A DNA stretch of 64,000 nucleotides, taken from assembly GCA_965207945.1 (NCBI GenBank), contig OZ242303.1:1280935-1344934 (forward strand), given 5' to 3'. Source of the stretch: Gammaproteobacteria bacterium (GTDB taxonomy: Bacteria; Pseudomonadota; Gammaproteobacteria; CBDBNL01; JAAOII01). The translations under genes were made by a program, and so were the position numbers. Under the pieces are notes generated by a model, which was given only the letters and a program-made list of their open reading frames with translations, made no database searches and was not told where the DNA came from. Positions 1 through 64,000 of this stretch are shown here, in pieces; positions within the stretch are counted from its first letter, which is position 1, and each line of letters starts with the position of its first letter.

Positions 1-341
1 AGGTTCATAAAGCCGCGTCCAATCGCCAATATCAAAAATAGCAAACATACTAATAAGTAATGCTGCGTATAAGCAATCAATGGGAAAAATAATAAATTGG
101 CAAGTAAGGCAAATATCAGTAGCTGCTTGAATATGGGAGTGCTGGAAACATAGCGAAAACTTATGATGCCAATGATGTATCCAGCGGGCAACAATAGGAA
201 GATGACGCTCATCTGGGAAATGGATACGTTTGTTTTGGCTGCAAAATAAGGAAGCGAAGGTCCTAATGCCCCTATCAGTATCCCTGCTATAAATATAAAA
301 CAAAAATAAACTGAGGTTTCCAGCAGCAGACGCGAACGCAT
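1..341 (-). CDS. MFS-type transporter, N-terminal part (gene continues past window start)
   Basis: Minus-strand ATG at 341 opens a frame that runs to the window edge: MRSRLLLETSVYFCFIFIAGILIGALGPSLPYF... It is very hydrophobic with a multi-TM pattern typical of an MFS N-terminus. It is absent from the ORF track because it is truncated by the window. Confidence 0.4.
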   Translation of the reverse strand, partial: MRSRLLLETSVYFCFIFIAGILIGALGPSLPYFAAKTNVSISQMSVIFLLLPAGYIIGIISFRYVSSTPIFKQLLIFALLANLLFFPLIAYTQHYLLVCLLFLILAIGRGFMN

Positions 342-559
342 GCCTTGAATATGTGGGAAAAATCCCGCTGCTTTTACTTTAATGTAAGAAAACAAGAAAA
401 TTAGAATTAAACATGCGCCTGTATAGTTATTATATATTACTTTCCGCAATTCCAAGTCAATAATCTACCAATAAATTATTAATTAATTTATAACTTGGCT
501 ATGATTTTTATATTTTTATTAACTATATTAATCCATATAGGTTAAAATAGTTATCTCTC

Positions 560-632
560 GGGCGCTTAGCTCAGCTGGGAGAGCACCGCCCTTACAAGGC
601 GGGGGTCGCAGGTTCAAGCCCTGCAGCGCCCA
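560..632 (+). tRNA. tRNA-Val (anticodon TAC)
   Basis: Cloverleaf recognised by eye. Acceptor stem GGGCGCT/AGCGCCC, D-loop AGCTCAGCTGGGAGAGC, anticodon loop CTTACAA, T-loop GGTTCAAGCC. CCA is not encoded. Confidence 0.85.
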
Positions 633-638
633 TTTGTC

Positions 639-716
639 GGAGCAGTAGCTCAGTTTGGTTAGAGTACCGGCCTGTCACGCCGGGGGTCGCGGGTTCGAGC
701 CCCGTCTGCTCCGCCA
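639..716 (+). tRNA. tRNA-Asp (anticodon GTC)
   Basis: Acceptor stem GGAGCAG/CTGCTCC, anticodon loop CTGTCAC, T-loop GGTTCGAGCC, 3' CCA encoded. A T-rich tract (TTTTTTTCATTTTT) follows. The Val-Asp tRNA pair is a common arrangement. Confidence 0.85.
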
Positions 717-878
717 TTTTTTTCATTTTTAGGCATAATAAAAAAATGAATCCTTTCTATGCATCCGCGCGAGTGTATTCCATCCTCACGCTTGCTACGC
801 TTACAATGCTTGCCGTGCTTGCCACGCTCACCATGCTTGTCGTGCTTACAATACCCCCTTCGGTTTATAATATCTACA

Positions 879-1856
879 ATGTCTACAATATCAATAATGT
901 CAAAACCGAATGATGTAACAGTTATTATCCCCGTGTACAATCGCGCCACTTTGTGCTGGACTGCGATAAACTCCGTGATGCAACAAACCGTGAAACCCCA
1001 TGCCCTAATAATAGTGGATGACGGCTCCACCGATGACACTGCCCGCAGAATTGAAAAATGGATAGCGCAAGAATCGCAACATTTTCCTATAACCCTATTG
1101 AAAGAACAGCACAAAGGCGCCTCTGCTGCCAGAAATGCTGGACTGCAAGAAATGAAAAGGGAATTAGAGATGGAAAGAGCAAGGGAAAGAGTGAGGGAAA
1201 GGAGAATGGGAAGGTCATTGGATATAGAACCCGAAGGTTGTGAGTTTGTCATGTTTTTAGATTCAGACGACCAGCTTCCCGCTGATTTCATTGCCAGATC
1301 CACCCTGCTTCTGCAAGAAAATCCTAGGGCGTCTGCCGTTTCCTGTCCGCGTCTTACTCTGTATAGCGATAAAGTAGTTTTTGATGATTTAGCCGACTTT
1401 GCCCATAGCCCTGTGGAATGGATGCTTTATTATGGTGGCTCAATACTTTCCTGCACTGTATTTCGTAAAGACCGCTTGCCAGGTGATGGCTTTAATGAGG
1501 ACTTTGATGTGGGCGAAGATATGATTTTAGCCGCCGAAGTATATGCCCTTGGCAAATGGTTGGTAGCTGAGGGAGAACCAGTCAAGTTTTATCGCAACCA
1601 TGGCGAAACTAATGAGTCGCCTTGCATTACCGCAGACCATAACCTATCGTCAGTGCTGCAGGGTATTAAAGCCCGCCGCATAATAATGAATTCACCTCCT
1701 TATGATGAAGAGATAGCTGCTTCCTACAAGCACTCCATCCTATCGGATTGGTGGAGGTTAGCAGCACGGCGCAGTGCGGGAGGGTTTGGTAAATACGCAT
1801 TGATTTCTTATTATTACTTTGTGCGCAAGTGGTTATCACGCCTTGCTGGTAATTAA
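879..1856 (+). CDS. family 2 glycosyltransferase
   Basis: TVIIPVYN...IIVDDGSTDDT...DSDD motifs typical of GT2. The true start is probably MSTISIMSKPN (ATG 879 or 897). The upstream part of the track ORF overlaps the tRNA region and is spurious. Confidence 0.7.
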   Translation: MSTISIMSKPNDVTVIIPVYNRATLCWTAINSVMQQTVKPHALIIVDDGSTDDTARRIEKWIAQESQHFPITLLKEQHKGASAARNAGLQEMKRELEMERARERVRERRMGRSLDIEPEGCEFVMFLDSDDQLPADFIARSTLLLQENPRASAVSCPRLTLYSDKVVFDDLADFAHSPVEWMLYYGGSILSCTVFRKDRLPGDGFNEDFDVGEDMILAAEVYALGKWLVAEGEPVKFYRNHGETNESPCITADHNLSSVLQGIKARRIIMNSPPYDEEIAASYKHSILSDWWRLAARRSAGGFGKYALISYYYFVRKWLSRLAGN

Positions 1857-1863
1857 CTCACCA

Positions 1864-3225
1864 ATGGAATTAAATATAGACGCTTGGTATGAGGAACTCA
1901 TCAGCGCAGGTAAGATTAATCCAGACGCCAGACAAAAAGAAGCAGTGGCTATACTGAATGACTTTGCCAACAAACTATCAACAAAGCCCAAGAGTGCTTT
2001 ATCTTCTCGTTTTTTCCCCTCTTGTTTTCTCCCCGCCCGTTTTTTCTCCTCTCTTTTTCCCGCCCGTTTTCTTCCCTCTCATTTTTTCTCCTCCGCTGGG
2101 AAAAAATCCTCTCCTGCCACGGGGGTCTATTTGTATGGCAAAGTAGGACGAGGTAAAACCCTTCTTATGGACGGCTTCTTCCTAACCTTGCCTCTGCAAA
2201 AAAAGAAGCGGGTACACTTTCATTCTTTTATCCGCCATTTCCACGATGAGATGCAGGCATATAGTAAAATTGTTGACGAGGTTGATGGCGGCAGCGCTCA
2301 TAAATTGGGCAAAGAATTGGGCAATAAATCAGGCGATGGAGATACTAATAAAAATTCCCACAAAAACCCCAGCAGAAACTCCAGCAAAAAACACGCCAAA
2401 GCAACAGACGATGCTTTGGTCAAGGTAGCTAAGGATTTAGCGGCAGAGTGCGATGTGTTATGCTTTGATGAATTCCATATCTCAGATATTGCCGATGCTA
2501 TGATAATGTCGCGTCTGCTGGAACAATTACTGGCACTGGGGGTGAGCTTTGTTATGACTTCAAACTACCACCCGCAAGAACTATACCCTAATGGCTTGGC
2601 GCGTCATCTTTTTGTCCCCGCCATAAATCTGATTATGCAACGTTTCACCGTTTTTGCTGTGGATGGCGATGACGATTATCGGCAGCTAAGTTTGCGTGAT
2701 GGTGATGTGTATTTTTATCCGCTGGATGACACGACTAACAACAAGATGACTGAGCTATTTGATAGAATTGCCTGCGGGATTAATCTTACCGCTCAGGTGG
2801 TGTTGCAGGGGCGTCAAGTGGAAGCAGTGAGACGCAGCTCGGATGCAGTGTGGTTTGACTTCGCCACTCTATGCCAAGGGGAACGCTCGCAAGTGGATTA
2901 CTTGCGCTTGGCGGATAGATTCGGCATGGTTTTTCTCTCCGCAGTTCCGCAACTGAATAAGCCGCAACTTGCCGATGCGGCGCGACGTTTTACCTGGTTA
3001 GTAGATATTTTATACGACCGTAAGATAGGGCTGGTGATAAGCGCCGCAGTGCCAACACAGCAGCTTTATGGAGGTGGTGAATCTGGGGAATCTGGCGGGG
3101 GCGGTGCTGGGTCTGGTGGGGGCGGCGAATCTGGTGGAGGCGATGCTGGCGGTGAAAGCGGACGCACTCTAAGCCGCCTAACCGAGATGCAATCTTCGGC
3201 ATATTTGCAATCCTCTATTAAGTAA
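1864..3225 (+). CDS. zapE: ZapE/AFG1-family ATPase with low-complexity insertions and a Gly/Glu/Ser-rich C-terminal tail
   Basis: Walker A GVYLYGKVGRGKTLLMD and Walker B/AFG1 signature LCFDEFHISDIADAMIMSRLL. Unusual inserts: FFPSCFLPARFFSSLFPARF, a Lys/Asn/Ser-rich stretch, and a GGGESGESGGGGAGSGGGGESGGGDAGGESG tail. Confidence 0.75.
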   Translation: MELNIDAWYEELISAGKINPDARQKEAVAILNDFANKLSTKPKSALSSRFFPSCFLPARFFSSLFPARFLPSHFFSSAGKKSSPATGVYLYGKVGRGKTLLMDGFFLTLPLQKKKRVHFHSFIRHFHDEMQAYSKIVDEVDGGSAHKLGKELGNKSGDGDTNKNSHKNPSRNSSKKHAKATDDALVKVAKDLAAECDVLCFDEFHISDIADAMIMSRLLEQLLALGVSFVMTSNYHPQELYPNGLARHLFVPAINLIMQRFTVFAVDGDDDYRQLSLRDGDVYFYPLDDTTNNKMTELFDRIACGINLTAQVVLQGRQVEAVRRSSDAVWFDFATLCQGERSQVDYLRLADRFGMVFLSAVPQLNKPQLADAARRFTWLVDILYDRKIGLVISAAVPTQQLYGGGESGESGGGGAGSGGGGESGGGDAGGESGRTLSRLTEMQSSAYLQSSIK

Positions 3226-3300
3226 ACCTGGAAATAAAGCCGCAACCCCAAACCCACAGCCCCAAAGCCCCACAACGCAGCCCCAAACCCCCAGCAACGC
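3226..3300. repeat. CCCCAAA-like simple repeats (G-tracts on minus strand) in the zapE-leuC intergenic region
   Basis: gcaaccccaaacccacagccccaaagccccacaacgcagccccaaacccccagc. There are at least five C3-5A2-3 units. The complementary strand has runs of G3-5 and could fold as a G-quadruplex. Confidence 0.6.
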
Positions 3301-3373
3301 AAGCATTATACATTTAGGCATAGCACACTATACATATATACGCCAGTTAATTTTTCGTTTATAATATAACCTT

Positions 3374-4798
3374 ATGCAAGCACAAAACAGAACACTTTAC
3401 GACAAACTATGGGATATGCACCTTGTTGCCGAACGCGGAGACGGCTACGCCCTGCTGTACATAGACAGACATCTGGTCCACGAAGTCACCTCGCCCCAAG
3501 CATTTGAGGGGTTGCGCCTGAATGGACGCAAGCCATGGCGTATTGACTCCATCCTTGCCACCGCAGACCACAATGTCCCCACCACTAGCCGCGCCAAAGG
3601 CATTGACGGCATAACCGATAATATATCCAAAATTCAGGTGCAAACTCTGGATGATAACTGCAAACTTTATGGCATCAAAGAACTGGGAATTGACTCGCAA
3701 GAACAAGGAATAGTCCATACCATAGGACCCGAGCTGGGCGCCAGCTTGCCAGGCATGACTATTGTTTGTGGCGACTCGCACACCGCAACTCATGGAGCGC
3801 TGGGCACCCTATCTTATGGCATAGGCACTTCTGAGGTGGAACATGTGCTGGCAACCCAATGCCTGATAGCGCGCAAAAGTAAAAATATGTTCATCCAAGT
3901 TGATAAACAACTGAATAAAGGCGTCTTTGCTAAAGACATAATCCTTGCCATAATTGGCAAGATAGGAACCGCAGGCGGCACTGGCTACACAATTGAATAT
4001 GGCGGCGAGGTGATTCGCTCCCTTAGCATGGAAGGCAGAATGACAATTTGCAATATGTCTATAGAGGCAGGAGCCCGAGCAGGATTAATTGCCACAGACC
4101 AAACCACGATTGATTATGTCAAAGGTCGCCGTTATGCCCCCAAAGATGAGATGTGGAAAAAAGCCCAAGAGTTCTGGCTGAAAAAATTACATAGTGATGA
4201 GGGCGCCAAGTTTGACACTGTGATTGAGATAAATGGCGCAGAGATAGCTCCTCAGGTAACCTGGGGGACTTCGCCAGAGATGGTAACCTCAATTGAAGGC
4301 AAGGTGCCGAACCCTGATGATGCAGATAACGCAGCCAAACAAAATGATTGGAAGCGCGCCTTGGAATATATGGGGCTCAAGCCAGGCACTGCAATGCATG
4401 ACATTAATCTTGACCGCATCTTTATAGGTTCTTGCACCAACTCACGCATTGAGGATTTGCGTGTGGCAGCTGATATTGTCAAGGGCAATAAGGTGGCGAG
4501 TAGCATAAAAGAAGCGTTGGTGGTGCCAAGCTCTGGCATGGTAAAAAAACAGGCGGAGGAAGAGGGGCTGGATAAAATATTCCAAGAAGCAGGATTTCAA
4601 TGGCGCAGCCCTGGCTGCTCTATGTGCTTGGGGATGAACCCCGACCAACTAAGCCCGCAGGAACATTGCGCCGCAACCTCTAATAGAAACTTTGAGGGAC
4701 GGCAAGGAACGGGAGGACGCACTCATTTGGTTAGTCCAGCTATGGCGGCTCTTGCTGCTATTCGCGGGCGTTTCAATGACGTCCGTGAAGTTATATAA
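3374..4798 (+). CDS. leuC: 3-isopropylmalate dehydratase large subunit
   Basis: Full-length aconitase-family LeuC. N-terminus [44 protein letters not shown], Fe-S ligand region [11 protein letters not shown], and [10 protein letters not shown]. Confidence 0.95.
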
Positions 4799-4821
4799 GT
4801 TATATAAGTTATAGAAAATAG

Positions 4822-5925
4822 GTGTTAATCAGCATAATAATCCCCACCTATAAGGAGGCGCCAAACCTAACTCCTCTATGCACCAGCATAGCCGAAGAGT
4901 TCAACTCCATCAAGTATGAAATTCTCATAATGGATGATGACTCACAGGACGGCTCGGATAAGGTGGTTGCCGAATTGCAAAAGCAGGAAATCCCAGTTAG
5001 CATAATCAACCGCAAGGGGCACAAACGCGGACTTTCTGCAGCAGTGATTGACGGCTTGCGCATTGCCAAAGGGGACTATTGCGCTGTTATGGATGCAGAC
5101 CTCTCTCATCCAGTGTCTTCTATCAAACCAATGTTAGACAAATTGCAACAAGGCGAAGTGGATTTTTGCTTGGGCTCGCGCTATGTTGATGGCGCTTCTA
5201 TTGATATCCAATGGACTCTCAAACGGAGAGTTATCTCTATGGTTGCCACTTTGCTGGCTGTCCCGCTGAGTAAAATTAAAGACCCTATGAGTGGCTTCTT
5301 CCTGCTTGCCAGCAAGAATGTGCCGCCAATAAACAAGCTATCGCCATTGGGATATAAGATTGCTTTGGAACTTATAGTCAAGGGCGGCTTTGACAAGATA
5401 TACGAACATCCCATTCATTTTAGCGAGCGCCTGCATGGCAACAGCAAGATGAATGTGCGGCAACAATTCTATTATCTCAGGCATCTGCGGCGTCTGTACC
5501 AATATAAGTATCCAACAATGTCGGAGTTTTTACAATTTGGCATGGTGGGGGGCAGTGGCTTTGTGGTGGATGTGACATTCTATTATATGTTTCAATCATT
5601 GTTTGGCATGAGTCATCTCGCGGCGCGGGCTGCATCCTTTTGGCTGGGGGCATCATGGAACTGGTACTGGAATCGGACGGTTACATTTTCTGAATACTTC
5701 AAAGCCCACCCAGTAAAACAGTGGCTCAGTTTTGTGTTTGTAAGTATCTTTGGCTTTGTTATCAACTGGGGGCTTTATTCATTGCTAACTATCAATGTTG
5801 CTTTCTTTGATGAATATAGAATACTTGCGCTGTTGCTCGGCGTGTTGGGCGGCATGGGTTTTAACTTTATGTTTTCACGCATCTTTATATTCCGCCATAT
5901 TGAAGAGGATGAGGGGGAGAAATAA
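4822..5925 (+). CDS. GT2 glycosyltransferase with C-terminal GtrA-like membrane domain (dolichol-phosphate-mannose-synthase/ArnC-like)
   Basis: GTG start. IIIPTYKEAPN...LIMDDDSQDGS...DADLSH GT2 motifs, then C-terminal hydrophobic GtrA-like segments. The stop overlaps the valS ATG (TAATG). Confidence 0.75.
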   Translation: MLISIIIPTYKEAPNLTPLCTSIAEEFNSIKYEILIMDDDSQDGSDKVVAELQKQEIPVSIINRKGHKRGLSAAVIDGLRIAKGDYCAVMDADLSHPVSSIKPMLDKLQQGEVDFCLGSRYVDGASIDIQWTLKRRVISMVATLLAVPLSKIKDPMSGFFLLASKNVPPINKLSPLGYKIALELIVKGGFDKIYEHPIHFSERLHGNSKMNVRQQFYYLRHLRRLYQYKYPTMSEFLQFGMVGGSGFVVDVTFYYMFQSLFGMSHLAARAASFWLGASWNWYWNRTVTFSEYFKAHPVKQWLSFVFVSIFGFVINWGLYSLLTINVAFFDEYRILALLLGVLGGMGFNFMFSRIFIFRHIEEDEGEK

Positions 5926-8900
5926 TGGATAAAAACTTCAACTCAAAAGAAATAGAAGCGCGCTGGTCTAAATACTGGGAGGATGAGGACTTGTTTGCCC
6001 CCTCTGGAACTGGCGAGCCCTACTCCATAGTCATCCCTCCTCCCAATGTTACTGGCACTCTACACATGGGGCACGCCTTCCTCAACACCATCATTGACAC
6101 CCTCATCCGCTACCAACGGATGAATGGCAAAAACGTGTTGTGGCAGATGGGCACCGACCACGCCGGCATAGCCACTCAGATGGTAGTGGAAAGACGACTC
6201 GCAGCGCAAGGCAAAGACAAACGGGATATGGGAAGGGAAAAATTCTTAGCGGAAGTGTGGAAGTGGAAAGATATGTCATCGGGCACCATAGAAAAACAAC
6301 TACGCCGACTTGGCGCCTCAGTGGATTGGAAAACCAGCAGGTTCACTATGGACGATGCCTACATCAACTCGGTTATTGAAGCATTTGTGCGCCTACACGA
6401 GAAGGGCTTGGTGTATCGCAGCAAACGTCTGGTTAACTGGGACCCAGTCCTACAAACCGCAGTATCCGATTTAGAAGTGCGCGCCGTAGAAGAACCCTCT
6501 ACCCTATATTACATCCGTTATCCGTTCGTAGACGACCCTACTAACAAATCCTGCATGGTCATATCAACCACCCGACCAGAAACAACCCTGGCGGACGGCG
6601 CAGTTGCCGTCCACCCCGATGACGAACGTTATAAATCAGCGGTAGGCAGAATGGTGCGTGTCCCCGGCACCGACAGAATCATCCCCGTAATAGCCGATGA
6701 ATATGTAAAACCCGACTTCGGCTCCGGCTGTGTAAAAATAACTCCAGCACACGACTTCAACGATTACGAAGTGGGTCAAAGGCATACCATGGAAACAATA
6801 AACCTATTCACCAAAGACGCCCACCTCAACGAAAACGCCCCGCCCGCCTACAGAGGCATGGATAGATATGAAGCCCGCACCAAGATTGTGCAGGACTTCA
6901 AACAACAAGGACTCCTCGCAAAAGAAGAAAAGCACAGCTACAGCCCACCACGTGGCGACCGCAGTGGCGTTATATTGGAGCCGTATCTAACCGACCAATG
7001 GTTCATCAAGATGGACACCATGGCACAGCGCGCCATCAAGGCAGTGCAGGACGGCGAAACAAAGTTCGTCTCACCAATGTGGGAAAAAGTATATTACAAC
7101 TGGCTCAACGAAATCCAGGACTGGTGCGTAAGCCGCCAACTATGGTGGGGACACCGCATCCCCGCTTGGTATGATGAGGACGGCAAGCCGTATGTGGGAC
7201 GCAGCCAAGAAGAAGTGCGCGCCAAACACAACCTTGATAGCAGCGTGAAACTGCGCCAGGACGAAGATGTGCTTGATACCTGGTTCTCCTCAGCACTATG
7301 GACTTTTGCCACCATGGGCTGGCCCCATGAAAGTGGCGGGAATGAAAGCGGCGGAAAAGAAAACAACAGACAACAAACCTTCAACCCCACTGATTTATTA
7401 GTAACTGGTTTTGATATTATCTTCTTCTGGGTAGCAAGAATGATTATGGCAACCCTATGCCTAAAAGACGAAGTCCCCTTCCGCAATGTCTACATCCACG
7501 GACTAGTGCGCGACGGCGAAGGACAAAAGATGTCTAAATCCAAAGGGAACATCTTAGACCCTCTGGATATTATTGACGGAGTTGAACTGGAAGAACTACT
7601 GCGCAAACGCACCACAGACATGATGCAGCCAGACAAAGAAAAATCCATAGCCGCCGCCACCAAGAAACACTTCCCCGATGGCATCGCCGAACACGGCACC
7701 GACGCCCTAAGATTTACCTTCTGCGCTATGGCATCAACTGGACGCGACCTCAACTTTGACACATCCCGCTGCATCGGCTACCGCAACTTCTGCAATAAAC
7801 TATGGAATGCAACTCGTTATGTCCTGATGCAGTGCACAGATGCAGACAGAATGGCTGCCACAGACAAACCAACAGGCACCTCCAATATCATTGACCAATA
7901 CATGCAATGGCATTTTGAAATAGTCACCACTGAAATTAGAAATTCACTGGACAACTACCGTATTGACCTAGCAGCCCAAGCCCTCTATGAGTTTGTATGG
8001 CACGAATTCTGCAACTGGTACATCGAATTCACCAAACCAATCTTAGCAGGCGATGACGAACAAGCAAAAGCATCTACCAAGCAAGGACTACTAAGCATGT
8101 TAGACAACATTCTGCACTTAGCCCATCCCTTTATTCCCTTCATCACCGAAGAGACATGGCAACACCTGCATGCAGGGAATAAAAGTAAAAGTGTAAAGAG
8201 CATTATGGTGAGCCAATTCCCACAACATGCTCCCAAAAGTACTGAAGAAATAGATAAAGGAAATAAAAAATTTGCCGCAGTCGCCTGGATGAAAGAGTTC
8301 CTTCAAGGAGTTCGTGTTCTACGCAGTGAATTAAACATCTCCCCCAGCATCTCACTGGAGTTAATATTAGTTAGCGATGATAAAAATGAAGCACGATGGT
8401 TGGAAGAATATGCAGACATAATAAAGCCAATAATCAAATGCAATAAGTTAAGCTCACTAACAACTACTTCTACTAAAAAACCAGCAGCAATAGCCCGCTT
8501 AGCAGGAAAAGGCGAGGTCTTGATGCCAATAACGGCAAACAATCGACCGGGCATCAACAGAGAAGAAGAAGAAAAAAGATTACGGAAAAAGCTTACTATT
8601 GCTGAAGAGAATATCGTCAAACTCAACAACAAACTCAACAACAAAGGATTCACCAATAAAGCTCCTGACAACATAGTTAAAGGAGTTGAAAGAAAACTAG
8701 AAGAACAGGAAGACGCCTGGAATAAAATTAGCACGCAACGTATAGATTTTATAAAAGCTATGAACTCTCTTGATAAAGACAAGGATACTGTCCACGATAA
8801 TGTTGCAGATATGCTCAAGAAAGCTTCACAGATTCCAATAAATTATGCAGATATGCTCAATAATATTTCGCAGACTCAAAAGAATTATGCAGATATGCTC

Positions 8901-11117
8901 AAGAATATTTCGCAACCTCCAATGAATTATGCAGATATGCTCAATAATATTTTGCAGACCCAAAAGAATCATGCAGATATGCTCAAGAATATTTTGCAAC
9001 CTCCAATGAATTATGCAGATATGCTCAATAATATTTTGCAGACCCAAAAGAATCATGCAGATATGCTCAAGAATATTTCACAACCTCCAATGAATTATGC
9101 AAATATATTCAAGAATATTTTGCAGACTCAAAAGAATCATTCAGATATGCTCAAGAATATTTCGCAAACTCCAATGAATTATGCAGATATGCTCGATAAT
9201 ATTTCGCAGACTCGAAAGAATGCAGCAAATATACACAAGAACGTTTTACAGGCTCAAAAGAATGCTGCAGATCATGCCAAGAAAAATACTAAGATTCACA
9301 GCGATGATGCAGAGTTTTATTATAATCAAGGTCTTGCTAAATATACATCAAAAGAGTACAGAGGGGCTATTGACGATTTCACTAAAGCCATTAAAATTAA
9401 ATCTAATCATGTAAACGCTTACTATAATCGAGCCACTACAAAAAGTAAATTAAAAGATTATAAAGGTGCTATCGAGGATTTAACTAAAGCCATTAGGATT
9501 AAACCTAATAATGCACATGCTTACAATAATCGCGGCTACGATAAGTATGAATTAAAAGATTATAAAGGAGCTATTGATGATTTCACTAAAGCCATTAAGA
9601 TTGAACCTAATAATGCTACTGCTTACTATAATCGTGGAAATACTAAAAATCAATTAAAAGATTATCAAGGAGCTATCGATGATTATACTAAAGCTATTAA
9701 GATTGAACCTAATAATGCAAACTATTACTATAATCGTGCTAACACCAAAAGTCAATTTAAAGATTATAAAGGTGCCATTAAAGATTTTACTAAAGCTATT
9801 AAGATTAACCCTAAGAATGCGGATACTTACAATGATCGCGGTGGTGTTAAGAATGAATTAAAGGATTATAAAGGAGCTATAAAAGATTTTACTCAAGCTA
9901 TTAAGATTAACCCTAATTATGCATATCCTTATTATAATCTGGGCATCATTAAAACTAAATTAAAAGATTATAACAGCGCTATTGATTACTTAACTAAAGC
10001 TATAAAGATTAACCCTAAGCATTCACATCCCTATTATAATCTGGGCATCATTAAAACTAAATTAAAAGATTATAAAGGAGCTATTGATTACTTTACTCAA
10101 GCTATTAATTTTGATATCAAAAATGTAAATGCATATTATAATCGTGGTAATGCCAAATTAAAATTAAAAGATTATAAAAGTGCTATTAATGATTATACTG
10201 AAGTCATTAAGATTGATCCCAAAAACGTAAATGCTTACAATAATCTTGGTATGACTAGATATCAATTAAAAGATTACAAAGGTGCTATTAATGATTTAAG
10301 TCAAGCAATTAAGATTAAACCCAAACTTGTAGAATCTTACAATAACCGCGGAAACATTAAAAATCAGTTACACGACTATAAAGGAGCTATTGATGATTTC
10401 ACTAGTATTATTGAGATTGAACCGAATGATGTAGATGCTTACTATAATCGCGGTAATGCCAAATTAAAATTAAAAAATTATAAAAATGCTATCATTGATT
10501 ATAGTAATGCCATTAAGAATAATCCTAACTATGCGTATGCTTATATTAATAGAGGCTCAGCCAAATCTGAATTAGAGGATTATAAGGGCGCAATTAATGA
10601 TTATACTAATGCTATTAAGATCAAACCAAAACTTGCAGCAGGTTATAATAATCGTGGAAATACTAAAGGTAAACTAAAGGATTATAGAGGTGCTATTGAT
10701 GATTTCACTAATGCCATTAATATTGAACCAAATAATGCAGATACTCACAGCAACAGAGGAAAGATTAAAACTCAATTAAAGGATTACAAGGGTGCTATTG
10801 ATGATTATACCAACGCTATTAATTTTAATCCAAATAATGCAGATTTTTATAATAATCGTGGAGCCGCTAAATTTGAACTAAAAGAATATCAAGGGGCACT
10901 TGATGATTATAATAAAGCTATTGAGCTTGCTTCTAACAATGCAGTTGCTTATTATAATCGAGGTGAAGTTAAAGACAAATTAAAAGATTATAAAGGTGCC
11001 ATTAAAGATTGTCAACAAGTGATAGAGCTAACTGAGGGTAGGGATTTAATAGACGAAGAAATTAAAGTCCGCAAGTTAGCCCAAGAACTCCTACAAGAAT
11101 TACAAAGTAAGAAGTAA
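5925..11117 (+). CDS. valS: valyl-tRNA synthetase fused in frame to a 14-aa tandem-repeat array and about 17 TPR repeats (1730-aa ORF)
   Basis: Class I aaRS HMGH (PPPNVTGTLHMGHAF) and KMSKS motifs, and a ValRS C-terminal coiled coil ending about aa 945 (...RIDFIKAM). There is no stop there. The frame continues through about 10 copies of NYADMLNNISQTQK / NYADMLKNISQPPM and then 34-aa TPR units (AYYNRGNAKLKLKDYKGAIDDYT..). GC drops sharply at the junction. Confidence 0.8.
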   Translation: MDKNFNSKEIEARWSKYWEDEDLFAPSGTGEPYSIVIPPPNVTGTLHMGHAFLNTIIDTLIRYQRMNGKNVLWQMGTDHAGIATQMVVERRLAAQGKDKRDMGREKFLAEVWKWKDMSSGTIEKQLRRLGASVDWKTSRFTMDDAYINSVIEAFVRLHEKGLVYRSKRLVNWDPVLQTAVSDLEVRAVEEPSTLYYIRYPFVDDPTNKSCMVISTTRPETTLADGAVAVHPDDERYKSAVGRMVRVPGTDRIIPVIADEYVKPDFGSGCVKITPAHDFNDYEVGQRHTMETINLFTKDAHLNENAPPAYRGMDRYEARTKIVQDFKQQGLLAKEEKHSYSPPRGDRSGVILEPYLTDQWFIKMDTMAQRAIKAVQDGETKFVSPMWEKVYYNWLNEIQDWCVSRQLWWGHRIPAWYDEDGKPYVGRSQEEVRAKHNLDSSVKLRQDEDVLDTWFSSALWTFATMGWPHESGGNESGGKENNRQQTFNPTDLLVTGFDIIFFWVARMIMATLCLKDEVPFRNVYIHGLVRDGEGQKMSKSKGNILDPLDIIDGVELEELLRKRTTDMMQPDKEKSIAAATKKHFPDGIAEHGTDALRFTFCAMASTGRDLNFDTSRCIGYRNFCNKLWNATRYVLMQCTDADRMAATDKPTGTSNIIDQYMQWHFEIVTTEIRNSLDNYRIDLAAQALYEFVWHEFCNWYIEFTKPILAGDDEQAKASTKQGLLSMLDNILHLAHPFIPFITEETWQHLHAGNKSKSVKSIMVSQFPQHAPKSTEEIDKGNKKFAAVAWMKEFLQGVRVLRSELNISPSISLELILVSDDKNEARWLEEYADIIKPIIKCNKLSSLTTTSTKKPAAIARLAGKGEVLMPITANNRPGINREEEEKRLRKKLTIAEENIVKLNNKLNNKGFTNKAPDNIVKGVERKLEEQEDAWNKISTQRIDFIKAMNSLDKDKDTVHDNVADMLKKASQIPINYADMLNNISQTQKNYADMLKNISQPPMNYADMLNNILQTQKNHADMLKNILQPPMNYADMLNNILQTQKNHADMLKNISQPPMNYANIFKNILQTQKNHSDMLKNISQTPMNYADMLDNISQTRKNAANIHKNVLQAQKNAADHAKKNTKIHSDDAEFYYNQGLAKYTSKEYRGAIDDFTKAIKIKSNHVNAYYNRATTKSKLKDYKGAIEDLTKAIRIKPNNAHAYNNRGYDKYELKDYKGAIDDFTKAIKIEPNNATAYYNRGNTKNQLKDYQGAIDDYTKAIKIEPNNANYYYNRANTKSQFKDYKGAIKDFTKAIKINPKNADTYNDRGGVKNELKDYKGAIKDFTQAIKINPNYAYPYYNLGIIKTKLKDYNSAIDYLTKAIKINPKHSHPYYNLGIIKTKLKDYKGAIDYFTQAINFDIKNVNAYYNRGNAKLKLKDYKSAINDYTEVIKIDPKNVNAYNNLGMTRYQLKDYKGAINDLSQAIKIKPKLVESYNNRGNIKNQLHDYKGAIDDFTSIIEIEPNDVDAYYNRGNAKLKLKNYKNAIIDYSNAIKNNPNYAYAYINRGSAKSELEDYKGAINDYTNAIKIKPKLAAGYNNRGNTKGKLKDYRGAIDDFTNAINIEPNNADTHSNRGKIKTQLKDYKGAIDDYTNAINFNPNNADFYNNRGAAKFELKEYQGALDDYNKAIELASNNAVAYYNRGEVKDKLKDYKGAIKDCQQVIELTEGRDLIDEEIKVRKLAQELLQELQSKK
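8841..9290. repeat. 42-bp coding tandem repeat array (about 10.5 units, two alternating variants, 84-bp higher-order period)
   Basis: Repeat unit aattatgcagatatgctcaa(t/g)aatatttcgca(g/a)(a/c)c(t/c)c(a/c)aa(a/t)g seen directly. It lies inside the valS-TPR ORF. Confidence 0.85.
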
Positions 11118-11179
11118 ACAACAATAGTTAAATACAATTCAAATATTTTGTTCGCTTAGTATGAAGGGGCGCAAATAAT

Positions 11180-13990
11180 TCACCTTATCAATCTCAGCAA
11201 TTTCTTTATATCTTTTCTAGCAAAATTTATAAGTTGTAGATTAATCATATCTTTTAACTCTTCATTTTTATATCTTGCTTTCATAAATTTAACTAATTTT
11301 TTATTATCGTTATTCTCTAGAATATAGACAAGAATATCGCGGATTTTATTCGAAATTATAGATATATTTTTCCCTTCATCCAAAAAGAAAAATTCATAGA
11401 TATATAAGAGATTATCTGTGTATTCTGTTTTAGCAAATAAATCACTTTCAAATTTTTTCATAAAATTTATATTTTCTACTACATTCAATCTAAGTAATCC
11501 CTCATAAAACATCTCTCTTATGTCACTATTATTATTAACTAAATCCCTTATTGGTGAATAAATATGTATATGAGAAAATAGGACTCTACAAGTTTCAATA
11601 AAAAAATTAACCATATTCCTTAAATAATTTTTATTATTTTTAATAATATCTGTATATAAAAAATTAGTGGAGACGCCACCATCATCATAAATTTTATGGT
11701 GTTTAAATAAAAATAGAATTAATTCCTGTATTAGAATAGGGCAACCATATATTCCTGATTTTGGTGTTTTTTCAAGTAACTTTGTAATATATAAAATTAA
11801 CTGATCTATAGCCTCGCATAAAGAATCTATATTATCAAAATTATTAAATCTTGGGATATCTAAATTACTTTTATCAAATGAGGGTATAAGTTCTCCTGCT
11901 GATACTAATTCATTATTAAATAAATAATGTAATTCTTTATAAAAGTCATTAAGATATATTATGTTATTTTCATTAATAAACGCAATATCAATACCATCAA
12001 TTATAAAAGTAATAATATTTTCTATTTCTAAAGATTTTAATTTATTCTTTTTAATAGTTTCTTTATTATTCTTACCATATAAATAATTAACAGTCCTATT
12101 ATCACAATGAAATTTATAATATGTTGTATATAAGGTTCCCAATTTATTTCTAATAAAATCATCATTTAAATTATTAATAAACGATTCTAATCCATAAATC
12201 CAAATATAACTATAATTATCAAATTTAGATCTAAAATTTTGAGACAATAAATATTCGACAGACCATAATTGGTAAAATTTATCATAAGATAATTTAAGTA
12301 AATAGTCTAAACCAAACTTATTATTAGAAGCCATAAATTGAAAGAAATAATCTAATTTATCTGGATTAATATTATCGATTACTTCAAATGAATTAAGGTC
12401 AAAAACACTTCTAATCTTAGTTAGTTGACTACTATTTAATTCCCTTATATTATGCACTTCTAAAATAGTTTCAAATATTTTCACAGCGCTAGTGTTAAAA
12501 GTTCCTCTTTGTAATTCTTTATTAAATTCTTCAATTAAATATATAATCATATCATCAAAAAATTCTGGATTATTATTAAGATATATATTTAAATTCACGT
12601 AATCTAAATTATTAATTAAATCAATTAATTCTTGTGATACTAACGAAGCGCTATCAATATTCCTTATTATTTTCTCTACTATAAAAATATCCGATTGCTC
12701 AATAATCCTTCCTACTCTATGAAAAAATATCTGTTGCTCATCTCCGATATAGTATTTTAATTGTTTAATCTTATACGGATAATTACCTATCCTACTATAT
12801 AAATCTAACCACTCCTCTCTAATTATTAACAATATTGTTATTAAACTCTGATTATTCTCTACAAATCGATTACTTGTTTTACTTTCTACAAATTTAAGTT
12901 CCACCATCAAATTATTTAAAATTTTTATAATCCTTCTTGGGTTAGCGGCATATTCTTTTGCAATGATATCTACTGTATGTGGATTTAAACCTAAACTATA
13001 AATCATATTTAATTTATTAATATATGTAAATAAGTCAATATCTTTAAAATACTTAATATTAATAGCTACATTAAAAAACCTATCCAAAAACTCTTTTGAT
13101 TCTTTTATACTAGAATTAATATTCTCTTCATTAATATTATTCCTGATAATTAAGTTCTTCATAAGTAATTCATCATCAATAGGAACTAGAAGTATTACAC
13201 CATTTTGATTAGATAGAAAATTTTTAACGTTAGTTAAAAGTTCATAAGATTTTTCACTATCACATCTATCTATGTTATCAATAACAATAACAATTTTATC
13301 AAACTTACCTGAAATTAACAAATCTGAAGAGTTACCATTTAATAATTTATTCAGTAATTCTTTAATAGAATGTTCAAATTGCTCAGGAGCAAAAAATTTA
13401 TTATGTTTAATAGTTTTTTTATATATATTAGAAGAATTATCTATAACTTTGTATACAATTAAAATAACTATTGGTATTAACGTAAAAATAGTGACGTCTC
13501 CAAGAGTAATATTTAATTCTATACCTATTAGTTTTAGTAAATAATATATGCTTACTAATAACATGACTGGTATCAATGCAAGAGTAACTATATTTTTTAT
13601 AATACTCTTGATGGTGAATTCTTTATCTGTTATTTCTACTGTTTTATCTTGGTACAGATCATAATTTTCATCAAGGTCATCAGGATTTAAAAAATTTTGT
13701 AACTTTAATAAAAATATTTTTTTAAATGAATCTCCGGAATACTTCCAAGCATCATATACAATAAATTTAAATTTTTGATTTCCTTTATCTTTTTTGTGTT
13801 CTAACTCTTCTTTGACAGTTTTTACTATTGAGGACTTTCCTGTACCCCACTTACCAAATAAACCTATTGTGTATCCCTCCCTAGATGATAAAATCATCTC
13901 TTTAATGGTATTGGCATATCTTTTTGTTTCTAATAAATCTTTATCATTTAGATTTATTTCCTCATCAGGAATAAAATTTATCTTTTTCAT
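11180..13990 (-). CDS. KAP-family P-loop NTPase (936 aa)
   Basis: Walker A LFGKWGTGKSS followed by FIVYDAWKYSGD (KAP signature FDAWKYxxD). Two hydrophobic TM helices are inserted in the NTPase domain (IVTLALIPVMLLVSIYYLL...IFTLIPIVILIVY), as is typical for KAP. Very AT-rich. Confidence 0.75.
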   Translation of the reverse strand: MKKINFIPDEEINLNDKDLLETKRYANTIKEMILSSREGYTIGLFGKWGTGKSSIVKTVKEELEHKKDKGNQKFKFIVYDAWKYSGDSFKKIFLLKLQNFLNPDDLDENYDLYQDKTVEITDKEFTIKSIIKNIVTLALIPVMLLVSIYYLLKLIGIELNITLGDVTIFTLIPIVILIVYKVIDNSSNIYKKTIKHNKFFAPEQFEHSIKELLNKLLNGNSSDLLISGKFDKIVIVIDNIDRCDSEKSYELLTNVKNFLSNQNGVILLVPIDDELLMKNLIIRNNINEENINSSIKESKEFLDRFFNVAINIKYFKDIDLFTYINKLNMIYSLGLNPHTVDIIAKEYAANPRRIIKILNNLMVELKFVESKTSNRFVENNQSLITILLIIREEWLDLYSRIGNYPYKIKQLKYYIGDEQQIFFHRVGRIIEQSDIFIVEKIIRNIDSASLVSQELIDLINNLDYVNLNIYLNNNPEFFDDMIIYLIEEFNKELQRGTFNTSAVKIFETILEVHNIRELNSSQLTKIRSVFDLNSFEVIDNINPDKLDYFFQFMASNNKFGLDYLLKLSYDKFYQLWSVEYLLSQNFRSKFDNYSYIWIYGLESFINNLNDDFIRNKLGTLYTTYYKFHCDNRTVNYLYGKNNKETIKKNKLKSLEIENIITFIIDGIDIAFINENNIIYLNDFYKELHYLFNNELVSAGELIPSFDKSNLDIPRFNNFDNIDSLCEAIDQLILYITKLLEKTPKSGIYGCPILIQELILFLFKHHKIYDDGGVSTNFLYTDIIKNNKNYLRNMVNFFIETCRVLFSHIHIYSPIRDLVNNNSDIREMFYEGLLRLNVVENINFMKKFESDLFAKTEYTDNLLYIYEFFFLDEGKNISIISNKIRDILVYILENNDNKKLVKFMKARYKNEELKDMINLQLINFARKDIKKLLRLIR

Positions 13991-14539
13991 ATAATCTAAT
14001 TAATTTTTTCATTAAAATTCATAGAGTCAAGAACTTCAGTAGATGGACTTTACCCAACCTATGACAAGTAGATAAGATCCGAGCCGACTCAACAATCATC
14101 TTCACAACATGCTTATCATTATGATAAACAGCGTAAACTTGAGGATCCCTATCTAAGAAAAATATATTCATTTTATACTTCACAATATAACATAATTACA
14201 AAGAGTTCTGACCAATAACCATACACAGCTCATATTTCCAGGACGAGGTATGTCCGCTCAGCATCCAGTTTGATGCTTGGAATAAAATATCAGCATACTT
14301 GTAATTAACTAGATTAAAATATAATGTATAATCATATCTATAATTGAATTAAAATATCACCAAATATTACATGAAAATATTTATAAAATTGGTAATAAAT
14401 ACAAACAATCAATCCTTTGGAATCAGTTATCCTGACCACAAAAGATTATTTATACCACTCTACCCCCAATATTTATCACCCATACAATTCAATATCCTAT
14501 CTCCAAATATTATCTACAAAATAACTACTTAATAAAATC

Positions 14540-15589
14540 ATGAACCAAGATCCTAATACACCAAAACCTGTTAAGCAAATGAGTGAAGAAGAAATTATAA
14601 ATCACATTGAAAGCAAAACAAAGAAACATATTGAAACAAAGAAAAAAGAAATGGAGGAGTTTGTCCAAAGTAAAATTAAAGAGATTGATGATAAAAAACA
14701 AGAAATTGATAAATATTGGAAAGGATCTCAAGATTCTTCAGGAAATCCTATTATAGGAATGGAAAAATACATGGATAATAAAAAAAATGAAATAGATGAG
14801 TATTGGGAAGGCAAAAAGGATGAAGAAGGTGTTAGAAAAGGAGGAAAGCAAGAATATATTAATAATCAACACAATAAAATAAACGAGTTTTGGGAAGGCA
14901 AAGAGGAGGAAGAAGGAAATAAAACAGGAGGAATGGAAGAATACATGAATAATAAAAAAAATGAAATAGATGAGTTCTTGGAAGGTAAAGAGGATGAAAA
15001 CGGCATTATAGAAGAAGGAATGAAAAAAACTATGAAGGGTTTAAAAGATCGTATAGAAGAATTACTTGAAGGCGCAATCCGTGCTAGTCTTGCATCAGCA
15101 TATGGGAAAAAAGCTCGACGACATAGAATGTTAGCAATAATATATACAATTCTATTTGTAGTCATAATTTTAGCTTTCTTCTCTCTCGCGATAGCTGTGA
15201 TAATATTTGCAGAAGCTGACGGAAAAATATATGGTACTTCTATCTTTGCTATTCTCGCACCAATGACTACTGCAGGTATCTTACTATGTCTATTCTTTAG
15301 TAATAAACAAAGGGAAGAAAGACGAATAGAAGAAGAATACTCACATAAAGAGATGATAACAACTGTTTTCGAAGCTTACAAAAGAGAAGTAGAAAAACTT
15401 GGCGAAGGAGAGGATACTAAAAAATTAATGTTAACAATATATGAAAATATAATAAAAAGCGCAGATTATAACCCGAGTAGATACATCGGTAAATATGATA
15501 CTCCGCACCCATTATTCGGTATATTTAAACCAAAACAAGAAAATAATAAAAATATTACCGATGATATTAAAAAGAATATTACCGATTAA
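14540..15589 (+). CDS. hypothetical membrane protein with 3-4 N-terminal approx. 30-aa repeats (NKKNEIDEYWEGKKDEEG...) and two C-terminal TM helices
   Basis: Repeats GMEKYMDNKKNEIDEYWEGKKDEEGVRKGG, KQEYINNQHNKINEFWEGKEEEEGNKTGG and MEEYMNNKKNEIDEFLEGKEDENG. TM segments MLAIIYTILFVVIILAFFSLAIAVIIFA and ILAPMTTAGILLCLFF. No recognisable family. Confidence 0.55.
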   Translation: MNQDPNTPKPVKQMSEEEIINHIESKTKKHIETKKKEMEEFVQSKIKEIDDKKQEIDKYWKGSQDSSGNPIIGMEKYMDNKKNEIDEYWEGKKDEEGVRKGGKQEYINNQHNKINEFWEGKEEEEGNKTGGMEEYMNNKKNEIDEFLEGKEDENGIIEEGMKKTMKGLKDRIEELLEGAIRASLASAYGKKARRHRMLAIIYTILFVVIILAFFSLAIAVIIFAEADGKIYGTSIFAILAPMTTAGILLCLFFSNKQREERRIEEEYSHKEMITTVFEAYKREVEKLGEGEDTKKLMLTIYENIIKSADYNPSRYIGKYDTPHPLFGIFKPKQENNKNITDDIKKNITD

Positions 15590-15833
15590 CGCAAATATAA
15601 AATTATAGTTTAAGCAGAAAATACTTAGCCATTTGATTCTATAACAAATTAATAATACCATAAATAATATGTATAACTATGTGTGATCCATATTACGCAA
15701 GGTTGCCCTTCATAAATATTCATATAAAATATCTCCCCATAATTATTTTTACAATTACTTACAATAGGTCGCAAAAATTTAGCATACAGTTATTGATTTT
15801 AAGGTGACTATAATGGCACTAAATAATGCCCAT

Positions 15834-17621
15834 TTATTTTTTTAGAGCAGGCCAGACTTTCACCGCTTGTTCGTATAAGAACTCTCCTCTTTTTTGTATT
15901 TTATCTTCATTCCAAGTATCAGAGCCAAGAAATCTATCGTCAACAAAAGTTTTTATTCCTTTAGCATATTCTTCTAATCCATTTTTTCCATCTTTTCCAG
16001 ATTTTTTGATTTCCCATGCATCATTATTAATTGAATTATTTAATTTGGAAGACAGTATAGTCAAATTACCCATCATTAATATCTTTTCATTACGTACTCT
16101 TTCATCTATTCCATTTAATGGCCAGTTTTTTTCCCACTTTTTAGGCATTATATGTTCTATTTGGTAATCGTCAAATCTAAGCAAACTAGTGCAATCTTTC
16201 TTATTCCGCATTGATAATTCTAAAAGATAAAGAACTGATTTAGAATAAGAGCTAATTAATTTAGATTCCATAAATCCCTTTTTAAATTGTTCATCATTAG
16301 GAAACTCTTCTGTTTTAGCAATTCCTATAAATCGTTGTTTTAATTTTTCTAGGGTATCTACTTTCCCAGAAATAAAACTATTAAATACCACACCATAATG
16401 TTTAGCGCTCCCCTTACAAACTGCGCGTCTAACAAAATAATTCACTAATAAATCAAACATTTTATCTTGTTCATCTTGCACCTTTACATTAACTAATATA
16501 AATAACAAATAAGGAATAATAGGGGTAACAGGAATACCAAAAGTAACTATATTTATCTTATCGGAAAAGGAGCCAAAATCAACTTGTTCGTACAGTTTTT
16601 TGTAATTAATCTTTTCTTTATATATTTCTGATTTCTCAATAATATCATGAATGAATTTTTTATCTCCAGATTTAATCTTATTAATAAGGAGGTAATTTTT
16701 ATATCTATCATACAGTTTGTCTATAGTAATTGGTTTATCCTTAGTTACTGACTTATTCTTTGTTACTGGCTCATCCTTATTTGCTAACTTATCTGCATTA
16801 ATGGTTTTATCATCTGTATAGGATTTTAATAATAAAAAAGATTGTAAGAAAAAATCAATGTTTTTACGCTTATTTTTTCCCGTGCCTATACCAGCACCCC
16901 AAAAATTTTTCTCATCCTCTTCAAAGTATTTCCGCCATGTCTTTTTATATAAATCCCAGCTAGACTCATCAGAATTGAATAATAGATTTTTTAATAGTTC
17001 TGCGGTAGTAAGAGAAACTCCAATAGAATTAAGGGTATCAAAAATTTGTTGCTCGTCCTCTTTTTCGTCTAAGTCTATCCCTATAAAATAAATCTTTGAT
17101 AAAAGAGATTGCCAGTCCTGAATATTTGACTTTGGTATAATATTTTTTTCAAAATATTTATAGCATTTTAGAACTTTATTATCAACATATTCACTTTCAA
17201 TGTCTGTATTTAATTCTCCATTAATTATAGTTTCAAATATTTCTCTATCATTATGATTATGTTCAAGAATTATTTTATTATCTGTTATACTGGAAAACAA
17301 CATATTCTTTAAACTGTCACCATTTTTTTCTAACTTACTAGCCACACACTTATATAATAAAAAAATAGAAGTTAATCTTTGTTGACCATCAATCAAAGAA
17401 CGAACCTCTCCAATTTCTTTATTCATTGGAGTCTTTTGTTGCTTTAATATAATAGGTCCCATAAAATAATTAGGGATATCATTATCAATCAAATTATGAA
17501 TATCATCTAAAAACCTTTCCCAGTGTTCTTCTTCCCAGACATAGCTCCTTTGAAAGAATGGAATTTGGATTATTCTGTGTGGATTTAATACATCCGCTAA
17601 ATTTATTCGCCCTTCTTTCAT
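15834..17621 (-). CDS. DUF262 (ParB-like) + DUF1524 (HNH/His-Me) protein, GmrSD/SspE-like type IV restriction endonuclease
   Basis: N-terminal IQIPFFQRSYVWEEEHW (DUF262 DGQQR/FQR motif; IDGQQRLTSIFLL is also present) and C-terminal DDYQIEHIMPKKW (DUF1524 His-Me finger). Confidence 0.75.
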   Translation of the reverse strand: MKEGRINLADVLNPHRIIQIPFFQRSYVWEEEHWERFLDDIHNLIDNDIPNYFMGPIILKQQKTPMNKEIGEVRSLIDGQQRLTSIFLLYKCVASKLEKNGDSLKNMLFSSITDNKIILEHNHNDREIFETIINGELNTDIESEYVDNKVLKCYKYFEKNIIPKSNIQDWQSLLSKIYFIGIDLDEKEDEQQIFDTLNSIGVSLTTAELLKNLLFNSDESSWDLYKKTWRKYFEEDEKNFWGAGIGTGKNKRKNIDFFLQSFLLLKSYTDDKTINADKLANKDEPVTKNKSVTKDKPITIDKLYDRYKNYLLINKIKSGDKKFIHDIIEKSEIYKEKINYKKLYEQVDFGSFSDKINIVTFGIPVTPIIPYLLFILVNVKVQDEQDKMFDLLVNYFVRRAVCKGSAKHYGVVFNSFISGKVDTLEKLKQRFIGIAKTEEFPNDEQFKKGFMESKLISSYSKSVLYLLELSMRNKKDCTSLLRFDDYQIEHIMPKKWEKNWPLNGIDERVRNEKILMMGNLTILSSKLNNSINNDAWEIKKSGKDGKNGLEEYAKGIKTFVDDRFLGSDTWNEDKIQKRGEFLYEQAVKVWPALKK

Positions 17622-17799
17622 AATAGTATATTTATATATTTAGTTAAATTAAAATAGGTAAGCTTAAAAATTACCTAATGAGTACATTATAAACCTTTAT
17701 ATATTTTTATCTATTCATTTATATATTCTAACCAAGAATATATAATACTCTATAATAACAACGTATAGAATAATCGACTAATCGCAAAATATTAAATAA

Positions 17800-19302
17800 A
17801 TGACGCATACTTTTATAAAAGACGAAGAGCTAATTGAAGAAAGCTATCAAATAGAAGACCTGTTGAACTTCAAACCTATTATCAATGACTTCAAAGAAAG
17901 GATTAATAAGATCAAGAAAAATTCAATTGTCGGTCTCATTGGACCTTATGGTTCTGGTAAGAGTACTATGCTTTATCAAATATATAAAGATAAAATTAAT
18001 ATAAATAATGAAAATAAGGATGAAGCAAATAACCATCAAACCTCAGAAAATGAGGGCAACGAACAGACAGAACAATGGTTTGTTTTTGATGCTTGGAAAT
18101 ACCCAGAGCGTAAGGACTTATGGGAGGGGTTTGTTTTAGATATAGCAAAGCAACATGATAAGATATCATTTGATAAAGCAAGAAATAAAATTGATGGCAA
18201 ACAAGGAGAGCGTAAAGAAAATGCCACTAATACGATGATAGACATGGCTACTATAACAATGGGTGTAATTTCTCTTTTCTCATCAGCAGGCCTTACTTCT
18301 ATATTCGCTCCAATAATTGGTTCACTTAAAAATTTAACTTACCTTTTCAGAACTTCTCCCGTAAGAAGAGTATTTGAATTTCAAGAACTACTATCTGATA
18401 TCATCAAAGAAACAGAGAATCATATTTTTATAATTATAGAAGATATAGACAGATCAGGAGATATGGGAATATTTTTTTTAGAAACCCTTAAACATTTCAT
18501 AAAGAATCTCAAGGAAGACCCAAATCGTAAAGTAATAGTCATAGTACCAATAGGGAATGATACCTTCTATAAATATCACCCTACTCGGGACTCTTACTTA
18601 AAAATTTTAGATTATCAAATCTCCTTCAACTCTTCATTATTAAACTTTACTAAATTTATTGAAAATACTATAGATATTGATATAGCTATTGAAAATTTTA
18701 AGAATGCAAAAGAAAAATCAGAAATTGAAGCTGCCATGGAACTTGGAACTCCAGACAATATGATTAAAAAAGAAAGTAAGTATACAGATTTATTCCTACA
18801 AAAAATGTTTATAACGCACATTCGTTACCTTTTTGAAACCATGATTTTAAATGAAAGACAAGGAACTATCCGTGATATTAAAAGTATACTTAGAAAAGTA
18901 AATTCAAATTTTAATGAACTAGATGAAGATATAAAAAAATTAATAGATATAAGAATACTAATGCTATTTACAGCCATAGGGCATTTTTATAGAGGTGAAG
19001 AAAATGATCCATGTAGTTTCTTCGCTGTTCAACGCGATTCCTCCCACCCTGAAAATATAGTTACGTGGGCTAACGATAAATTTTGGGGTAAAGATTTTTT
19101 TATAATGATCATGCAGGAAAAACCAAATATTGATGAAATTAAACTTAAAAAGTTTACTATTGATACCGTCAATACTGGACCTCTTATAATAAGTAATCCA
19201 GTAGATGAATATGAAGATAGAGATACTTACTATATTATGGACATCTATTTTAAGATTACTAAAGTCCATATTAACTATCTTCCAAAAGGTTCTAAACTCT
19301 AA
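17800..19302 (+). CDS. KAP-family P-loop NTPase (500 aa)
   Basis: Walker A GLIGPYGSGKST, KAP motif WFVFDAWKYPERKDLW, and an inserted TM segment MIDMATITMGVISLFSSAGLTSIFAPIIGSL. Confidence 0.75.
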   Translation: MTHTFIKDEELIEESYQIEDLLNFKPIINDFKERINKIKKNSIVGLIGPYGSGKSTMLYQIYKDKININNENKDEANNHQTSENEGNEQTEQWFVFDAWKYPERKDLWEGFVLDIAKQHDKISFDKARNKIDGKQGERKENATNTMIDMATITMGVISLFSSAGLTSIFAPIIGSLKNLTYLFRTSPVRRVFEFQELLSDIIKETENHIFIIIEDIDRSGDMGIFFLETLKHFIKNLKEDPNRKVIVIVPIGNDTFYKYHPTRDSYLKILDYQISFNSSLLNFTKFIENTIDIDIAIENFKNAKEKSEIEAAMELGTPDNMIKKESKYTDLFLQKMFITHIRYLFETMILNERQGTIRDIKSILRKVNSNFNELDEDIKKLIDIRILMLFTAIGHFYRGEENDPCSFFAVQRDSSHPENIVTWANDKFWGKDFFIMIMQEKPNIDEIKLKKFTIDTVNTGPLIISNPVDEYEDRDTYYIMDIYFKITKVHINYLPKGSKL

Positions 19303-19424
19303 ACACAATAGCTATTAATTGTATTTTAGGTATTACGTTATAATTCCAGTATAAACACTATCCTTTACCTAGCACTAATAAATATATTTACCTAATATAA
19401 TATCCCCCTCCTACATCCCCACCC

Positions 19425-20624
19425 TCAATCCACAAACACACCATCAAAAAAATTAACAATATCAGCATTAATCTCAAGTAAAAATTCTCTTCTATCAAAT
19501 CCTTCTGGATCTCTGGCACCGGGGAAATCTATCTCTTTTAGCAACCATTCAGGAAATGGTGGTACAAAAGCATAGTGATGCACTCCTTCATATACCTTAT
19601 AGATATGTTCTCTTGTGCCAAGCGATTTATGCAGATGCTCGGCATGAAATGGAAACTTAAGCACATTATCATCTCCTAATCTATATATAGCTATATCTGC
19701 ATTGGAGTTTTGAATTTCCTCTGCTGTAAAAATAACTGCAGCTGGGGCTACCACCGCAATTGCTTTAAACGGCACGGGCGATTCAAGTGGTTCAAACTCT
19801 GGACTAAACTTTCTATCATCAGTTGGAGTTCTCTTTCCAATTCTCTTAACTATTCCCTGGATTGTTACACGGATAATCCCTTTAAACCAAGTCAATGTCT
19901 TTTTCCACCATGGTCCTGAACCACTACATGCTGGGTCTTTGGCTGCATTGTTGCTACAGTGCGTTATAAATTGTTGCATGCTGGGAGTTATCCCGCTTGT
20001 GGCAAGCACTGTCAGCCCTCCTAAAGAATAGCCGAGCGCCCCAATATTATCATCGTCCATTATCTGTTTTATAGTGGCATCTGACTCAGCAACCTCCAAC
20101 GTATGTGATAACTCATCTATCCTAATATTTATGACGGGGAATAGTTGCCTGCCTTTTTTCAACAACTGATCATTGCTATGTTGAGGCGCAATTACTACAT
20201 AGCCGGCTCTTGCAAGCTCCGCAGCTGTCCCGCGATGATTTCTGTAACGTCCCATTACCCCATGAGAAAGCAATATAACTGGATATTGCCCCGCCGCAGG
20301 TTCGCCCTCCCAAGCCCATTTAGGACGGAAAGGTCCCCACTCTTGCTCAAACTCCTCAGCAAAACTTGGATACCATACCCCCAACTCTAAGCCGCTTTCG
20401 CCTAATCCCCCTACTTCTTCTATAATCATAAACCCAGCATTATATTTTTCCTGCGCGGACGCAAGTTGCCCCGCTACGACCACAAGAAGTATAAAGCAAA
20501 GTTTAATTAAAAAAGATGAATAGATTGTGCGCAAGTTATAACTCGCCACTAAGGTTGTAATATACACACCGCAAATAGTGCGAGCTGATTGTATACCTGA
20601 CTGCATATAATTATTGATTAACAT
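19425..20624 (-). CDS. secreted/membrane-anchored alpha/beta-hydrolase (dienelactone hydrolase / PAF-acetylhydrolase-like)
   Basis: N-terminal hydrophobic signal-anchor, nucleophile elbow GYSLGG (GxSxG), and VILLSHG. GC is higher than in the neighbouring defence genes. Confidence 0.6.
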   Translation of the reverse strand: MLINNYMQSGIQSARTICGVYITTLVASYNLRTIYSSFLIKLCFILLVVVAGQLASAQEKYNAGFMIIEEVGGLGESGLELGVWYPSFAEEFEQEWGPFRPKWAWEGEPAAGQYPVILLSHGVMGRYRNHRGTAAELARAGYVVIAPQHSNDQLLKKGRQLFPVINIRIDELSHTLEVAESDATIKQIMDDDNIGALGYSLGGLTVLATSGITPSMQQFITHCSNNAAKDPACSGSGPWWKKTLTWFKGIIRVTIQGIVKRIGKRTPTDDRKFSPEFEPLESPVPFKAIAVVAPAAVIFTAEEIQNSNADIAIYRLGDDNVLKFPFHAEHLHKSLGTREHIYKVYEGVHHYAFVPPFPEWLLKEIDFPGARDPEGFDRREFLLEINADIVNFFDGVFVD

Positions 20625-20769
20625 AGTTCCTCTGTTGTTAATGTATAAAGATAGTATTATATATGATTTTGGTTGGTTATAAGTAGTTCATCAAACTAAT
20701 AAGTATATTGGAGCGGCTACCTAGCCATCCTGTTAAATTTTTAGATTAAATACTAATAATTATAATTTT

Positions 20770-22578
20770 CTACTGTTCAGATAATTTTGCTTCCAAGAAT
20801 TCAAATATTTTTCTAAATTTATCTTTAGTTATTTCATCAAATGTAAATTCATCTTTTGAAATATACAAATTTTCAATTGCAGTATTAAGCATTTTTTTAT
20901 GATTCCCGTTCAACTCATTATCACCATAATAGCTTTTAATTATTTTATCTCTTTCTGTTTCGGTAAATAAATTTTCTATTCTATATTTTTTCCAGTTACT
21001 ATCAATGGACTCAAAGGTGAAAATTTTATTTGCGATATCTGATGTAATATCATGAATATATTGCGCTCTTGCTTCTTGGCCTCCTTTATCTGAATCAAAT
21101 AGTGCAATAAATTTTTTATTCCATGCGATATACAAACGAAAAATTTGATCATACTTATTAGCTCCTCCACCAGGGTAAAAATTAATATCATATTTTTTTT
21201 CAAATATAACTTCAGAGAAGTACTTAAATACGTAATAATCATTTTTACCCTCTGTAAAAACAATAGATTTAACTAACTCAAGTTTGCTAGGGCAGTATTG
21301 AAGTGCATCAAGTATTGGCTTAAAATGAGTTTCATCATTTTTACCATTAGCAACAAAATTTTTATAGAGAGTTGCATCTATATCAGTTTCCGTCACATTA
21401 GACTCTCCAATATCAGAATAACTAATTGCTTTATTATTAACAATAAATGTTCCAGGTAACCATATAGGGTTTATTAGATGATGACTATGTGTTGAATATA
21501 TTAGTTTACAATTAGAAACAATTTTTCCTAAAGTTAGTAATAATTTCTGTTGAGAACTTTGATGTAAATTACTTGCTGGCTCATCCAGTAAAAATAAAGT
21601 CTCTCCTGGATCACTTGAACGAGATTTACGAAATACTGTAAATATTAAGAAACTAAAGAACCAGCTAAATCCTAAACTTCTTTCATCTATAAAATAACTA
21701 TCATCCCCCTGCTTAATTTTTAATGTAAGATAATAATTATTATCCTCTGCATGTTCATATTTTAATACCACCTCTTTCATACTAGTAGTACCAAAAATTT
21801 GCTCCCACTTTCGTAGTATTTCATTATTAAGCTTAGCTAATATTTTATTTAATAATGATTCTAGTGCATCTTTAGTACCCTCATCTGTTGCTTTCATTCT
21901 ATTTAATAAACTTTCCTCAATACTCAAATTATCTCCGATAGATTTTAAAATATCGGCAATAATTTGTCTATATTCTTGTTGCTCAGGACTTGCATTATCC
22001 AATTCCTCTAAATAAATTTTTCGTGGGAATCTAAAAAGAAAATCTTGATAATATAGAATTTTAGGTAAATATTTTTTGTTAATTAAATTAACAACATCTT
22101 TCCAGGCCTTGTGATCTTTATAATCATATAATTTTTTATTCTTTTTACCTTTGCTAGATTTACCCCAAATATTTAATCCATATATATTATTTATCCAATT
22201 ATTCTCACAAGGTTCTGAACTTTTAAATTTATATTCCCTACTAATAGTTATAAAACCCTTTATTTTCTCAATATTAAAATTATGATTGAATTTTAAATAT
22301 TTTTTAATTTCTTCTATCTCATATTCTGCAAATTCAAGTTCTGCTCGAATGCAAACAATATCATTGAATTCATGTTTTAAGCTTTTAGGAATTAATGTAT
22401 GAATATCTTCTTTATTAATACCATTTCTAAAAACATTAATTGCTTCTAATATTGAAGTTTTACCGCTTTCATTAAGTCCAACTAAAGTAAAAATATTTAG
22501 GTTAGATTTATTTTTTAAATCCAACTCAATTTTAGTAATACCTTTAAAATTAATTATTGTAAATTTTGTATATTTCAT
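20770..22578 (-). CDS. OLD-family nuclease: N-terminal ABC/AAA ATPase + C-terminal Toprim domain
   Basis: N-terminus KFTIINFKGITKIELDL..NIFTLVGLNESGKTSILEAI (OLD/AAA_15-type Walker A). C-terminus VFTEGKNDYYVF and FDSDKGG (Toprim E and DxD motifs). It lies 35 bp downstream of and co-directional with the res gene. Confidence 0.7.
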   Translation of the reverse strand: MKYTKFTIINFKGITKIELDLKNKSNLNIFTLVGLNESGKTSILEAINVFRNGINKEDIHTLIPKSLKHEFNDIVCIRAELEFAEYEIEEIKKYLKFNHNFNIEKIKGFITISREYKFKSSEPCENNWINNIYGLNIWGKSSKGKKNKKLYDYKDHKAWKDVVNLINKKYLPKILYYQDFLFRFPRKIYLEELDNASPEQQEYRQIIADILKSIGDNLSIEESLLNRMKATDEGTKDALESLLNKILAKLNNEILRKWEQIFGTTSMKEVVLKYEHAEDNNYYLTLKIKQGDDSYFIDERSLGFSWFFSFLIFTVFRKSRSSDPGETLFLLDEPASNLHQSSQQKLLLTLGKIVSNCKLIYSTHSHHLINPIWLPGTFIVNNKAISYSDIGESNVTETDIDATLYKNFVANGKNDETHFKPILDALQYCPSKLELVKSIVFTEGKNDYYVFKYFSEVIFEKKYDINFYPGGGANKYDQIFRLYIAWNKKFIALFDSDKGGQEARAQYIHDITSDIANKIFTFESIDSNWKKYRIENLFTETERDKIIKSYYGDNELNGNHKKMLNTAIENLYISKDEFTFDEITKDKFRKIFEFLEAKLSEQ

Positions 22579-22612
22579 ATATAGTTAATAATTACAGTTT
22601 AGTTTATTAAAA

Positions 22613-25600
22613 TTAAATTAATAATTTGTTACCTAAGTTTTCTAAACTATCAAGCCAGTATTTCTGATATTTTTTTGTACTAGTAGCGGTAGATTGGGGA
22701 TGAAATAAAAGAAGCTTAACCTTTACTTTAAATTTGCTACGGCTTGCATCCTTATAATAGAATTCTTTACTGGCACCATTTTCCTCTTCAAATACATCAA
22801 TAAAACCATCAATCTTACGTTCACCTGATATGTATTCTGGCCCTTTAGGATCTATAAATAAAATTGTATACTCATCTCCCTTCTGCAACCAAAAAATAAA
22901 ATCTGGTTTAAATTTTGCCATAGTGTTTCCCTTGGGGTTATAGTAAGGGATATATATTTGGTCAAGGTGTTCATCAAGTTTTGAGAATTTCCACCAATCA
23001 TAAGAAGCAAAGATATTCTTTTCGTCTTTTAAATATTTAATTAATTTATTTATAAACTCAACTTCACTATCAACATTTATAGCATGAATGAAGTAGTCAA
23101 TTTTTTTCTCCTCCGGTACTATAAGAGGAATATAATAGTGGTTTTTTATATGGTGGATACCAATACTTTTATCGTCATACATAAAACCTTTTTTGTTATG
23201 AGAGCTCCTCGCTAGCAACTCATTATAAGCATCCCTATCACCACTTTTAAAAGTTGCATTCAATTCATCTTCCGAAGGTGTAACACAATCTCTTACTTGA
23301 ATAATTGATTCTTTGAGCCGCTCCACCCCACTGTCTCCTTTATATTGAATTCTCTTAAAATGAACTATCTCATTTTTTAGTTCATTAATTACATCAACAT
23401 CTTCGTTTTTAATTTTAAAGTAATTAAATATCCTACCAAATAGTAGATCTGAGTTATTAATACTCTTACCCTCATTAAAATTAAAACGTCCTAAACCCTG
23501 TTTATTATTAAGGGTGTTTTTTACTTCCTCAATAAATTTTGGTTCAACGTCATACTTCATTAATATTATTTTTTCACCTAAATATTTAAACAATTTATTG
23601 CTCATCTTAAAATCTTTTTCACTGATAATGAATTGTTGTTTATTAGTTCTCCCAGATACCGCCCCTTCTGTTTCCTTATATGTTGGAATTAATAATAGTT
23701 TCCCCTCTCTATTTTCTTTAAATAAATCTCCTATCGCATGCTCTCGTTTTTCTTTAGCAAGCACCTTCATTATTTCATTAATATTTTTTGGTTTAGTGCC
23801 AAAAACAAATAAAGTTTCCAATGGCGCAACATAATCTTTTATATCATTATATTTACGACGCATATCTTCATCTAATTCTCCACCACTACATAAAGAGTTA
23901 ATTCTTTTTCTTTTTCCTTTGACTGGTTCAATCCTCACTCCTCTACCAACTGATTGTAAAACAAATTTTTTAGCATCTGGTCCAACCCCTATATTAATAA
24001 ATAAAATAATATTAGGCCGATTAGAATCCCAACCCTCATAAAAAGCTCTGGAACCCATAAGTATGCTTATATCAGAATCATCTTCATTTAATTTTTCAAA
24101 AACACTTTTGTGCTCAATCTTTTCATTAATCTCATAATTCTTAGTTACGTTTTTTATCCATTTTGATATATCACCTATCTTAACAAGAGCAAAGGGTTTA
24201 TGAGATTTCTTAACCTGTAGAATTGCCTCTTTATTATTACCAGGAATTGTCAATATTTCAAAATTACCAGCAGCTTTTGAATTGAATATCTCATATAAAA
24301 CATCATCATATTTAATGTTTTGTAATGCTTTATTATTAAATTTAAAATCTCCTCCCTCGTATTTGTAACTAACACTATCAGAAAATTCAGTCAATAGTTC
24401 TTTCTTAACCTCCATGAATAGCCCAGTTCTTATTTTGTTGTTAGCTATCTTATGCAACTCAGCAAAAAATAATCCTAAGTCAGATGTTTTTGAGCTAACT
24501 GAATTAACCAAAGTCAATAGCAATGGCTTGTGGTATAAATCTTTATGTTTTCTTTTAATTTTCTTAGAATATTGGCTAATATATGTTGCTAAAACAAGTG
24601 TCTTTAATACCGTTTTTTGTTTCTCTTGCGGAGAAAAATCTGTCAGTTTACGAAAGCCAGCTACCTCTTCATCAAAAAGACATATATTCTTACCATAACC
24701 TTCTTCAATAAATTTAGATAAGTTAAAATTGAATGCACAGGTAACATAATCATGATCTTCGGTAAATGTTGCAGAAAAATTAAACAGAAAACCGTTTCTA
24801 GAAAGAATAGAATATAAAACCTGTCCTTTACTCTCTTCTTTTTTACCTTTATGCGCCTCATCTAATAGAATATACCATTCTCCATTATTATCATAATTTC
24901 TAAAATCAGTTTTATTTTTCTTTTGAGTATCAGTAATAAGGTCAGAACGATAATAAAAAATATTGATTTCATTTTTAGAAAAAGATATTTGATTATTTCT
25001 TTTAATATTATCATACTCTCTCAAATTCTTTAATACAATTTTACTGCTTGGATGATGGCTATTATATTCCTCTACATGATTTTTAAATTGTGTAAGTAAA
25101 TCCTCTCTATGGGATAAAAACAAAATATCTTTGCGCGGTATTTCACCACGATTCATTAAATCTCTAAGCATAGAGATAAGTTTAACAATAACTAATGTTT
25201 TACCTGAACCAGTTGCCATCCAAAAGTTCATTCTATTAATAAAATACTCAAAAGAAATTTTGCCATCCTCAACAGGAAACTCTTGGTCATAATCTAATAA
25301 ATGTTTAAATATTTCTTTGCGCTCAGGTTCTAATTCATAATCCAAGGATTCAAGTCGTGGAATATTTAATGCTTCGTAAAGTTCAAAAAAATATTTCTTT
25401 CTTATTTGTTGAAGTTCATTTTCATCTCTATAACTGGCTTCATCATCATTTTCATAAAATTTATAAAGTGCTTTAATAGCATTTTTTAAGGCATCTTGTT
25501 GGAAATCAAAAAGTTGTTTGCTTTGTGAAAAATTTTTTATATCATTAAACTGCCATTCAGCAGGAAGAGTATCGTTCTCTATATTGTTAACTATTTCCTC

Positions 25601-25618
25601 TAAATGTAATATATCCAT
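22613..25618 (-). CDS. res: type III restriction enzyme Res-like subunit (SF2 helicase + C-terminal PD-(D/E)xK nuclease)
   Basis: Helicase motif I WMATGSGKTLVIV, motif II ILLDEAHKG, motif VI-like QSVGRGVRI. C-terminal YILFIDPKG (D..D/ExK-like). It starts 1 nt after the mod stop. Confidence 0.7.
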   Translation of the reverse strand: MDILHLEEIVNNIENDTLPAEWQFNDIKNFSQSKQLFDFQQDALKNAIKALYKFYENDDEASYRDENELQQIRKKYFFELYEALNIPRLESLDYELEPERKEIFKHLLDYDQEFPVEDGKISFEYFINRMNFWMATGSGKTLVIVKLISMLRDLMNRGEIPRKDILFLSHREDLLTQFKNHVEEYNSHHPSSKIVLKNLREYDNIKRNNQISFSKNEINIFYYRSDLITDTQKKNKTDFRNYDNNGEWYILLDEAHKGKKEESKGQVLYSILSRNGFLFNFSATFTEDHDYVTCAFNFNLSKFIEEGYGKNICLFDEEVAGFRKLTDFSPQEKQKTVLKTLVLATYISQYSKKIKRKHKDLYHKPLLLTLVNSVSSKTSDLGLFFAELHKIANNKIRTGLFMEVKKELLTEFSDSVSYKYEGGDFKFNNKALQNIKYDDVLYEIFNSKAAGNFEILTIPGNNKEAILQVKKSHKPFALVKIGDISKWIKNVTKNYEINEKIEHKSVFEKLNEDDSDISILMGSRAFYEGWDSNRPNIILFINIGVGPDAKKFVLQSVGRGVRIEPVKGKRKRINSLCSGGELDEDMRRKYNDIKDYVAPLETLFVFGTKPKNINEIMKVLAKEKREHAIGDLFKENREGKLLLIPTYKETEGAVSGRTNKQQFIISEKDFKMSNKLFKYLGEKIILMKYDVEPKFIEEVKNTLNNKQGLGRFNFNEGKSINNSDLLFGRIFNYFKIKNEDVDVINELKNEIVHFKRIQYKGDSGVERLKESIIQVRDCVTPSEDELNATFKSGDRDAYNELLARSSHNKKGFMYDDKSIGIHHIKNHYYIPLIVPEEKKIDYFIHAINVDSEVEFINKLIKYLKDEKNIFASYDWWKFSKLDEHLDQIYIPYYNPKGNTMAKFKPDFIFWLQKGDEYTILFIDPKGPEYISGERKIDGFIDVFEEENGASKEFYYKDASRSKFKVKVKLLLFHPQSTATSTKKYQKYWLDSLENLGNKLLI

Positions 25619-25619
25619 A

Positions 25620-28010
25620 TCATTCCCACCAGATTAGTGGTTTAATTTCTTTGTAATCTATTTCTTGGGTATTTATTTTTGTACCATCTTCAAATTCAAC
25701 TTCATTAGCAGTAATTTTTCTAATATTTTTACCTTTCAGATTGGAAAGAGTTTCAGCAATATCAATATCCGGATATAAAGCACTTAGATCTACTTTAACT
25801 TTATTATTTTTATAGTCAATTGTTATCGCCTCTGTCATCTTCTCATCCTTCATAAAAACATATTCTTGATATGGACTTGCGCCAACTTGTAAATCTAAAA
25901 CATCACTATCCGCATATTTACATTTGCTTAATGTATCCTCATATTGTTCTAGTTCGTAGTATTTAAAAAATCCACCACCATTCCAATTAACTTCTTTAGA
26001 TATACCACAAGGTTCATTCCTTCCAATACCTGCCAATACTTGTTTCATTCTAAATAAAATATCTGATTCAAAATAGTTACCCATTTCTACCCCTACCCAT
26101 CTTCTTTGTAATTTATGAGCGGAAGCAATTGTAGTTCCTGATCCCATAAAAAAATCAAGGACTAAATCATTAGGTTTTGTAGTTAAAGAAATTATTCTCT
26201 TAAGTAATTGTTCAGGTTTTTGGGTAAGTTCTGATCCATGTGGAGTATATTCTTTAACATTTCTTTTAATCTTATTAGAATGTAGTTCCTCATATTCACT
26301 GGCATTCCATGTATCTTCAATATTATATGCGCCATCTTTGGTCTTAAGTCCTATTTTATAAACTTTACCTTTATCATCTTTTATAGTTACCTTAACGTTT
26401 GTAATTTTTTGTTTATCCACACCCCATTTATTATAAATGCTTTCTAATTCATTATTAATGGTATCCTTTCTAAATGAGCTATATTTAATTTTTGATTCTT
26501 TTTTCTTAAAGAAGTGTTCCGATCGACTATTTTTAGTGAAAATAAAAATAGTATCATGATTTCTGACAAAAGCATCAACTTGAGTTTTATATCCTGACAC
26601 CCACCCTATTCTCCAAATTATTTCATTGATAAAGTTTTTCTTAGAAAATATATTAGATAATAATATCCTTCCTAAATGTTGAGCGTTCCAATCTAAATGT
26701 AAAAAAATACTACCGCTCTGATTAATAAATTCTTTAGATAATCCTAGTCTATTATCCATAAGAGTTAGCCAAGTGCTATCCTGAAACCTATCAATATACT
26801 CAAAATCATTCCCAGTATTGAAGGGAGGGTCGATGTAAACAACTTGTACCTTTTGTTTAAACTTAGGCAATATAGTATTAAGTGCTTGATAATTTTCGCT
26901 CTTAATTAACCAACCATCTAGTTGATTATCTAAGTCATCGAATAAAGAAAGTATTTTAAATTTTAAATCTGGAAAATACTTAGTATCTATAGGTAGATGA
27001 GCATATTCACTATTATCTATATCTTTTGCGTTAAATTCTTCTTCAACTATACCCATTTCCTGCCATTCTTTTAATTGTTTATTAAAGTTAGGGTGCTTAA
27101 TTATTTTTTGGACTAGTTTCTTGTCAGTAATTCTATCCAGAGTGATTACATAGTTACTCTTACGGACAAACTTGGGTTTATTCCAAATCTTACCTAATTC
27201 GTTTTCAAATTGAGAAATAAAATCTATAATTTTATAAGTAATTATTTTTAATATCCTTAATTGCTCTATTCTTTCTGGAGTCCATTCATTATCCTCTTGC
27301 CAAAAGTACTGATAACTCCAAAGCTTAAATTGCTCCATAAGAAATTCCTTGGCATTCTTATTAATAAAATAATCAACTTTAGTTTGTTTTTCGAAAAGAT
27401 GAAATCCGCGTTCTAAATCTTCTGCTTTAACTTGTAATCCTGCTTCCTTAATTGATTTTAATATTGCATCTATGTCTGTCTTTTGTCCTTTTTTAGAATA
27501 GCTAACCTCTAAATTAACCAGTCTATCTTTTATATTCTTAAATATATATACAACCGAATTTTTTTCATTAGCTTTTTTGTGTCCCATATTACTGACATCA
27601 AAAAATAATTTATAACCACCTGATTCGTTAGGGTTAATTTCAATACTTCTAAAGATACTATCCGTCTTAACATAATAAAGCATATTAGTCTTCCAAAATA
27701 AAGATACATCTTGCTCCTCTGTATAAACTCTCTCGTATATATTATTATGGAAAGGGGTTGAATTAAAATAGATGGAACCATTCTCACTGAAATAGCGCTT
27801 GAAAAATGAATAAAGTTTATTAAAAATATCCTCTCTAAATTTAGGATTTTTACGTAACTGCACGTCAATATCTTTGTCAAGAATTTTCTTAATTTGAGAA
27901 TAATATCCATGCTTAATCTTCATCAAATTAACAAACCCTCCTTTGCCTTCAATCTTTGCACCAGCAAAAATATCTTCTAAAATTTGGTAAAACTTTTCTT
28001 CCTTGTTCAT
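25620..28010 (-). CDS. mod: DNA methyltransferase (beta-class N6A/N4C, type III Mod-like), paralog 1
   Basis: Motif IV YIDPPFNTGNDFEY precedes motif I LVLDFFMGSGTTIASAHKL (beta-class order). About 340-aa N-terminal and about 165-aa C-terminal extra domains are shared with paralog 2. Confidence 0.75.
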   Translation of the reverse strand: MNKEEKFYQILEDIFAGAKIEGKGGFVNLMKIKHGYYSQIKKILDKDIDVQLRKNPKFREDIFNKLYSFFKRYFSENGSIYFNSTPFHNNIYERVYTEEQDVSLFWKTNMLYYVKTDSIFRSIEINPNESGGYKLFFDVSNMGHKKANEKNSVVYIFKNIKDRLVNLEVSYSKKGQKTDIDAILKSIKEAGLQVKAEDLERGFHLFEKQTKVDYFINKNAKEFLMEQFKLWSYQYFWQEDNEWTPERIEQLRILKIITYKIIDFISQFENELGKIWNKPKFVRKSNYVITLDRITDKKLVQKIIKHPNFNKQLKEWQEMGIVEEEFNAKDIDNSEYAHLPIDTKYFPDLKFKILSLFDDLDNQLDGWLIKSENYQALNTILPKFKQKVQVVYIDPPFNTGNDFEYIDRFQDSTWLTLMDNRLGLSKEFINQSGSIFLHLDWNAQHLGRILLSNIFSKKNFINEIIWRIGWVSGYKTQVDAFVRNHDTIFIFTKNSRSEHFFKKKESKIKYSSFRKDTINNELESIYNKWGVDKQKITNVKVTIKDDKGKVYKIGLKTKDGAYNIEDTWNASEYEELHSNKIKRNVKEYTPHGSELTQKPEQLLKRIISLTTKPNDLVLDFFMGSGTTIASAHKLQRRWVGVEMGNYFESDILFRMKQVLAGIGRNEPCGISKEVNWNGGGFFKYYELEQYEDTLSKCKYADSDVLDLQVGASPYQEYVFMKDEKMTEAITIDYKNNKVKVDLSALYPDIDIAETLSNLKGKNIRKITANEVEFEDGTKINTQEIDYKEIKPLIWWE

Positions 28011-28122
28011 GTGTAAGATTTATAGATAATTAATGGTATTATCATACCATTAAATAAAACTTTCTTTCAGCAAAATTAACCTATAACACAATAGATATGA
28101 TATTACACAAAAATGTATCATA

Positions 28123-30411
28123 TCATTCCCACCAGATTAGTGGTTTAATTTCTTTGTAATCTATTTCTTGGGTATTTATTTTTGTACCATCTTCAAATTC
28201 AACTTCATTAGCAGTAATTTTTCTAATATTTTTACCTTTCAGATTGGAAAGAGTTTCAGCAATATCAATATCCGGATATAAAGCACTTAGATCTACTTTA
28301 ACTTTATTATTTTTATAGTCAATTGTTATCGCCTTTGTCATCTTCTCATCCTTCATAAAAACATATTCTTGATATGGGCTAGCACCAACCTGTAAATCTA
28401 AAACATCGCTATCTGCATACTTGCATTTGCTTAAGGTATCTTCATATTGCTCTAGTTCATAGTATTTAAAAAATCCGCCACCATTCCAATTAACTTCTTT
28501 AGATATACCACAAGGTTCATTCTTTCCAACGCCTGCCAATATCTGCTTCATTCTATTAAGAATTAGAGGATCAAAACTTACTCCCATCTCCACACCAACC
28601 CATTTTCTGTTAAGCTTGTGAGCGGCGGCTATAGTAGTCCCCGCCCCTAAGAAAAAGTCAGCAACTATATCATTCTCGTTGCTTGATGATTCTATAATTC
28701 TTCTAAGCAGGTTTTCAGGTTTTTGTGTCAAATAGCCAGTTCTTTCTTTGGATTGACTTGCAGTTCCTAAAGAAGGTATTTCTGTCCACCAATCATGCAA
28801 AGTCCTACCTTTATATTTATCCCAGTAAACTCTTTTTTCTTTATCCCATTGCCAATATCTATCTCCATTCTCATCAACTTTATTAAAAGATTTCTCATTT
28901 TCTTCTCTCCCTTTATATATAGGATTAAAAATATATTGTTCATCTTTACTATAGAATATAATATTATCGTGTTTTCTGCCCCACATTCCCTTTGCACCTG
29001 TTCCCGCATAACACCAAACTATGTCATTCCTAAAATTATCTTTTCCAAATACTTCATCCATTATAATTCTTCCGTAATAGTGAGCATTATGATCTAAATG
29101 TAGATAAAAATTTCCTGTTTCTTTCAATAGCTTATGAGCCAATGAAATGCGATCAAACATAATTGATAACCAAGTACTATCTCTAAATTTGTCAATATAT
29201 TCAAAATCATGTCCAGTATTAAAAGGTGGATCCATATAGATGGTTTGAATCTTTCCCGTAAACTTAGGTAATATAGAATTAAGCGCCTGATAATTTTCAC
29301 TCTTAATTAGCCATCCATCTAATTGATTATCTAAGTCATTAAATAAAGAAAGTATTTCAAACTTTAAATCTAAAAAATGCTTAGTATCTATTGGTAGGTG
29401 AGCGTATTTACTATTATCTATATATTCCTCATTAAATTTTCCATCAAATATACTAAGTTCTTTCCATTCTTTTAATTGCTTATTAAAATTAGGGTGATTA
29501 ACTATTTTTTTAACTAGTTTTTTATCTGTGATTTTATCCAGAGTTATTACATAGTTACTCTTGCGGACAAACTTGGGTTTATTCCAAATCTTACCTAATT
29601 CATTTTCAAATTGAGAAATAAAATCTATTATTTTATAAGTAATTATTTTCAGTAACCTTAGCTGCTCAATCCTATCTGGAGTCCATTCATTATCTTCTTG
29701 CCAAAAATACTGATAGCTCCAGAGCTTAAATTGCTCCATAAGAAATTCTTTGGCATTCTTATTAATAAAATAATCAACTTTAGTTTGTTTTTCAAAGAGA
29801 TTAAAGCCGTGTTCTAAATCATCTACTTTAGCTTGTAATCCTTCTTTTTTAATTGACTTAAGTATTCCGTTGGTGTCTGTTTTTTTACCATTTTTAGAAT
29901 AACTAACCTCTAAATTAACCAATCCATCTTTTATATTCTTAAATATATATATAACTGATTTCTTTTCATTGATTTTCTTGTGTTCCATATTACTGACATC
30001 AAAAAATAATTTCCAATTATCTGATTCGTTAGGATCAATTTCAATGCTTCTAAAGATACTATCTGTCTTAACATAATAAAGTATATTGGTTTTCCAAAAT
30101 AAAGAGACATCTTGTTCTTCCGTATAAACCTTCTCATATATATTATTATGAAAAGGAGTTGAATTAAAATAGATAGAACCATTCTCACTAAAGTAGCGAC
30201 TAAAAAACGAATAAAGCTTATTAAAAATTTCTTCTCTAAATTTAGGATGATTACATAACTGTACATCAATATCTTTTTCAAGAATTTTCTTAATTTGAGA
30301 ATAATATCCATGCTTAATCTTCATTAAATTAACAAACCCTCCTTTGCCTTCAATCTTTGCTCCAGCAAAAATATCTTCTAAAATTTGGTAAAACTTTTCT
30401 TCCTTGTTCAT
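28123..30411 (-). CDS. mod: DNA methyltransferase (beta-class N6A/N4C, type III Mod-like), paralog 2
   Basis: Motif IV YMDPPFNTGHDFEY and motif I IVADFFLGAGTTIAAAHKL. The N-terminal about 390 aa are about 85-90% identical to paralog 1 and the C-terminal about 150 aa about 99% identical. The central catalytic/TRD core is divergent. Confidence 0.75.
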   Translation of the reverse strand: MNKEEKFYQILEDIFAGAKIEGKGGFVNLMKIKHGYYSQIKKILEKDIDVQLCNHPKFREEIFNKLYSFFSRYFSENGSIYFNSTPFHNNIYEKVYTEEQDVSLFWKTNILYYVKTDSIFRSIEIDPNESDNWKLFFDVSNMEHKKINEKKSVIYIFKNIKDGLVNLEVSYSKNGKKTDTNGILKSIKKEGLQAKVDDLEHGFNLFEKQTKVDYFINKNAKEFLMEQFKLWSYQYFWQEDNEWTPDRIEQLRLLKIITYKIIDFISQFENELGKIWNKPKFVRKSNYVITLDKITDKKLVKKIVNHPNFNKQLKEWKELSIFDGKFNEEYIDNSKYAHLPIDTKHFLDLKFEILSLFNDLDNQLDGWLIKSENYQALNSILPKFTGKIQTIYMDPPFNTGHDFEYIDKFRDSTWLSIMFDRISLAHKLLKETGNFYLHLDHNAHYYGRIIMDEVFGKDNFRNDIVWCYAGTGAKGMWGRKHDNIIFYSKDEQYIFNPIYKGREENEKSFNKVDENGDRYWQWDKEKRVYWDKYKGRTLHDWWTEIPSLGTASQSKERTGYLTQKPENLLRRIIESSSNENDIVADFFLGAGTTIAAAHKLNRKWVGVEMGVSFDPLILNRMKQILAGVGKNEPCGISKEVNWNGGGFFKYYELEQYEDTLSKCKYADSDVLDLQVGASPYQEYVFMKDEKMTKAITIDYKNNKVKVDLSALYPDIDIAETLSNLKGKNIRKITANEVEFEDGTKINTQEIDYKEIKPLIWWE

Positions 30412-30601
30412 GTGTAAGATTTATAGATAAATAATTGTATTATCATACCATTAAATCAAGCTTTCTTTCAGCAAAGTTAGCCTATAACACAATAGATGTG
30501 GTATTAAACAAGAATGATTAGAAAATAGAAACATTAGAATAGATGCATGAAAAGGCCGTGAATACTTACAAATTTACCATAGCTGTGGTATACTCAGAAA
30601 T

Positions 30602-31240
30602 ATGCCAAATGATTGTAAAAAAACTATTGATGATCTTAATCAAATTATTAAGACTGATCCAAATAATGCATATGCTTACGATGATCGCGGCCATACTAAA
30701 TTTAAATTACAAGATTATCAAGGAGCCATTGATGATCTTAATCAAGCCATTAATATTGAACCAAATAATGCAAAATTTTACAGTAATCGTGGCGTCATTA
30801 AACTTACAATTAAAGATTATAAAGGAGCTATCAATGATTTTACTGAATCTATTAAAATTGATCCAAATGAAACCCGTTATTACAATAATCGTGGCAACGC
30901 TAAACTTGAAATTAAAGATTACAAAGGGGCTATCAAAGATTATCAAATAGCACTTAAAATTAACCCAAATAATGCAAATGCTTACAATGATCGCGGTATC
31001 GCCAAACGTGAATTAAAAGACTATAACGGGGCTATCAATGATTTTACTCAGGCTATTGAAATTGAACCGAATGATGCGAATGCTTACAATAATCGTGGTA
31101 ATATTAAATATAAATTAAAAGACTATAACGGGGCTATCAATGATTATCAAATAGCATTAAATTTAAGTGATAATAAATATTTAACTGGAAGAATAACTAA
31201 ATCCCTTAAGCAAGTTCAGAAAACATTAAAAGATTCGTAG
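30602..31240 (+). CDS. orphan TPR-repeat protein (6 TPRs; same subfamily as the FRG-TPR genes; possibly an N-terminally truncated remnant)
   Basis: Starts inside a TPR helix (MPNDCKKTIDDLNQIIKTDPNNAYAYDDRG). The repeats (AYNNRGNIKYKLKDYNGAINDY) match those at 35.6-36.3 kb, 37.4-37.9 kb and 9.3-11.0 kb. Confidence 0.55.
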   Translation: MPNDCKKTIDDLNQIIKTDPNNAYAYDDRGHTKFKLQDYQGAIDDLNQAINIEPNNAKFYSNRGVIKLTIKDYKGAINDFTESIKIDPNETRYYNNRGNAKLEIKDYKGAIKDYQIALKINPNNANAYNDRGIAKRELKDYNGAINDFTQAIEIEPNDANAYNNRGNIKYKLKDYNGAINDYQIALNLSDNKYLTGRITKSLKQVQKTLKDS

Positions 31241-31384
31241 AATATATTTATTGAAAACAAGGAATAGTTATATAGCGACTTTATTAGTAGTTATAGCTAT
31301 GGAGAATTTAAACACATTCGCGTAATTAGTGCAAAATAGGTTTAGTAATCTAATAAAGTAGTCAAATAAAATATATTAACCAAA

Positions 31385-32815
31385 TCATGCCACTAATTCT
31401 TCTATTTGCAAAACACGAGATTTTAAGGTATCTATAAAAACATCACACTGTTCTTTCATAAGCTGATTAAAATTTCCAGATTCATTATCTTTTGGCACTT
31501 TTAGAAACATCACATGAAAATGAATATCACTACCATGTTGTCTAATAACATCAGAAATTAATTCCAAAGATTGCTCCACATTAAAGTGCGCGTCCCATTC
31601 GTCTTCAGGCATTGGGTAGATAAACCCACATCCGCCTATTGGTCGTTCATTAGCATATTGACCTATATAGGTATGTAATTGGAAAAGGTCTTCTCGCTTT
31701 ACGCCTTTATTGGTATTGAAATTTTTATACTTAACATCAAATACATAAAGTCCCCCATTACTTTCAAACACAATATCTGGTATTAACTTACGAACCCCTT
31801 TATTAGAGTATCCTGCCGTTGGTATTGGATGTTCTTTTCCGGATACTTCTCGTAATATTATGCTATTTCTTATCAGAAGTTTTCTAATAAAATATTCAAA
31901 TAGCATTGACACATCAAATAAGAAAGCGCTATCATCTTTTATAGAACCAAAATTAATTCCATGTTGAGTTATGATCCTCTTTGACAGATCTATCAAAATA
32001 TTATAGTCGTTGTAAAAAGGATTAGTAAAATGTGGGGTTTCCATAATTTCCTTATAACTTCTTTTTATTCCTTGATTTGCTATTACAAAAGAATTGTAGA
32101 TGCCTCTTGTCTGCTCACAAAAAGAATAGCTCTTGATTAACTCATAAGCTTTAATAAAAAGGGAAGTTGCCGGACTACTGTAACTATGTTCTCGGTATGA
32201 GCAAAGATATTTACCTGATGTTTTATTGAGAAAGTAATCAACTGGGTCAATGCTGCCCCTAACCTTTGACGTCATTTCGGTCTTAGTTACATAAGTTTTG
32301 GGTATACCCAGACGGTATGCTCGCATAAATTTAATATTCCATAGGTATGCCAATAGCCAGTCATGCCCTTTCTTATTTCCCGCCCCACCAATATTTTCTA
32401 CTTCACGGAAGCCATCTGTATCTGCAATTATGTACTGTAAGAATGAATCACCGAAACGGGAACTAATATTCAATCCATAATCGCCCTTCTTTACAAAACC
32501 AACAACATTGCCAGTCTTTAGTGTGAAGTTATCTTTATTGCTACCAGTTATGTTAATAAACTCATCATTAGTATTATGCTTATACTCTTCAGAATTGAAT
32601 AGAAAATCAGTATGTCCGTTAGTATCATTAAATGCACGCTGCATATCGGATGATATAGATTGGAGGAATAGAAATGCTGGTTCATCTATTTGTCCGTTAC
32701 TTTCTAAATTTGCATGGTAAGAGTTTCTGTTCCATTTATTGACCAGCATTCCTTCCTCGGATTGATAACTTTGGTTATCACGAAGAGTTATACTTTTATG
32801 ATTTTGATTTTCCAA
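31385..32815 (-). CDS. mcrC: McrC-like type IV restriction nuclease subunit
   Basis: Immediately downstream of mcrB. C-terminal PD-(D/E)xK: LIPDIVFESNGGLYVFDVKYK. Confidence 0.7.
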   Translation of the reverse strand: MENQNHKSITLRDNQSYQSEEGMLVNKWNRNSYHANLESNGQIDEPAFLFLQSISSDMQRAFNDTNGHTDFLFNSEEYKHNTNDEFINITGSNKDNFTLKTGNVVGFVKKGDYGLNISSRFGDSFLQYIIADTDGFREVENIGGAGNKKGHDWLLAYLWNIKFMRAYRLGIPKTYVTKTEMTSKVRGSIDPVDYFLNKTSGKYLCSYREHSYSSPATSLFIKAYELIKSYSFCEQTRGIYNSFVIANQGIKRSYKEIMETPHFTNPFYNDYNILIDLSKRIITQHGINFGSIKDDSAFLFDVSMLFEYFIRKLLIRNSIILREVSGKEHPIPTAGYSNKGVRKLIPDIVFESNGGLYVFDVKYKNFNTNKGVKREDLFQLHTYIGQYANERPIGGCGFIYPMPEDEWDAHFNVEQSLELISDVIRQHGSDIHFHVMFLKVPKDNESGNFNQLMKEQCDVFIDTLKSRVLQIEELVA

Positions 32816-32820
32816 AGCGT

Positions 32821-34554
32821 CTATTTATTACTTTCCATTCCAAACACTTTCCTAAATTGTTGGATGAGTTCATTCTCTTTACCACCTGTACCACGAAGAT
32901 ACTCATGTAATAAAGGATAGATGCAATCTACCCATATTTTATTTCTAACCTCATCAAGAGTTAAATTATTTGGATACTTCATATTCATCAGATATGCATG
33001 TCCTATTTGATAGTCAGAACCAAGCAGCTCCGTATTTGTAATTTCTTTATTAAGAAACTCAAGATTTTCTGCTAATCCAACCCAATCTTGTTTTTTCTTT
33101 GCCAGATCCTGCTTTAGAATATCAATATTAGGCACAACTTCTTCCCAATGGAATCTTCTGCGCAGAGCGAAATCAAAACTTTCAATACTGCGGTCAATAG
33201 TATTCATAGTACCAATTAGACGAATATTAAATGGAATAAAGAATTGGTATCCCAACTCATTGTTAAACATACCTGTTTCTTTATCATTAAGGGTTGAATA
33301 TTGGGTTTTGATAACACCCTTTACACCCCGATATTCCAGACAATACATTAACTCTCCAAGAACTCGTGAAAGTTCTGCCCTATTAATTTCATCTATTATG
33401 AAGTAAAAAGGAGGGATGGCATCTATAAGTAATATAGAAGAATCTCCTATATCAAAAATATATTTCCAATGATTTTCTTTTTCTGTTAACCTACTTTTGC
33501 TATTCTCAATGTCTTTGATTGTAAGTGAACTGAAATTTTGGTTTTCACATATTTTGTGATTATAAATGTCAAGTTCCCATTTACTAGCTTTTATACAGAA
33601 ATCCTTGAATACCCCGTTTTGTAACCTAAGTTGAGTCGCTTCATTTTTATCTGGCACAGGCCGCAAACCTTCCATAAAATCTTCATAACTAAACGAAGGA
33701 TGAAACTGAACAAATTCATGCTGCTCTGCATACATATAGTAACTTGTTGGCGCAAATTTCTTTTTCCATTCATTAAAGTGTGATTCGGCCTGTTTCTTAG
33801 CTTCGTATGTCTTACCAGTTCCAGGAGGACCATATTTAATCACTTGATTTTTAATGGCGAATATATCTTTCATATTTTCATTTTGGGTTGTCGTATCGTT
33901 ATAAGGAGCTACTATATTTTTTTCAGGGTTTTCTATATGTTCATTTAAGCGCCAAACAAACATACTTAAATAAAATTCATCTGTCTTTTCATTTTCTAAT
34001 TCATTCTGAAGTTTTTCTCTAATTTCTTTCATTAGAAATTGATTTCTTGCGAACCATTCTCGGGATCTGTTATTACGACCTGTATTATAAGGATATTCAG
34101 ATATCATTTTTTCCTTCATTAACCATTTAAATACTGCATCAAATTTTTTAACACTAACTGTAGTAGATACCCCAAGGGTACTTGCTGCAGCTATCCTATT
34201 AATCAATAAATGATTCTGTTTACCTTTCCAATTTTTATAAAGTTCATGATAAGTATTCTCTGTTGGATTTTTGATAAGAGACTCAAGGGCAGACATAAAA
34301 TTATCATCCTTAATAAATGAGTTAAATCTCTTAGGTAGTAAACCCGATTGTTTGCAACTAGCAATTCCGTTATCTCTAGTTTTAATTAATTTATCTAAAA
34401 AATCTTTATCCTGCTTCCATGATTCATCTTTATTAATAGTGTAATGAACATGATTAAAAAAATTTTTGTAATTGTTGTACCAAATATTAAATCCTTTGTT
34501 ATCCTTGTCAACAAGACTTTCATAATAATGTTTTAATTTGTTTTCCATAATCAT
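32821..34554 (-). CDS. mcrB: McrB-like AAA+ GTPase with an unusual approx. 215-aa N-terminal (putative DNA-reader) domain
   Basis: Walker A VIKYGPPGTGKTY and the McrB hallmark FYFIIDEINRAELSRVLGELMYCLEYRG. The N-terminal domain is homologous to the ORF at 38073-38822. Confidence 0.8.
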   Translation of the reverse strand: MIMENKLKHYYESLVDKDNKGFNIWYNNYKNFFNHVHYTINKDESWKQDKDFLDKLIKTRDNGIASCKQSGLLPKRFNSFIKDDNFMSALESLIKNPTENTYHELYKNWKGKQNHLLINRIAAASTLGVSTTVSVKKFDAVFKWLMKEKMISEYPYNTGRNNRSREWFARNQFLMKEIREKLQNELENEKTDEFYLSMFVWRLNEHIENPEKNIVAPYNDTTTQNENMKDIFAIKNQVIKYGPPGTGKTYEAKKQAESHFNEWKKKFAPTSYYMYAEQHEFVQFHPSFSYEDFMEGLRPVPDKNEATQLRLQNGVFKDFCIKASKWELDIYNHKICENQNFSSLTIKDIENSKSRLTEKENHWKYIFDIGDSSILLIDAIPPFYFIIDEINRAELSRVLGELMYCLEYRGVKGVIKTQYSTLNDKETGMFNNELGYQFFIPFNIRLIGTMNTIDRSIESFDFALRRRFHWEEVVPNIDILKQDLAKKKQDWVGLAENLEFLNKEITNTELLGSDYQIGHAYLMNMKYPNNLTLDEVRNKIWVDCIYPLLHEYLRGTGGKENELIQQFRKVFGMESNK

Positions 34555-34693
34555 TTATACAACATATCTAACATGATGTCAAGTTATGTAATTCCTTTTT
34601 AGTTACTCCAGTAAAATAATGCAATATTAAATAAAGAGTAAATCAAGTTCACACATACTATATTACTTGTACATAGAATTAGACAGATTAAGA

Positions 34694-34699
34694 TATAAT
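34694..34699 (+). promoter_or_regulatory. putative -10 hexamer (TATAAT) 7-8 nt upstream of the leader-ORF ATG
   Basis: gatataat is conserved in both FRG-TPR upstream regions (34692-34699 and 36444-36451) with the same spacing to the uORF ATG. This suggests a leaderless or near-leaderless transcript. Confidence 0.3.
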
Positions 34700-34706
34700 A
34701 ACAAAA

Positions 34707-34766
34707 ATGAATTATTCTACCAAAATATATAAAAAGGTTCTGCCAGCAACCACCCTACTTCCTTGA
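34707..34766 (+). CDS. 19-codon upstream leader ORF (MNYSTKIYKKVLPATTLLP) whose TGA overlaps the TTG start of FRG-TPR 1
   Basis: ATG 34707, stop TGA 34764-34766, main ORF TTG at 34763 (TTGA overlap). The paralogous copy is at 36458-36517. Confidence 0.35.
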   Translation: MNYSTKIYKKVLPATTLLP

Positions 34767-36418
34767 GTTATATTCAAGATACTGGAAGTAATGCACCAGT
34801 AGTTAATTCCGTTTCAGAGTTTCTTGCATGCATTAATGATATTATAAAATATAACAATGACCAGGGAAGTAAATTTTTGTTTAGAGGTCAAGAGAACGAA
34901 GAGTGGGAGATGGAAACATCTGCTTATAGGCGTCTAAAAAGAGAATCCAACGATAATCAAGTATCAGAAGGAGAGGAATTGTATTACAATCTTGGATTAA
35001 TACAACAATTTAGACATGCAGATTTCCATAGCAAGTACTCATCAGAAATAATGCAGCAGGACTTAGGTATTTTAGCTCAACTACAACATATGGGAGCTGC
35101 AACCTCATTAATTGATTTCACTGATAACGCAACAACTGCTTTATGGTTTGCTTGTAAAAAAAGTATAAACTCAGATAGTAATCATAATAATGGCAAGGTA
35201 TTTATTTTATTTGCAGGTGGCGAACATAATTTTGAAGAGATTGATAGTTTAGAACAAATAAAAAATTCTAGAGTAAGATTTCCTAAACAATTAGAATTTG
35301 CTAAAGAAAATAATATATTAAACAATGAAAAGTTAAACTATTGGAAACCAGCGCATCTTAATAATCGCATTACTGCTCAGCAATCTTATTTTTTAATAGG
35401 CAAAAGAGAACCACCAAAAATGCAAGAAATAGTTATAGCAGGAGCTTCAAAAATTGATATGTTAGAAGAGCTATCATTAGTACATGGAATTGAGCGAACG
35501 ACATTATTTCCAGATTTAGTTGGTTTTGCGCAGGCAAATTCTGTAGATTCAGCTTACGGCAAAGAAGAAAAACTGTTAAGAAAGAGAAATATTATTCGCC
35601 ATCACGATGAAATTATTGAACAAAGCCCTGAAGATCTCGGAGCTTATAGTAATCGAAGCATTGCTAAGTACAATTTGGGGGATTACGAAGGGGCTATTGA
35701 TGATTTTACCCAAGCTATTAATATTGACCCAAAGAATGCAAATGCTTACAATAATCGTGGTTACATTAAATATCAAATAGAACGTTACAAAGATGCTACT
35801 GATGATTTCAATGAAGCTATTAAGATTGACCCAAGCACTGCATTATTTTATAATAATCGCGGTAATCTTAAATGCACGTTAAAAAAATATCAACTTGCTG
35901 TTAATGATTACAATGAAGCTATTAAAATTGAATCAAATAATGCATTATTTTATAACGGTCGCGGACATGCTAAGCGTGGATTAAAAGATTATAAAGAAGC
36001 TATTAATGATTTTACTAAAGCTATTAATATTGACCCGAATGATGTAAATTCTTACAACGAACTCGGAAACACTAAACTTAAATTAAAAGATTATAAAGAA
36101 GCTATTAATGATTTTACTAAAGCTATTGAAATTGATCCAAAGAATGCAAATCTTTACTATAATCGTGGTATGACTGAATATGAATCCAAAGATTATAAAG
36201 AAGCTATTAATGATTTTACTAAAGCTATTGAAATTGATCCAAAGAATGCAAATGCTTACCATAGCTCTGGTAAAGCTAAACTTGAGTTAAATGATTATAA
36301 AGAAGCTATTAATGATTATGAAACAGCACTGAAGCATAGTATAGACAAAGATTTAACTGAGGATATAACTCTAGACCTTGAGGATGCCCAGGACACTTTT
36401 AGAGAACGTACAAGGTAA
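34763..36418 (+). CDS. FRG-domain protein fused to C-terminal TPR repeats (paralog 1)
   Basis: KFLFRGQENEEW and LGILAQLQHMGAATSLIDFTDNATTALWFA match FRG-domain (PF08867) consensus motifs (FRGQ; QHyGlPTrLLDWT). The C-terminus has about 8 TPRs. There is no in-frame ATG before the FRG motif, so it starts at TTG 34763. Confidence 0.7.
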   Translation: MSYIQDTGSNAPVVNSVSEFLACINDIIKYNNDQGSKFLFRGQENEEWEMETSAYRRLKRESNDNQVSEGEELYYNLGLIQQFRHADFHSKYSSEIMQQDLGILAQLQHMGAATSLIDFTDNATTALWFACKKSINSDSNHNNGKVFILFAGGEHNFEEIDSLEQIKNSRVRFPKQLEFAKENNILNNEKLNYWKPAHLNNRITAQQSYFLIGKREPPKMQEIVIAGASKIDMLEELSLVHGIERTTLFPDLVGFAQANSVDSAYGKEEKLLRKRNIIRHHDEIIEQSPEDLGAYSNRSIAKYNLGDYEGAIDDFTQAINIDPKNANAYNNRGYIKYQIERYKDATDDFNEAIKIDPSTALFYNNRGNLKCTLKKYQLAVNDYNEAIKIESNNALFYNGRGHAKRGLKDYKEAINDFTKAINIDPNDVNSYNELGNTKLKLKDYKEAINDFTKAIEIDPKNANLYYNRGMTEYESKDYKEAINDFTKAIEIDPKNANAYHSSGKAKLELNDYKEAINDYETALKHSIDKDLTEDITLDLEDAQDTFRERTR

Positions 36419-36445
36419 CTCTTCTAAAAACAATAAATAGTAAGA

Positions 36446-36451
36446 TATAAT
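36446..36451 (+). promoter_or_regulatory. putative -10 hexamer (TATAAT) upstream of the second leader ORF
   Basis: Same conserved gatataat context and spacing as copy 1. Confidence 0.3.
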
Positions 36452-36457
36452 AATAAA

Positions 36458-36517
36458 ATGAATTCTTCTACTAAAACATATAAAAAGGTTCTTCCTCCAA
36501 CCACTCTACTTCTTTGA
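36458..36517 (+). CDS. 19-codon upstream leader ORF (MNSSTKTYKKVLPPTTLLL) whose TGA overlaps the TTG start of FRG-TPR 2
   Basis: ATG 36458, TGA 36515-36517, main TTG 36514. It is 15/19 aa identical to copy 1. Confidence 0.35.
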   Translation: MNSSTKTYKKVLPPTTLLL

Positions 36518-37986
36518 GTAATAATAAGAACAATGGGTCCGTTGAGAATGTTAAAGATTTTCTTGAACACATCAACAAAATTGTAAAGCCAGAAACTCAA
36601 AAGGCAAGCAAAGTTTTATTTAGAGGGCAAGAGAGTGCAGAGTGGCCAATAGAAACATCTGCTCATAGACGTTTAAGAGGAAAATCAAATGAAAAAATAA
36701 TATCAGAAGAACAAGAACTATATTACAATATTAGATTAATAGAACAGTTTAAACATGGGGATTTCCATAGTCCTAATTCATCAGAAATGATGAAAAATGA
36801 CTTAGGTATTCTAGCCCAATTACAACATCAGGGAGCTGCTACTTCATTAATTGATTTCTCGGATAATCCTTTAGTCGCTTTATGGTTTGCTTGCCAAGAA
36901 AGCCCAAAATCGGTTAGTGATCATAATGGACAGGTATTCATTCTATCTACAAGTAGTAATAAATATAATTTTGAAGAGATAGATAGTATTGAACAAATAG
37001 AGTATTATAAAGTAAGTATTCCTGATCAATTACACAATCCTAAGATAGATGGTATATTGAACGACCCTACGTTCTTCTATTGGAAACCAGCACATCTTAA
37101 TAACCGTATTACTGCCCAGCAATCATATTTTTTGATAGGCAAAAGAAAACTCCCAGAAATGGAAAAAATATCTATAGAAGAAAATTCAAAATTTAATATC
37201 CTAAAAGAGTTATTATCAGTATATGGGATTAATGAAGTAACGCTATACCCCGATTTAGTCGGTTTTGCGCAAGCAAATTCTTCACGTTCATCTTATGACC
37301 AAGAGACACAAAATGAAACACAAAAATTTATATATAAAAAAAGTATTTTTCGCCTAAATAAAAAGATCAAAGAAAACTCTGAAGATTATGATTCTTATAG
37401 CAAACGAGGGGTTGCCAAATATAAATTGGATGATTATAAAGGTGCTATTGATGATTGGAGTGAAGTTATCAAGGTTAATCCAAATAATGCAACTATTTAC
37501 TATAATTGTGGGGTCGCTAAGGGTAAATTAAAAGATTATAAAAGAGCTATTGATAATTATGATAAAGCCATTAAGTATAATCCAGATTATGCAGACGCTT
37601 ACAATAATCGTGGTGATGCAAAAGATCAATTAAAAGATAATAAAGGCGCTATGGATGATTACAATAAAGCTATTAAGATTGATCCAAACCATGCAGATGC
37701 TTACAATAATCGTGGGGCAGCTAAATATGAATTAAAAGATAATAAAGGTGCTATGGATGATTACAATAAAGCTATTGAGATTAATCCAAATTATGCAACT
37801 GCTTACAATAATCGTGGCGATGCTAAAATTAAATTAGAAGATTATAAAGGCGCTATTGATGATTATCAAACAGTTTTAAAACATAGTAAGGATACAAACT
37901 TAACTGAGATTGCAAATAAAAATATTAAGCTAGGCAAGGCAAAATTAAAGGAAGTACAGAATAAATTTTCTAAAGATAAGAAGTAG
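36514..37986 (+). CDS. FRG-domain protein fused to C-terminal TPR repeats (paralog 2)
   Basis: KVLFRGQESAEWPIETSAHRR and LGILAQLQHQGAATSLIDFSDNPLVALWFA, then about 6 TPRs. Starts at TTG. Confidence 0.7.
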   Translation: MSNNKNNGSVENVKDFLEHINKIVKPETQKASKVLFRGQESAEWPIETSAHRRLRGKSNEKIISEEQELYYNIRLIEQFKHGDFHSPNSSEMMKNDLGILAQLQHQGAATSLIDFSDNPLVALWFACQESPKSVSDHNGQVFILSTSSNKYNFEEIDSIEQIEYYKVSIPDQLHNPKIDGILNDPTFFYWKPAHLNNRITAQQSYFLIGKRKLPEMEKISIEENSKFNILKELLSVYGINEVTLYPDLVGFAQANSSRSSYDQETQNETQKFIYKKSIFRLNKKIKENSEDYDSYSKRGVAKYKLDDYKGAIDDWSEVIKVNPNNATIYYNCGVAKGKLKDYKRAIDNYDKAIKYNPDYADAYNNRGDAKDQLKDNKGAMDDYNKAIKIDPNHADAYNNRGAAKYELKDNKGAMDDYNKAIEINPNYATAYNNRGDAKIKLEDYKGAIDDYQTVLKHSKDTNLTEIANKNIKLGKAKLKEVQNKFSKDKK

Positions 37987-38072
37987 TTAAATTATGTCTT
38001 TTAGTGGTGGTGGTTTAGCTAAAATTTAAAGGGGTGAGTTATTGTAGAGGATTGTATATTATCTTATAGTTC

Positions 38073-38822
38073 TTATTTTTTAAGATGGAAGGATTCACTG
38101 TATTTGTATAGATACCAAACAAAGTGACTTAAAAATATTTCATCTGTCGTACCACTTTTTAGTTCGTCTTGGAATTGTTGTTTAATTTCTTTCATTAGAA
38201 ATAGGTTTTTCCTAAACCATTGTTGGGACTCAGTGTAATGACTATCGTCAGGATGATATTGCTCAATCATTTTTTCTCTAATTAGCCAATCAAATAGAGG
38301 GTTAAATTTTTGTATATCCACTGTTGTGGATACTTCAGTTGTGCTGGCTGCCGCTGTGCGGAGAATTCTTATTAGATTATTAGATCCTTTTTCTTCTTTC
38401 CAAATTTTTTCAAAACGCTGAAGAGTAATATCTGTTGGATTTAAGATTAGTTCTGTAAGGGCAGACATAAAATTATCACTTCCGATAAATGAATGGAATT
38501 GTTCCTTTGATAACATTGACTGCCCGCATGAAGCAATACCATTATTTTTTTTGTAAAGTAACTCCTCTAAAAATTCTTCATTTTCTCCCCATGAGTGATT
38601 CCCAGTTTTAATGAGATTTCTTATTCTTTTGAGTTTACCAAATAAATATTTATGTTGGCCGTACCAATATTTAACGCTTTCTATGCCTTCTATCTCTTCC
38701 CTTTCCATGCGTTGGTTAACGAGGCGTTCGTAAAGTAATTTTAATGTAGTTGTCATGTTTATATTATAGTGTATTTTAATGATATGAGTATAGCGATGGC
38801 TTGTTGTAAGTTCAAAGTCCAT
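38073..38822 (-). CDS. free-standing homolog of the McrB N-terminal domain (no AAA+ module); likely start at internal Met (38756)
   Basis: Aligns with McrB residues about 60-215. NNGIASCGQSMLSKEQFHSFIGSDNFMSALTELILNPTD..RILRTAAASTTEVSTTVDIQKFNPLFDWLIREKMI..FLMKEIKQQFQDELKSGTTDEIFLSHFVW is similar to DNGIASCKQSGLLPKRFNSFIKDDNFMSALESLIKNPTE..RIAAASTLGVSTTVSVKKFDAVFKWLMKEKMI..FLMKEIREKLQNELENEKTDEFYLSMFVW. Confidence 0.65.
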   Translation of the reverse strand: MDFELTTSHRYTHIIKIHYNINMTTTLKLLYERLVNQRMEREEIEGIESVKYWYGQHKYLFGKLKRIRNLIKTGNHSWGENEEFLEELLYKKNNGIASCGQSMLSKEQFHSFIGSDNFMSALTELILNPTDITLQRFEKIWKEEKGSNNLIRILRTAAASTTEVSTTVDIQKFNPLFDWLIREKMIEQYHPDDSHYTESQQWFRKNLFLMKEIKQQFQDELKSGTTDEIFLSHFVWYLYKYSESFHLKK

Positions 38823-38835
38823 TTATTCATATAAC

Positions 38836-38960
38836 GCGAGTATCCCGATGGTGCATTGCAAGAGTTAGATATTTTGCGGGCGGAGCATGGCTCCGCCCCT
38901 ACAGACCATCATTCCAAGGATTTAGACATCATAGGTGTTTACCATTGCAAGAATTTATAC
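38836..38960. mobile_element. REP/MITE-like palindromic element, copy 1 (island right boundary)
   Basis: Core ttttgcgggcggagcatggctccgcccctacagacc (38872-38907) with an imperfect GCGGGCGGAGC/GCTCCGCCC palindrome. Flanked by a cattgcaaga direct repeat (38854 and 38947). Confidence 0.6.
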
Positions 38961-39022
38961 ACCATGCCAGGTTAGTGTCGTAATGTCATACACCGCACAT
39001 AAGTGCGGTGTTAATTACAATG

Positions 39023-40255
39023 TTATTCAGCGGTGTGGTGTTCGTCGCAGGCGGCTTGGATGGCGGTGAGGCGGGCTTCGCGGACGGCGGCAGGTATGTC
39101 TATATCTGGTGTATTCTGGATGGCAGCTCGGATGTCTACTGCTGTGGCTGCTTTGGCTATTTGGGCGAATAGGTCGCCGCGGGTGTAAGCTGCGGTTTCA
39201 AATCCTAATCTGCCGCGGGAGTCGGCTTTGCACAGGAGGAGGAAGTCGGCAAAGCGGTGGGGGCGTCGCCATAAGTCAAAGGCGTCAAATACTTTTAGCA
39301 TTGTGTCGGGGTTCATTTCTTTGCAGCGGTGGGTGTGGGTGTGGTAGCGGCAGCACAGGACTGAGAAGTCCGTAATCTCGCGGGGGGCGGTTATGCGCTC
39401 ACATAACTTCTGCACTAATGGCACTCCTCTTTCTTCGTGTCCTCTATGTGAAGGTAAGATGTCTTTGGGGGTGGTGCCTTTGCCGAGGTCGTGGGTTAAG
39501 GCGGCAAATCTGATGGAGACCTTGTTGGATAATAAAGCTGCTTGTTTGAGGACTGCCAGAGTGTGAATGCCGCAATCTATCTCTGGATGATACTTAGGTG
39601 GTTGGGGGATGCCGAATAGTTTTTCCACTTCGGGGTACCAGTAGTTCAGCCCTCCTACTTCGTGCAGCACTTCAAAGAATATATGCGGTGCGGTGCTTTC
39701 TAATGCTTTGCTGCTTTCAACCCAGATTCTTTCGGCGCTCATGGTGTCCAGTTCGCCCACCATTTGTTTGAGCATCTCAGTGGTTTCATCGGCTATGGTG
39801 AAGCCCATTGTATGGAACTTGGCGGCAAATCTTGCCACGCGTAGGACGCGCAGTGGGTCTTCTACAAATGCCTCTGATGTGTGGCGGATAATCTTATTTT
39901 CTAAATCTTGCTGACCTTTATAAAAGTCAATGATATCTCCGTTGGCATCTTGCGCCATGGCGTTGATGGTGATGTCGCGTCTTTTGAGGTCGTCTTCCAG
40001 GGTGACGTCTGCGGCGCTATAGAAGGTGAAGCCGTGGTATCCCCTGCCCTTTTTGCGTTCGGTGCGGGCTAAGGCGTATTCTTCTTTGGTGGTGGGATGG
40101 AGGAATACGGGGAAGTCCTTGCCTACTGGTTTGAAGCCGGCGGCGAGCATTTGTTCGGGGGTGGCGCCAACGGTTACCCAGTCCCTGTCATGGGTTGGGA
40201 TGTTGAGGAGTTTGTCGCGCACGGCGCCGCCAACAATGTAGTGTTTAATTGCCAT
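39023..40255 (-). CDS. cca: CCA-adding tRNA nucleotidyltransferase with HD domain
   Basis: N-terminal IVGGAVRDKLL.. pol-beta NTase motif and C-terminal HD (HTLAV...THDLGK). Hairpin ccgcacataagtgcggtg is downstream (38987-39004). Confidence 0.9.
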   Translation of the reverse strand: MAIKHYIVGGAVRDKLLNIPTHDRDWVTVGATPEQMLAAGFKPVGKDFPVFLHPTTKEEYALARTERKKGRGYHGFTFYSAADVTLEDDLKRRDITINAMAQDANGDIIDFYKGQQDLENKIIRHTSEAFVEDPLRVLRVARFAAKFHTMGFTIADETTEMLKQMVGELDTMSAERIWVESSKALESTAPHIFFEVLHEVGGLNYWYPEVEKLFGIPQPPKYHPEIDCGIHTLAVLKQAALLSNKVSIRFAALTHDLGKGTTPKDILPSHRGHEERGVPLVQKLCERITAPREITDFSVLCCRYHTHTHRCKEMNPDTMLKVFDAFDLWRRPHRFADFLLLCKADSRGRLGFETAAYTRGDLFAQIAKAATAVDIRAAIQNTPDIDIPAAVREARLTAIQAACDEHHTAE

Positions 40256-40598
40256 GTCCCCCGCGGATGTGGTGTTTCCATTTGGTAAAGAGGTAGTTGC
40301 TGATTTGTTTGATGCCGATGATTCTGGTGGGCATGGTTAGCCAGCCCAATCCTATGGCGCAGTATGCCAGGTGGATTGCGTCTAAGTCCTTGACGTATCT
40401 GCCGTCTGCGGTGCGCAGGTGGAGTGAGGAGTTAAGTTCAAAGCGTGTAACTGGCAAAGTTGAGGCATCAAACCCTTTGGTGCTTATGTCCTTAAAGGAT
40501 AGTCGCTTGTGTTTGTCTTTGTTTGCCAGCCAAGTCATTTTGCGACAACATAAGGAGCAAGCACCGTCATAGTAGAGTGTCAGTTTTTGCGGGTTCAT
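40245..40598 (-). CDS. DCC-family thiol-disulfide oxidoreductase (DUF393)
   Basis: LYYDGACSLCCRKM CxxC motif at the N-terminus, 117 aa. Confidence 0.7.
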   Translation of the reverse strand: MNPQKLTLYYDGACSLCCRKMTWLANKDKHKRLSFKDISTKGFDASTLPVTRFELNSSLHLRTADGRYVKDLDAIHLAYCAIGLGWLTMPTRIIGIKQISNYLFTKWKHHIRGGHGN

Positions 40599-40617
40599 GT
40601 AGCGCTGGGCGCATTAA

Positions 40618-41613
40618 TTAGGGTAGCAGGTGCTTGACTGCGTCTCGTTCTTCTTTTAGTTCCTGTTCGGTTGCCGCCATCATTTTACGGCTGAAGTCAT
40701 TAATGGCAATATCCTGCACGATGGATACCTTGCCGTTGCTGCACTGAACCGGGTAGGAGTAAAACAAATCTTGCTCTATGTCGTAATTGCCGCCTCCGCA
40801 AATGGACATGCTCACCCAATCATCGGCGGGGCTGCCAAGTTCCCAATCACGCATTGCTTCTAAAGCTGCGTTAGCCGCGCTAGCGGCGCTGGAGGAGCCG
40901 CGCGCTTTTATAACTGTGGCGCCGCGTTGCTGGACGGCTGGAATCATTTCTTCCTTATACCATTTGTCATCAATAATGCTGAGGGCGCTTTTGCCATCAA
41001 TCTGGCAATTATGGATGTCGGGATATTGGGTAGCTGAGTGGTTGCCCCATATTATCGCATGTTTGATTTTTGCAACTGGAACGCCGCTCTTGATGGATAG
41101 CTGCGCCAAAGTGCGATTGTGGTCTAAACGTGTCATAGCAGAAAAGTTATCCGCTGAGAGGTTTGGCGCATTGTGCATTGCAATAAGGGCGTTGGTGTTG
41201 GCGGGGTTGCCCACCACTAATACCTTCACTCCAGGAGATGCGTTAGTATTAAGTGCCTTGCCTTGCGCGGAGAATATTTCCGCGTTGCCTTCAAGCAAAT
41301 CCTTTCTTTCCATTCCTGGACCGCGTGGTCTGGAGCCCACCAGGAATACCATGTCCGCATCGGCAAATGCTTCTTCGGGGCTGGCAGTGCAGGTGATTTT
41401 ATTTAATGTGGGGAAGGCACAATCTTCCAGCTCCATCTTGAGTCCGCTAAGCGCTGGCAGCGCTGGGGGTATCTCCAATAAATTAAGATTAATTGTAGTA
41501 TTGCTATCTTCTCTCCCACCAGCCAAGAGTTCTCCTGCTGCCACGCGAAAAACAAGCGCGTAGCCAATCTGTCCGCCAGCGCCAGTAATTGCAATTGTTT
41601 TAGATTTGTTCAT
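40618..41613 (-). CDS. mdh: malate dehydrogenase (LDH-like family 2)
   Basis: [22 protein letters not shown]-binding motif, substrate-binding MTRLDHNR, catalytic His region [10 protein letters not shown]. Confidence 0.9.
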
Positions 41614-41663
41614 TAGTAAATTATGGTTTAAATAATATTAAATAATATGATGCATAATTGTCA

Positions 41664-42620
41664 TTATAACACGAACATCTTCGCCGCTATAATTGCCAGG
41701 TACGCGCAGTATATTGCTAAGAATAAAGCACCTAATAATTTATGTATTTGCCTTTGTCCTTTCCATGAGAAACACAGCGCTATGAATAAGATGGTTATCA
41801 TGGCTAAAAAGCCGCCATCACGATATAACTCTTCTTTCTCCAGTTGTAGCGGTTTGAATAAATGGACGACTGGCAACACCAGTAGAATATTGAAAATATT
41901 GGAGCCCATAATATTGCCGATGATGAGGCGTGGTCTTTTTATCATGGCAAGCTTAACTGATACCACAAGTTCTGGCAAGGAAGTGCCGAAAGCAACCAGG
42001 GTTAAGCTGACCAGCTGTTCTGAGGCGCCAAGGTTGTAGGCGAGTTGCGATGCCGCATCAACGGTTAAGGGCGCACCAAAGCCAACACATGCCATGCCGC
42101 CCACTATGCTAAAAATGAGGCGTGGCAGTTTCATTGCTTCTATGTCGTCTTCTTCGTCCGTCTGGGATTTTGTTTTTGCCATTATCACCATGCTAACAAC
42201 AAACAGCGCTAACAAGGGGATTGCCTCAAACGGAGTTAGAACTAAATCGGAAGCAAAAAGCAGGAATAGCATAGTGGCGGCAGCCACCAGGATAAACTGG
42301 TAGCGCACCTCTTGCGCTGTGAAAACTATCGGCACTGCGCATAAGCAAGCGGATAGTCCGAGGATTAGCCCTATGTTGGCGATGTTGGAACCTATGACAT
42401 TGCCATAAGCAACTAATGGGGTGTCGGATATGACAGATGAGACGGATACCCCGAGTTCTGGCAAGGAAGTGCCAAATCCTAAGATTATTGCCCCAGCTAC
42501 CAGCGGGGATAAGTTGAATCGTTTTGCCAGATAGCGGGCGACATTGATGAGCGCTTCAGCGCCCCAGATTAGTAATCCAATGCCGGCTGTCAGTAATAGC
42601 AGTGGTGTTATGTATTCCAC
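41664..42620 (-). CDS. Ca2+/Na+ antiporter (CaCA/YrbG family)
   Basis: Two alpha-repeats with GTSLPEL signatures (GFGTSLPELGVSV and AFGTSLPELVVSV), 10 TM segments. Confidence 0.85.
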   Translation of the reverse strand: MEYITPLLLLTAGIGLLIWGAEALINVARYLAKRFNLSPLVAGAIILGFGTSLPELGVSVSSVISDTPLVAYGNVIGSNIANIGLILGLSACLCAVPIVFTAQEVRYQFILVAAATMLFLLFASDLVLTPFEAIPLLALFVVSMVIMAKTKSQTDEEDDIEAMKLPRLIFSIVGGMACVGFGAPLTVDAASQLAYNLGASEQLVSLTLVAFGTSLPELVVSVKLAMIKRPRLIIGNIMGSNIFNILLVLPVVHLFKPLQLEKEELYRDGGFLAMITILFIALCFSWKGQRQIHKLLGALFLAIYCAYLAIIAAKMFVL

Positions 42621-42670
42621 AAGAATTTATGCATCCCCAGTCAGTTTTTTAGGAGGTATTTGGGGGAGAT

Positions 42671-43201
42671 TTATTGGGTGAATTTTTTCTGCCAGTTTTG
42701 GTTGGCGCTTTTGATGTGGTTATCTAAGTCAGCGCGAAAATCTTGATTATACTTAGCGCTAAAGTTTAGGTATAGCTTGCCGTCTTTGATAACATATTGA
42801 GTTGGGTCCACCTTAACCTTGTCGCCATAAACAGACATTGCATAAGCGCAATAGCCGTTATATTGAGGCACATATTTCTCTGGCGTTGCCTTGAATAATG
42901 CTAAGTTCTCCGCAGAAGAGAAGCGCCATTCAACGTCTTCATATACATGTCTAAACTCGGCGCTGCCTTTAACCGCTTTATCCTGGGTGAAATAGGCAAC
43001 CGTGTCATAGCCCTTAATCGCAGATGAAGAAAATAGCCCAGTAAAATAATCATGCCCGTCATGGCTTTGCGCCGACAAGGGCAGAGAAACAGCCATAACT
43101 GCCATCAATAGAAATAGTTTTTTTGTTAATCCCCTTATTAGTAGTTCCTTCATTGGTAATGCGCTAAATAATGTATCAGTAATAAATGTGTGTAAACACA
43201 A
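42671..43201 (-). CDS. secreted YHS-like domain protein (paralog A; probable start MKELL at about 43153)
   Basis: Signal peptide, then GYDTVAYFT...WRFSSAENLALFKATPEKYVPQYNGYCAYAM...KDGKLYLNF. It is 50-60% identical to the next gene. Confidence 0.5.
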   Translation of the reverse strand: MCLHTFITDTLFSALPMKELLIRGLTKKLFLLMAVMAVSLPLSAQSHDGHDYFTGLFSSSAIKGYDTVAYFTQDKAVKGSAEFRHVYEDVEWRFSSAENLALFKATPEKYVPQYNGYCAYAMSVYGDKVKVDPTQYVIKDGKLYLNFSAKYNQDFRADLDNHIKSANQNWQKKFTQ

Positions 43202-43292
43202 AAATAACGAGGCAGAATGAATACACCCTGCCCCGTTAAACTCCCGCTCAGTAAAACTTACTAAACCTAAATAGTGTTATCTAGTTATTTAG

Positions 43293-43748
43293 TTATTTAG
43301 TAAGTATATTCTTCCAGTTCTTGTCCCCATCAACTATAAATTGGTCAATGTCATCATTAAACTGTTTCCCAATTTTTTTGTTGAAATTAAGATAAAGCTT
43401 ATCGTCCTTGATAGTGTATATTTTGGGGTCTACCTTGACCTTTTTACCATAAGAACCCATTGCATAAGCGCAATAGCCATTATACTGAGGCGCATATTTT
43501 GCTGGATTAGCTTTGAATAGGTCAAGATTCTCGGCAGAAGCGAAGCGCCAAGTTGCTCCTTTATACTCGTAGCTGTAATCAGCAACACCTTTGACAGGTT
43601 CACTTTGAGTAAAATAGGAAACAGCATCGTATCCCTTAATCGCTGCGCCCTTAGCCGTATAAACCGGTTCATTAGCGTAGGCAGTAAAAGACATCAGTGA
43701 TATTAATGATATCAACATAGTAAAAGTGAATAATATTAACTTTTTCAT
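43293..43748 (-). CDS. secreted YHS-like domain protein (paralog B)
   Basis: Signal peptide MKKLILFTFTMLISLISLMSFTAYA; GYDAVSYFT...WRFASAENLDLFKANPAKYAPQYNGYCAYAM...KDDKLYLNF. Confidence 0.5.
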   Translation of the reverse strand: MKKLILFTFTMLISLISLMSFTAYANEPVYTAKGAAIKGYDAVSYFTQSEPVKGVADYSYEYKGATWRFASAENLDLFKANPAKYAPQYNGYCAYAMGSYGKKVKVDPKIYTIKDDKLYLNFNKKIGKQFNDDIDQFIVDGDKNWKNILTK

Positions 43749-43810
43749 AATTAGTAATAATTTAGTTATTTATCTCTATATTATACACTTTTTCCTGTTT
43801 AATTAACAAT

Positions 43811-44593
43811 ATGAATGAAAAGCGTAAAAAATATATTAAAGGAGGGTATATAAGAGGAATAGCCAGTAAACGGAGAGGGCTATTACCAGGGATGTTAACT
43901 ACTGGCTCTTTGTTTATAAGTTTCTACGGAATAGTTTCTGCCATTAGTGGCGACTATGTTAGCGCGGCAATTGCCATAATAGGCGCTGCCTTTTTGGATG
44001 CCTTTGATGGGCGAGTAGCGCGTCTGACTAAAAGCAGCAGCACCTTCGGCGAGCATTATGATTCGTTAGCCGATGTTATTGCCTTTGGCGTAACTCCAGC
44101 AGTCCTGCTTTACTGCCGCGGATTAGATATGTGGGGTAATGTGGGCATCAGCATAGCATTTGTTTTTATGTCTTGTTGTTGTGTCCGTTTAGCGAGGTTC
44201 TCCACTGATACTGATGAGGGCTCCAAGGATTTTAATGGCATGCCAAGTCCCGCTGCTGGCGGATTTGTTGCCGCAACAATATGGATTATGGAGTTATACC
44301 CCATAGACCATATTCTGTCTTTATATCTCTCAGGGTTAATTGCCAGTGCCACAGGGTTATTGATGGTAAGCAATCTGCCTTTTATAAGTGGCAGAAGATT
44401 CATCCTATTTACCAATCATAAGATTTCCTTTAATACTGTGCTGGCAATATTCTATTTTGGGCTGTTAATCACCAAGCCCGCGGAAGTATTGTTTTTCTCT
44501 GGCTGCCTATACATAACTATAGCGATAATTAGTAAAATTAAAATTCAGACACAAGAGGCGAAGGTGGCAGGAAAAGACAAAGCATTAGAGTGA
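43811..44593 (+). CDS. pssA: CDP-diacylglycerol--serine O-phosphatidyltransferase
   Basis: CDP-alcohol phosphatidyltransferase motif DAFDGRVARLTKSSSTFGEHYDSLADVIAFG; multi-TM. Confidence 0.8.
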   Translation: MNEKRKKYIKGGYIRGIASKRRGLLPGMLTTGSLFISFYGIVSAISGDYVSAAIAIIGAAFLDAFDGRVARLTKSSSTFGEHYDSLADVIAFGVTPAVLLYCRGLDMWGNVGISIAFVFMSCCCVRLARFSTDTDEGSKDFNGMPSPAAGGFVAATIWIMELYPIDHILSLYLSGLIASATGLLMVSNLPFISGRRFILFTNHKISFNTVLAIFYFGLLITKPAEVLFFSGCLYITIAIISKIKIQTQEAKVAGKDKALE

Positions 44594-44600
44594 TATTCAA

Positions 44601-45314
44601 GTGATATTCAATAACAAAGTAAACGCAGAACAGGAAAAAGCAGCGGCGCAAAAGTCACAAGCGGCGCAATATGCCCTCAAAAAACTAACCGCCCTCCCCC
44701 TGGAAGATCTCACTCTGGGCATAGGCACTGGCTCTACCATAAACATTATGATAGAACAGTTAGCTCAAATTAAAAACAGATTACGTAAGCCCGCAGCGGT
44801 GAGCTCCAAAGCAAGCGCAGTATTGCTGGATAAATACGGCATTGCTTATGAGGACAACAACATGATTAATGGCATTGATTTATACATTGACGGCGCTGAT
44901 GAAGTGGATGAGTTTTGCCGCATGATTAAGGGTGGTGGCGGCGCGCTTACTGGCGAGAAGATACTCGCTGCTCAGGCAAAAGAGTTCTGGTGTGTTGTGG
45001 ATGAAAGCAAGAGGGTTGATGTGTTGGGTAATTTCCCCGTAGCAGTGGAGATGGTAAAAAGCGCCCGCAGTTTAGTATCGCGTGAGTTGCTAAAGATGGG
45101 AGGCAACCCCGAATATCGCCATGATTTTGTTAGTGACCACGGCAACCCTATTGTGGATGTTTATGGCTTGGATTTGACGGAACCCTTGAAAATGGAAGAG
45201 AGAATCAATAATCTGCCTGGTGTGGTTTGTAATGGAATTTTTGCTCGCAACCATGCCAGCAAAGTAATCTGCGCCACAGATGATGGAGTTATTGAACTAA
45301 CCCGTCCAGCATAG
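44601..45314 (+). CDS. rpiA: ribose-5-phosphate isomerase A
   Basis: LGIGTGST, DGADEVD, KGGGGALTGEKI motifs. Confidence 0.9.
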   Translation: MIFNNKVNAEQEKAAAQKSQAAQYALKKLTALPLEDLTLGIGTGSTINIMIEQLAQIKNRLRKPAAVSSKASAVLLDKYGIAYEDNNMINGIDLYIDGADEVDEFCRMIKGGGGALTGEKILAAQAKEFWCVVDESKRVDVLGNFPVAVEMVKSARSLVSRELLKMGGNPEYRHDFVSDHGNPIVDVYGLDLTEPLKMEERINNLPGVVCNGIFARNHASKVICATDDGVIELTRPA

Positions 45315-45318
45315 CCCC

Positions 45319-46398
45319 TTATTTTTTCAAACAGCTAATTAATGAATCGGCGATGCTGTGTAATAAATCAAAATAACCGCTGCGGCTAAGCGCAACATCC
45401 TCTCCTAATACATCAATCACTCCCTGGCGGACACCTGTCCCCGCCACCAATTTATTCAGCGAACGTTTACTCAACTGTGGCTCGCTAAAAACACAAACTA
45501 CATTACCAGCGCGAATCTTTTTATTAATCTCCGCTAAATGTCTGGCGGAGTATCCCGTTTGTGGTGATGGGGTTACATAGCCCTTGTAAGAAAGGTCAAA
45601 CTCATTAACAAAGTATCCAAAAGCGTCATGCATAGTAATAAATGATTTATCACTAACCGCGGATAACTTGCGGCGCAGGAGTACGTTTTGTTTGTCCAGT
45701 TCTTTAAGGAACTTGGCTAAATTCTTCTTGTATACAGGCGCTGATGCAGGATTGACCTTTTGCATGTAAGCGCTGATTGCCCGCGCCGTCCGTCCAGCGA
45801 GTTTTGGCGAAAGCCATATATGCGCATCAAAGGAATGGTCGTGGACTTCTTCATTTGTTTTATGCTCGTCTTCATGTTCTGCATGCTCATCATGGTCTAC
45901 ATGGTCGTCATGTGCTTCATGCTCATCGTGGTCGTCATGGTCGTCATGTGCTTCATGCTCATCGTGGTCGTCGTGGTCTGCATGGTCGTCGTGTGCTTCA
46001 TGCTCATCATGGTCGTCGTGGTCATCTTCTTTTGCTTCCTTGCTTCCTTCTTTGAGTCCCAGTTCTTTGATAAGTTCCAGAGTATGCTTAACATTGCGCA
46101 GTGGCTTGACTAAATTACTTTCCAAATCCTTGCCTGCCCAGACGACCATATTTGCTTGTTTCATCCTCACTATGTCCGATGGTTTTAAGCGATGAGTATG
46201 GGGTGAGCTTGTAGGGGGAATAATTAGTTCAAGTTTATCCTCATCAGTAATGAGGGACGCCATTATTAATTGTAGCGGTTTGATGCTCACAACATAATTG
46301 CCGTGCGGCGCGTCGTCTGCCATAAGTTTCAATGGAGTTAATAGCAGAGAAGACGATATAAATAAAAAGTAAAATATAGGTTTGTTCATAGTTATCAT
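45319..46398 (-). CDS. znuA: zinc ABC transporter periplasmic binding protein with His/Asp-rich loop
   Basis: Cluster-9 SBP fold residues, and a (DHDDHDEHEAHDDH)n loop encoded by a near-perfect tandem DNA repeat at about 45880-46020. Confidence 0.85.
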   Translation of the reverse strand: MITMNKPIFYFLFISSSLLLTPLKLMADDAPHGNYVVSIKPLQLIMASLITDEDKLELIIPPTSSPHTHRLKPSDIVRMKQANMVVWAGKDLESNLVKPLRNVKHTLELIKELGLKEGSKEAKEDDHDDHDEHEAHDDHADHDDHDEHEAHDDHDDHDEHEAHDDHVDHDEHAEHEDEHKTNEEVHDHSFDAHIWLSPKLAGRTARAISAYMQKVNPASAPVYKKNLAKFLKELDKQNVLLRRKLSAVSDKSFITMHDAFGYFVNEFDLSYKGYVTPSPQTGYSARHLAEINKKIRAGNVVCVFSEPQLSKRSLNKLVAGTGVRQGVIDVLGEDVALSRSGYFDLLHSIADSLISCLKK

Positions 46399-46441
46399 GG
46401 TTTAATTTTAGGTTATCACGAGAATTCTGGATGTGTGTTGT

Positions 46442-47560
46442 TTAGCCGTTCCACCGCTTGGGTTTAATTCTGCTGGGTTTAATTCTATTGGGGATTAGCC
46501 CCTTAATTCCCTCAACTTTGTATCTGCCCCAAAGCATTGAAAATAAATAACTAATCCTGCGTTTTTTCATTACTACAAATGTTGGAATTGCTGTTAGTGT
46601 AGCCAGTAGAGTTATCAAGAATAGAGTTGCATCGTCTGGCGCATCCCCTCTTGATGAATCAACTCTTGTATACTCACTCTTTGGCGAATCATCAGAGTCA
46701 CCAAGTAATGGTTTCAGCTTGTTATATAGCGCCAATCTTTGCAACTCTCTTATGTATACAAATGTAAACTTATCCAATGCCGAATAATGGGCTACCAAGG
46801 TTTGAGGTGCTCCAGGGTTGGTTACCAGGGCGCTGTCCTTTACCAAGACATTTAGCTTGCTATAGCCCCTTTGCTTAATTATGCGGAACTCTTCTTGTAG
46901 TAGCACTTTATCTGCGGGTAGTGTAGGAATATTATGCATGGCTAAAGCAGTGGCGAATACTGTTTCATCGGCGACAGGTATTTGTTGTAGAGGGCGCAAG
47001 CCCAATTCTGAACGCTTTTCGTATAGTTCGCGTGCTGTGGTAAAAACCTGCTGCGCTTTGTCGCTTCTATTAAAATATATTAAACCCCCTATTGTATGAG
47101 AGAACTTAGTGATTCCGCACTTGTTAAGGTAATGAGTAACGTCTTCAATGGCAAAATTATTATCGCCGCTTGTGAACTCTTTTTCCCCTTGACGTTGGAT
47201 TGCTACGGGGAGATTATCCGCAGTCATCATCTGCCATAGTAGTTGTGGTTCGGTATAAAGAAGACAATCCGCTTCAATAAATATGGTTTCTTGAAAGGGG
47301 CTGTAGGTATCAATAAATAGTTTGTGCACTGTTCCCAAGCCGTATTCGGGTTTTGGTTTGATGACAGCGTCAGCCATGTTTGCCAGCTCTTTATCCTGGC
47401 TATCACTGATAATGGCAACGGGGAAGTTGGTGTCATTAGTATCATATTGTTTAATGGAGCGGATGAGTCCCTTTGCCATTTCCACATAGTAGGCGCTGCG
47501 TTTATAACGGTTGACACCATCTGCCAAAGTAAGAAAACCCCTGTTTGTCATCGCGAGCAT
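46442..47560 (-). CDS. hypothetical protein, possible membrane-anchored nucleotide-sugar transferase-like
   Basis: No firm motifs. C-terminal TM helix (LFLITLLATLTAIPTFVVM); IISDSQD / IEADCLL acidic motifs. Confidence 0.35.
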   Translation of the reverse strand: MLAMTNRGFLTLADGVNRYKRSAYYVEMAKGLIRSIKQYDTNDTNFPVAIISDSQDKELANMADAVIKPKPEYGLGTVHKLFIDTYSPFQETIFIEADCLLYTEPQLLWQMMTADNLPVAIQRQGEKEFTSGDNNFAIEDVTHYLNKCGITKFSHTIGGLIYFNRSDKAQQVFTTARELYEKRSELGLRPLQQIPVADETVFATALAMHNIPTLPADKVLLQEEFRIIKQRGYSKLNVLVKDSALVTNPGAPQTLVAHYSALDKFTFVYIRELQRLALYNKLKPLLGDSDDSPKSEYTRVDSSRGDAPDDATLFLITLLATLTAIPTFVVMKKRRISYLFSMLWGRYKVEGIKGLIPNRIKPSRIKPKRWNG

Positions 47561-47656
47561 GGGGATGATTTGTCGCGAGTATCAAACATTTTGCGGGCGG
47601 AAACTATATTTATCCCCCCTGGCTCCGCCCCTACAGACCTGCGTCGCGAGTATCAC
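47548..47656. mobile_element. REP/MITE-like element, copy 2, flanked by 13-bp direct repeat GTCGCGAGTATCA
   Basis: Core cattttgcgggcgg...ggctccgcccctacagacc (47587-47639). Direct repeats at 47572-47584 and 47643-47655; the second includes the oadB stop codon. Confidence 0.6.
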
Positions 47657-48783
47657 CCCAAGAACTTTATCATAACTCCTGCGGCAACTGCAGAACCAAT
47701 TACTCCCGCTACATTTGGTCCCATAGCATGCATAAGCAAAAAGTTATGTGGGTTCTCTTCATTGCCCACCTTATTGGCTACTCGCGCCGCCATTGGAACT
47801 GCGGAGACACCCGCCGCTCCAATCAATGGATTAATCGGTGTTTTACTAACCTTGTTTAGTAGCTTGCCCATCAGCACTCCCATAGCAGTGCCCAAAGCAA
47901 AAGCCACAACGCCCAATAGCAAAATAGCGATAGTCCTTTCTTCCAGAAATTCAGCGGCGCTTAGTTTAGAGCCGACAGCAATTCCTAATAAAATGGTAAC
48001 TATATTAATCAAAGAGTTCTGCAATGTGTCGTTTAGGCGGTCCACCACTCCGCTTTCACGGATGAGGTTGCCAAGGCAGAACATTCCCAGCAATGGAGTA
48101 GCATCGGGTAGGAACATAATAACCAAAAGCAGCAGGATTATAGGAAAGATTATTCTCTCAACCTTAGAGACCTGACGCAACTGATGCATAACTATGCCGC
48201 GTTCTTTTTTAGTGGTTAGCAGACGCATTATAGGCGGTTGGATTAATGGCACTAACGCCATATAAGAATAGGCGGCAACTGCTATGGGACCTAATAAATC
48301 TGGCGCCAGTATATTAGAGAGGTAAATTGCTGTGGGACCATCAGCGCCGCCAATAATCCCAATAGCCGCCGCCTCTCTTAACGTGAAGTCAAAGATGCCA
48401 ACATTACTAAGCGCTACTGCCCCCAGCATAGTGGCAAATATGCCAAACTGAGCTGCAGCGCCAAGTAGCAGAGTTTTAGGGTTTGCCAACATGGGGGAGA
48501 AATCAGTTAGCGCCCCGACGCCCATAAAAATTATCAAAGGGAAAATACTGGTTTGGATGCCAAAAGAATAAAAGTAATAGAGGATTCCGTCAGGACCAGC
48601 CATGTCTATAATCGGCGCGTTGGCGAGCAAGCCGCCAAAGCCAATGGGGAGCAGTAGTAAGGGTTCAAATTTTTTGAATATTGCCAGATACAGCAATATC
48701 AGGCATATTAATATCATTATCCCCTGCCCTGCGGTTATGCTACGTATTCCCGTGCCTTCCCAGATTATGTTTACGTATTCCAT
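47653..48783 (-). CDS. oadB: Na+-translocating oxaloacetate decarboxylase beta subunit
   Basis: OadB-type multi-TM protein. [30 protein letters not shown] is characteristic of this family. Confidence 0.8.
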
Positions 48784-48827
48784 TTTTAGTGATTGTTAGT
48801 GGCTTCTTATTAGAATTATAACTGGGA

Positions 48828-50723
48828 TTATGTAGCCAAGCTCATTATCTTAGCGCCAACTGCCACGCTATCCCCTTGGCGAATATGGATGCTGGATACT
48901 CTGCCATTGTAAGGCGAGCGCACTTCAGATTCCATCTTCATTGCTTCCAGTACCATCAAAACATCGCCCTCTTTAACTTCTTGTCCTTGTTCAACCGCAA
49001 GTTTGAATACATTGCCAGCTAAGGGCGCGGTAATTATTTGTTCATTGCCAGATGCCGCCTCTGATACAGGGCTTGGCGCTGGGGCGGGTGTGGGCGCAGC
49101 GGACGCCGACATAGTGGGGCTTGCTTCTCCAGTAGGCCTGATAGATTTGCCATCTATGGATCCACCTGCAGCGCCAACTTCCACCATAAACTCTTTGTTG
49201 TTAACCTTAACCCTATAGGTGGCGGGCATTGATGATGCTGACGCTGTAGCCGCGTCCCCACCTGCCTCGCCTGCCCCACTTGATTCGCCCTCTTGTGGCA
49301 CTGCCTCAAAAGCTGCGGGGTTATCACGATTGTTAAAATACTTTAGGGCAACTTGAGGGAATAAAGCAAAAGCCAATACATCATCAATCTCGTTTTTTGC
49401 CAGCGTAAATCCTTCACTTTTTGCTTTCTCCTTTAGTTCGGTGGTAAGCTGGGCTAGCTCATCCTTCTTGCCTGCTGGGTCATAAGGAGACACTTCCTCT
49501 CCGTCCAAGATTCTCTTTTGCAGTGCTTCATCCACTGCTGCTGGGGTCTTGCCATATTCGCCCTTAAATATGCCAGCGGTTTCTTTGGTTATGGTTTTAT
49601 ATCTCTCACCGCTCATAACATTCATTATCGCCTGCGCCCCTACTATCTGAGATGCAGGGGTAACCAAAGGAACATAACCAAGCTCCTTGCGGACTTTAGG
49701 AATCTCTTGCAAAACCTCATCAATCTTATCAGACATGTTTTGCTCGCGCAATTGGTTTTCCATGTTGGTGAGCATTCCGCCTGGCACCTGCGCCACCAAG
49801 ATGCGTGGGTCAACTCCTTTTAAGGCGCCCTCAAACTTGGCATATTTTTTACGCACGGGACGAAAGTAATCGCTTATTTCAATAAGCTTGTCAATATCCA
49901 GTCCTGTATCATAAGGAGTCCCTTGCAAGATAGCCACCATTGATTCTGTTGCCGTGTGTCCATAAGTCATGCTCATTGAGGCGATGGAAGTATCTATGGT
50001 ATCAGCCCCTGCTTCAATTGCCTTAACTGCGGTTGCAGTGGATAATCCAGTAGTGGCGTGGCAGTGAATATGCACTCTTAATTGAGTTGCGCTTTTTATT
50101 TTCTTCACCAAGTCATAGGCGGTGTATGGGGTTAGCAACCCAGACATATCCTTAATGGCGATGGAATTAACTCCCAGCCCTTCAAGGTCTTTTGCTTGCT
50201 TAACCCAAGTGTCTAAAGTATGAACTGGACTAATGGTATAAGAAAGCGTCCCTTGAGCATGCCCCTCAAACTCCAACACTGCTTTAATAGCTGTCTCAAG
50301 GTTGCGCAAATCATTCAAGGCATCAAATACACGAAAAACCTTGACGCCGTTTGCCACAGAACGTTCAACAAACTTACGCACAACATCATTGGCATAATGG
50401 CGATAACCCAGGATATTTTGCCCGCGCAATAGCATCTGCTGCGGGGTGTTTGGCATTGCCTTGCTTATTTGGCGGATTCTATCCCAGGGGTCTTCGCCTA
50501 AAAATCTAATACAAGAATCAAAAGTCGCCCCGCCCCAAGATTCCATAGACCAGTAGCCAATCTTATCCAGTGCATCAGCTATAGGCAACATATCATCCAG
50601 ACGCATTCTGGTGGCGAGCAGTGATTGATGCCCGTCGCGAAATACTAATTCAGTTATAGATACTTTATGTTTTATCGGGTGTTTTGCGGGGTGTTGTTGC
50701 GGATTATTTTTGTGGGAGTTCAT
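48828..50723 (-). CDS. oadA: oxaloacetate decarboxylase alpha subunit (carboxyltransferase + biotinyl domain)
   Basis: N-terminal TIM-barrel carboxyltransferase ([10 protein letters not shown]) and C-terminal biotin attachment [10 protein letters not shown]. Confidence 0.9.
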
Positions 50724-50732
50724 GTTAATTTT

Positions 50733-50936
50733 TTACTTCTTTGATATTTTGTGGTGTTGGACTGCCGCAGTTACGGCTGCTAGCTGCAGTTCATCTTCCT
50801 CTGCTTCATCTTTATTAAAAAAGGAAAAGACCCAGGATGATGTCATTAATAGGAGAATTAAAACTCCTAAAAATATAAATACATAAGTAAGTCCTGCTGC
50901 CGCAAGATTAACTGCTTCTACAAAATCGCCTGTCAT
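50733..50936 (-). CDS. oadG: oxaloacetate decarboxylase gamma subunit
   Basis: 67-aa single-TM protein directly upstream of oadA. Confidence 0.6.
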   Translation of the reverse strand: MTGDFVEAVNLAAAGLTYVFIFLGVLILLLMTSSWVFSFFNKDEAEEDELQLAAVTAAVQHHKISKK

Positions 50937-51003
50937 AATTTATCTTTAATGTACTTTAAATGTACTTTAATAATTTACTTTAATAAGTTAATAAAATCAA
51001 AAT

Positions 51004-51077
51004 TCGGGGTAGCAAGATTTGAACTTACGACCTCCTGCTTCCGAAGCAGGCGCGCTACCAAGCTGCGCTATACCCCG
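51004..51077 (-). tRNA. tRNA-Pro (anticodon CGG)
   Basis: Reverse complement is CGGGGTATAGCGCAGCTTGGTAGCGCGCCTGCTTCGGAAGCAGGAGGTCGTAAGTTCAAATCTTGCTACCCCGA. Anticodon loop TTCGGAA. Confidence 0.8.
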
Positions 51078-51151
51078 TTTGCTTACTCCCCCGGCTTACT
51101 TGCTGCCTATAAAGTTTATTGGCTATGGACTATATGGGCTACTGTATTGGG

Positions 51152-51550
51152 CTACGAGAATAAACGCCGCCGCCCATTATTAATCAAGCCATCTATAGAC
51201 CAGTAGCCAGCGCCAAAGCCCGTTATTGCCAAAAGCCCGCCAGCAAGCGCTATGTTCTTCTGAAAAGCGATCATTTCTGATGTTTGGCTAAAATCGTTAT
51301 GAAATAGAACTGCAGCAAGAATAGAAAACGCAGCTAAGCCAAAAGCGCTGTATCTGGCAAGAAACCCCACAACAAGCAATATACCTCCCGCTAATTCAAC
51401 AACTATCACAACTGGCAAAAGAACTGCCAACACCCCCTTACTTTCCATGTATAATCCAACATTGGCATAGTTAAATATCTTGCTTACCCCAGATAAAATA
51501 AATATCTGAGCTAACGCCGACCGCCCAATAAAAATAAAAAAATGACTCAT
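51152..51550 (-). CDS. DoxX-family membrane protein
   Basis: 132 aa with 4 TM helices. ALAQIFILSGVSKI...LLPVVIVVELAGGILLVVG is typical of DoxX. Confidence 0.6.
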   Translation of the reverse strand: MSHFFIFIGRSALAQIFILSGVSKIFNYANVGLYMESKGVLAVLLPVVIVVELAGGILLVVGFLARYSAFGLAAFSILAAVLFHNDFSQTSEMIAFQKNIALAGGLLAITGFGAGYWSIDGLINNGRRRLFS

Positions 51551-51876
51551 TAATATAATTCCCGTAGTTAATAATTCCTGTAGTTAATAATACCAGTGTT
51601 TATTATAAAACGGAATAATAGATATATGAAAGTTAAGTTATTTTAATATTCTATAACTTACTCGTTATGCTATAATTATGCAGTACGCAAATACTGCGTA
51701 AATGAATACTAGTGGGGCTTGAATCTTACCCATAACTCATAAGAGAGTTATGCGAGTTTGGTTGAGGCAATACTTAGTATAAAGAATGATGTGTATGTTA
51801 CTTATTAATTGCTTACTATATATAGCAGAACTAAGTAAATAATCATCTTATTTTTATATCAACCATACAATTAGTT

Positions 51877-52938
51877 ATGAATATAAATAAACTAACAAAA
51901 GGTTTGCTTCTTAGCGTTGTTACCGCCAGCTTTGTAATTGGCTGCGCGCCACAACAACAAGCAGATGAAGAAGCAGGCGAAACAACAGGAACTTTGGATC
52001 TTGTTAGAGAAAGAGGAACTTTAATCTGCGGTGTAGACGGTGGTCTGCCCGGTTTTTCAGCTCCCGATTCAAGTGGCAGAATGTCTGGCTTAGATGCTGA
52101 TACTTGCCGCGCTATAGCAGCTGCTGTTCTTGGCGATGCTGACAAAGTAAACTTTGTTGCATTGACTGCCAAAGAAAGATTCACCGCTTTGGCTTCTGGT
52201 GAAATAGATGTGTTAGTCCGTAACACCACCTGGACGATAACCCGTGATTCCACATTGGGAATTAACTTTGCTGGTGTTAACTACTATGATGGCCAAGGTT
52301 TCTTGGTTAAAACATCTCTTGGAGTTGATGATGCGCTTGAACTTGATGGCGCTTCTGTATGCATCCAAGCAGGGACCACTACCGAGCTTAACTTAGCTGA
52401 TTACTTCCGCGTTAATGACATGGAATATAATGCCATAACTTATGATACTTCCGTGCAAACCAAAGAAGGTTTTGATACAGGAAGATGCGAAGTTCTCACA
52501 AGTGATACATCTCAGTTGGCTGCCATCAGAACACAGCTTGCTGACCCAAGTAGCGCTGAAATTTTAGGTCAAGTTATCTCAAAAGAACCATTAGGACCAG
52601 TTGTTCGCCAAGGCGATGACGCTTGGTTTAATGTGGTTAAGTGGGTAATGTATGCTTTGGTAAATGCCGAAGAATATGACATTGACTCATATAATGTTGA
52701 CTCTTTGAGAAGCGACAGTGATAACCCTAATGTTAGACGTTTGTTAGGCACCGAAGGTGAAACAGGCAAAGGCATAGATCTTAGTGATGATTGGGGCTAT
52801 AACATAGTTAGCCAAGTTGGCAACTATGGCGAGATGTTTGACAGAAATGTTGGAGCAGATTCCGCTTTGGAATTACCTCGTGGCGTAAATGCTCTATGGA
52901 GCAGAGGCGGCATAATGTATGCGCCTCCTATTAGATAA
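51877..52938 (+). CDS. aapJ: general L-amino-acid ABC transporter substrate-binding protein
   Basis: Lipoprotein-like signal, then a family-3 SBP. Followed by two permeases and an ATPase. Confidence 0.75.
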   Translation: MNINKLTKGLLLSVVTASFVIGCAPQQQADEEAGETTGTLDLVRERGTLICGVDGGLPGFSAPDSSGRMSGLDADTCRAIAAAVLGDADKVNFVALTAKERFTALASGEIDVLVRNTTWTITRDSTLGINFAGVNYYDGQGFLVKTSLGVDDALELDGASVCIQAGTTTELNLADYFRVNDMEYNAITYDTSVQTKEGFDTGRCEVLTSDTSQLAAIRTQLADPSSAEILGQVISKEPLGPVVRQGDDAWFNVVKWVMYALVNAEEYDIDSYNVDSLRSDSDNPNVRRLLGTEGETGKGIDLSDDWGYNIVSQVGNYGEMFDRNVGADSALELPRGVNALWSRGGIMYAPPIR

Positions 52939-53031
52939 TACATTCTAATATGATATAAACGGGGGCTGCTCCTGTCGCAATCTTGTGGCAATACAGCAGC
53001 CCTTGTTTTTTATCTAACACAATAATTTAGT

Positions 53032-54240
53032 ATGAAAATTCATAAAATAAGCAACACTAAATTATTTGATAGCAGCACTCCTTTTTATCGCAATAAAAAA
53101 TTGCGTGGATTGTTTTATCAAATAATTTTGATTGCTATAGTCCTGTTCTTTTTCTGGTCTATATTCAACAATACTCTCCATAATATGGATAAAAGAGGGA
53201 TACAAACTGGCTTTCGCTTTCTTGGGCTTGAGGCAGGATTTCCCATACTCTTTAGTCCTTTTATTGAATATAAAACAGGGGTAAGCTCTTATGCCACCAC
53301 CTTCTTTATCGGGTTACTTAATACGATTCTAATAAGCGTTTTAGGGATAATATTTGCAACTATTATTGGGCTTGTTGTCGGGCTAGCTCGTCTTTCCAGT
53401 AACTGGTTAATATCACAGCTGGCAAATATGTATATTGAAATTTTTCGTAATATTCCCTTGCTATTGCAGATAATGTTCTGGTATTTTGCAATTCTGATTC
53501 CCTTTCTGCCGCACGTTCAAGAAAGCGGCACCCTGTTCAATGGCGCTGTGGTTCTTAATAAAAAGGGGTTATTCTTTCCGCAACCTATCATAGAAAGCGG
53601 TTTTATTTATATAGTTATCGCATTGGCAATTAGCATAGTCCTATCAATAATATACAGACGTCGGGCAAAACGAGTACAAGTAGCAACAGGCAAACAATTG
53701 CCAATCGCCCTCCCCGTCTTAGGAATTTTAGTATCCTTGCCGCTAATAGCATATTTTGCTCTGGCTACTCCTCTTGTTTTGGAAATGCCAGTGGCAGATA
53801 AATTTAGCTACAAGGGCGGGTTAAACCTTATACCTGAGCTTACCGCATTGGTGTTTGCTTTATCAATATATACTGCAGCATTCATAGCAGAGAATATAAG
53901 AGGCGGAGTGTTGGCAGTGTCTCATGGACAAACCGAGGCATCATATTCGTTGGGATTAAATCGCTGGCAAACTTTGCGTTTAGTGATTATTCCGCAGGCG
54001 CTTAGAATTATAATCCCGCCACAAACAAGTCAGTATCTCAATCTTACTAAAAACTCATCTTTGGCAACTGCGATAGGTTATCCAGATTTAGTTGCTGTTT
54101 TTGCGGGAACTGCCCTCAATCAAACAGGCAAGGCGGTGGAGATAATCGCCATGACTATGTTGGTGTATTTAATACTTAGTTTATCAACCTCTGCCCTGAT
54201 GAATTTGTATAACAAGAAAGTAGCAATAATAGAAAGGTAA
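53032..54240 (+). CDS. aapQ: amino-acid ABC transporter permease
   Basis: Polar amino acid permease fold with EAA-like loop (ALSIYTAAFIAENIRGG). Confidence 0.75.
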   Translation: MKIHKISNTKLFDSSTPFYRNKKLRGLFYQIILIAIVLFFFWSIFNNTLHNMDKRGIQTGFRFLGLEAGFPILFSPFIEYKTGVSSYATTFFIGLLNTILISVLGIIFATIIGLVVGLARLSSNWLISQLANMYIEIFRNIPLLLQIMFWYFAILIPFLPHVQESGTLFNGAVVLNKKGLFFPQPIIESGFIYIVIALAISIVLSIIYRRRAKRVQVATGKQLPIALPVLGILVSLPLIAYFALATPLVLEMPVADKFSYKGGLNLIPELTALVFALSIYTAAFIAENIRGGVLAVSHGQTEASYSLGLNRWQTLRLVIIPQALRIIIPPQTSQYLNLTKNSSLATAIGYPDLVAVFAGTALNQTGKAVEIIAMTMLVYLILSLSTSALMNLYNKKVAIIER

Positions 54241-54244
54241 TATT

Positions 54245-55360
54245 ATGGAAAATAACAAACAAACACTGATAATGAGATTACAAATCAACCAAGGTCCTAT
54301 TGGTTGGGCTTATCGTAATCTTTTTTCATCACCATTGAACATAGCGCTTACTCTAATTGGAGCATGGCTTCTATATACTATATTTTCTAACATTATTTCT
54401 TGGGGGCTGGTGAATGCCAACTGGAGCGGCACCACTGGAGAAGATTGTATTAAATCAGGCGCCTGTTGGGTGTTTATTAAACAAAACTTTCTGTTTATAA
54501 GTTTCGGCTTCTATCCACAGGATTTTGTGTGGCGTCCCACTTTAGCGGGCTTTATTGGAGTCCTCTTAGCGATTCCCCTCTTCCTCAAGATTATTCCGGT
54601 TAAGATAAAGCTGTACTTGGGAGTTACTCTGCTGGTCCTCTTTCCAGTGTTTTCTTACGCCATCATCCATGGTTCATTATTCGGTATAAAGCTGCTTGAC
54701 CCAGTAATACCCACCGATAGATGGGGTGGACTTATGTTAACGATAGTGCTTGCCAGTGTGGGAATGGTAGCATCTTTACCTATTGGTATTGTATTAGCTC
54801 TTGGCAGGCGCGCCGATAATATGCCGCTTATCAAAATGGTTTGTATTATTTTTATTGAGTTCTGGCGTGGAGTTCCGCTTATCACCGTGCTATTTATGGC
54901 ATCGGTTATGCTTCCTTTATTTTTCCCTGAAGGAACAGATTTTGATAAACTGGCGCGCGCTCTTATAGGCATCACCCTGTTTCAATCCGCTTATATGGCG
55001 GAGGTGATTCGCGGTGGTTTGCAAGCCATAGACAAAGGGCAATATGAGGCGGCAGATGCTTTAGGGCTCACTTACTGGAAAAAAACAACCTTTATTATTA
55101 TGCCTCAAGCATTACGCTTAGTTATCCCTGGAATAGTTAACACCTTAATCGCCTTATTCAAAGATACTTCATTGGTATATATCATAGGCATGTGGGATTT
55201 ATTGCACTCTTCTTATGGCGCAACTCGCAACCCCGAGTGGTTGAAATATGCCATTGAAGGGCTTGCTTTCGCCGCATTGGTGTTCTGGATTTGTTGCTTC
55301 GCCATGTCGCGTTACAGCCAAGCAATAGAAAGTAAGTTATCCACGCGACAAAACAAGTAG
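54245..55360 (+). CDS. aapM: amino-acid ABC transporter permease
   Basis: Second permease; [16 protein letters not shown]. Confidence 0.75.
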
Positions 55361-55404
55361 CTAAATTAGCAAGATTAGCAAAATCAACTAGGAGAATTAT
55401 TATT

Positions 55405-56154
55405 ATGAAAAAATCACAAGAGAATATTATAGAAATCGTCAATTTGAACAAATGGTTTGGCGAATTGCACGTTCTGCGAGACGTAAATATGACAGTTAGA
55501 AAAGGAGAAAAAATAGTTATCTGCGGTCCTTCTGGCTCGGGGAAATCAACCCTCATAAGATGCATAAACAAACTGGAAGAACATCAGTCCGGCACAATAA
55601 TGGTTGATGGTATAAAGTTGACCGATGATATTAAGAATATTGATATGGTGAGACGCGAGGTGGGGATGGTGTTTCAGCATTTCAATCTTTTCCCTCATTT
55701 AACTATTATGGAGAATCTAACCCTAGCGCCTATATGGGTGCGTAAAGAGTCCAAGAAGGAAGCAGAAATGACTGCAATGAAGTTTTTGGAACGGGTTAAG
55801 ATCCCTGAGCAAGCTGATAAGTATCCCGGTCAATTATCGGGTGGGCAGCAACAAAGGGTTGCAATAGCGCGCAGCTTATGTATGAATCCAAATGTCATGC
55901 TGTTTGATGAGCCGACATCGGCGTTAGACCCCGAAATGATTTCCGAGGTGTTGGACGTAATGATAGAACTTGCGGATGAAGGAATGACTATGGTTGTAGT
56001 GACCCATGAGATGGGATTTGCCCGCCGAGTTGCAGATTGTATTATCTTTATGGATAAAGGCGAGATTGTGGAATCAAGCCCACCTGAGCAATTCTTTGAG
56101 AAACCCAAAAGTGATAGAACTAAGCTATTCCTTGAACAAATTCTCGCCCACTAA
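55405..56154 (+). CDS. aapP: amino-acid ABC transporter ATP-binding protein
   Basis: Walker [10 protein letters not shown], signature [13 protein letters not shown], Walker [12 protein letters not shown]. Confidence 0.9.
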
Positions 56155-56206
56155 TTCTTTATATGCTATAATGGGCTACAATATTTAATTTTATAGAATA
56201 TACGAA

Positions 56207-56788
56207 ATGGAACATACATTACCTAAATTAGATTATGATTATGGAGCATTGGCTCCTCATATCTCTGAAGAGACGATGACTCTTCATCACAGCAAACATC
56301 ATCAAACCTACGTAACTAAACTAAACGACCTTATCAAAGGCACAGAATTTGCAGATGCATCATTGGATGATATTGTGCGTAAGTGTCCCGATGGTCCTAT
56401 ATTTAATAACGGAGGACAACACTGGAATCACTCTATGTTCTGGCAGCTGCTAAGCCCTAATGGCGGCGGCGAACCACCAACAAAATTACTTGAGTTGATC
56501 AATTCTGATTTCGGTTCTTTTGATAAATTTAAAGAACAATTTGAGCTATGTGGAGCCAATACTTTTGGTTCTGGCTGGGCATGGCTAGCTCAAAATGATA
56601 AGGGCGGGCTCGAACTTATGAGCTGCTCAAATGCAGATAACCCGTTGAGGCATGGCAAGAGTGCTCTTTTCGGAGTAGATGTTTGGGAACACGCTTATTA
56701 CGTAGATTATCGTAATAGGCGTCCTGAATATCTTAAATCAATCTGGAATATAGTTAACTGGGAAATTGTCGCTAGCTTGTTAAAATAG
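56207..56788 (+). CDS. Fe/Mn superoxide dismutase
   Basis: LPKLDYDYGALAPHISEETMTLHHSKHHQTYV, NNGGQHWNHSMFWQ, DVWEHAYY metal ligands. Confidence 0.9.
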   Translation: MEHTLPKLDYDYGALAPHISEETMTLHHSKHHQTYVTKLNDLIKGTEFADASLDDIVRKCPDGPIFNNGGQHWNHSMFWQLLSPNGGGEPPTKLLELINSDFGSFDKFKEQFELCGANTFGSGWAWLAQNDKGGLELMSCSNADNPLRHGKSALFGVDVWEHAYYVDYRNRRPEYLKSIWNIVNWEIVASLLK

Positions 56789-56799
56789 CTGCGGTACCA

Positions 56800-57990
56800 A
56801 TGCCAATACCAATAGAGGATTGGCTAACTTACTTTCATTGCGGTATTTCTGCGGCTCGGGCTTTGGCTTATCCGTCGCAGGATTTACCTCAATATTCATC
56901 TTCCGCGGATAAGGATTACTTAGCCGCAACTATTCAACAGGATCTTTGCTGGGAGCAAAGTAGCCCTCATAATCATCTTATATCTTATGAAGATGAACGC
57001 TATCCTGTCTTACTAAAACAAACTAAAGGAGCGCCGGCGCTTCTTTTTGTGCGCGGCGACCCTACGCTTTTACGTTTCCCACTTTTTGGCATAGTCGGCT
57101 CACGCAAGCCCACGCGTGAAGGCGTCCAGAATGCTGCCTCGTTTAGCTCGTCTCTGGCGGACTATGGCATCTGCATTGTAAGTGGCTTGGCTTATGGCAT
57201 AGACGCGACTGCTCATATTAACTCTTATGATAAAAGAGGCAAAACAATTGCGATTATAGGGACTGGTATTGATATAACCTATCCGCGCGCCCATCACACC
57301 CTTGCCAATAAAATAGTTGATAATGGCGGGGCTATTGTTTCAATCTTTCCACGCTCTGTGCAACCGCTTAGGCAAAACTTTCCTCAACGTAACAGAATCA
57401 TTAGTGGGATGACACTCGGGCTGCTAGTAGTGGAAGCCGGCTTGGCAAGCGGCGCTATGATAACGGCTCGGCTCGCCGCTGAGCAGGGACGCGAGGTTTT
57501 TGCCATACCTGGTTCTATTCACTCGCCATTATCTGAAGGCACCAACAAGATGATACAAGATGGCGCCAATCTAACCACAAATCACCAAGATATAATCAAG
57601 CATCTGGAGCCAGTATATCAAAGCTATGGAATGGCAATCAAGCATCAACTGGCGGGAAGTATTGGGAGCGCTGCAAGGAATGATGCAGGCGGAGGAACTG
57701 CGAGAAGTAGCCAGAGTGGCGAATTATCTGGGGGTTTATTTGAGGGTGTGGCTTCGGGAGCAGCTGATGAGCTGCCTGGCAAGCATCCTGATAAGCTGCC
57801 CGATGGAACATCTACTATAAATCAGCAGATACTTCTGGTCTTGGATAAAGGACCTTTATATGCAGACCAGTTAGCTGAGCTTACTAAAGAACCAGTCAGT
57901 AGCATCAACTCGGCACTGGTTGAACTTGAACTGAGCCAGCTAATATACCAAGAAAACAACCTCTACCACAAAACACTTAATGGTGTTTGA
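56800..57990 (+). CDS. dprA: DNA processing protein DprA (Smf)
   Basis: Rossmann-like DprA core GIVGSRKPT...VSGLAYGIDATAH; C-terminal winged-helix region. Confidence 0.85.
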   Translation: MPIPIEDWLTYFHCGISAARALAYPSQDLPQYSSSADKDYLAATIQQDLCWEQSSPHNHLISYEDERYPVLLKQTKGAPALLFVRGDPTLLRFPLFGIVGSRKPTREGVQNAASFSSSLADYGICIVSGLAYGIDATAHINSYDKRGKTIAIIGTGIDITYPRAHHTLANKIVDNGGAIVSIFPRSVQPLRQNFPQRNRIISGMTLGLLVVEAGLASGAMITARLAAEQGREVFAIPGSIHSPLSEGTNKMIQDGANLTTNHQDIIKHLEPVYQSYGMAIKHQLAGSIGSAARNDAGGGTARSSQSGELSGGLFEGVASGAADELPGKHPDKLPDGTSTINQQILLVLDKGPLYADQLAELTKEPVSSINSALVELELSQLIYQENNLYHKTLNGV

Positions 57991-58002
57991 ATTAATTACG
58001 AT

Positions 58003-58080
58003 GGTCTGTAGGGGCGGAGCCGCGCTCCGCCCGCAAAATGCCTAATACTTGCGATAAATCATAACCATGCTCGCGATGAA
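58003..58080. mobile_element. REP/MITE-like element, copy 3 (inverted orientation)
   Basis: ggtctgtaggggcggagccgcgctccgcccgcaaaatg, followed by ccatgctcgcgatga. This is the reverse complement of the tcatcgcgagcatgg flank of copy 2. Confidence 0.6.
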
Positions 58081-58253
58081 CTCCTGCATGACGTCCAAAT
58101 TCTTGCGACGCCCACACCATATTCACCCCATAAACAAAACTAAGGCAATTTACCCCTTGAATTAATAATAAAAGCCCTTATAAAGATTAATAACAATAAG
58201 AAGTACTGTGTTAAGGAAAAAGTGCTTATACATTTTATAAAGTAAATAATATA

Positions 58254-59073
58254 ATGAAAAATAATCATGTAGTTCGTGATCCTATACACAAATTTGTTAG
58301 TTATACTAACGAAGAAAAAGCAGTCATTGATTCCCCTCAATTCCAACGCTTACGAGATATTCATCAACTTGCTATGACCTATCTCATCTATCCAGGAGCC
58401 AGCCATAAACGTTTTGAACATTCATTGGGCGTTATGGAACTCGCCACTAATATATTTGATGTTGTTATGGATGACGATAATCTAACCAAGAGATCCCGAG
58501 AAGTATTTCAAGAACAATTGCGCGACAAGCAATATTGGCGACAGACATTACGCATGGCAGCATTATGTCATGATGTAGGACATTTACCTTTTTGGAGCAG
58601 ATCGAATGGACTATTTATTGCGAGATTCATATCATGTCGGAGTACCTTATGGATTGGTGGATAAAGATAGATTGGTTCGCTCGTTACGTATCTTAGATAT
58701 ACCTTTGAAGGATAATAATGAGAATATTCCTTTAGGAATTCATGAAAAAGATTTACCTTTGGTAGAATCTTTATTAATGTCCCGCCATTGGATGTATAGT
58801 CAGGTTTACCAACATCCTACCCGCAAGATATATGATGAGCATTTACAGGATTTTCTTAAGGAACTTATGAAAGAAGAGAATTTTAAAGTTAATGAGGATA
58901 AGCCAGAAGGATATTTGCGATGTACGGATACTGATATATTAAAGGAATTATTTATGATACAAGATAATTCCGAACACCGCTTACATAATCACTCTAATAA
59001 ATTGCTAGAAAGAAAGTATCGATTTAGATTAGTATATAAACAAAATATTATAATCATTTCTATATTTTATTAA
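58254..59073 (+). pseudogene. HD-domain phosphohydrolase (dNTP-triphosphohydrolase-like), disrupted by frameshift/internal deletion
   Basis: ORF 58254-58664 has RDPIHKFV...HKRFEHSLGV...ALCHDVGHLPF, then goes out of frame. ORF 58606-59073 in another frame starts ..DRMDYLLRDSYHVGVPYG (the DxxDYLxRD motif normally lies tens of residues after GHxPF). Confidence 0.5.
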
Positions 59074-59116
59074 CATTTAATATAGAATATATAAGTTATT
59101 ATTAAAGAGGTATATT

Positions 59117-59686
59117 ATGGAAGAAAAGGATAGAGTTAATTTTATTTGTTTTTTGCTCGGCGCACTAAAAGATAAAAATGGTTGGGCTGGGATGACTCAC
59201 TTGCAACAAGGATGTTATATTGCACAGCGAATGTTAGGCGTTCCTTTAGATTATAAATTTATACAGTATACTTATGGTCCTTATGCTTTTGACTTAAGAG
59301 ATGAGGTGCGTATGTTAAGAGATCATTTTATACTTATTCAGGGCTTCCCTCCAGTTGGCTATGGATGTTCTTACGATTTTTATGAAGATATAGAAAAGTG
59401 GGTTGAAGCAAAAAAAGATAATTGCAAGTTCAAAGATGAAATTAATTTTATTGCTGGCTGGTTTTTAGATAAACCAGTTGGTATATTGGTAGCGCTGGCA
59501 GCGGCTTATATGATAAATGAGAAATATCCTGATGCTGGACGAGAAGAAAGAATAAAAAAGCTTATTGCATGGAAGCCATTTATGACTGAACCTGAAGCAC
59601 TTAGCTGTTTTGAAGATGTTGAGGCAAGAAATAAAGAAGTAGAGGAAGTGGAGTTTATTAATAATAAAATTAGCGTCTCAGGATAG
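59117..59686 (+). CDS. Panacea-domain (DUF4065, SocA/PanA antitoxin-like) protein
   Basis: MTHLQQGCYIAQRMLGVPLDYKFIQYTYGPYAFDLRDEV fits the Panacea consensus (hLQKLLYyAq..L..g.pLf...f.AwkyGPv.p.lY). Confidence 0.5.
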   Translation: MEEKDRVNFICFLLGALKDKNGWAGMTHLQQGCYIAQRMLGVPLDYKFIQYTYGPYAFDLRDEVRMLRDHFILIQGFPPVGYGCSYDFYEDIEKWVEAKKDNCKFKDEINFIAGWFLDKPVGILVALAAAYMINEKYPDAGREERIKKLIAWKPFMTEPEALSCFEDVEARNKEVEEVEFINNKISVSG

Positions 59687-59703
59687 GCGCGCAACACAGC
59701 TCT

Positions 59704-60729
59704 TTAAAAATGTTCGCTGATATTAGAAGTGATGGTATCTACAGAAACCTCCAACGACCGCTTAAACGGCTCTTTTCTAATCGGACATTTCTTCACTTTA
59801 CAATATTTACACATAATCGGACGGCAAGGGTCAAAATGAAGTATAACCTCACCATTGCCTTGAGGAATTAAGAGATTGGCAACATCTTCTCTTATCTGAT
59901 GCAGTTGTTTTACATCATAATAAGAGGGAACTACCAAGTGCGCATCTACATAAAAAGAATAGCCCGACTTCCAGCTGCGCAGATTATGAAAGTTTATCCA
60001 AGACGGCTTGGAGTGTTTAGCCAAGGATTCTGTAATACTCTGCAGCTGCCCTTCATCTGCAGTGTTCATTAACTGATTTACCGCATTTTTTGTTACACTC
60101 CATCCAGTGTAAAACAAAAGCAGTGAAACCAAGATTCCGATAATCGGGTCTACAATCGCCCAACCAGTAAAGTGAACTATAGTCAAGCCCACCAAGATTC
60201 CCACCGAAGTCCAAACATCAGATAATACATGCTTGCCATCCGCAACCAAAGCCAAGGAGTCCAATCGCTTGCCCTGACGAATTAAATAATATCCCAGCAC
60301 CGCATTAACCACACTGGCGCCTAAAACTATAATAAGCCCTATTTCCAAGCGATAGATTGAGGGACCTTCTATGATCTGCCCAACACTTTCAATAACTATA
60401 ATGATAGCTGCCATGATAATCATGGCTCCTTCTACGCTGGAAGAAACGCCCTCCACCTTGCCATGCCCATAAGGATGATTTTTATCTGCGGGGGTGCTGG
60501 CTATTTTAATTGACCATATAAGTATGGCGGCTGCAACCAGATTAACTATGGATTCTAAAGCATCGGATAAAACAGCTACTGAACCAGTTATGAGATATGC
60601 GGCAAACTTGGCGACTAATAGCAGCAATGCCACTGCTAAAGAAATTAAAGCGCAATTTAATCTCTGACGAGATTTTTGCTTGGATTGAGAGTTAGGCAAC
60701 CCCCTGTTGGGAATGTTGTTTGTCTGCAT
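59704..60729 (-). CDS. cation diffusion facilitator family transporter (probable start MQTNN...)
   Basis: 6 TM helices, CDF signature in TM2 ([18 protein letters not shown]), HPYGHGK. Cys-rich C-terminal tail [14 protein letters not shown]. Confidence 0.75.
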
Positions 60730-61666
60730 GATAAGAAGAACGAACCAACGGACCAGAAGCCACATTCATAAATCCCATTTTATCACCAAGGGCGGCATAG
60801 TATTGAAACTCGCGCGGATGAACATAACGGGCAACTGGAAGATGAGATAAGCTGGGTTGCAGATATTGTCCTATAGTTACCATGTCCACTTTATGCTGAC
60901 TCAGGTCAAAAAGCATCTGTTCAACTTCTTCCATTGACTCGCCCAAGCCAACCATTATGCCCGACTTTGTAGGGATGTTAGGACGTCTTTCCTTGAACAA
61001 GCGCAACAAGCGCAAAGACCATGAGTAGTCGGAACCAGGACGAGCTTGACGATACAGCCGTTCCACCGTTTCCAGATTATGATTAAATACATCGGGTGGG
61101 GTTTCCTCCAATAGTTTTACTGCAACATCCATTCTGCCACGAAAATCAGGGACTAATATCTCTATTTTAATGTTTGGTGATTTAGCGCGAATTGCTGTAA
61201 TGCATTTAGCAAAGTGGTCAGCGCCGCCATCCAACAGGTCATCGCGGTCTACTGAAGTTACCACCACATACTTGAGATTCATATCGGCAATAACTTTGGC
61301 AAGATTTTGTGGTTCTTTCTCATCAAGCGCTAAGGGACGACCATGAGCTACATCGCAAAAAGGACAACGGCGCGTGCATATATCCCCCATAATCATAAAG
61401 GTGGCAGTTCCGCCGCTAAAGCATTCGTTCAAATTGGGGCAGGATGCTTCCTCACATACGGTGTGAAGATTATGACTGCGCAGCACCTGTTTAATCTCTT
61501 CTACTTTGGGGTTTAAAGAAATTTTGATCCTTATCCAATCTGGCTTACGGATAGGGTCAGTAGTTGGTAGTATTTTAATCGGAATACGCGCCATTTTTTC
61601 AGCAGCACGCAGTTTAACTCCGCTTGCTATCGGCACATTTTTGCTCGTAATAAGATTTTCAGCCAT
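60692..61666 (-). CDS. lipA: lipoyl synthase
   Basis: [12 protein letters not shown] and radical-SAM [12 protein letters not shown] cluster motifs. Confidence 0.95.
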
Positions 61667-61695
61667 AGTGGGTATTATAACCTATATGCGGTGGA

Positions 61696-63057
61696 CTAAT
61701 TGTTAAGTCGTTGATACAGGTTGTCTAGCTGAACTAACAGAATTTCATTATCTGCGGCTTCTTCTTTGGCTAACTGTATGCTTTCGTGCATTTGTTTTTT
61801 AGCCCCTGTCAATAGTTGATAGACAGAACGGGAACGGAATATATTGAATTTATCTTCTAATTTACTGTAGTAAAAAGAAAGCTTGAGCCATACGTCGGGA
61901 TTCTCTGGTGTGGCAGCAGCCAACTTTTCCATCTGTGCTGCTGCCTTGGTGTAATCTTCCTGCTTGGCATAAGCAAGAGCAAGAAAATAGTATAAAAAAC
62001 CTTCACGAGAAGAGTAGCGCAATTTGTAATTTATACTGGTGATTGCCTTCTCGGTTTGTCCTGATGCAATCATAGATTCAAGATAGGAGCAGTAGAGAAT
62101 CACCGAAAATGGATAATCCTTATACAGCGATTCCAATATCTTGCTGGCTTGCAGGTGTTTATTACGCTTTTGTAATTGCAGAACTCGGGTATACTCGCCA
62201 TCCGCTCCATAACCTGAGATAATCGGCAGAGTTCCTAAAATAGCCCTAGCACGCAGCCGAACAAAACTATAATCGCCAGAAGTATAGAACTTTTGACTAC
62301 GCTGCTGCCCTGCTCTTAATAATGCATAATTAACCCTATCTGAAGTAAGGGGGTGAGTGCTGGCATATCCAGCAATTTCTTGATTACCACTGAGGGCGTT
62401 TAAGCGGGAGAACATATTTGCCATCTCGGATAAATCAAAATTACTATTGCGCAAAAATACCGTTGCCTGACTATCTGCCTCTCGTTCAAAACGACGCGAT
62501 AAACTAAGATATGATTCTAATTGATAATTAGCGCCACCATAAATGGCAAGCGCCGCCAGTGGAATATTGCCACTTAGCAACAAGCCAATGCCAGTGAATA
62601 CCGAGACAAGCGCGGCGCTGTTTGTAGTCCTTGCCCTTTCCACTCGTCTAATGAAATGTTCTTGGCTAAGATGCGCCAACTCATGCGCTACAACTGAGGC
62701 AAATTCCCCTTCGCTTTCCGCTAATTGCAGCACGCCAAGATTAATACCCATAACTCCGCCAGGGACAGCAAAAGCATTAAAATTGGGGTTATCCATAAGA
62801 AGGATATTCATATCATACTTGGAGAGTTCCGGTCCTTGTTTGATTCTGCGCACTAATTCTTCAACATAAGATTGCAGCGCAATATCATTCACTGCCTTCA
62901 ATATCCTGTAGTTGCTTCTAAGCCAATTGCGTCCAAGCTGCTTTTCTTGTTCCGAAGATATGCGGGTGCCGGCGCCTATATCAGGCAAAGCAGAAACAGC
63001 GCTTGCAGAAAATGATGTGCATAGCATGAAGAATATGCCAGCAAAACATATTCTCAT
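61696..63057 (-). CDS. M48-family zinc metalloprotease with C-terminal TPR domain (BepA/YfgC-like)
   Basis: Signal peptide MRICFAGIFFMLCTSFSASA, HELAHLSQEH HExxH motif, C-terminal TPR-like helices. The upstream part of the track ORF overlaps tRNA-Arg and is spurious. Confidence 0.75.
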   Translation of the reverse strand: MRICFAGIFFMLCTSFSASAVSALPDIGAGTRISSEQEKQLGRNWLRSNYRILKAVNDIALQSYVEELVRRIKQGPELSKYDMNILLMDNPNFNAFAVPGGVMGINLGVLQLAESEGEFASVVAHELAHLSQEHFIRRVERARTTNSAALVSVFTGIGLLLSGNIPLAALAIYGGANYQLESYLSLSRRFEREADSQATVFLRNSNFDLSEMANMFSRLNALSGNQEIAGYASTHPLTSDRVNYALLRAGQQRSQKFYTSGDYSFVRLRARAILGTLPIISGYGADGEYTRVLQLQKRNKHLQASKILESLYKDYPFSVILYCSYLESMIASGQTEKAITSINYKLRYSSREGFLYYFLALAYAKQEDYTKAAAQMEKLAAATPENPDVWLKLSFYYSKLEDKFNIFRSRSVYQLLTGAKKQMHESIQLAKEEAADNEILLVQLDNLYQRLNN

Positions 63058-63062
63058 GAAAT

Positions 63063-63140
<78 letters not shown>

Positions 63141-63193
63141 AATGTTTATAAAACTGTGTATAAAATTTTATTGGGATGGCTATCACTTTTTTA

Positions 63194-64000
63194 TTAGTGC
63201 TTTTTCAATAACTTGATTAATGATGAAGTATCCAAATCTCCGTCACCCATCTTTTGCAGCTCCTCATAAAAGTTATCCACCTGTTTAGCTACTGGTAAGG
63301 TAACGCCTAATTTTTTTGCTTCGTCAAGAGCTATGCCAATATCCTTGCGCATCAGGTTTACGGCAAAACCAAAATCAAATTTGCTTTCCGCCATAGTTTT
63401 CCAACGGTTTTCCATTTGCCAAGAGCGCGATGCTCCTTGCGATACCGCTGCAAATACTTTTTCTGTGTCAAGCCCAGCCGCCTTAGCAAAAGCTAAACCC
63501 TCTGCCAGTGATTGAATTAAACCCAAAACACATAACTGATTAGCCATCTTGGTTAACTGCCCACAGCCGATATCTCCTATAAGCTGGATACTCTTGCCAT
63601 AAGCACTCATAACTGGCAAGGAGCGTTCAAAAATGCTCTTCTCCGCGCCACACATGATGGATAGTATTCCATTTTCGGCGCCGGCTTGACCACCAGAAAC
63701 AGGCGCATCCATAAAATTGAAACCCCTTCTTTGTGCTTCATTCGCCAATTTGCGCGCCGCATCTGCCGAAGCGGTGGTATGGTCAATAAAAACTGAGTCC
63801 TTTTTCATTGTGTGGAAAGCTGCTTGCTCTCCTAAGGCAATCTCAAATAAATCATCGTCTTTGGAAACGCATGACATGACAAAATCTTTGTCGCGCGCCG
63901 CATCTGCTGGAGTAGCTGCCGCAGCAACGGAATAATTTTTATATTGTTCACACCATGATTGCGCTTTGGTGGCAGTGCGATTATAAACTGTAACCTTATG
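63194..64000 (-). CDS. 3-hydroxyisobutyrate dehydrogenase / 2-hydroxy-3-oxopropionate reductase family oxidoreductase (5' end beyond window)
   Basis: C-terminal 6PGDH-like domain (DAPVSGGQAGAENGILSIMCGAEK; catalytic K in GCGQLTKMANQ). The frame stays open upstream of the first Met to the window edge (..TVYNRTATKAQSW..), matching the NAD-binding domain. Confidence 0.7.
   Translation of the reverse strand, partial: HKVTVYNRTATKAQSWCEQYKNYSVAAAATPADAARDKDFVMSCVSKDDDLFEIALGEQAAFHTMKKDSVFIDHTTASADAARKLANEAQRRGFNFMDAPVSGGQAGAENGILSIMCGAEKSIFERSLPVMSAYGKSIQLIGDIGCGQLTKMANQLCVLGLIQSLAEGLAFAKAAGLDTEKVFAAVSQGASRSWQMENRWKTMAESKFDFGFAVNLMRKDIGIALDEAKKLGVTLPVAKQVDNFYEELQKMGDGDLDTSSLIKLLKKH

Follow-up and report, generated by a model that had tools for sequence, protein, structure and literature searches.

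Two mod methyltransferase genes standing in tandem before a single res gene raise the question of whether such a locus encodes a switch of specificity or two methyltransferases that serve one restriction subunit, both of which had been proposed in an earlier sequence-only reading of the 64,000-nucleotide stretch of DNA analysed here (the window).

Architecture of a Type III locus with two mods and one res

On the minus strand the genes run in the order modU, modD and res (Table 1); res occurs only once in the window region, and both mods are encoded on one 1.86-Mb contig. The two Mod proteins are 73% identical overall (580/798), and both keep the DPPF and FxGxG motifs, which in modU lie at residues 394–397 and, as the FxGxG-type sequence FLGAG, near residues 587–591. 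The Mods show the order of motif IV (DPPY/F), target-recognition domain (TRD) and motif I (FxGxG) that defines beta-class amino-methyltransferases, and the DPPF motif suggests an m6A product; an m4C subgroup of Type III enzymes has been described (PMC8259958). modD lies directly upstream of res, as expected of a Type III system, and their junction reads TGAtATG, leaving one base between the stop codon and the ATG.

The N-terminal half of Res is an SF2 helicase, with Pfam ResIII, DEAD and SWI2_SNF2 matches at residues 128–288 and a PADLOC REase_III match. Residues 607–1001 gave zero Pfam matches and no recognisable C-terminal nuclease motif, and a PDB sequence search with Res returned no match. 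The Type III restriction-modification locus carries two tandem mods and one res, and it has the anatomy of a multi-mod locus, namely at least two co-oriented mods beside one res, with shared 5′ and 3′ regions and differing central TRDs. It sits in a low-GC defence island.

Table 1 Features of the modU-modD-res locus (window coordinates; L081 and L082 are two related genomes).
Feature	Coordinates	Strand	Remarks
modU leader	30412-30517	minus	last ~85 nt kept in relatives; TG + CTGAAA-18-TATGAT (30471 to 30442)
modU, upstream Mod paralogue	28123-30411	minus	762 aa, intact; Pfam N6_N4_Mtase
Spacer, duplicated modD leader	28011-28122	minus	res-ATG remnant 28119-28121; TG + CTGAAA-18-TATGAT (28070 to 28041)
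modD, downstream Mod paralogue	25620-28010	minus	796 aa, intact; Pfam N6_N4_Mtase
res, sole Type III restriction subunit	22613-25618	minus	1001 aa; Pfam ResIII and PADLOC REase_III
5′ repeat block, modU copy	29281-30517	minus	by turns nearest to the L082 allele and the L081 allele along its length
5′ repeat block, modD copy	26880-28116	minus	88% identity to 29281-30517; longest exact run 69 nt
Divergent core, modU	28523-29280	minus	34 codons shorter than modD core
Divergent core, modD	26020-26879	minus	non-motif parts of the MTase domain and TRD
3′ repeat block, modU copy	28119-28522	minus	codes for near-identical C-terminal domain
3′ repeat block, modD copy	25616-26019	minus	25616-25831 is a perfect 216-nt tract
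Palindrome 10+4+10 TTAATGGTATgataATACCATTAA	28030-28053		overlaps -10-like element; perfect in modD leader only

Mosaic duplication of the whole mod transcription unit

The repeat unit measures ~2.4–2.5 kb and consists of leader, coding sequence, stop codon and the res ATG, which it takes in by extending 4 nt beyond the stop codon. The mosaic tandem duplication that had been claimed for mod is thus borne out, and it comprises the whole mod transcription unit. The 5′ blocks, leaders included, had been put at 85–90% identity and are 88% identical over 1245 nt (150 mismatches at an offset of 2401, with ~105 nt of leader), and the 3′ ends, described as near-identical, match at 96.5% over 405 nt (14 mismatches at an offset of 2503), and the C-terminal ~138 residues of the two proteins differ at only 2 positions (98.5% identity). 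By contrast, the central 760–860 nt of modD and modU share 30–60% nucleotide identity and differ in length by 102 nt, and the quantitative alignment that had been suggested as a test therefore sets the flanks clearly apart from the cores. The divergence had been placed from DPPF to FxGxG; the sequence between and around these motifs, including the TRD, does differ, but the motifs themselves are conserved. At the protein level, the N-terminal region is 82–93% identical between modU and modD, whereas the MTase domain and TRD reach only 17–49%.

Synonymous divergence (dS) between the two genes is ~0.5–0.6 in the N-terminal part, exceeds 1 in the core and falls to zero over the last 72 codons, which form the perfect 216-nt tract. 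Because synonymous divergence follows the same pattern, the contrast between flanks and cores is not due to selection alone. In the N-terminal part dN/dS is as low as ~0.07–0.15, consistent with purifying selection on both mod lineages.

The extra terminal domains mark a long-Mod subfamily

The large N- and C-terminal domains had been regarded as atypical of Type III Mods; instead, they are the mark of a large known subfamily. The PADLOC MTase_III model PDLC03638 (816 positions) covers modD end to end with an E value of 5e-229 and matches modU with an E value of 7e-225 in two stretches, interrupted at the core. More than 5000 homologues were found, and the 120 matches listed, from which lengths and coverage were taken, are mostly 741–849 aa long with near-full query coverage. 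modU and modD are accordingly members of a catalogued long-Mod (~750–830 aa) Type III subfamily, in which a conserved N-terminal region of ~370 aa and a C-terminal domain of ~140 aa flank the MTase core, the invariant columns of the family alignment clustering in the N- and C-terminal parts. Neither terminal domain has a Pfam match, and the ~370-aa N-terminal region lacks a solved structural counterpart. Within these parts, residues 76–120 form a segment that is conserved but of low confidence, and the C-terminal domain covers residues ~650–796.

The subfamily spans Bacteria and Archaea and is environmentally widespread, and proteins with short cores (741–770 aa) are common among its members. 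Res homologues of ~1000 aa are present in family loci, and wherever a locus has both genes mod precedes res, with passenger genes between them in some.

Single-copy relatives, recurrent tandems and the origin of the cores

In the two related genomes, L081 and L082, a single mod and res occupy the same neighbourhood, and the syntenic Res proteins are 997–1001 aa long. The L081 order is mod, res and an AAA_15 gene, and in L082 a DLH gene lies farther downstream of mod and res. Their ValRS identity of only 83–85% marks these single-copy relatives as different genomes, not variants of one population. Among 162 family loci from public collections, two beyond the present locus are tandem (L097 and L126) and one carries a remnant (L157). 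L097 is organised as mod-mod-res, with the first ~800 nt of its mods identical and the cores 22–32% identical, L126 is mod-mod, and in L157 a C-terminal mod remnant stands ahead of res. Another genome codes for two family Mods on a 2.09-Mb contig, one 97% identical to modD (P0002) and one with a third core type (P0037), and several alleles of the mod locus coexist in one ENA sample.

The TRD of modD shares 56–73% identity with the TRDs of family members that reach only 50–70% at their termini. For modU, an exhaustive search with the core returned the short methyltransferases P0121 (270 aa) and P0122 (366 aa) as the closest sequences (57–59% over the core), with TRD identities of 70% and 60%, respectively, and long family members reach 50–52% over the same core. 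On sequence similarity, the modU TRD appears to be of the same type as in some short methyltransferases. Grafting of the modU core from a Type II methyltransferase was also considered, a proposal weakened by these 50–52% identical long-member cores and by the frequency of short cores in the family.

Taking the mosaic and its relatives together, we envisage that the whole mod transcription unit, with its promoter-like leader, coding sequence and stop codon, was duplicated in tandem upstream of the single res, and that later exchange with other alleles, of which the alternation of L082-like and L081-like stretches in the modU 5′ block may be a trace, would have given one of the copies a methyltransferase/TRD core unlike that of the other. 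The conserved flanks may have two sources, functional constraint across the family on the one hand and, on the other, a history of recombination in which the unit was duplicated, alleles were replaced in patches and the last ~216–400 nt were recently homogenised. A bolder version, which we put forward tentatively and judge unlikely as a whole, is that the terminal domains form a universal dimerisation and Res-docking scaffold into which unrelated beta-class cores, including the small stand-alone methyltransferase type, are swapped, tandem arrays being intermediates that try a new specificity without giving up the previous one, and mixed ModU/ModD dimers, copy loss or conversion adding further states. 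If true, it would describe a general, naturally modular way to reprogram Type III specificity.

Two Mods probably share a single Res

The proposal that two methyltransferases share docking domains for one Res fits both the anatomy of the locus and the structure of EcoP15I, in which the Mod N-terminal domain provides the dimer interface, an interface that also takes in the MTase domain and TRD, and the C-terminal domain of one Mod docks Res (PMC4490356). By analogy, the present Mods would pair through the N-terminal region and dock Res through the C-terminal domain. We consider it probable that the two paralogues, with their different recognition cores, each use the single Res and thereby provide two specificities. 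We infer that both genes are expressed, modU from its own leader and modD from the duplicated leader, modD being transcribed together with res and coupled to it in translation. Each Mod would dimerise through its conserved N-terminal region and recruit the one Res through its near-identical C-terminal domain, which would give the cell two Mod2Res1 enzymes with distinct motifs, methylating and restricting at two different short asymmetric sites. If Res is shared in this way, two restriction specificities come at the cost of one nuclease, and the locus captures a stage of Type III specificity change in which mod duplication leads to core replacement via conserved flanks. The two genes are also a pair of natural chimeras with which to test which Mod domains dock Res.

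Alternatively, modD alone could be the working Type III Mod, with modU a solitary, Res-independent methyltransferase of epigenetic or protective function or a recent redundant passenger. modU is separated from res and has a promoter-like leader of its own, and its TRD is nearest to those of the short P0121 and P0122; moreover, a silent or Res-independent copy is possible because in M. agalactiae 5632, where MAGa1570/1580 accompany one res, a motif was assignable to only one of the two tandem Mods (PMC9465063). However, both family-specific terminal domains are complete in modU and under purifying selection, cores as short as its own are common in the family, and its near-identity to modD over the C-terminal domain would be hard to explain if modU never met Res. 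We regard a working modD beside an idle or independent modU as improbable.

Direct repeats and no support for a programmed switch

For a cassette-style specificity switch, the other proposal for the locus, or for any programmed switch, the sequence offers no support. TRF and regex scans of both mods detected no simple-sequence repeat (SSR) or long homopolymer, the most extended tracts being (AT)5 and homopolymers of ≤7; the frame-shifting SSR or homopolymer in or before mod that characterises a phasevarion is absent, and SSR phase variation was rejected. Inverted repeats linking the copies did not rise above chance level (pairs of 31–40 nt at 70–75% complementarity), and no recombinase or integrase domain occurred in the neighbouring ORFs scanned, so that a shufflon, which combines inverted repeats with a site-specific recombinase, was rejected as well. 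Because the repeats are direct, recombination between the copies has only two possible outcomes, the irreversible loss of one core or sequence conversion; the role assigned to the long repeats as recombination substrates therefore holds for deletion or gene conversion and for nothing beyond those two.

Homologous recombination might nevertheless make a population toggle among modU-only, modD-only, hybrid and two-copy states through deletion, duplication and gene conversion. The perfect 216-nt 3′ tract and exact 5′ runs of up to 69 nt would suffice for RecA-type recombination, single-copy states exist in L081 and L082, the L157 locus resembles the remnant of such an event, and the identical terminal tracts of L097, L126 and the present locus point to intra-locus homogenisation still under way. 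Yet core deletion between direct repeats is irreversible, inverted repeats of the hsdS-shufflon kind and SSR tracts are absent, the scan of nearby ORFs identified neither a recombinase nor an integrase, and the single-copy relatives, given their ValRS divergence, are different genomes. We therefore hold toggling of this kind to be quite improbable.

ModU and ModD might pair with each other, so that DNA recognition falls to one protomer and methylation to the other, as with ModA and ModB in EcoP15I, to give heterodimers with properties that neither homodimer has. Such pairing is purely inferential and in our view highly unlikely: the high identity of the N-terminal region, the dimer interface by analogy with EcoP15I, would favour it, as would co-expression, which is probable given the identical leader elements, but the EcoP15I interface also uses the MTase domain and TRD (PMC4490356), the least conserved parts here, and the available portion of a preprint on M. 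bovis reports Mod1 as a homodimer and does not mention heterodimers (bioRxiv 10.64898/2026.05.01.722158). That the assembler set two strain alleles of a single mod in tandem is barely credible. In favour of such an artefact, the source is apparently uncultured, so that the assembly may be metagenomic, and one ENA sample contains several mod-locus alleles. Against it, the junction is built like a genuine duplication, with a res-ATG remnant after the stop codon and then a second full leader, both proteins lie on one 1.86-Mb contig, the genome with the 2.09-Mb contig also codes for two family Mods, and independent tandem loci occur in other assemblies (L097, L126).

Comparison with known multi-mod and domain-exchange systems

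The layout of several mods with conserved ends and variable cores beside one res is already published for Mycoplasma, and the present locus is no new kind of system. M. bovis PG45 Mbo45ORF167P comprises three mods and one res, and Mbo45V is a Mod2Res1 enzyme (bioRxiv 10.64898/2026.05.01.722158); Atack 2018 is among the publications on such loci (PMC5909438), and M. pulmonis is named there or elsewhere as another species with a comparable multi-mod cluster. The mods of M. bovis and M. agalactiae have conserved 5′ and 3′ ends and a variable central TRD, a pattern explained by duplication, after which the copies acquired different TRDs (PMC5909438, PMC9465063 and bioRxiv 10.64898/2026.05.01.722158). 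As in the present locus, co-oriented mod paralogues, ~65–70% identical, stand directly upstream of one res, which the proximal mod abuts or overlaps. By contrast, the Mycoplasma mods carry GA/AG simple-sequence tracts that switch each gene on or off, and they are of ordinary length (65.6 kDa for M. bovis Mod1), whereas the present mods are free of SSRs and encode long proteins with extra N- and C-terminal domains; a leader for each mod copy, the low-GC defence island and the host, probably an uncultured gammaproteobacterium, are further differences. The multi-mod layout is thus extended from SSR-regulated Mycoplasma loci to an SSR-free long-Mod subfamily.

Type III enzymes are typically Mod2Res1 complexes whose ATP-dependent cleavage requires a pair of unmethylated sites in inverse orientation. 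The prototypes EcoP15I and EcoP1I (Mod2Res1) likewise have a beta-class Mod in which the TRD lies between motif IV and motif I, mod directly upstream of res and an SF2 helicase in the N-terminal half of Res, but EcoP15I has a single mod and aligns to only ~320 of the 796 residues of modD. The modA/modB allele families of Haemophilus and Neisseria and the 'domain movement' of H. pylori (Furuta et al., PMC3077401, PMC3467074) share conserved termini around interchangeable cores, mosaics formed by homologous recombination in conserved flanks and the occurrence of one TRD in divergent backbones; there, exchange is mostly between strains at one locus or between loci, whereas here the alternative cores stand in tandem in one operon. 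Type I hsdS duplications resemble the locus in that specificity modules with conserved and variable segments serve one restriction subunit, but hsdS shufflons are reversible and rely on inverted repeats and, in most cases, on a dedicated recombinase, whereas here the repeats are direct, the scanned neighbourhood lacks a recombinase and each copy is a complete gene of the expressed type.

Leader elements and a palindrome

Both mod leaders share a conserved promoter-like element that includes a TG-extended -10-like hexamer, and the modU-modD intergenic spacer showed no terminator-like site. The inverted repeat that had been reported in the leaders, GGTATgataATACC, is perfect in the modD leader, where it can be extended to the 10+4+10 palindrome TTAATGGTATgataATACCATTAA, and is imperfect (...ATACA) in the modU leader and in the two related genomes, and so in all but one of the four leaders compared. 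The modU leader folds no better than shuffled sequence (z -1.2), and the window contains 7 matches to the palindrome pattern with one mismatch, where 2.0 are expected. Its overlap with the TG-extended -10-like hexamer and its imperfection in most leaders led us to reject it as a special element, and we regard it as no more than a candidate operator.

A Type III locus with two mod genes and one res

The Type III locus lies on the minus strand in the order modU (the upstream mod), modD (the downstream mod), res and an AAA_15-TOPRIM gene. ModU and ModD each matched Pfam N6_N4_Mtase (E about 1e-40 each), and Res matched Pfam ResIII/DEAD/SWI2_SNF2. A gap of 112 nt separates modU from modD, the modD stop and res start meet in a TGAtATG junction, and a promoter-like leader, CTGAAA-18-TATGAT with a TG before it, is common to both mods.

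Features of the Type III locus and its surroundings, in window coordinates
Feature	Coordinates	Strand	Remarks
modU, upstream mod	28123..30411	minus	762 aa
modD, downstream mod	25620..28010	minus	796 aa
res	22613..25618	minus	1001 aa
OLD/AriA-like AAA_15-TOPRIM gene	20770..22578	minus	after res in gene order
Perfect tract, two copies	25616-25831 = 28119-28334		216 nt
Most conserved family stretch	~27651-27785		modD aa 76-120
Low-GC island	8500-38000		about 30 kb
ValRS-TPR ORF	5925-11117	plus	1730 aa
KAP NTPase	11180-13990		island
GmrSD	15834-17621		island
PifA-like ORF	17800-19302		island
DLH-type hydrolase gene	19425-20624	minus	adjoins island
McrC + McrB-like AAA_5 gene	31385-34554		island
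Two FRG-TPR proteins	34763-37986		island
TPR genes of 102-nt units	30602-31240	plus	flank R-M locus
TPR genes of 102-nt units	9300-11000		flank R-M locus
TPR genes of 102-nt units	35650-37900		flank R-M locus

Conserved ends flank a divergent core

The ModU and ModD proteins were 73% identical overall, and quantitative alignment of the genes bore out the sequence-only reading of tandem mods whose flanks are more similar than their cores: the 5′ block (a leader of about 105 nt plus about 1.13 kb of CDS) was 88% identical at the nucleotide level (150 mismatches in 1245 nt, longest exact run 69 nt), the middle segment (860 nt in modD and 758 nt in modU, a difference of 34 codons) 30-60%, and the 3′ block 96.5% over 405 nt. 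The divergence comprises the TRD and the remaining methyltransferase domain between motif IV and motif I, but motif IV (DPPF) and motif I (FxGxG) themselves are kept in both proteins, so that the supposed divergence of the catalytic core holds only in part.

The perfect tract crosses the stop codon and takes in the res ATG, so that what is repeated is an entire mod transcription unit and 4 nt more. Between modU and modD, dS was about 0.47-0.62 in the N-terminal part, above 1 in the core and zero over the last 72 codons, which lie in the perfect tract, and the 3′ identity is therefore recombinational rather than due to selection alone; as judged from the sequence, this recombination would be either a recent conversion or the original duplication. 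The distance between the 5′ parts of modU and modD was as great as their distance to alleles of other genomes.

Two Mods probably built to share one Res

In EcoP15I, the Mod2 dimer interface consists of the intertwined NTDs of the Mods, one protomer reads the site with its TRD while the other methylates, and the CTD of one Mod makes extensive Res contacts (PMC4490356). By analogy, two Mods sharing one Res would need what ModU and ModD have in common, namely the conserved N-terminal region and the near-identical C-terminal domain. Given this domain analogy, and because both mods are intact, have like leaders and showed no terminator-like site between them, we infer two Mod2Res1 enzymes of two specificities, ModU and ModD each acting with the one Res, and the earlier idea of shared docking domains is thus plausible. 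The methylation product, judged from DPPF, is probably m6A.

Less can be said for a specificity switch. RecA-dependent deletion could occur between the direct repeats, a 5′-5′ crossover leaving the modD core and a 3′-3′ crossover the modU core, and gene conversion is also possible; such events are irreversible or unprogrammed. The cassette-style programmed switch envisaged earlier finds no support in a locus with direct repeats only: a phasevarion is ruled out by the lack of any SSR or long homopolymer at modU/modD, and a shufflon-type switch by the lack of significant inverted repeats there and of a recombinase in the neighbouring ORFs scanned. The inverted repeat noted in the leaders is perfect only in modD, where it extends to 10+4+10 (leader folding z −3.1), but imperfect in modU and in L081 and L082, the loci with the closest alleles; it overlaps a −10-like element and may be a candidate operator.

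Related alleles and probable exchange of cores

L081 and L082 are two contigs of one ENA sample, each with a lone mod ahead of res and with similar surroundings; an AAA_15 gene lies downstream of res in L081, and a DLH hydrolase gene 95.7% identical to the window copy lies downstream in L082. Their Mod termini were 76-93% identical to those of ModU/ModD in protein, and they represent related taxa rather than the same strain, because their ValRS shared only 83-85% identity with that of the window. In all four copies, the roughly 85 nt of leader preceding the ATG were nearly invariant, and along the modU 5′ block the closest allele alternated between L082 (93-98%) and L081 (91-98%).

The modD TRD shared 56-73% identity with TRDs from family members that were only 50-70% identical in their termini. 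The modU TRD was 70% identical to that of P0121 (270 aa) and 60% to that of P0122 (366 aa), both short methyltransferases, which reached 57-59% over the whole modU core, versus 50-52% for long family members. A related genome encodes two family Mods, P0002 and P0037. These sequence comparisons give the well-known pattern in which cores and TRDs are shuffled through recombining conserved flanks (PMC3077401, PMC3467074). Probably the mod unit was first duplicated in tandem and patches of it later replaced from other alleles, or else an incoming allele was integrated, and the 3′ end was afterwards kept or made identical.

Among 162 family loci from public collections (87 of which reach 2.5 kb or more upstream of mod), nearly all had one mod, then res. 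L097 is mod-mod-res, its mods 100% identical over the first ~800 nt with cores at 22-32% protein identity and a leaderless TGAtATG junction, and L126 is mod-mod, with about 980 nt at 99-100% identity up to the contig end. L157 (6747-8075) has a complete mod, a passenger ORF of about 300 aa, a Mod fragment of the last ~115 aa only (7683-7997) and res, and the fragment looks like a scar left when an insertion or deletion copied the 3′ end of mod. Tandem mods that are homogenised at one end and differ in their cores thus arise repeatedly, with differing junctions. L056 (7009-17984) is mod-res-mod-res, two complete family systems on one gammaproteobacterial chromosome (OZ242372.1); its second res fell into two tblastn segments, which may reflect a frameshift.

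About one quarter to one third of the family loci checked had at least one co-directional passenger gene between mod and res (L017, L034, L040, L050, L075; L054, L063, L077; L024, L030, L047; L028, L064; L013; L076). One representative per size class was confirmed by Pfam and other loci were grouped by ORF length, giving Bro-N (~280 aa), HTH + Peptidase_M78/ImmA-like (~380 aa), PHP + AAA (~900 aa), DUF6119 (~500 aa), AlbA_2/Schlafen + HATPase_c_4 and AAA_13 (RloC-like); a GmrSD-like ORF in L035 was assigned by visual inspection alone. Accessory defence genes seem to insert preferentially at the mod-res junction.

Comparison with Mycoplasma loci

The modU-modD-res layout is already known from Mycoplasma. 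A preprint (bioRxiv 10.64898/2026.05.01.722158) describes one res and three mods, 69-71% identical, in M. bovis PG45, where Mod1 and Res form Mbo45V, a Mod2Res1 enzyme, and cites a comparable cluster for M. pulmonis; in M. agalactiae 5632, res accompanies a tandem pair of mods, ~65% identical (PMC9465063). Atack et al. 2018 regarded the M. bovis mods as alleles that keep their 5′ and 3′ ends but vary in the TRD, and proposed duplication followed by TRD acquisition (PMC5909438). The window locus shares the tandem mods with one res, conserved ends and variable core, but differs in that its Mods belong to a long-Mod subfamily, its mods lack SSRs, each copy has a separate leader, and its setting is a low-GC defence island in an uncultured, probably gammaproteobacterial host.

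The long-Mod subfamily

The terminal domains, earlier considered atypical of Type III Mods, are normal for a catalogued subfamily: the dedicated PADLOC model PDLC03638 (816 positions) matched ModD end to end (E 5e-229) and ModU in two stretches interrupted at the core (E 7e-225), and among 120 listed of >5000 homologues, most were 741-849 aa with near-full query coverage. The family spans many bacterial and archaeal phyla, and its invariant columns lie mostly in the N- and C-terminal parts. Neither the N-terminal ~370 aa nor the C-terminal ~140 aa had a Pfam match. The family's most conserved stretch (modD aa 76-120, with its counterpart in modU) follows the pattern GSIYFNSTPFHNNIYEKVYT..DV.LFWKT.MLYYVKTD with many invariant residues, and AlphaFold pLDDT there was 25-46 (very low confidence) in both Mod models; this segment may need a partner, either the other Mod or Res, in order to fold.

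The surrounding defence island

The island, at 23-34% GC (2-kb windows) against a 40-50% GC backbone, is dense in defence genes, the Type III system among them. The DLH-type gene is 95-96% identical to its counterparts in L081 (18702-18985) and L082 (19366-20657), in contrast to 83-85% for ValRS (protein) and ~85% for the R-M genes (DNA), suggesting from sequence comparison that related taxa exchanged this segment recently. In the ValRS-TPR ORF, a complete valyl-tRNA synthetase (aa 1 to ~940) runs on into TPR repeats spanning about 750 aa, with GC falling from ~50% to ~30% near 8.7 kb, and the closest ValRS homologues are 970-1014 aa; the ORF is either a real fusion at the island border or the product of a lost stop codon. 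The 102-nt (34-aa) tandem TPR units were 67-84% identical in DNA to other TPR arrays, both within the window and in L081 and L082, and the many dispersed repeats could drive island rearrangements.

Follow-up and report, generated by a model that had tools for sequence, protein, structure and literature searches.

Frameshift-split FRG-TPR genes in a gammaproteobacterial defence island and their predicted expression by termination-reinitiation

We analysed two tandem FRG-TPR genes in a 64,000-nucleotide stretch of gammaproteobacterial DNA (contig OZ242303.1; the window). The two appear to be genes that a frameshift has split from their own 5' ends, yet they are, rather probably, still expressed, through termination-reinitiation that follows a probable leaderless initiation. 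Comparison with homologues indicates that the 19-codon ATG ORF in front of each, which the sequence-only reading had taken for a dedicated leader peptide, is the FRG gene's own severed ancestral 5' end, since close paralogues and orthologues join the same ATG in frame to the FRG body through an A-run that is one base longer. From sequence we infer where transcription starts and that both the 5' ATG and the TTG serve as start codons.

A direct coordinate check agreed with the earlier description of both genes in that neither has an in-frame ATG before the FRG motif and each starts at a TTG inside a TTGA that overlaps the stop of the 19-codon ORF (Table 1). In both main frames this TTG is the sole start codon between the upstream in-frame stop (TAA at 34730 and 36481, respectively) and the FRGQ motif, which is found in both gene products. 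Relative to the FRG body, ORF 1 is read in the +1 frame after codon 10. A database protein identical to the product of gene 2 (P0018) is called from the same TTG. A TATAAT hexamer does precede both leader ATGs, as had been noted, although at a spacing of 6-7 nt and not 7-8 nt.

Table 1. Coordinates of the FRG-TPR genes, their leaders and their neighbours in the window.
Feature	Position	Strand	Remarks
McrC	31385-32815	-	
McrB-like GTPase, 577 aa	32821-34554	-	divergent from FRG gene 1; Pfam AAA_5; NCBIfam McrB 3.7e-32, below cut-off
TATAAT -10-like box, gene 1	34694-34699	+	7-nt spacer to leader ATG
19-codon ATG ORF 1	34707-34766	+	encodes MNYSTKIYKKVLPATTLLP*
AAAAAGG (A5GG run), gene 1	34731-34737	+	frame lost relative to A6GG fused copies; also potential -1 slippery site U_AAA_AAG
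TTGA, gene 1	34763-34766	+	TTG start overlaps TGA of 19-codon ORF 1
FRG-TPR gene 1	34763-36418	+	551 aa counted from TTG
FRG/ART-like module, gene 1	~34799-35533	+	
TPR array, gene 1	35693-36317	+	102-nt units
TATAAT -10-like box, gene 2	36446-36451	+	6-nt spacer to leader ATG
19-codon ATG ORF 2	36458-36517	+	encodes MNSSTKTYKKVLPPTTLLL*
AAAAAGG, gene 2 leader	36482-36488	+	
TTGA, gene 2	36514-36517	+	TTG start overlaps TGA of 19-codon ORF 2
FRG-TPR gene 2	36514-37986	+	490 aa counted from TTG
TPR array, gene 2	37408-37865	+	
Stand-alone McrB N-terminal-domain paralogue, 249 aa	38073-38822	-	convergent with FRG array

Pfam searches bore out the domain calls: FRG (PF08867) matched the two gene products with 62.7 and 67.9 bits (cut-off 25), and TPR_1 matched seven stretches in the product of gene 1 and five in that of gene 2. 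In 50 homologues G41 never varies, and conservation of R40 and Q42 is 90% or higher. In addition, PADLOC PDC-S15 HMMs matched both proteins (3.2e-32 and 6.9e-36) over residues ~10-257. The Frg clade of the ADP-ribosyltransferase (ART) superfamily consists of predicted NADase effectors (Iyer et al. 2022, PMC9503650), and the products of the two genes are predicted to be an ART-superfamily FRG module, putatively NAD+-consuming, fused to TPRs.

The genes sit in a restriction/defence island. Pfam, NCBIfam and BLASTP placed the pair between McrBC and a paralogue of the McrB N-domain, whose product shares 42% identity over 222 aa with the N-terminal ~210 aa of the McrB-like protein (BLASTP, E 2e-50). 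McrB-N-domain-like genes bracket the FRG arrays in 8/8 related loci, and the genomic surroundings of FRG genes comprise McrBC, GmrSD, type III R-M and MTases; it is these surroundings that support a putative role in protection against phage. The suggestion that the pair forms a new sensor or regulatory module found no support in any result.

The comparison set was made up of the window and eight syntenic loci from related gammaproteobacterial MAGs, with ~33 leader-bearing copies. The leader arrangement recurred in 18 further paralogues and orthologues from the eight related loci, each time with 19 codons and an [A/T]TGA overlap, and is thus beyond chance. In the fused state (13 copies) an A6GG run joins the ATG and the FRG body in one frame; in the split state (20 copies from nine loci, the window included) the A-run is one base shorter (A5GG) and the 19-codon ORF results. 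The contrast is seen at the DNA level between L009:10001 (TCT AAA AAA GGT TCT) and L001:3933 (TCT AAA AAG GTT CT). A5GG was present in 15 copies across separate assemblies; among paralogues the run varies from A5 to A8, and the window genes have only A5. The leader is continuous with the FRG reading frame in P0014 (MNSSNKIPKKGSTGSRHTPLSTSQ…), P0008, P0003, P0007 and P0010. The N-terminal tail of fused copies follows the pattern MNSS.K..KK-GS.SN....LS..Q, with MN.S.K..KKGS.SN… in frame in P0014, P0008, P0003 and L011:11747; read in the -1 frame, the window leaders give KGSASNHPTSL and KGSSSNHSTSL, which are homologous to these in-frame tails. In P0026 the leader is joined via the other frame (VLP.TTL).

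At the nucleotide level the leader is 83-88% identical among copies with no codon-position bias, and no copy has a 3n indel in its 57 nt, whereas the 60 nt that follow are only 49-58% identical and indel-rich. The fused or split state differs between sister genes on the FRG-body tree. The 5' ends look mosaic relative to that tree, which points to the possible spread of a single ancestral leader cassette by recombination; because they may share one such cassette, the 20 split copies are not 20 independent observations. A scan of genome contigs returned one close locus (L001) and seven other matches, which are distant FRG genes with the leader absent, and a metagenome scan with the DNA pattern ATGAATTHTTCYRMYAAAAYA, which was too loose, gave 120 chance matches, none encoding FRG.

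FRG-TPR paralogues of this small-genome gammaproteobacterial clade are probably made as leaderless mRNAs, because TATAAT lies 6-7 nt ahead of the ATG (in 26 of the 32 complete leaders) and a Shine-Dalgarno (SD) sequence is absent. This promoter-to-ATG geometry is consistent with the leaderless initiation that the sequence-only reading had proposed. Every leader starts with ATG, and the copies lacking TATAAT include three placed 5 nt behind the stop codon of an upstream FRG gene. A strong SD precedes only 6 of the 45 ORFs of the window. A sigma-70 consensus scan found no -35 element paired with TATAAT, and a single weak, internal terminator-like site was the only one detected. For 15 split leaders, alifold gave a consensus of -3.8 kcal/mol with no covariation and no conserved hairpin, and single folds likewise gave nothing stable; a riboswitch, an attenuator hairpin and a stimulator of programmed frameshifting were rejected for this lack of stable or covarying structure. 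An Rfam scan of 34000-38500 at E<=1 gave no match.

The junction between the two frames is strictly kept. In 20/20 split copies the short ORF is exactly 19 codons long and its TGA overlaps a start-capable codon, TTG in 16 and ATG in four. In contrast, fused copies have any Leu codon at the same position (TTG 2, CTG 3, CTA 1, CTT 1, TTA 1, or deleted; Fisher p = 7e-5). That the split copies carry TTG or ATG only there argues for the TTG as the true start position. Termination-reinitiation coupling, as originally suggested, is the reading that best fits this comparative pattern. A ribosome would initiate at the 5' AUG, read 19 codons in the wrong frame and terminate at the TGA, which lies within the old Leu-Ser codons (TTG AGT); it would then begin anew at the TTG that overlaps this stop (in four relatives an ATG), giving an FRG-TPR protein minus a tail of ~20 residues. 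A minor fraction of ribosomes may slip -1 at U_AAA_AAG and yield the tailed full-length form. Against reinitiation, a TTG behind pyrimidine-rich sequence is a weak start, and conservation of the overlap could be partly protein-level, as the TGA is embedded in conserved Leu-Ser codons. Reinitiation alone also leaves unexplained the absence of 3n indels and the high identity of the leader without codon-position bias.

Frameshifting might instead be the main route; the sequence-only reading missed that the main frame is open back to AAAAAG, which makes a -1 shift a formal rival. Ribosomes starting at the ATG would slip -1 on U_AAA_AAG (codons 9-10) and rebuild the ancestral tailed protein MNYSTKIYKK-GSASNHPTSLSYIQ… (predicted N-terminus of the product, MNYSTKIYKKGSAS…), with the 19-codon peptide made as a by-product by ribosomes that do not shift, as in dnaX tau/gamma and IS3-family transposases. 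AAA_AAG is the classic bacterial -1 slippery pair (dnaX, IS911, IS150), and the pair is present at codons 9-10 of the leader frame. The main frame lies at -1 to the ATG ORF, its open stretch beginning exactly at the TAA inside TAT-AAA-AAG, and P0014 and other in-frame homologues match the predicted fusion. AAAAAG is kept in 15/20 split copies, the -1 frame is open from there in 19/20, and in CTACTT the wobble positions of both frames are conserved, as dual coding predicts. We nevertheless consider this route unlikely, and prefer reinitiation to it, because the slippery motif is lost in five of the 20 split copies (AAAATG, AAACAG, AAAACG, AAAAAT and AAAATTAG) and no stimulatory RNA structure is found; downstream of the site nothing stable or conserved was detected (z-scores -0.4 to +1.2), the sole candidate being a 4-bp GGUU/AACC stem abutting it. 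The five motif-less copies retain intact bodies of 440-694 aa, and the AAAATTAG copy also has a TAG in the -1 frame. Moreover, the heptamer begins with T (occasionally C), so that re-pairing in the P site would be imperfect although the A-site pair is ideal, an SD-like element upstream of the slippery site is absent, and the TTG or ATG that always stands at the Leu codon of split copies is not needed for frameshifting.

It is rather unlikely that ribosomes load straight at the TTG or ATG, with the 19-codon ORF a relic that has no role in FRG expression. SD-independent internal starts must be common, since most genes of the window lack an SD, and the TTG has been upgraded to ATG in four relatives; however, independent initiation leaves unexplained why 20/20 copies have kept the relic ATG with its open frame and exactly 19 codons, together with the stop/start overlap, and the region upstream of the TTG is C/U-rich rather than A/U-rich. 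A regulatory leader peptide in the manner of an attenuator, stalling or releasing ribosomes on a signal and so gating a toxic NADase-like effector, is quite improbable. Its length is invariant and its nucleotide conservation strong, the tract ahead of the stop is C-rich and G-poor, and 13/19 complete uORFs end in Pro-TGA, a slow-terminating context in tnaC and SsrA-tagging studies. The encoded peptide, however, differs non-synonymously at many of its positions without third-position bias, the final residue varies (P, L or S), ~40% of paralogues are fused and thus have no separate leader, and a terminator or alternative structure is absent. An artefact or decay, that is, homopolymer sequencing errors (A5 for A6) or pseudogenes, is highly improbable. 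Fused and split copies do differ by one homopolymer base, coverage is only 3-9x in several related contigs, among them L014 with its fragmented genes, and a stop interrupts the body of L012:11472. Yet the 15 A5GG copies come from separate assemblies that include chromosome-scale contigs (the window, L001 and L011), other long ORFs of the window are unbroken, split copies show further adapted changes (TTG to ATG and loss of the A-run), and purifying selection acts on their intact bodies (dN/dS 0.22-0.49 at dS 0.2-0.77).

Two other explanations were set aside. Recoding of TGA (genetic codes 4 or 25) was rejected, as the ORFs do not share a frame and the next stop in the leader frame comes 13 codons on. 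Transcriptional slippage is known on runs of at least 7-9 and is unlikely on the shorter A5 run.

The comparison corrects an annotation puzzle: FRG-TPR genes are called clade-wide from TTG without an ATG, and the 'leader peptide' is their displaced N-terminus. The 20 split and 13 fused copies, with four TTG-to-ATG upgrades and five losses of the slippery run, offer a natural comparative series on how a frameshifted gene is kept expressed without the use of SD sequences, and a functional role of the fixed 19-codon length, if there is one, would give new insight into leaderless initiation followed by reinitiation. More tentatively, and with little probability, the invariant leader could be a selected expression gate, in which ±1 changes of the A-run toggle paralogues of a tandem effector array from direct translation (fused) to a split state, and back, with output in the split state dependent on leaderless 70S initiation followed by reinitiation or Pro-UGA pausing. 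With such a gate the amount of effector would follow the condition of the translation machinery, as when phage attack, and tail-less versus tailed isoforms would arise.

Phase-variable (contingency) genes with homopolymer tracts occur in restriction/defence loci, and the genes described here resemble them in location and in states that differ by ±1 base in an A-run. The tract here, however, is only 5-6 nt, changes of state are confined to comparisons of copies with dS of ~0.2 or more, and the 'off' state is apparently still expressed. With dnaX and the A_AAA_AAG sites of IS3/IS911 type they share a zero-frame AAA_AAG pair, a downstream ORF in the -1 frame and a zero frame that soon stops; unlike in those systems, the first heptamer base is T, an SD-like or hairpin stimulator is absent, and the motif is lost in 5/20 copies while the overlapping start codon is conserved instead.

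Compared with the Frg clade (PMC9503650) and the PADLOC candidate system PDC-S15, the window genes add a C-terminal TPR array and stand in tandem arrays, 2-6 paralogues each, with McrB-N-domain-like genes on both sides; defence biology gains little from them, as neither the prediction of FRG as an ART/NADase effector nor its place among the PADLOC candidates is new. In the ppe2 uORF of M. tuberculosis, termination-reinitiation is the main route and a frameshifted fusion is a minor product (Kipkorir et al. 2024, PMC11260477), and mycobacteria have leaderless small ORFs (Shell et al. 2015, PMC4633059). As in these cases, a short uORF would feed ribosomes to the downstream ORF via a tight overlap. 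In contrast to ppe2, the host is of a gammaproteobacterial symbiont lineage and not an actinobacterium, there is no riboswitch, and the uORF is repeated before ~20 paralogues, alternating with in-frame versions. A further likeness is to coupling at ATGA/TGATG, which is widespread (Huber et al. 2019, PMC6728339; review PMC12548453): the overlap is of 4 nt (TTGA, or ATGA in four relatives), it is strictly conserved, and the downstream start has no SD. It differs in that the upstream partner is no gene but a 19-codon out-of-frame remnant of the downstream gene's 5' end, that the start is mostly the weak TTG, and that the first ORF is probably reached by leaderless initiation. The arrangement is a neat but fairly ordinary variant of known translational coupling.

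Each FRG-TPR gene of the window (genes 1 and 2) had been described as following a TATAAT hexamer and a 19-codon ATG ORF (here, the leader) whose stop overlaps a TTG start as TTGA. We recovered this arrangement in both genes (coordinates in the table). From the upstream in-frame stop to the FRGQ motif, the TTG is the sole start-type codon in both main frames, so that indeed no in-frame ATG precedes the motif. Pfam confirmed the fusion of FRG (PF08867; 62.7 bits in gene 1 and 67.9 bits in gene 2, cut-off 25) to TPRs, with 7 and 5 TPR_1 stretches, respectively, C-terminal to it. Neighbouring ORFs and their sequence identity likewise place the pair between McrBC and a paralogue of the McrB N-terminal domain. 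The database protein P0018 is identical to the product of gene 2. The sequence-only reading had called FRG functionally undescribed; however, Iyer et al. 2022 (PMC9503650) have already placed Frg in the ART superfamily and suggested that it may serve prokaryotic immunity as an NADase effector. A module of ~245 residues matches the PADLOC candidate PDC-S15 (3e-32 and 7e-36 for the two genes), and we regard the window genes as a known candidate defence gene, predicted to be NADase-like. Their TPR regions are 102-nt tandem arrays, and near-identical adjacent units in gene 1 (…DYKEAINDFTKAIEIDPKNAN… twice) suggest that a unit was duplicated recently. Paralogues differ widely in TPR copy number, their total lengths running from 390 to 1051 aa.

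Features of the FRG-TPR region and its surroundings in the window
Feature	Position	Strand	Remarks
N6_N4 DNA methyltransferase	25620-28010	-	796 aa
N6_N4 DNA methyltransferase	28123-30411	-	762 aa
TPR-only ORF	30602-31240	+	212 aa; 5 TPR_1 stretches
McrC	31385-32815	-	FRG-pair neighbour
McrB-like GTPase	32821-34554	-	FRG-pair neighbour
Gene 1 TATAAT box	34694-34699	+	7-nt spacer to leader ATG
Gene 1 short ATG ORF	34707-34766	+	encodes MNYSTKIYKKVLPATTLLP*
Gene 1 TTGA overlap	34763-34766	+	leader TGA / main-ORF TTG
Gene 1 main ORF	TTG at 34763, end 36418	+	551 codons
Gene 1 TPR array	35693-36317		6.1 copies; 75-78% matches
Gene 2 TATAAT box	36446-36451	+	6-nt spacer to leader ATG
Gene 2 short ATG ORF	36458-36517	+	encodes MNSSTKTYKKVLPPTTLLL*
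Gene 2 TTGA overlap	36514-36517	+	
Gene 2 main ORF	TTG at 36514, end 37986	+	490 codons
Gene 2 TPR array	37408-37865		4.5 copies; 75-78% matches
249-aa ORF	38073-38822	-	42% identity to N-terminal ~210 residues of McrB-like protein

The main frame of both window genes is offset by -1 from the leader, and is open upstream as far as a TAA inside TAT-AAA-AAG, codons 8-10 of the leader. The A-run of this site occupies 34731-34735 in gene 1 and 36482-36486 in gene 2. The ATG would join the FRG body via one added A in this run, or via a -1 slip on AAA_AAG; for gene 1 the hypothetical product is MNYSTKIYKK-GSASNHPTSL-SYIQ…. Initiation at the TTG would give the N-terminus (f)M-S-Y-I-Q…, and the frameshift MNYSTKIYKKGSAS…. 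Used as a query, the hypothetical ATG-FRG fusion matched 85 relatives. Among the 26 closest, P0014 (MNSSNKIPKKGSTGSRHTPLSTSQ…), P0008 (MSSPNKTSKKGSSS…), P0003, P0007 and P0010 have an in-frame tail of this type; many others have their annotated start at MS[DN]…, which corresponds to the TTG of the window genes. The distant relatives (P0027 onward) open with an ATG a few residues ahead of the domain and lack the tail entirely.

We catalogued leader-bearing copies in the window and in eight related syntenic loci: L001 lies on a gammaproteobacterial MAG chromosome of 2.06 Mb, and L009-L014 and L135 come from two metagenome assemblies in ENA (ERZ25069762 and ERZ25069764). All eight contain arrays of 2-6 FRG-TPR genes, flanked on one side by restriction/defence genes and on the other, as in the window, by a PolyA_pol-Ldh-Na/Ca-exchanger block. 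Of 33 copies, 13 have the leader ATG in frame with the FRG body (fused) and 20, including both window genes, have it out of frame (split). The fused ATG reaches the body through A6GG, A7GG, A5GGG, A6GA, A7GT or A8, or with the run absent, whereas 15 of the 20 split copies have AAAAAGG, one base fewer than the commonest fused form. The one-A difference is seen directly between L009:10001 (locus:position), TCT AAA AAA GGT TCT…, and L001:3933, TCT AAA AAG GTT CT…. Judging from these fused relatives and the one-base-shorter run, the 19-codon ORF is not a dedicated leader peptide, as had been proposed, and is instead the gene's own severed 5′ end, out of frame past codon 10 and terminating where the former Leu-Ser codons (TTG AGT) conceal a TGA. 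L012:6298 (span 6298-6380) has its leader in the fused frame (A6GG) but meets a TAA after 24 codons; an ATG 7 nt past that TAA is where its FRG gene (P0022) starts anew. P0026 uses the other frame to connect leader and body (MNSSDKTSKKVLPKTTLA-SLSNIQ…), implying a second, compensating indel just ahead of the TTG. Split and fused copies are intermixed in the FRG-body tree (fused L009:10001 is sister to split L011:13986 and L012:9945), and 5′ ends appear recombined between paralogues, so that the 20 split copies are non-independent samples.

Split genes would be expressed by initiation at the codon overlapping the leader TGA, coupled to translation of the short ORF. Start conservation, loss of the A-run, absence of a stimulator and purifying selection all favour this route. 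The 19-codon ORF with its TGA-overlapping start is found in 20/20 split copies, as TTG in 16 and ATG in 4 (L011:13986, L013:9945, L013:16564 and L135:14027). In fused copies the same Leu is TTG (2), CTG (3), CTA, CTT or TTA, or is deleted; the start-capable codon thus distinguishes split from fused copies (Fisher p = 7e-5, on non-independent copies). A change of TTG to CTG or TTA, synonymous for a frameshift product and sparing the leader stop, occurs in none of the 20 split copies.

A -1 slip at U_AAA_AAG is a possible minor route, as 15/20 split copies retain AAAAAG and in 19/20 the -1 frame can be read on from this site without a stop. However, the other five have lost the slippery site (AAAATG, AAACAG, AAAACG, AAAAAT and AAAATTAG, the last also putting a TAG in the -1 frame), and their bodies are intact (440-694 codons). 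Nor did any stimulator of frameshifting emerge: folding z-scores of -0.4 to +1.2 show the leaders to be unstructured, their consensus fold (-3.8 kcal/mol) has no covariation, and Rfam gave no match at the locus. Judged by dN/dS of 0.22-0.49 in their FRG modules (at dS 0.2-0.77), the split genes are not decaying. The sequence-only interpretation is partly supported: it remains plausible in its TTG start, its coupling and its leaderless geometry, but a new sensor module is unsupported.

The 57-nt leader has no indels among the 20 (non-independent) split copies, whereas the equivalent stretch has indels in 5/13 fused copies (p = 0.006). Since triplet indels would keep the stop/start overlap, neither simple reinitiation nor frameshifting predicts such a constant length. 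Leaders are 83-88% identical between copies, against merely 49-58% for the next 60 nt, and synonymous sites in the body are far more diverged than the leader. Leader variation has no third-position bias in either frame, and so does not reflect ordinary peptide conservation. The length could be fixed because ribosomes that initiated at a 5′ end need a certain distance, because the DNA contains an operator, because both frames are used, or because promoter and leader are converted together as a cassette.

From its geometry we infer a leaderless mRNA start at the leader ATG: TATAAT lies 6-7 nt ahead in 26 of 32 complete leaders, all leaders start with ATG, and none has a Shine-Dalgarno (SD) sequence. 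A consensus scan found no -35 partner for the TATAAT. Three box-less copies follow an upstream FRG gene, 5 nt past its TAA, with the box decayed to …AATAA…, suggesting that their ATG is reached by coupling from that gene. SD sequences are scarce throughout the genome: of 45 long ORFs in the window, just 6 have a strong one upstream (GGAG, GAGG or AGGA). Several other window ORFs have a TATAAT-like or TANAAT hexamer 5-8 nt ahead of the ATG, e.g. at 3374(+), 46398(-), 51877(+), 56207(+) and 61666(-). Initiation that is leaderless or independent of an SD may be widespread in this lineage, which, if true, would be unusual for Gammaproteobacteria. The TPR-only ORF on the far side of McrBC, which has no FRG, shows a leaderless-like geometry (TATACT 7 nt ahead of its ATG, no SD).

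In 9/9 loci including the window, each block of 1-5 FRG-TPR genes is bracketed by stand-alone paralogues of the McrB N-terminal domain (~190-250 aa, on the other strand); in the window this role falls to the 249-aa ORF and, upstream, to the N-domain that belongs to the complete McrB-like protein. The blocks look like a repeated cassette structure, in which the paralogues might work together with FRG-TPR or serve as recombination substrates that shuffle cassettes. The tandem paralogous methyltransferases of the window share their first codons (ATGAACAAGGAA) and are almost identical in the 40 nt upstream. In L012, an RVT_1 reverse transcriptase gene (384-2102, +, 572 aa) ends 19 nt ahead of the ATG of fused L012:2122, which lacks the usual TATAAT. 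A divergent 1033-aa FRG-TPR subtype that lacks the 19-codon leader and carries a long basic tail at its N-terminus (MNAKKTRSEKKTLKKERQRRK…) is present at L009 4473-7574, L013 6773-9874 and L014 about 6139-7329, the L014 copy being broken up into several short ORFs on a contig of 3x coverage.

The arrangement resembles termination-reinitiation coupling at ATGA/TGATG overlaps (PMC6728339), mycobacterial leaderless small ORFs (PMC4633059) and, especially closely, the M. tuberculosis ppe2 uORF, whose translation is required for PPE2 expression, with a tight overlap needed, termination-reinitiation the main route and a minor frameshifted fusion also produced (PMC11260477). In contrast to these systems, the upstream ORF here is the gene's own out-of-frame remnant, is repeated ahead of ~20 paralogues in alternation with in-frame alleles, and has a strictly fixed length. 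Two defining features of dnaX/IS-type frameshifting are missing here, the stimulator being absent and the slippery site unconserved, and the locus has no long repeat of the kind that phase variation would call for. The system would be a variant of known translational coupling, on a known candidate defence gene, and its main value lies in a fixed-length leader that is not accounted for and in a natural allelic series.

Follow-up and report, generated by a model that had tools for sequence, protein, structure and literature searches.

A stand-alone paralog of the McrB N-terminal domain is kept as an intact gene beside FRG-TPR genes in one bacterial lineage

Introduction

Canonical McrB consists of an N-terminal specificity domain and a GTP-specific AAA+ motor, and the N-terminal domain decides the targets of McrBC. 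E. coli also makes McrB-S, a short McrB that begins at an internal start and has no N-terminal domain, and a modulatory role beside full-length McrB has been proposed for it. Characterised McrB N-terminal domains include the SRA/DUF3578-type domain of E. coli and the YTH domain of T. gammatolerans (bioRxiv 10.64898/2026.08.31.748284). In the three-gene McrBC-like systems, the DNA-binding subunits LlaI.R1 and BsuMI.R1 are free-standing; R1 is an alpha/beta ERCC4-like two-domain protein, which is encoded in one operon with an AAA+ protein, R2, that has no N-domain (bioRxiv 10.64898/2026.08.31.748284). An earlier study placed the FRG domain in the ART superfamily and proposed that it acts as an antiviral effector, possibly an NADase (PMC9503650). 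Genes of the FRG type are listed in PADLOC as PDC-S15, a single-gene candidate for which no partner is described.

In this study, we analyzed a gene in a stretch of 64,000 nucleotides (hereafter, the window; contig OZ242303.1, assembly GCA_965207945.1) that encodes only the N-terminal domain of a McrB. The same type of domain heads thousands of McrBs of about 547 aa and has no family name. Homology between the stand-alone protein and the N-terminal domain of the bona fide McrB of this island extends over the full length of the former. However, in comparison with canonical McrB, its gene lacks the linker and the AAA+ GTPase, has no mcrC beside it, and has a promoter-like site of its own. The domain differs from the SRA/DUF3578-type and YTH domains in that it is predicted to be all-alpha and belongs to no Pfam family. 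As in the LlaI and BsuMI systems, the recognition module of a McrBC-type machine is a separate trans-acting polypeptide; in contrast to R1, the structural model is all-alpha, the window McrB keeps its own N-domain, the gene lies outside the mcrBC operon, and related loci have the stand-alone gene without a McrB AAA+ nearby. The protein would work most like the separate LlaI/BsuMI recognition subunits, yet it does not belong with them: its fold and operon structure are different, and the McrB beside it has its own N-domain. Like McrB-S, it corresponds to a part of McrB and exists beside the complete protein, but the two cases mirror each other: in E. coli, the AAA+ part is produced from the mcrB gene itself, whereas here the N-domain alone comes from a separate, diverged paralog. 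With the FRG/PDC-S15 genes it shares a hotspot and alternates in every related locus, but it is neither an FRG nor a TPR protein, and at the loci examined outside the lineage the domain does not lie next to FRG genes. It is a known class of domain in a previously undescribed free-standing, amplified form with a new putative association. In the literature that was searched, neither this domain nor an FRG partner was described.

Results and Discussion

The stand-alone gene covers the complete N-terminal domain of McrB

The mechanical open reading frame at 38073..38822 on the minus strand is intact and encodes 249 aa. It lies where a low-GC island of about 18 kb (approximately 20.7-38.85 kb) ends on the right; in this island G+C is 0.25-0.35, compared with about 0.5 from cca onward; the intact frame at the island border thus confirmed what the preliminary description of this DNA had reported. 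BLASTP aligned residues 23-244 of the frame with residues 3-209 of the window McrB, with 94 of 222 positions identical (42%, E 2e-50). The preliminary description had given an alignment with McrB residues of about 60-215 at roughly 45% identity. The significance of the match held, but the match begins at the first residues of McrB and the identity is slightly lower. The stand-alone protein matches the entire McrB N-terminal domain and ends where the McrB linker starts.

The start of the gene was examined by aligning the five loci in which a copy lies beside cca, that is, the window and four sister loci (L002-L005). ATG 38756, which is M23 of the mechanical frame, has an equivalent start in the other four loci. 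The alignment of the spacers between cca and the gene showed that the motif CTATAATAT-N4/5-ATG is kept in the window, L002, L003, L004 and L005, yet the coding sequences of L002-L005 are only 54-66% identical to the window protein. A -10-like TATAAT (38763..38768, minus strand) lies 6 nt before ATG 38756 and is kept in all five loci. ATG 38822 falls in a stretch present in the window only. Because the start motif is conserved and the upstream ATG is not, the true start is almost certainly ATG 38756. The coding sequence then runs over 38073..38756 (minus strand; stop codon 38073-38075) and encodes 227 aa, identical to the database protein P0001, and the 22-codon in-frame extension at 38757..38822 is probably untranslated. 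A length of 228-249 aa had been proposed earlier; the 249-aa frame exists, but the conserved start gives 227 aa. Since no space is left for a Shine-Dalgarno sequence between TATAAT and ATG, a leaderless mRNA, or one with a very short leader, is suggested for this gene.

Between cca and the stand-alone gene lies a REP-like GC-rich palindrome at 38878..38898. It is a repeated element, with a second copy at 58012-58032 where zero would be expected by chance; it is found at the same place in L002 and L004, and it is aligned in all five loci.

On the other side, 86 nt (37987..38072) separate the stop of the stand-alone gene from that of a convergent FRG-TPR gene, so that the frame does stop at the domain boundary with no AAA+ segment behind it, as had been described. 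This gap contains a hairpin at about 37984-38021 (fold z-score -2.5), and a search of Rfam over 30-41 kb of the window gave no match. The stand-alone protein has no AAA_5 or McrB match in Pfam or NCBIfam. Downstream of its gene comes the convergent FRG-TPR gene, and mcrC follows the full-length mcrB instead. Having no AAA+ domain, the protein does not count as a McrB.

The island contains an intact mcrBC and two FRG-TPR genes

The gene cca (39023..40255, minus strand; NCBIfam CCA enzyme, 2.7e-180) marks the point where core-genome G+C resumes. To its left, beyond the stand-alone gene, the first gene is FRG-TPR gene 2 (36514..37986, plus strand), which encodes 490 aa, is convergent with the stand-alone gene, and matches Pfam FRG (1.5e-18), TPRs and PADLOC PDC-S15 (6.9e-36). 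FRG-TPR gene 1 (34763..36418, plus strand; 551 aa) is its tandem paralog, as seen in the repeat families D2, D3 and D6; it is divergent from mcrB and matches Pfam FRG (6.2e-17), TPRs and PDC-S15 (3.2e-32).

The window McrB frame occupies 32821..34554 on the minus strand (577 aa). Its N-terminal domain, the fused paralog of the stand-alone protein, was delimited by BLASTP and tblastn alignments to 33928..34548 (minus strand) and has no Pfam match. The linker and AAA+ GTPase part (32821..33927, minus strand) is intact, with a Walker A motif GPPGTGKT, an MNTIDRS loop and matches to Pfam AAA_5 and NCBIfam McrB (3.7e-32). A promoter-like TTGACA-17-TATAAA at 34554..34582 (minus strand) ends 5 nt before ATG 34548, which is M3 of the frame. 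Homology of the upstream region with other loci, described below, places the start of mcrB at this M3, which is likely the true start and fits the length of the database McrB P0166 (575 aa).

McrC (31385..32815, minus strand; 476 aa; Pfam McrBC PF10117, 8.1e-25) follows mcrB, and a gene with TPR matches only (30602..31240, plus strand; 212 aa) is convergent with mcrBC. A 102-nt TPR repeat family, D1, is common to the TPR-only gene and both FRG-TPR genes, and the position of the TPR-only gene is that of FRG-TPR genes in the sister loci; it is probably an FRG-TPR gene minus its FRG part. Thus the intact McrB lies 3.5 kb from the stand-alone gene, with two opposite-strand genes between them. Besides these genes, the island holds an AriA/OLD-like ATPase, a type III restriction subunit and two tandem type III Mod methyltransferases.

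The slot beside cca is kept, and its occupant diverges under purifying selection

Genomes of 1.8-2.1 Mb or long contigs are the source of the four sister loci; their cca genes are 85-95% identical to that of the window, and their mdh genes 95-98%. All share the order rpiA ... YHS, YHS, Na/Ca exchanger, mdh, cca, followed by a stand-alone copy. A stand-alone copy was the first gene after cca in four of four sister loci, each of which carries two or three copies, and no McrB AAA+ was found within 10 kb of them.

Selection was estimated among ten copies by the Nei-Gojobori method. Pairwise dN/dS was 0.16-0.51, with dS saturated for most pairs; in the least saturated pair, dN/dS was 0.27 at dS 0.37. 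The window copy compared with its homologues gave dN/dS of 0.2-0.4. These values indicate purifying selection on the stand-alone copies. The cca-proximal copies showed dS of 0.6-1.25 and dN of 0.17-0.35, in comparison with dS of 0.09-0.38 and dN of 0.01-0.10 for the flanking cca and mdh of the same genomes. The position is thus conserved, but the gene in it has diverged much more than its neighbours on the flank, a pattern that a conflict gene or the replacement of alleles between paralogs would be expected to produce.

The gene is not a decayed mcrB

The preliminary description had offered, as its first reading, that the gene is a remnant of a second mcrB cut by the island boundary or by the REP element, and it had named the 37.99-38.07 kb gap as the place to look for the lost AAA+ part. 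We searched for such a part with the AAA+ regions of McrBs as four tblastn queries, at word size 2 and with E values up to 10. The data showed no AAA+ remnant at E<5 in the 86-nt gap or beside the copies in L001-L005. In the same search, an AAA+ remnant of 47 aa (E 2e-8) was detected immediately after P0019 (L006-L008), a stand-alone homologue that is unrelated, and therefore the search can see decay where decay is present. Other decaying mcrB genes were L042, with frameshifts, and L043, with a stop between the N-domain and the AAA+ part.

The 16 closest database homologues (41-100% identity) were 188-243 aa long; none was fused, and most were full length and stopped at a common boundary. An alignment of close homologues contained 24 invariant columns. 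Several copies close with (P)F-x-L-K/I-K-K, matching the NPF(S/T)LKKQ that ends the domain in fused McrBs. The frame was intact in the window and in nine of ten other copies whose DNA was inspected; the exception, P0012, lies in a contig of 3x coverage. Because there is no AAA+ trace, the homologues all stand alone, the slot is kept, dN/dS is about 0.3, and the start and the -10 box are conserved, the gene is not a remnant. The claim of a truncated second mcrB was thus not upheld: dN/dS ranged over 0.16-0.5 among the stand-alone homologues, and the cca-adjacent slot was retained in four sister loci. The data showed that the stand-alone gene is an intact, independent gene under purifying selection, not a broken leftover.

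The domain is widespread at the head of McrBs

No family match for the domain was found in Pfam (E up to 10), in NCBIfam, in PADLOC or in a sequence profile search of the PDB. AlphaFold2 with the family alignment predicted an all-alpha structure of 13 helices (pLDDT 87, pTM 0.85). Foldseek searches of this model against the PDB and BFVD gave nothing significant; the best matches, 8-oxoguanine glycosylases (E about 0.6, TM 0.33), are a lead at most. No recognisable HTH or other regulator fold was present in the stand-alone protein.

A profile with the stand-alone protein as first sequence (A1) retrieved 160 clusters among 1.84 billion representatives. The profile-search set, including the close homologues, comprised 165 classified proteins. 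The domain preceded a McrB-type AAA+ in 66 of them, 43 were full-length stand-alone proteins (205-255 aa), 34 were fragments, and 22 had other architectures. Among the other fusions were domain-NOV_C (nuclease-type), Mrr_N-domain, Mrr_N x2-domain-AAA_5-McrC and EVE-domain-AAA_5. The fusion partners mark the domain as a putative recognition-type module of modification-dependent or restriction-type enzymes. However, in some fusions an EVE or Mrr_N reader stands ahead of it, and so the domain may not be the primary DNA reader.

When the complete McrB was used as query, a word-index search gave more than 7,000 proteins. The best 120 were mostly 547 aa long and 50-53% identical over 95-100% of their length, and their source names went no further than 'McrB family protein' or 'AAA family ATPase'; they occur, for example, in Proteus mirabilis, Shewanella, Desulfosarcina and Prosthecochloris. 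Among these best 120 of more than 7,000, none exceeded 53% identity to the window McrB. In JGI metagenome and IMG/VR loci, 34 of 34 carried the fused gene, followed by mcrC wherever the contig reaches that far.

Conservation was examined in 97 domain sequences. R133 and W180 were invariant, N184 was conserved in 99% and N72 in 97%, and G78, F96, F151, F212 and W214 were conserved in at least 90%; all of them are retained in the window protein. Of the 13 family positions (N72-G73, G78, S80, N132-R133, T139, S143, W180, N184, D205, F212, W214), 12 are present, the exception being the 86%-conserved N132, which is L in the window copy, a loss common to the cca-proximal subclade. The charge of the domain was not consistently basic (median pI about 6 in the fused forms), and there was no consistent DNA-binding signature.

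The stand-alone family descends from the 5' module of mcrB

In a neighbour-joining tree of 97 domains, built without support values, the stand-alone copies of the lineage (P0001-P0017) formed one clade, sister to the N-domain of the window McrB. The 150 nt upstream of the window mcrB aligned with the sequences that precede the second-position stand-alone genes of L002, L003 and L004, and the aligned region contains a near-consensus TTGACA-17-TATAAA with the ATG 5-6 nt later. The window mcrBC sits in the slot that a stand-alone copy holds in the sister loci, and the convergent TPR gene at 30602..31240 comes after mcrBC as FRG-TPR genes come after the sister stand-alone copies. At the DNA level, the stand-alone gene was 71-75% identical to mcrB over patches of about 100 nt, with no long identical tracts.

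On the strength of these alignments and the tree, the stand-alone family was shown to descend from the mcrB 5' module. The simplest history would be that this module became a gene of its own in the lineage and was later duplicated, because fused forms are the widespread state. The split must be old, since dS between copies is at least 0.4 and the DNA identity to mcrB is 71-75% in short patches only. The origin is old and lineage-wide, and not a local deletion at the island edge.

Two other explanations were considered and rejected. A silent cassette, acting as a recombination donor for the 5' end of mcrB, was ruled out by the 71-75% identity and by the lack of long identical tracts. For a phage-encoded decoy, tblastn against 50,697 phage records found none, and three matches in IMG/VR were full-length mcrBC.

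Stand-alone copies alternate with FRG-TPR genes

In the window and in L002-L005, all genes between the stand-alone copies are FRG and/or TPR genes on the opposite strand, each convergent with the preceding stand-alone copy and divergent from the next. Each stand-alone copy has a putative promoter-like site, back to back with the upstream regions of the FRG-TPR genes. The copy numbers of the two kinds of gene are not 1:1, and the genes are convergent or divergent and do not form one operon. Outside the lineage, no FRG gene was found near the domain at the 34 fused-form loci or at the other stand-alone loci examined. As PDC-S15 is a single-gene candidate, FRG-TPR may work alone, as this status suggests.

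The stand-alone protein may act as a recognition module with FRG-TPR proteins

We propose, with a probability of about 0.4-0.45, that the stand-alone protein is a domesticated trans-acting recognition module that has a role with or alongside the FRG-TPR proteins, which includes the roles of sensor and guarded bait. The mcrB promoter and N-domain, up to the start of the linker, would have become a gene of its own, and the family would then have duplicated and diversified in the hypervariable defence hotspot beside cca. In this view, the window copy would be functional and transcribed independently. The protein most likely keeps the ligand binding of the McrB domain, because 12 of 13 invariant or near-invariant positions are retained; other McrB N-domains suggest, by analogy, that this ligand would be DNA or some feature of DNA. 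The protein would act in trans, because it has neither motor nor nuclease. Its most likely partners are the FRG-TPR proteins, which combine a predicted NADase or ADP-ribosyltransferase effector of the ART superfamily with TPR arrays. For these proteins it may provide recognition or sensing as a subunit, or be a guarded bait, instead of tuning McrBC. A role with FRG-TPR is favoured because the alternation is lineage-wide and because the sister loci have no mcrBC within 10 kb. We infer the physical link to FRG-TPR and the direction of signalling from the gene neighbourhood in one lineage.

In its most specific form, the proposal would describe a two-part cassette not described before, amplified beside cca, in which a McrB reader domain without its motor and nuclease would have been recruited as a sensor, or as a guarded decoy for phage anti-restriction proteins to attack; the TPRs would read out its state and switch on the ART-type NADase or ADP-ribosyltransferase. 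We regard this detailed version as doubtful.

If the partnership is real, defence systems would be exchanging sensor modules, and the PDC-S15/FRG candidates would have a first activation hypothesis. Even without the partnership, the window shows that a recognition domain can leave its enzyme, persist under selection as a gene of its own, and be amplified beside a different predicted effector class, FRG-TPR; it also offers a compact construct of about 225 aa, predicted to fold well, for finding what the widespread McrB domain binds.

An autonomous small DNA-binding protein with no tie to either neighbour, for example one that regulates the back-to-back promoters of the hotspot or a self-contained reader that keeps out foreign DNA, would explain the alternation with FRG-TPR as cassette duplication only. 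The remnant-free stand-alone copies of unrelated organisms, found in varied contexts (L047, L011, L009 and L012), would fit such a protein, as would the promoter-like site that each copy has back to back with the FRG-TPR upstream regions. However, the model contains no recognisable HTH or regulator fold, the other contexts of the domain are restriction-type fusions and not regulators, and the rapid diversification fits a conflict interface better than a housekeeping regulator. We consider an autonomous role unlikely.

The preliminary description had also raised an independent reader or decoy that could modulate McrBC. The first half of this idea agrees with an independent gene under selection, but modulation of McrBC gained little from the comparison of loci: sister copies have no McrB AAA+ within 10 kb, and their constant neighbours are FRG-TPR genes, not mcrBC. 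Such a modulator would mask DNA features that the co-resident McrBC also binds, which would protect self DNA or set a threshold, or it would dock on McrBC as an extra specificity subunit. In line with this role, the stand-alone protein is a paralog of the N-domain of the intact island McrB, encoded 3.5 kb from it, and the pocket-like invariant residues are kept. E. coli McrB-S is one precedent. Another is the separate R1, which binds the AAA+ R2 motor in LlaI and BsuMI (bioRxiv 10.64898/2026.08.31.748284). In contrast, the sister loci have two or three copies but no McrB AAA+ within that distance, and no McrB more than 53% identical to that of the window is on record among the best 120 matches. 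The two domains are 42% identical with no recent gene conversion, and so they may not share specificity. The window McrB has an N-domain of its own, the stand-alone protein has no N-linker, and two opposite-strand genes separate its gene from mcrBC. With these points in view, modulation of McrBC seems quite unlikely.

A non-functional remnant, in which a second mcrB would have lost its AAA+ part at the island boundary or by insertion of FRG-TPR genes and stayed open by chance, is highly improbable: truncated or decayed mcrB genes of the same family do exist (P0019, L042 and L043) and the family does derive from mcrB, but there is no AAA+ trace, more than ten intact copies in five loci have a common end point, dN/dS is about 0.3, the start, the -10 box and the family-invariant residues are kept, and dS of 0.4-1 rules out a very recent duplication as the cause of this conservation.

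Stand-alone copies without an AAA+ remnant were also seen in unrelated organisms. The copy in L047 lies by a MunI-type R-M system, and those in L009 and L012 lie in ordinary neighbourhoods. In L011, a tandem pair of stand-alone copies, likewise with no AAA+ remnant, is located beside a Mod-like methyltransferase.

Stand-alone copies and interrupted mcrB genes in other organisms

A second, independent instance of amplified free-standing domain copies is found in locus L011 (GCA_008849205.1), from an unrelated organism. This locus carries two tandem stand-alone copies (50-553 and 1083-1670) with a DUF2188 gene between them, followed by a convergent gene whose product shows 35% identity with the Mod methyltransferase of the window. 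The preliminary description had also considered that the stand-alone gene might be the remnant of a second mcrB, and clear examples of the decay it had in mind are provided by three loci of other organisms. In L006 (8001-8787), a frameshifted AAA+ remnant directly follows the N-domain ORF of the stand-alone homologue P0019, and in L042 mcrB contains multiple frameshifts. In L043 (6992-8503), one stop lies between the N-domain and the AAA+ part while mcrC is intact, and this interrupted mcrB may be either a gene split in two or a pseudogene of recent origin.

Promoters and translation starts

The -10 hexamer ends 5-6 nt 5' of the ATG in mcrB and the stand-alone genes, both in the window (34554-34582 (-) and 38763-38768 (-)) and in the second-position copies of sister loci L002-L004, and a consensus TTGACA lies 17 nt further upstream for mcrB and the second-position copies. 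No Shine-Dalgarno sequence was present between this hexamer and the ATG of mcrB and the stand-alone genes of the window and L002-L004. This spacing, together with the missing Shine-Dalgarno sequence, suggests that the mcrB and stand-alone transcripts are leaderless. The mcrB ORF opens with an ATG that overlaps the -10 box, and the mcrB start is therefore placed at M3 (34548).

Two 82-nt stretches of the window (34704-34785 and 36455-36536), 82% identical to each other, lie upstream of the two FRG-TPR genes and overlap their annotated TTG starts. A separate repeat, an 18-mer containing GATATAAT, is located just 5' of each stretch (34689-34706 and 36441-36458). The 82-nt stretch and the 18-mer region are likely the promoter and 5' region of the FRG-TPR genes, and the ORF finder may have placed the TTG starts incorrectly.

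The hotspot edge

The GC-rich palindrome GGGGCGGAGC-N-GCTCCGCCC recurs in the genome (window, 38878-38898 and 58012-58032) and is kept in the sister loci, where it lies in the interval from cca to the island's first gene (L002, 9758-9776 and 9897-9915; L004, 9302-9320 and 9410-9428). Its copy at the hotspot boundary is a REP-like element.

Two ORFs of the sister loci are rearrangement scars at this edge. The first is a 142-aa TPR ORF of L004 (9513-9941) that separates cca from the first stand-alone copy and opens with the promoter-proximal sequence and first codons of that copy; the second is the cca ORF of L005 (8193-9782), which extends into TPR sequence (529 aa). In L003 (10001-10676), the cca-proximal copy P0012 (188 aa) carries on in a different frame (tblastn 10515-10676); either the gene is frameshifted or this 3x-coverage long-read contig has an indel error.

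Other genes of the window

A type III R-M block makes up the left part of the island (20770-30411 (-)), comprising a 1001-aa Res-like gene (22613-25618 (-)) and a tandem pair of full-length Mod paralogs (25620-28010 (-) and 28123-30411 (-); PADLOC MTase_III, ~1e-225 each). The first ~370 residues of an adjoining 602-aa ATPase matched the whole PADLOC AriA profile (7.6e-23), and the OLD, GajA and PtuA models were matched more weakly; the gene could be PARIS- or OLD-like. The 212-aa TPR-only gene (30602-31240 (+)) is made up of the 102-nt repeat family that it shares with the FRG-TPR genes, has no FRG domain, and looks like an FRG-TPR gene cut down on insertion of the type III block.

A ZnuA-like periplasmic metal-binding protein is encoded at 45319-46398 (-). 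Its long His/Asp/Glu-rich insert consists of repeated HDDHDEHEA units, which cause spurious opposite-strand ORFs there.
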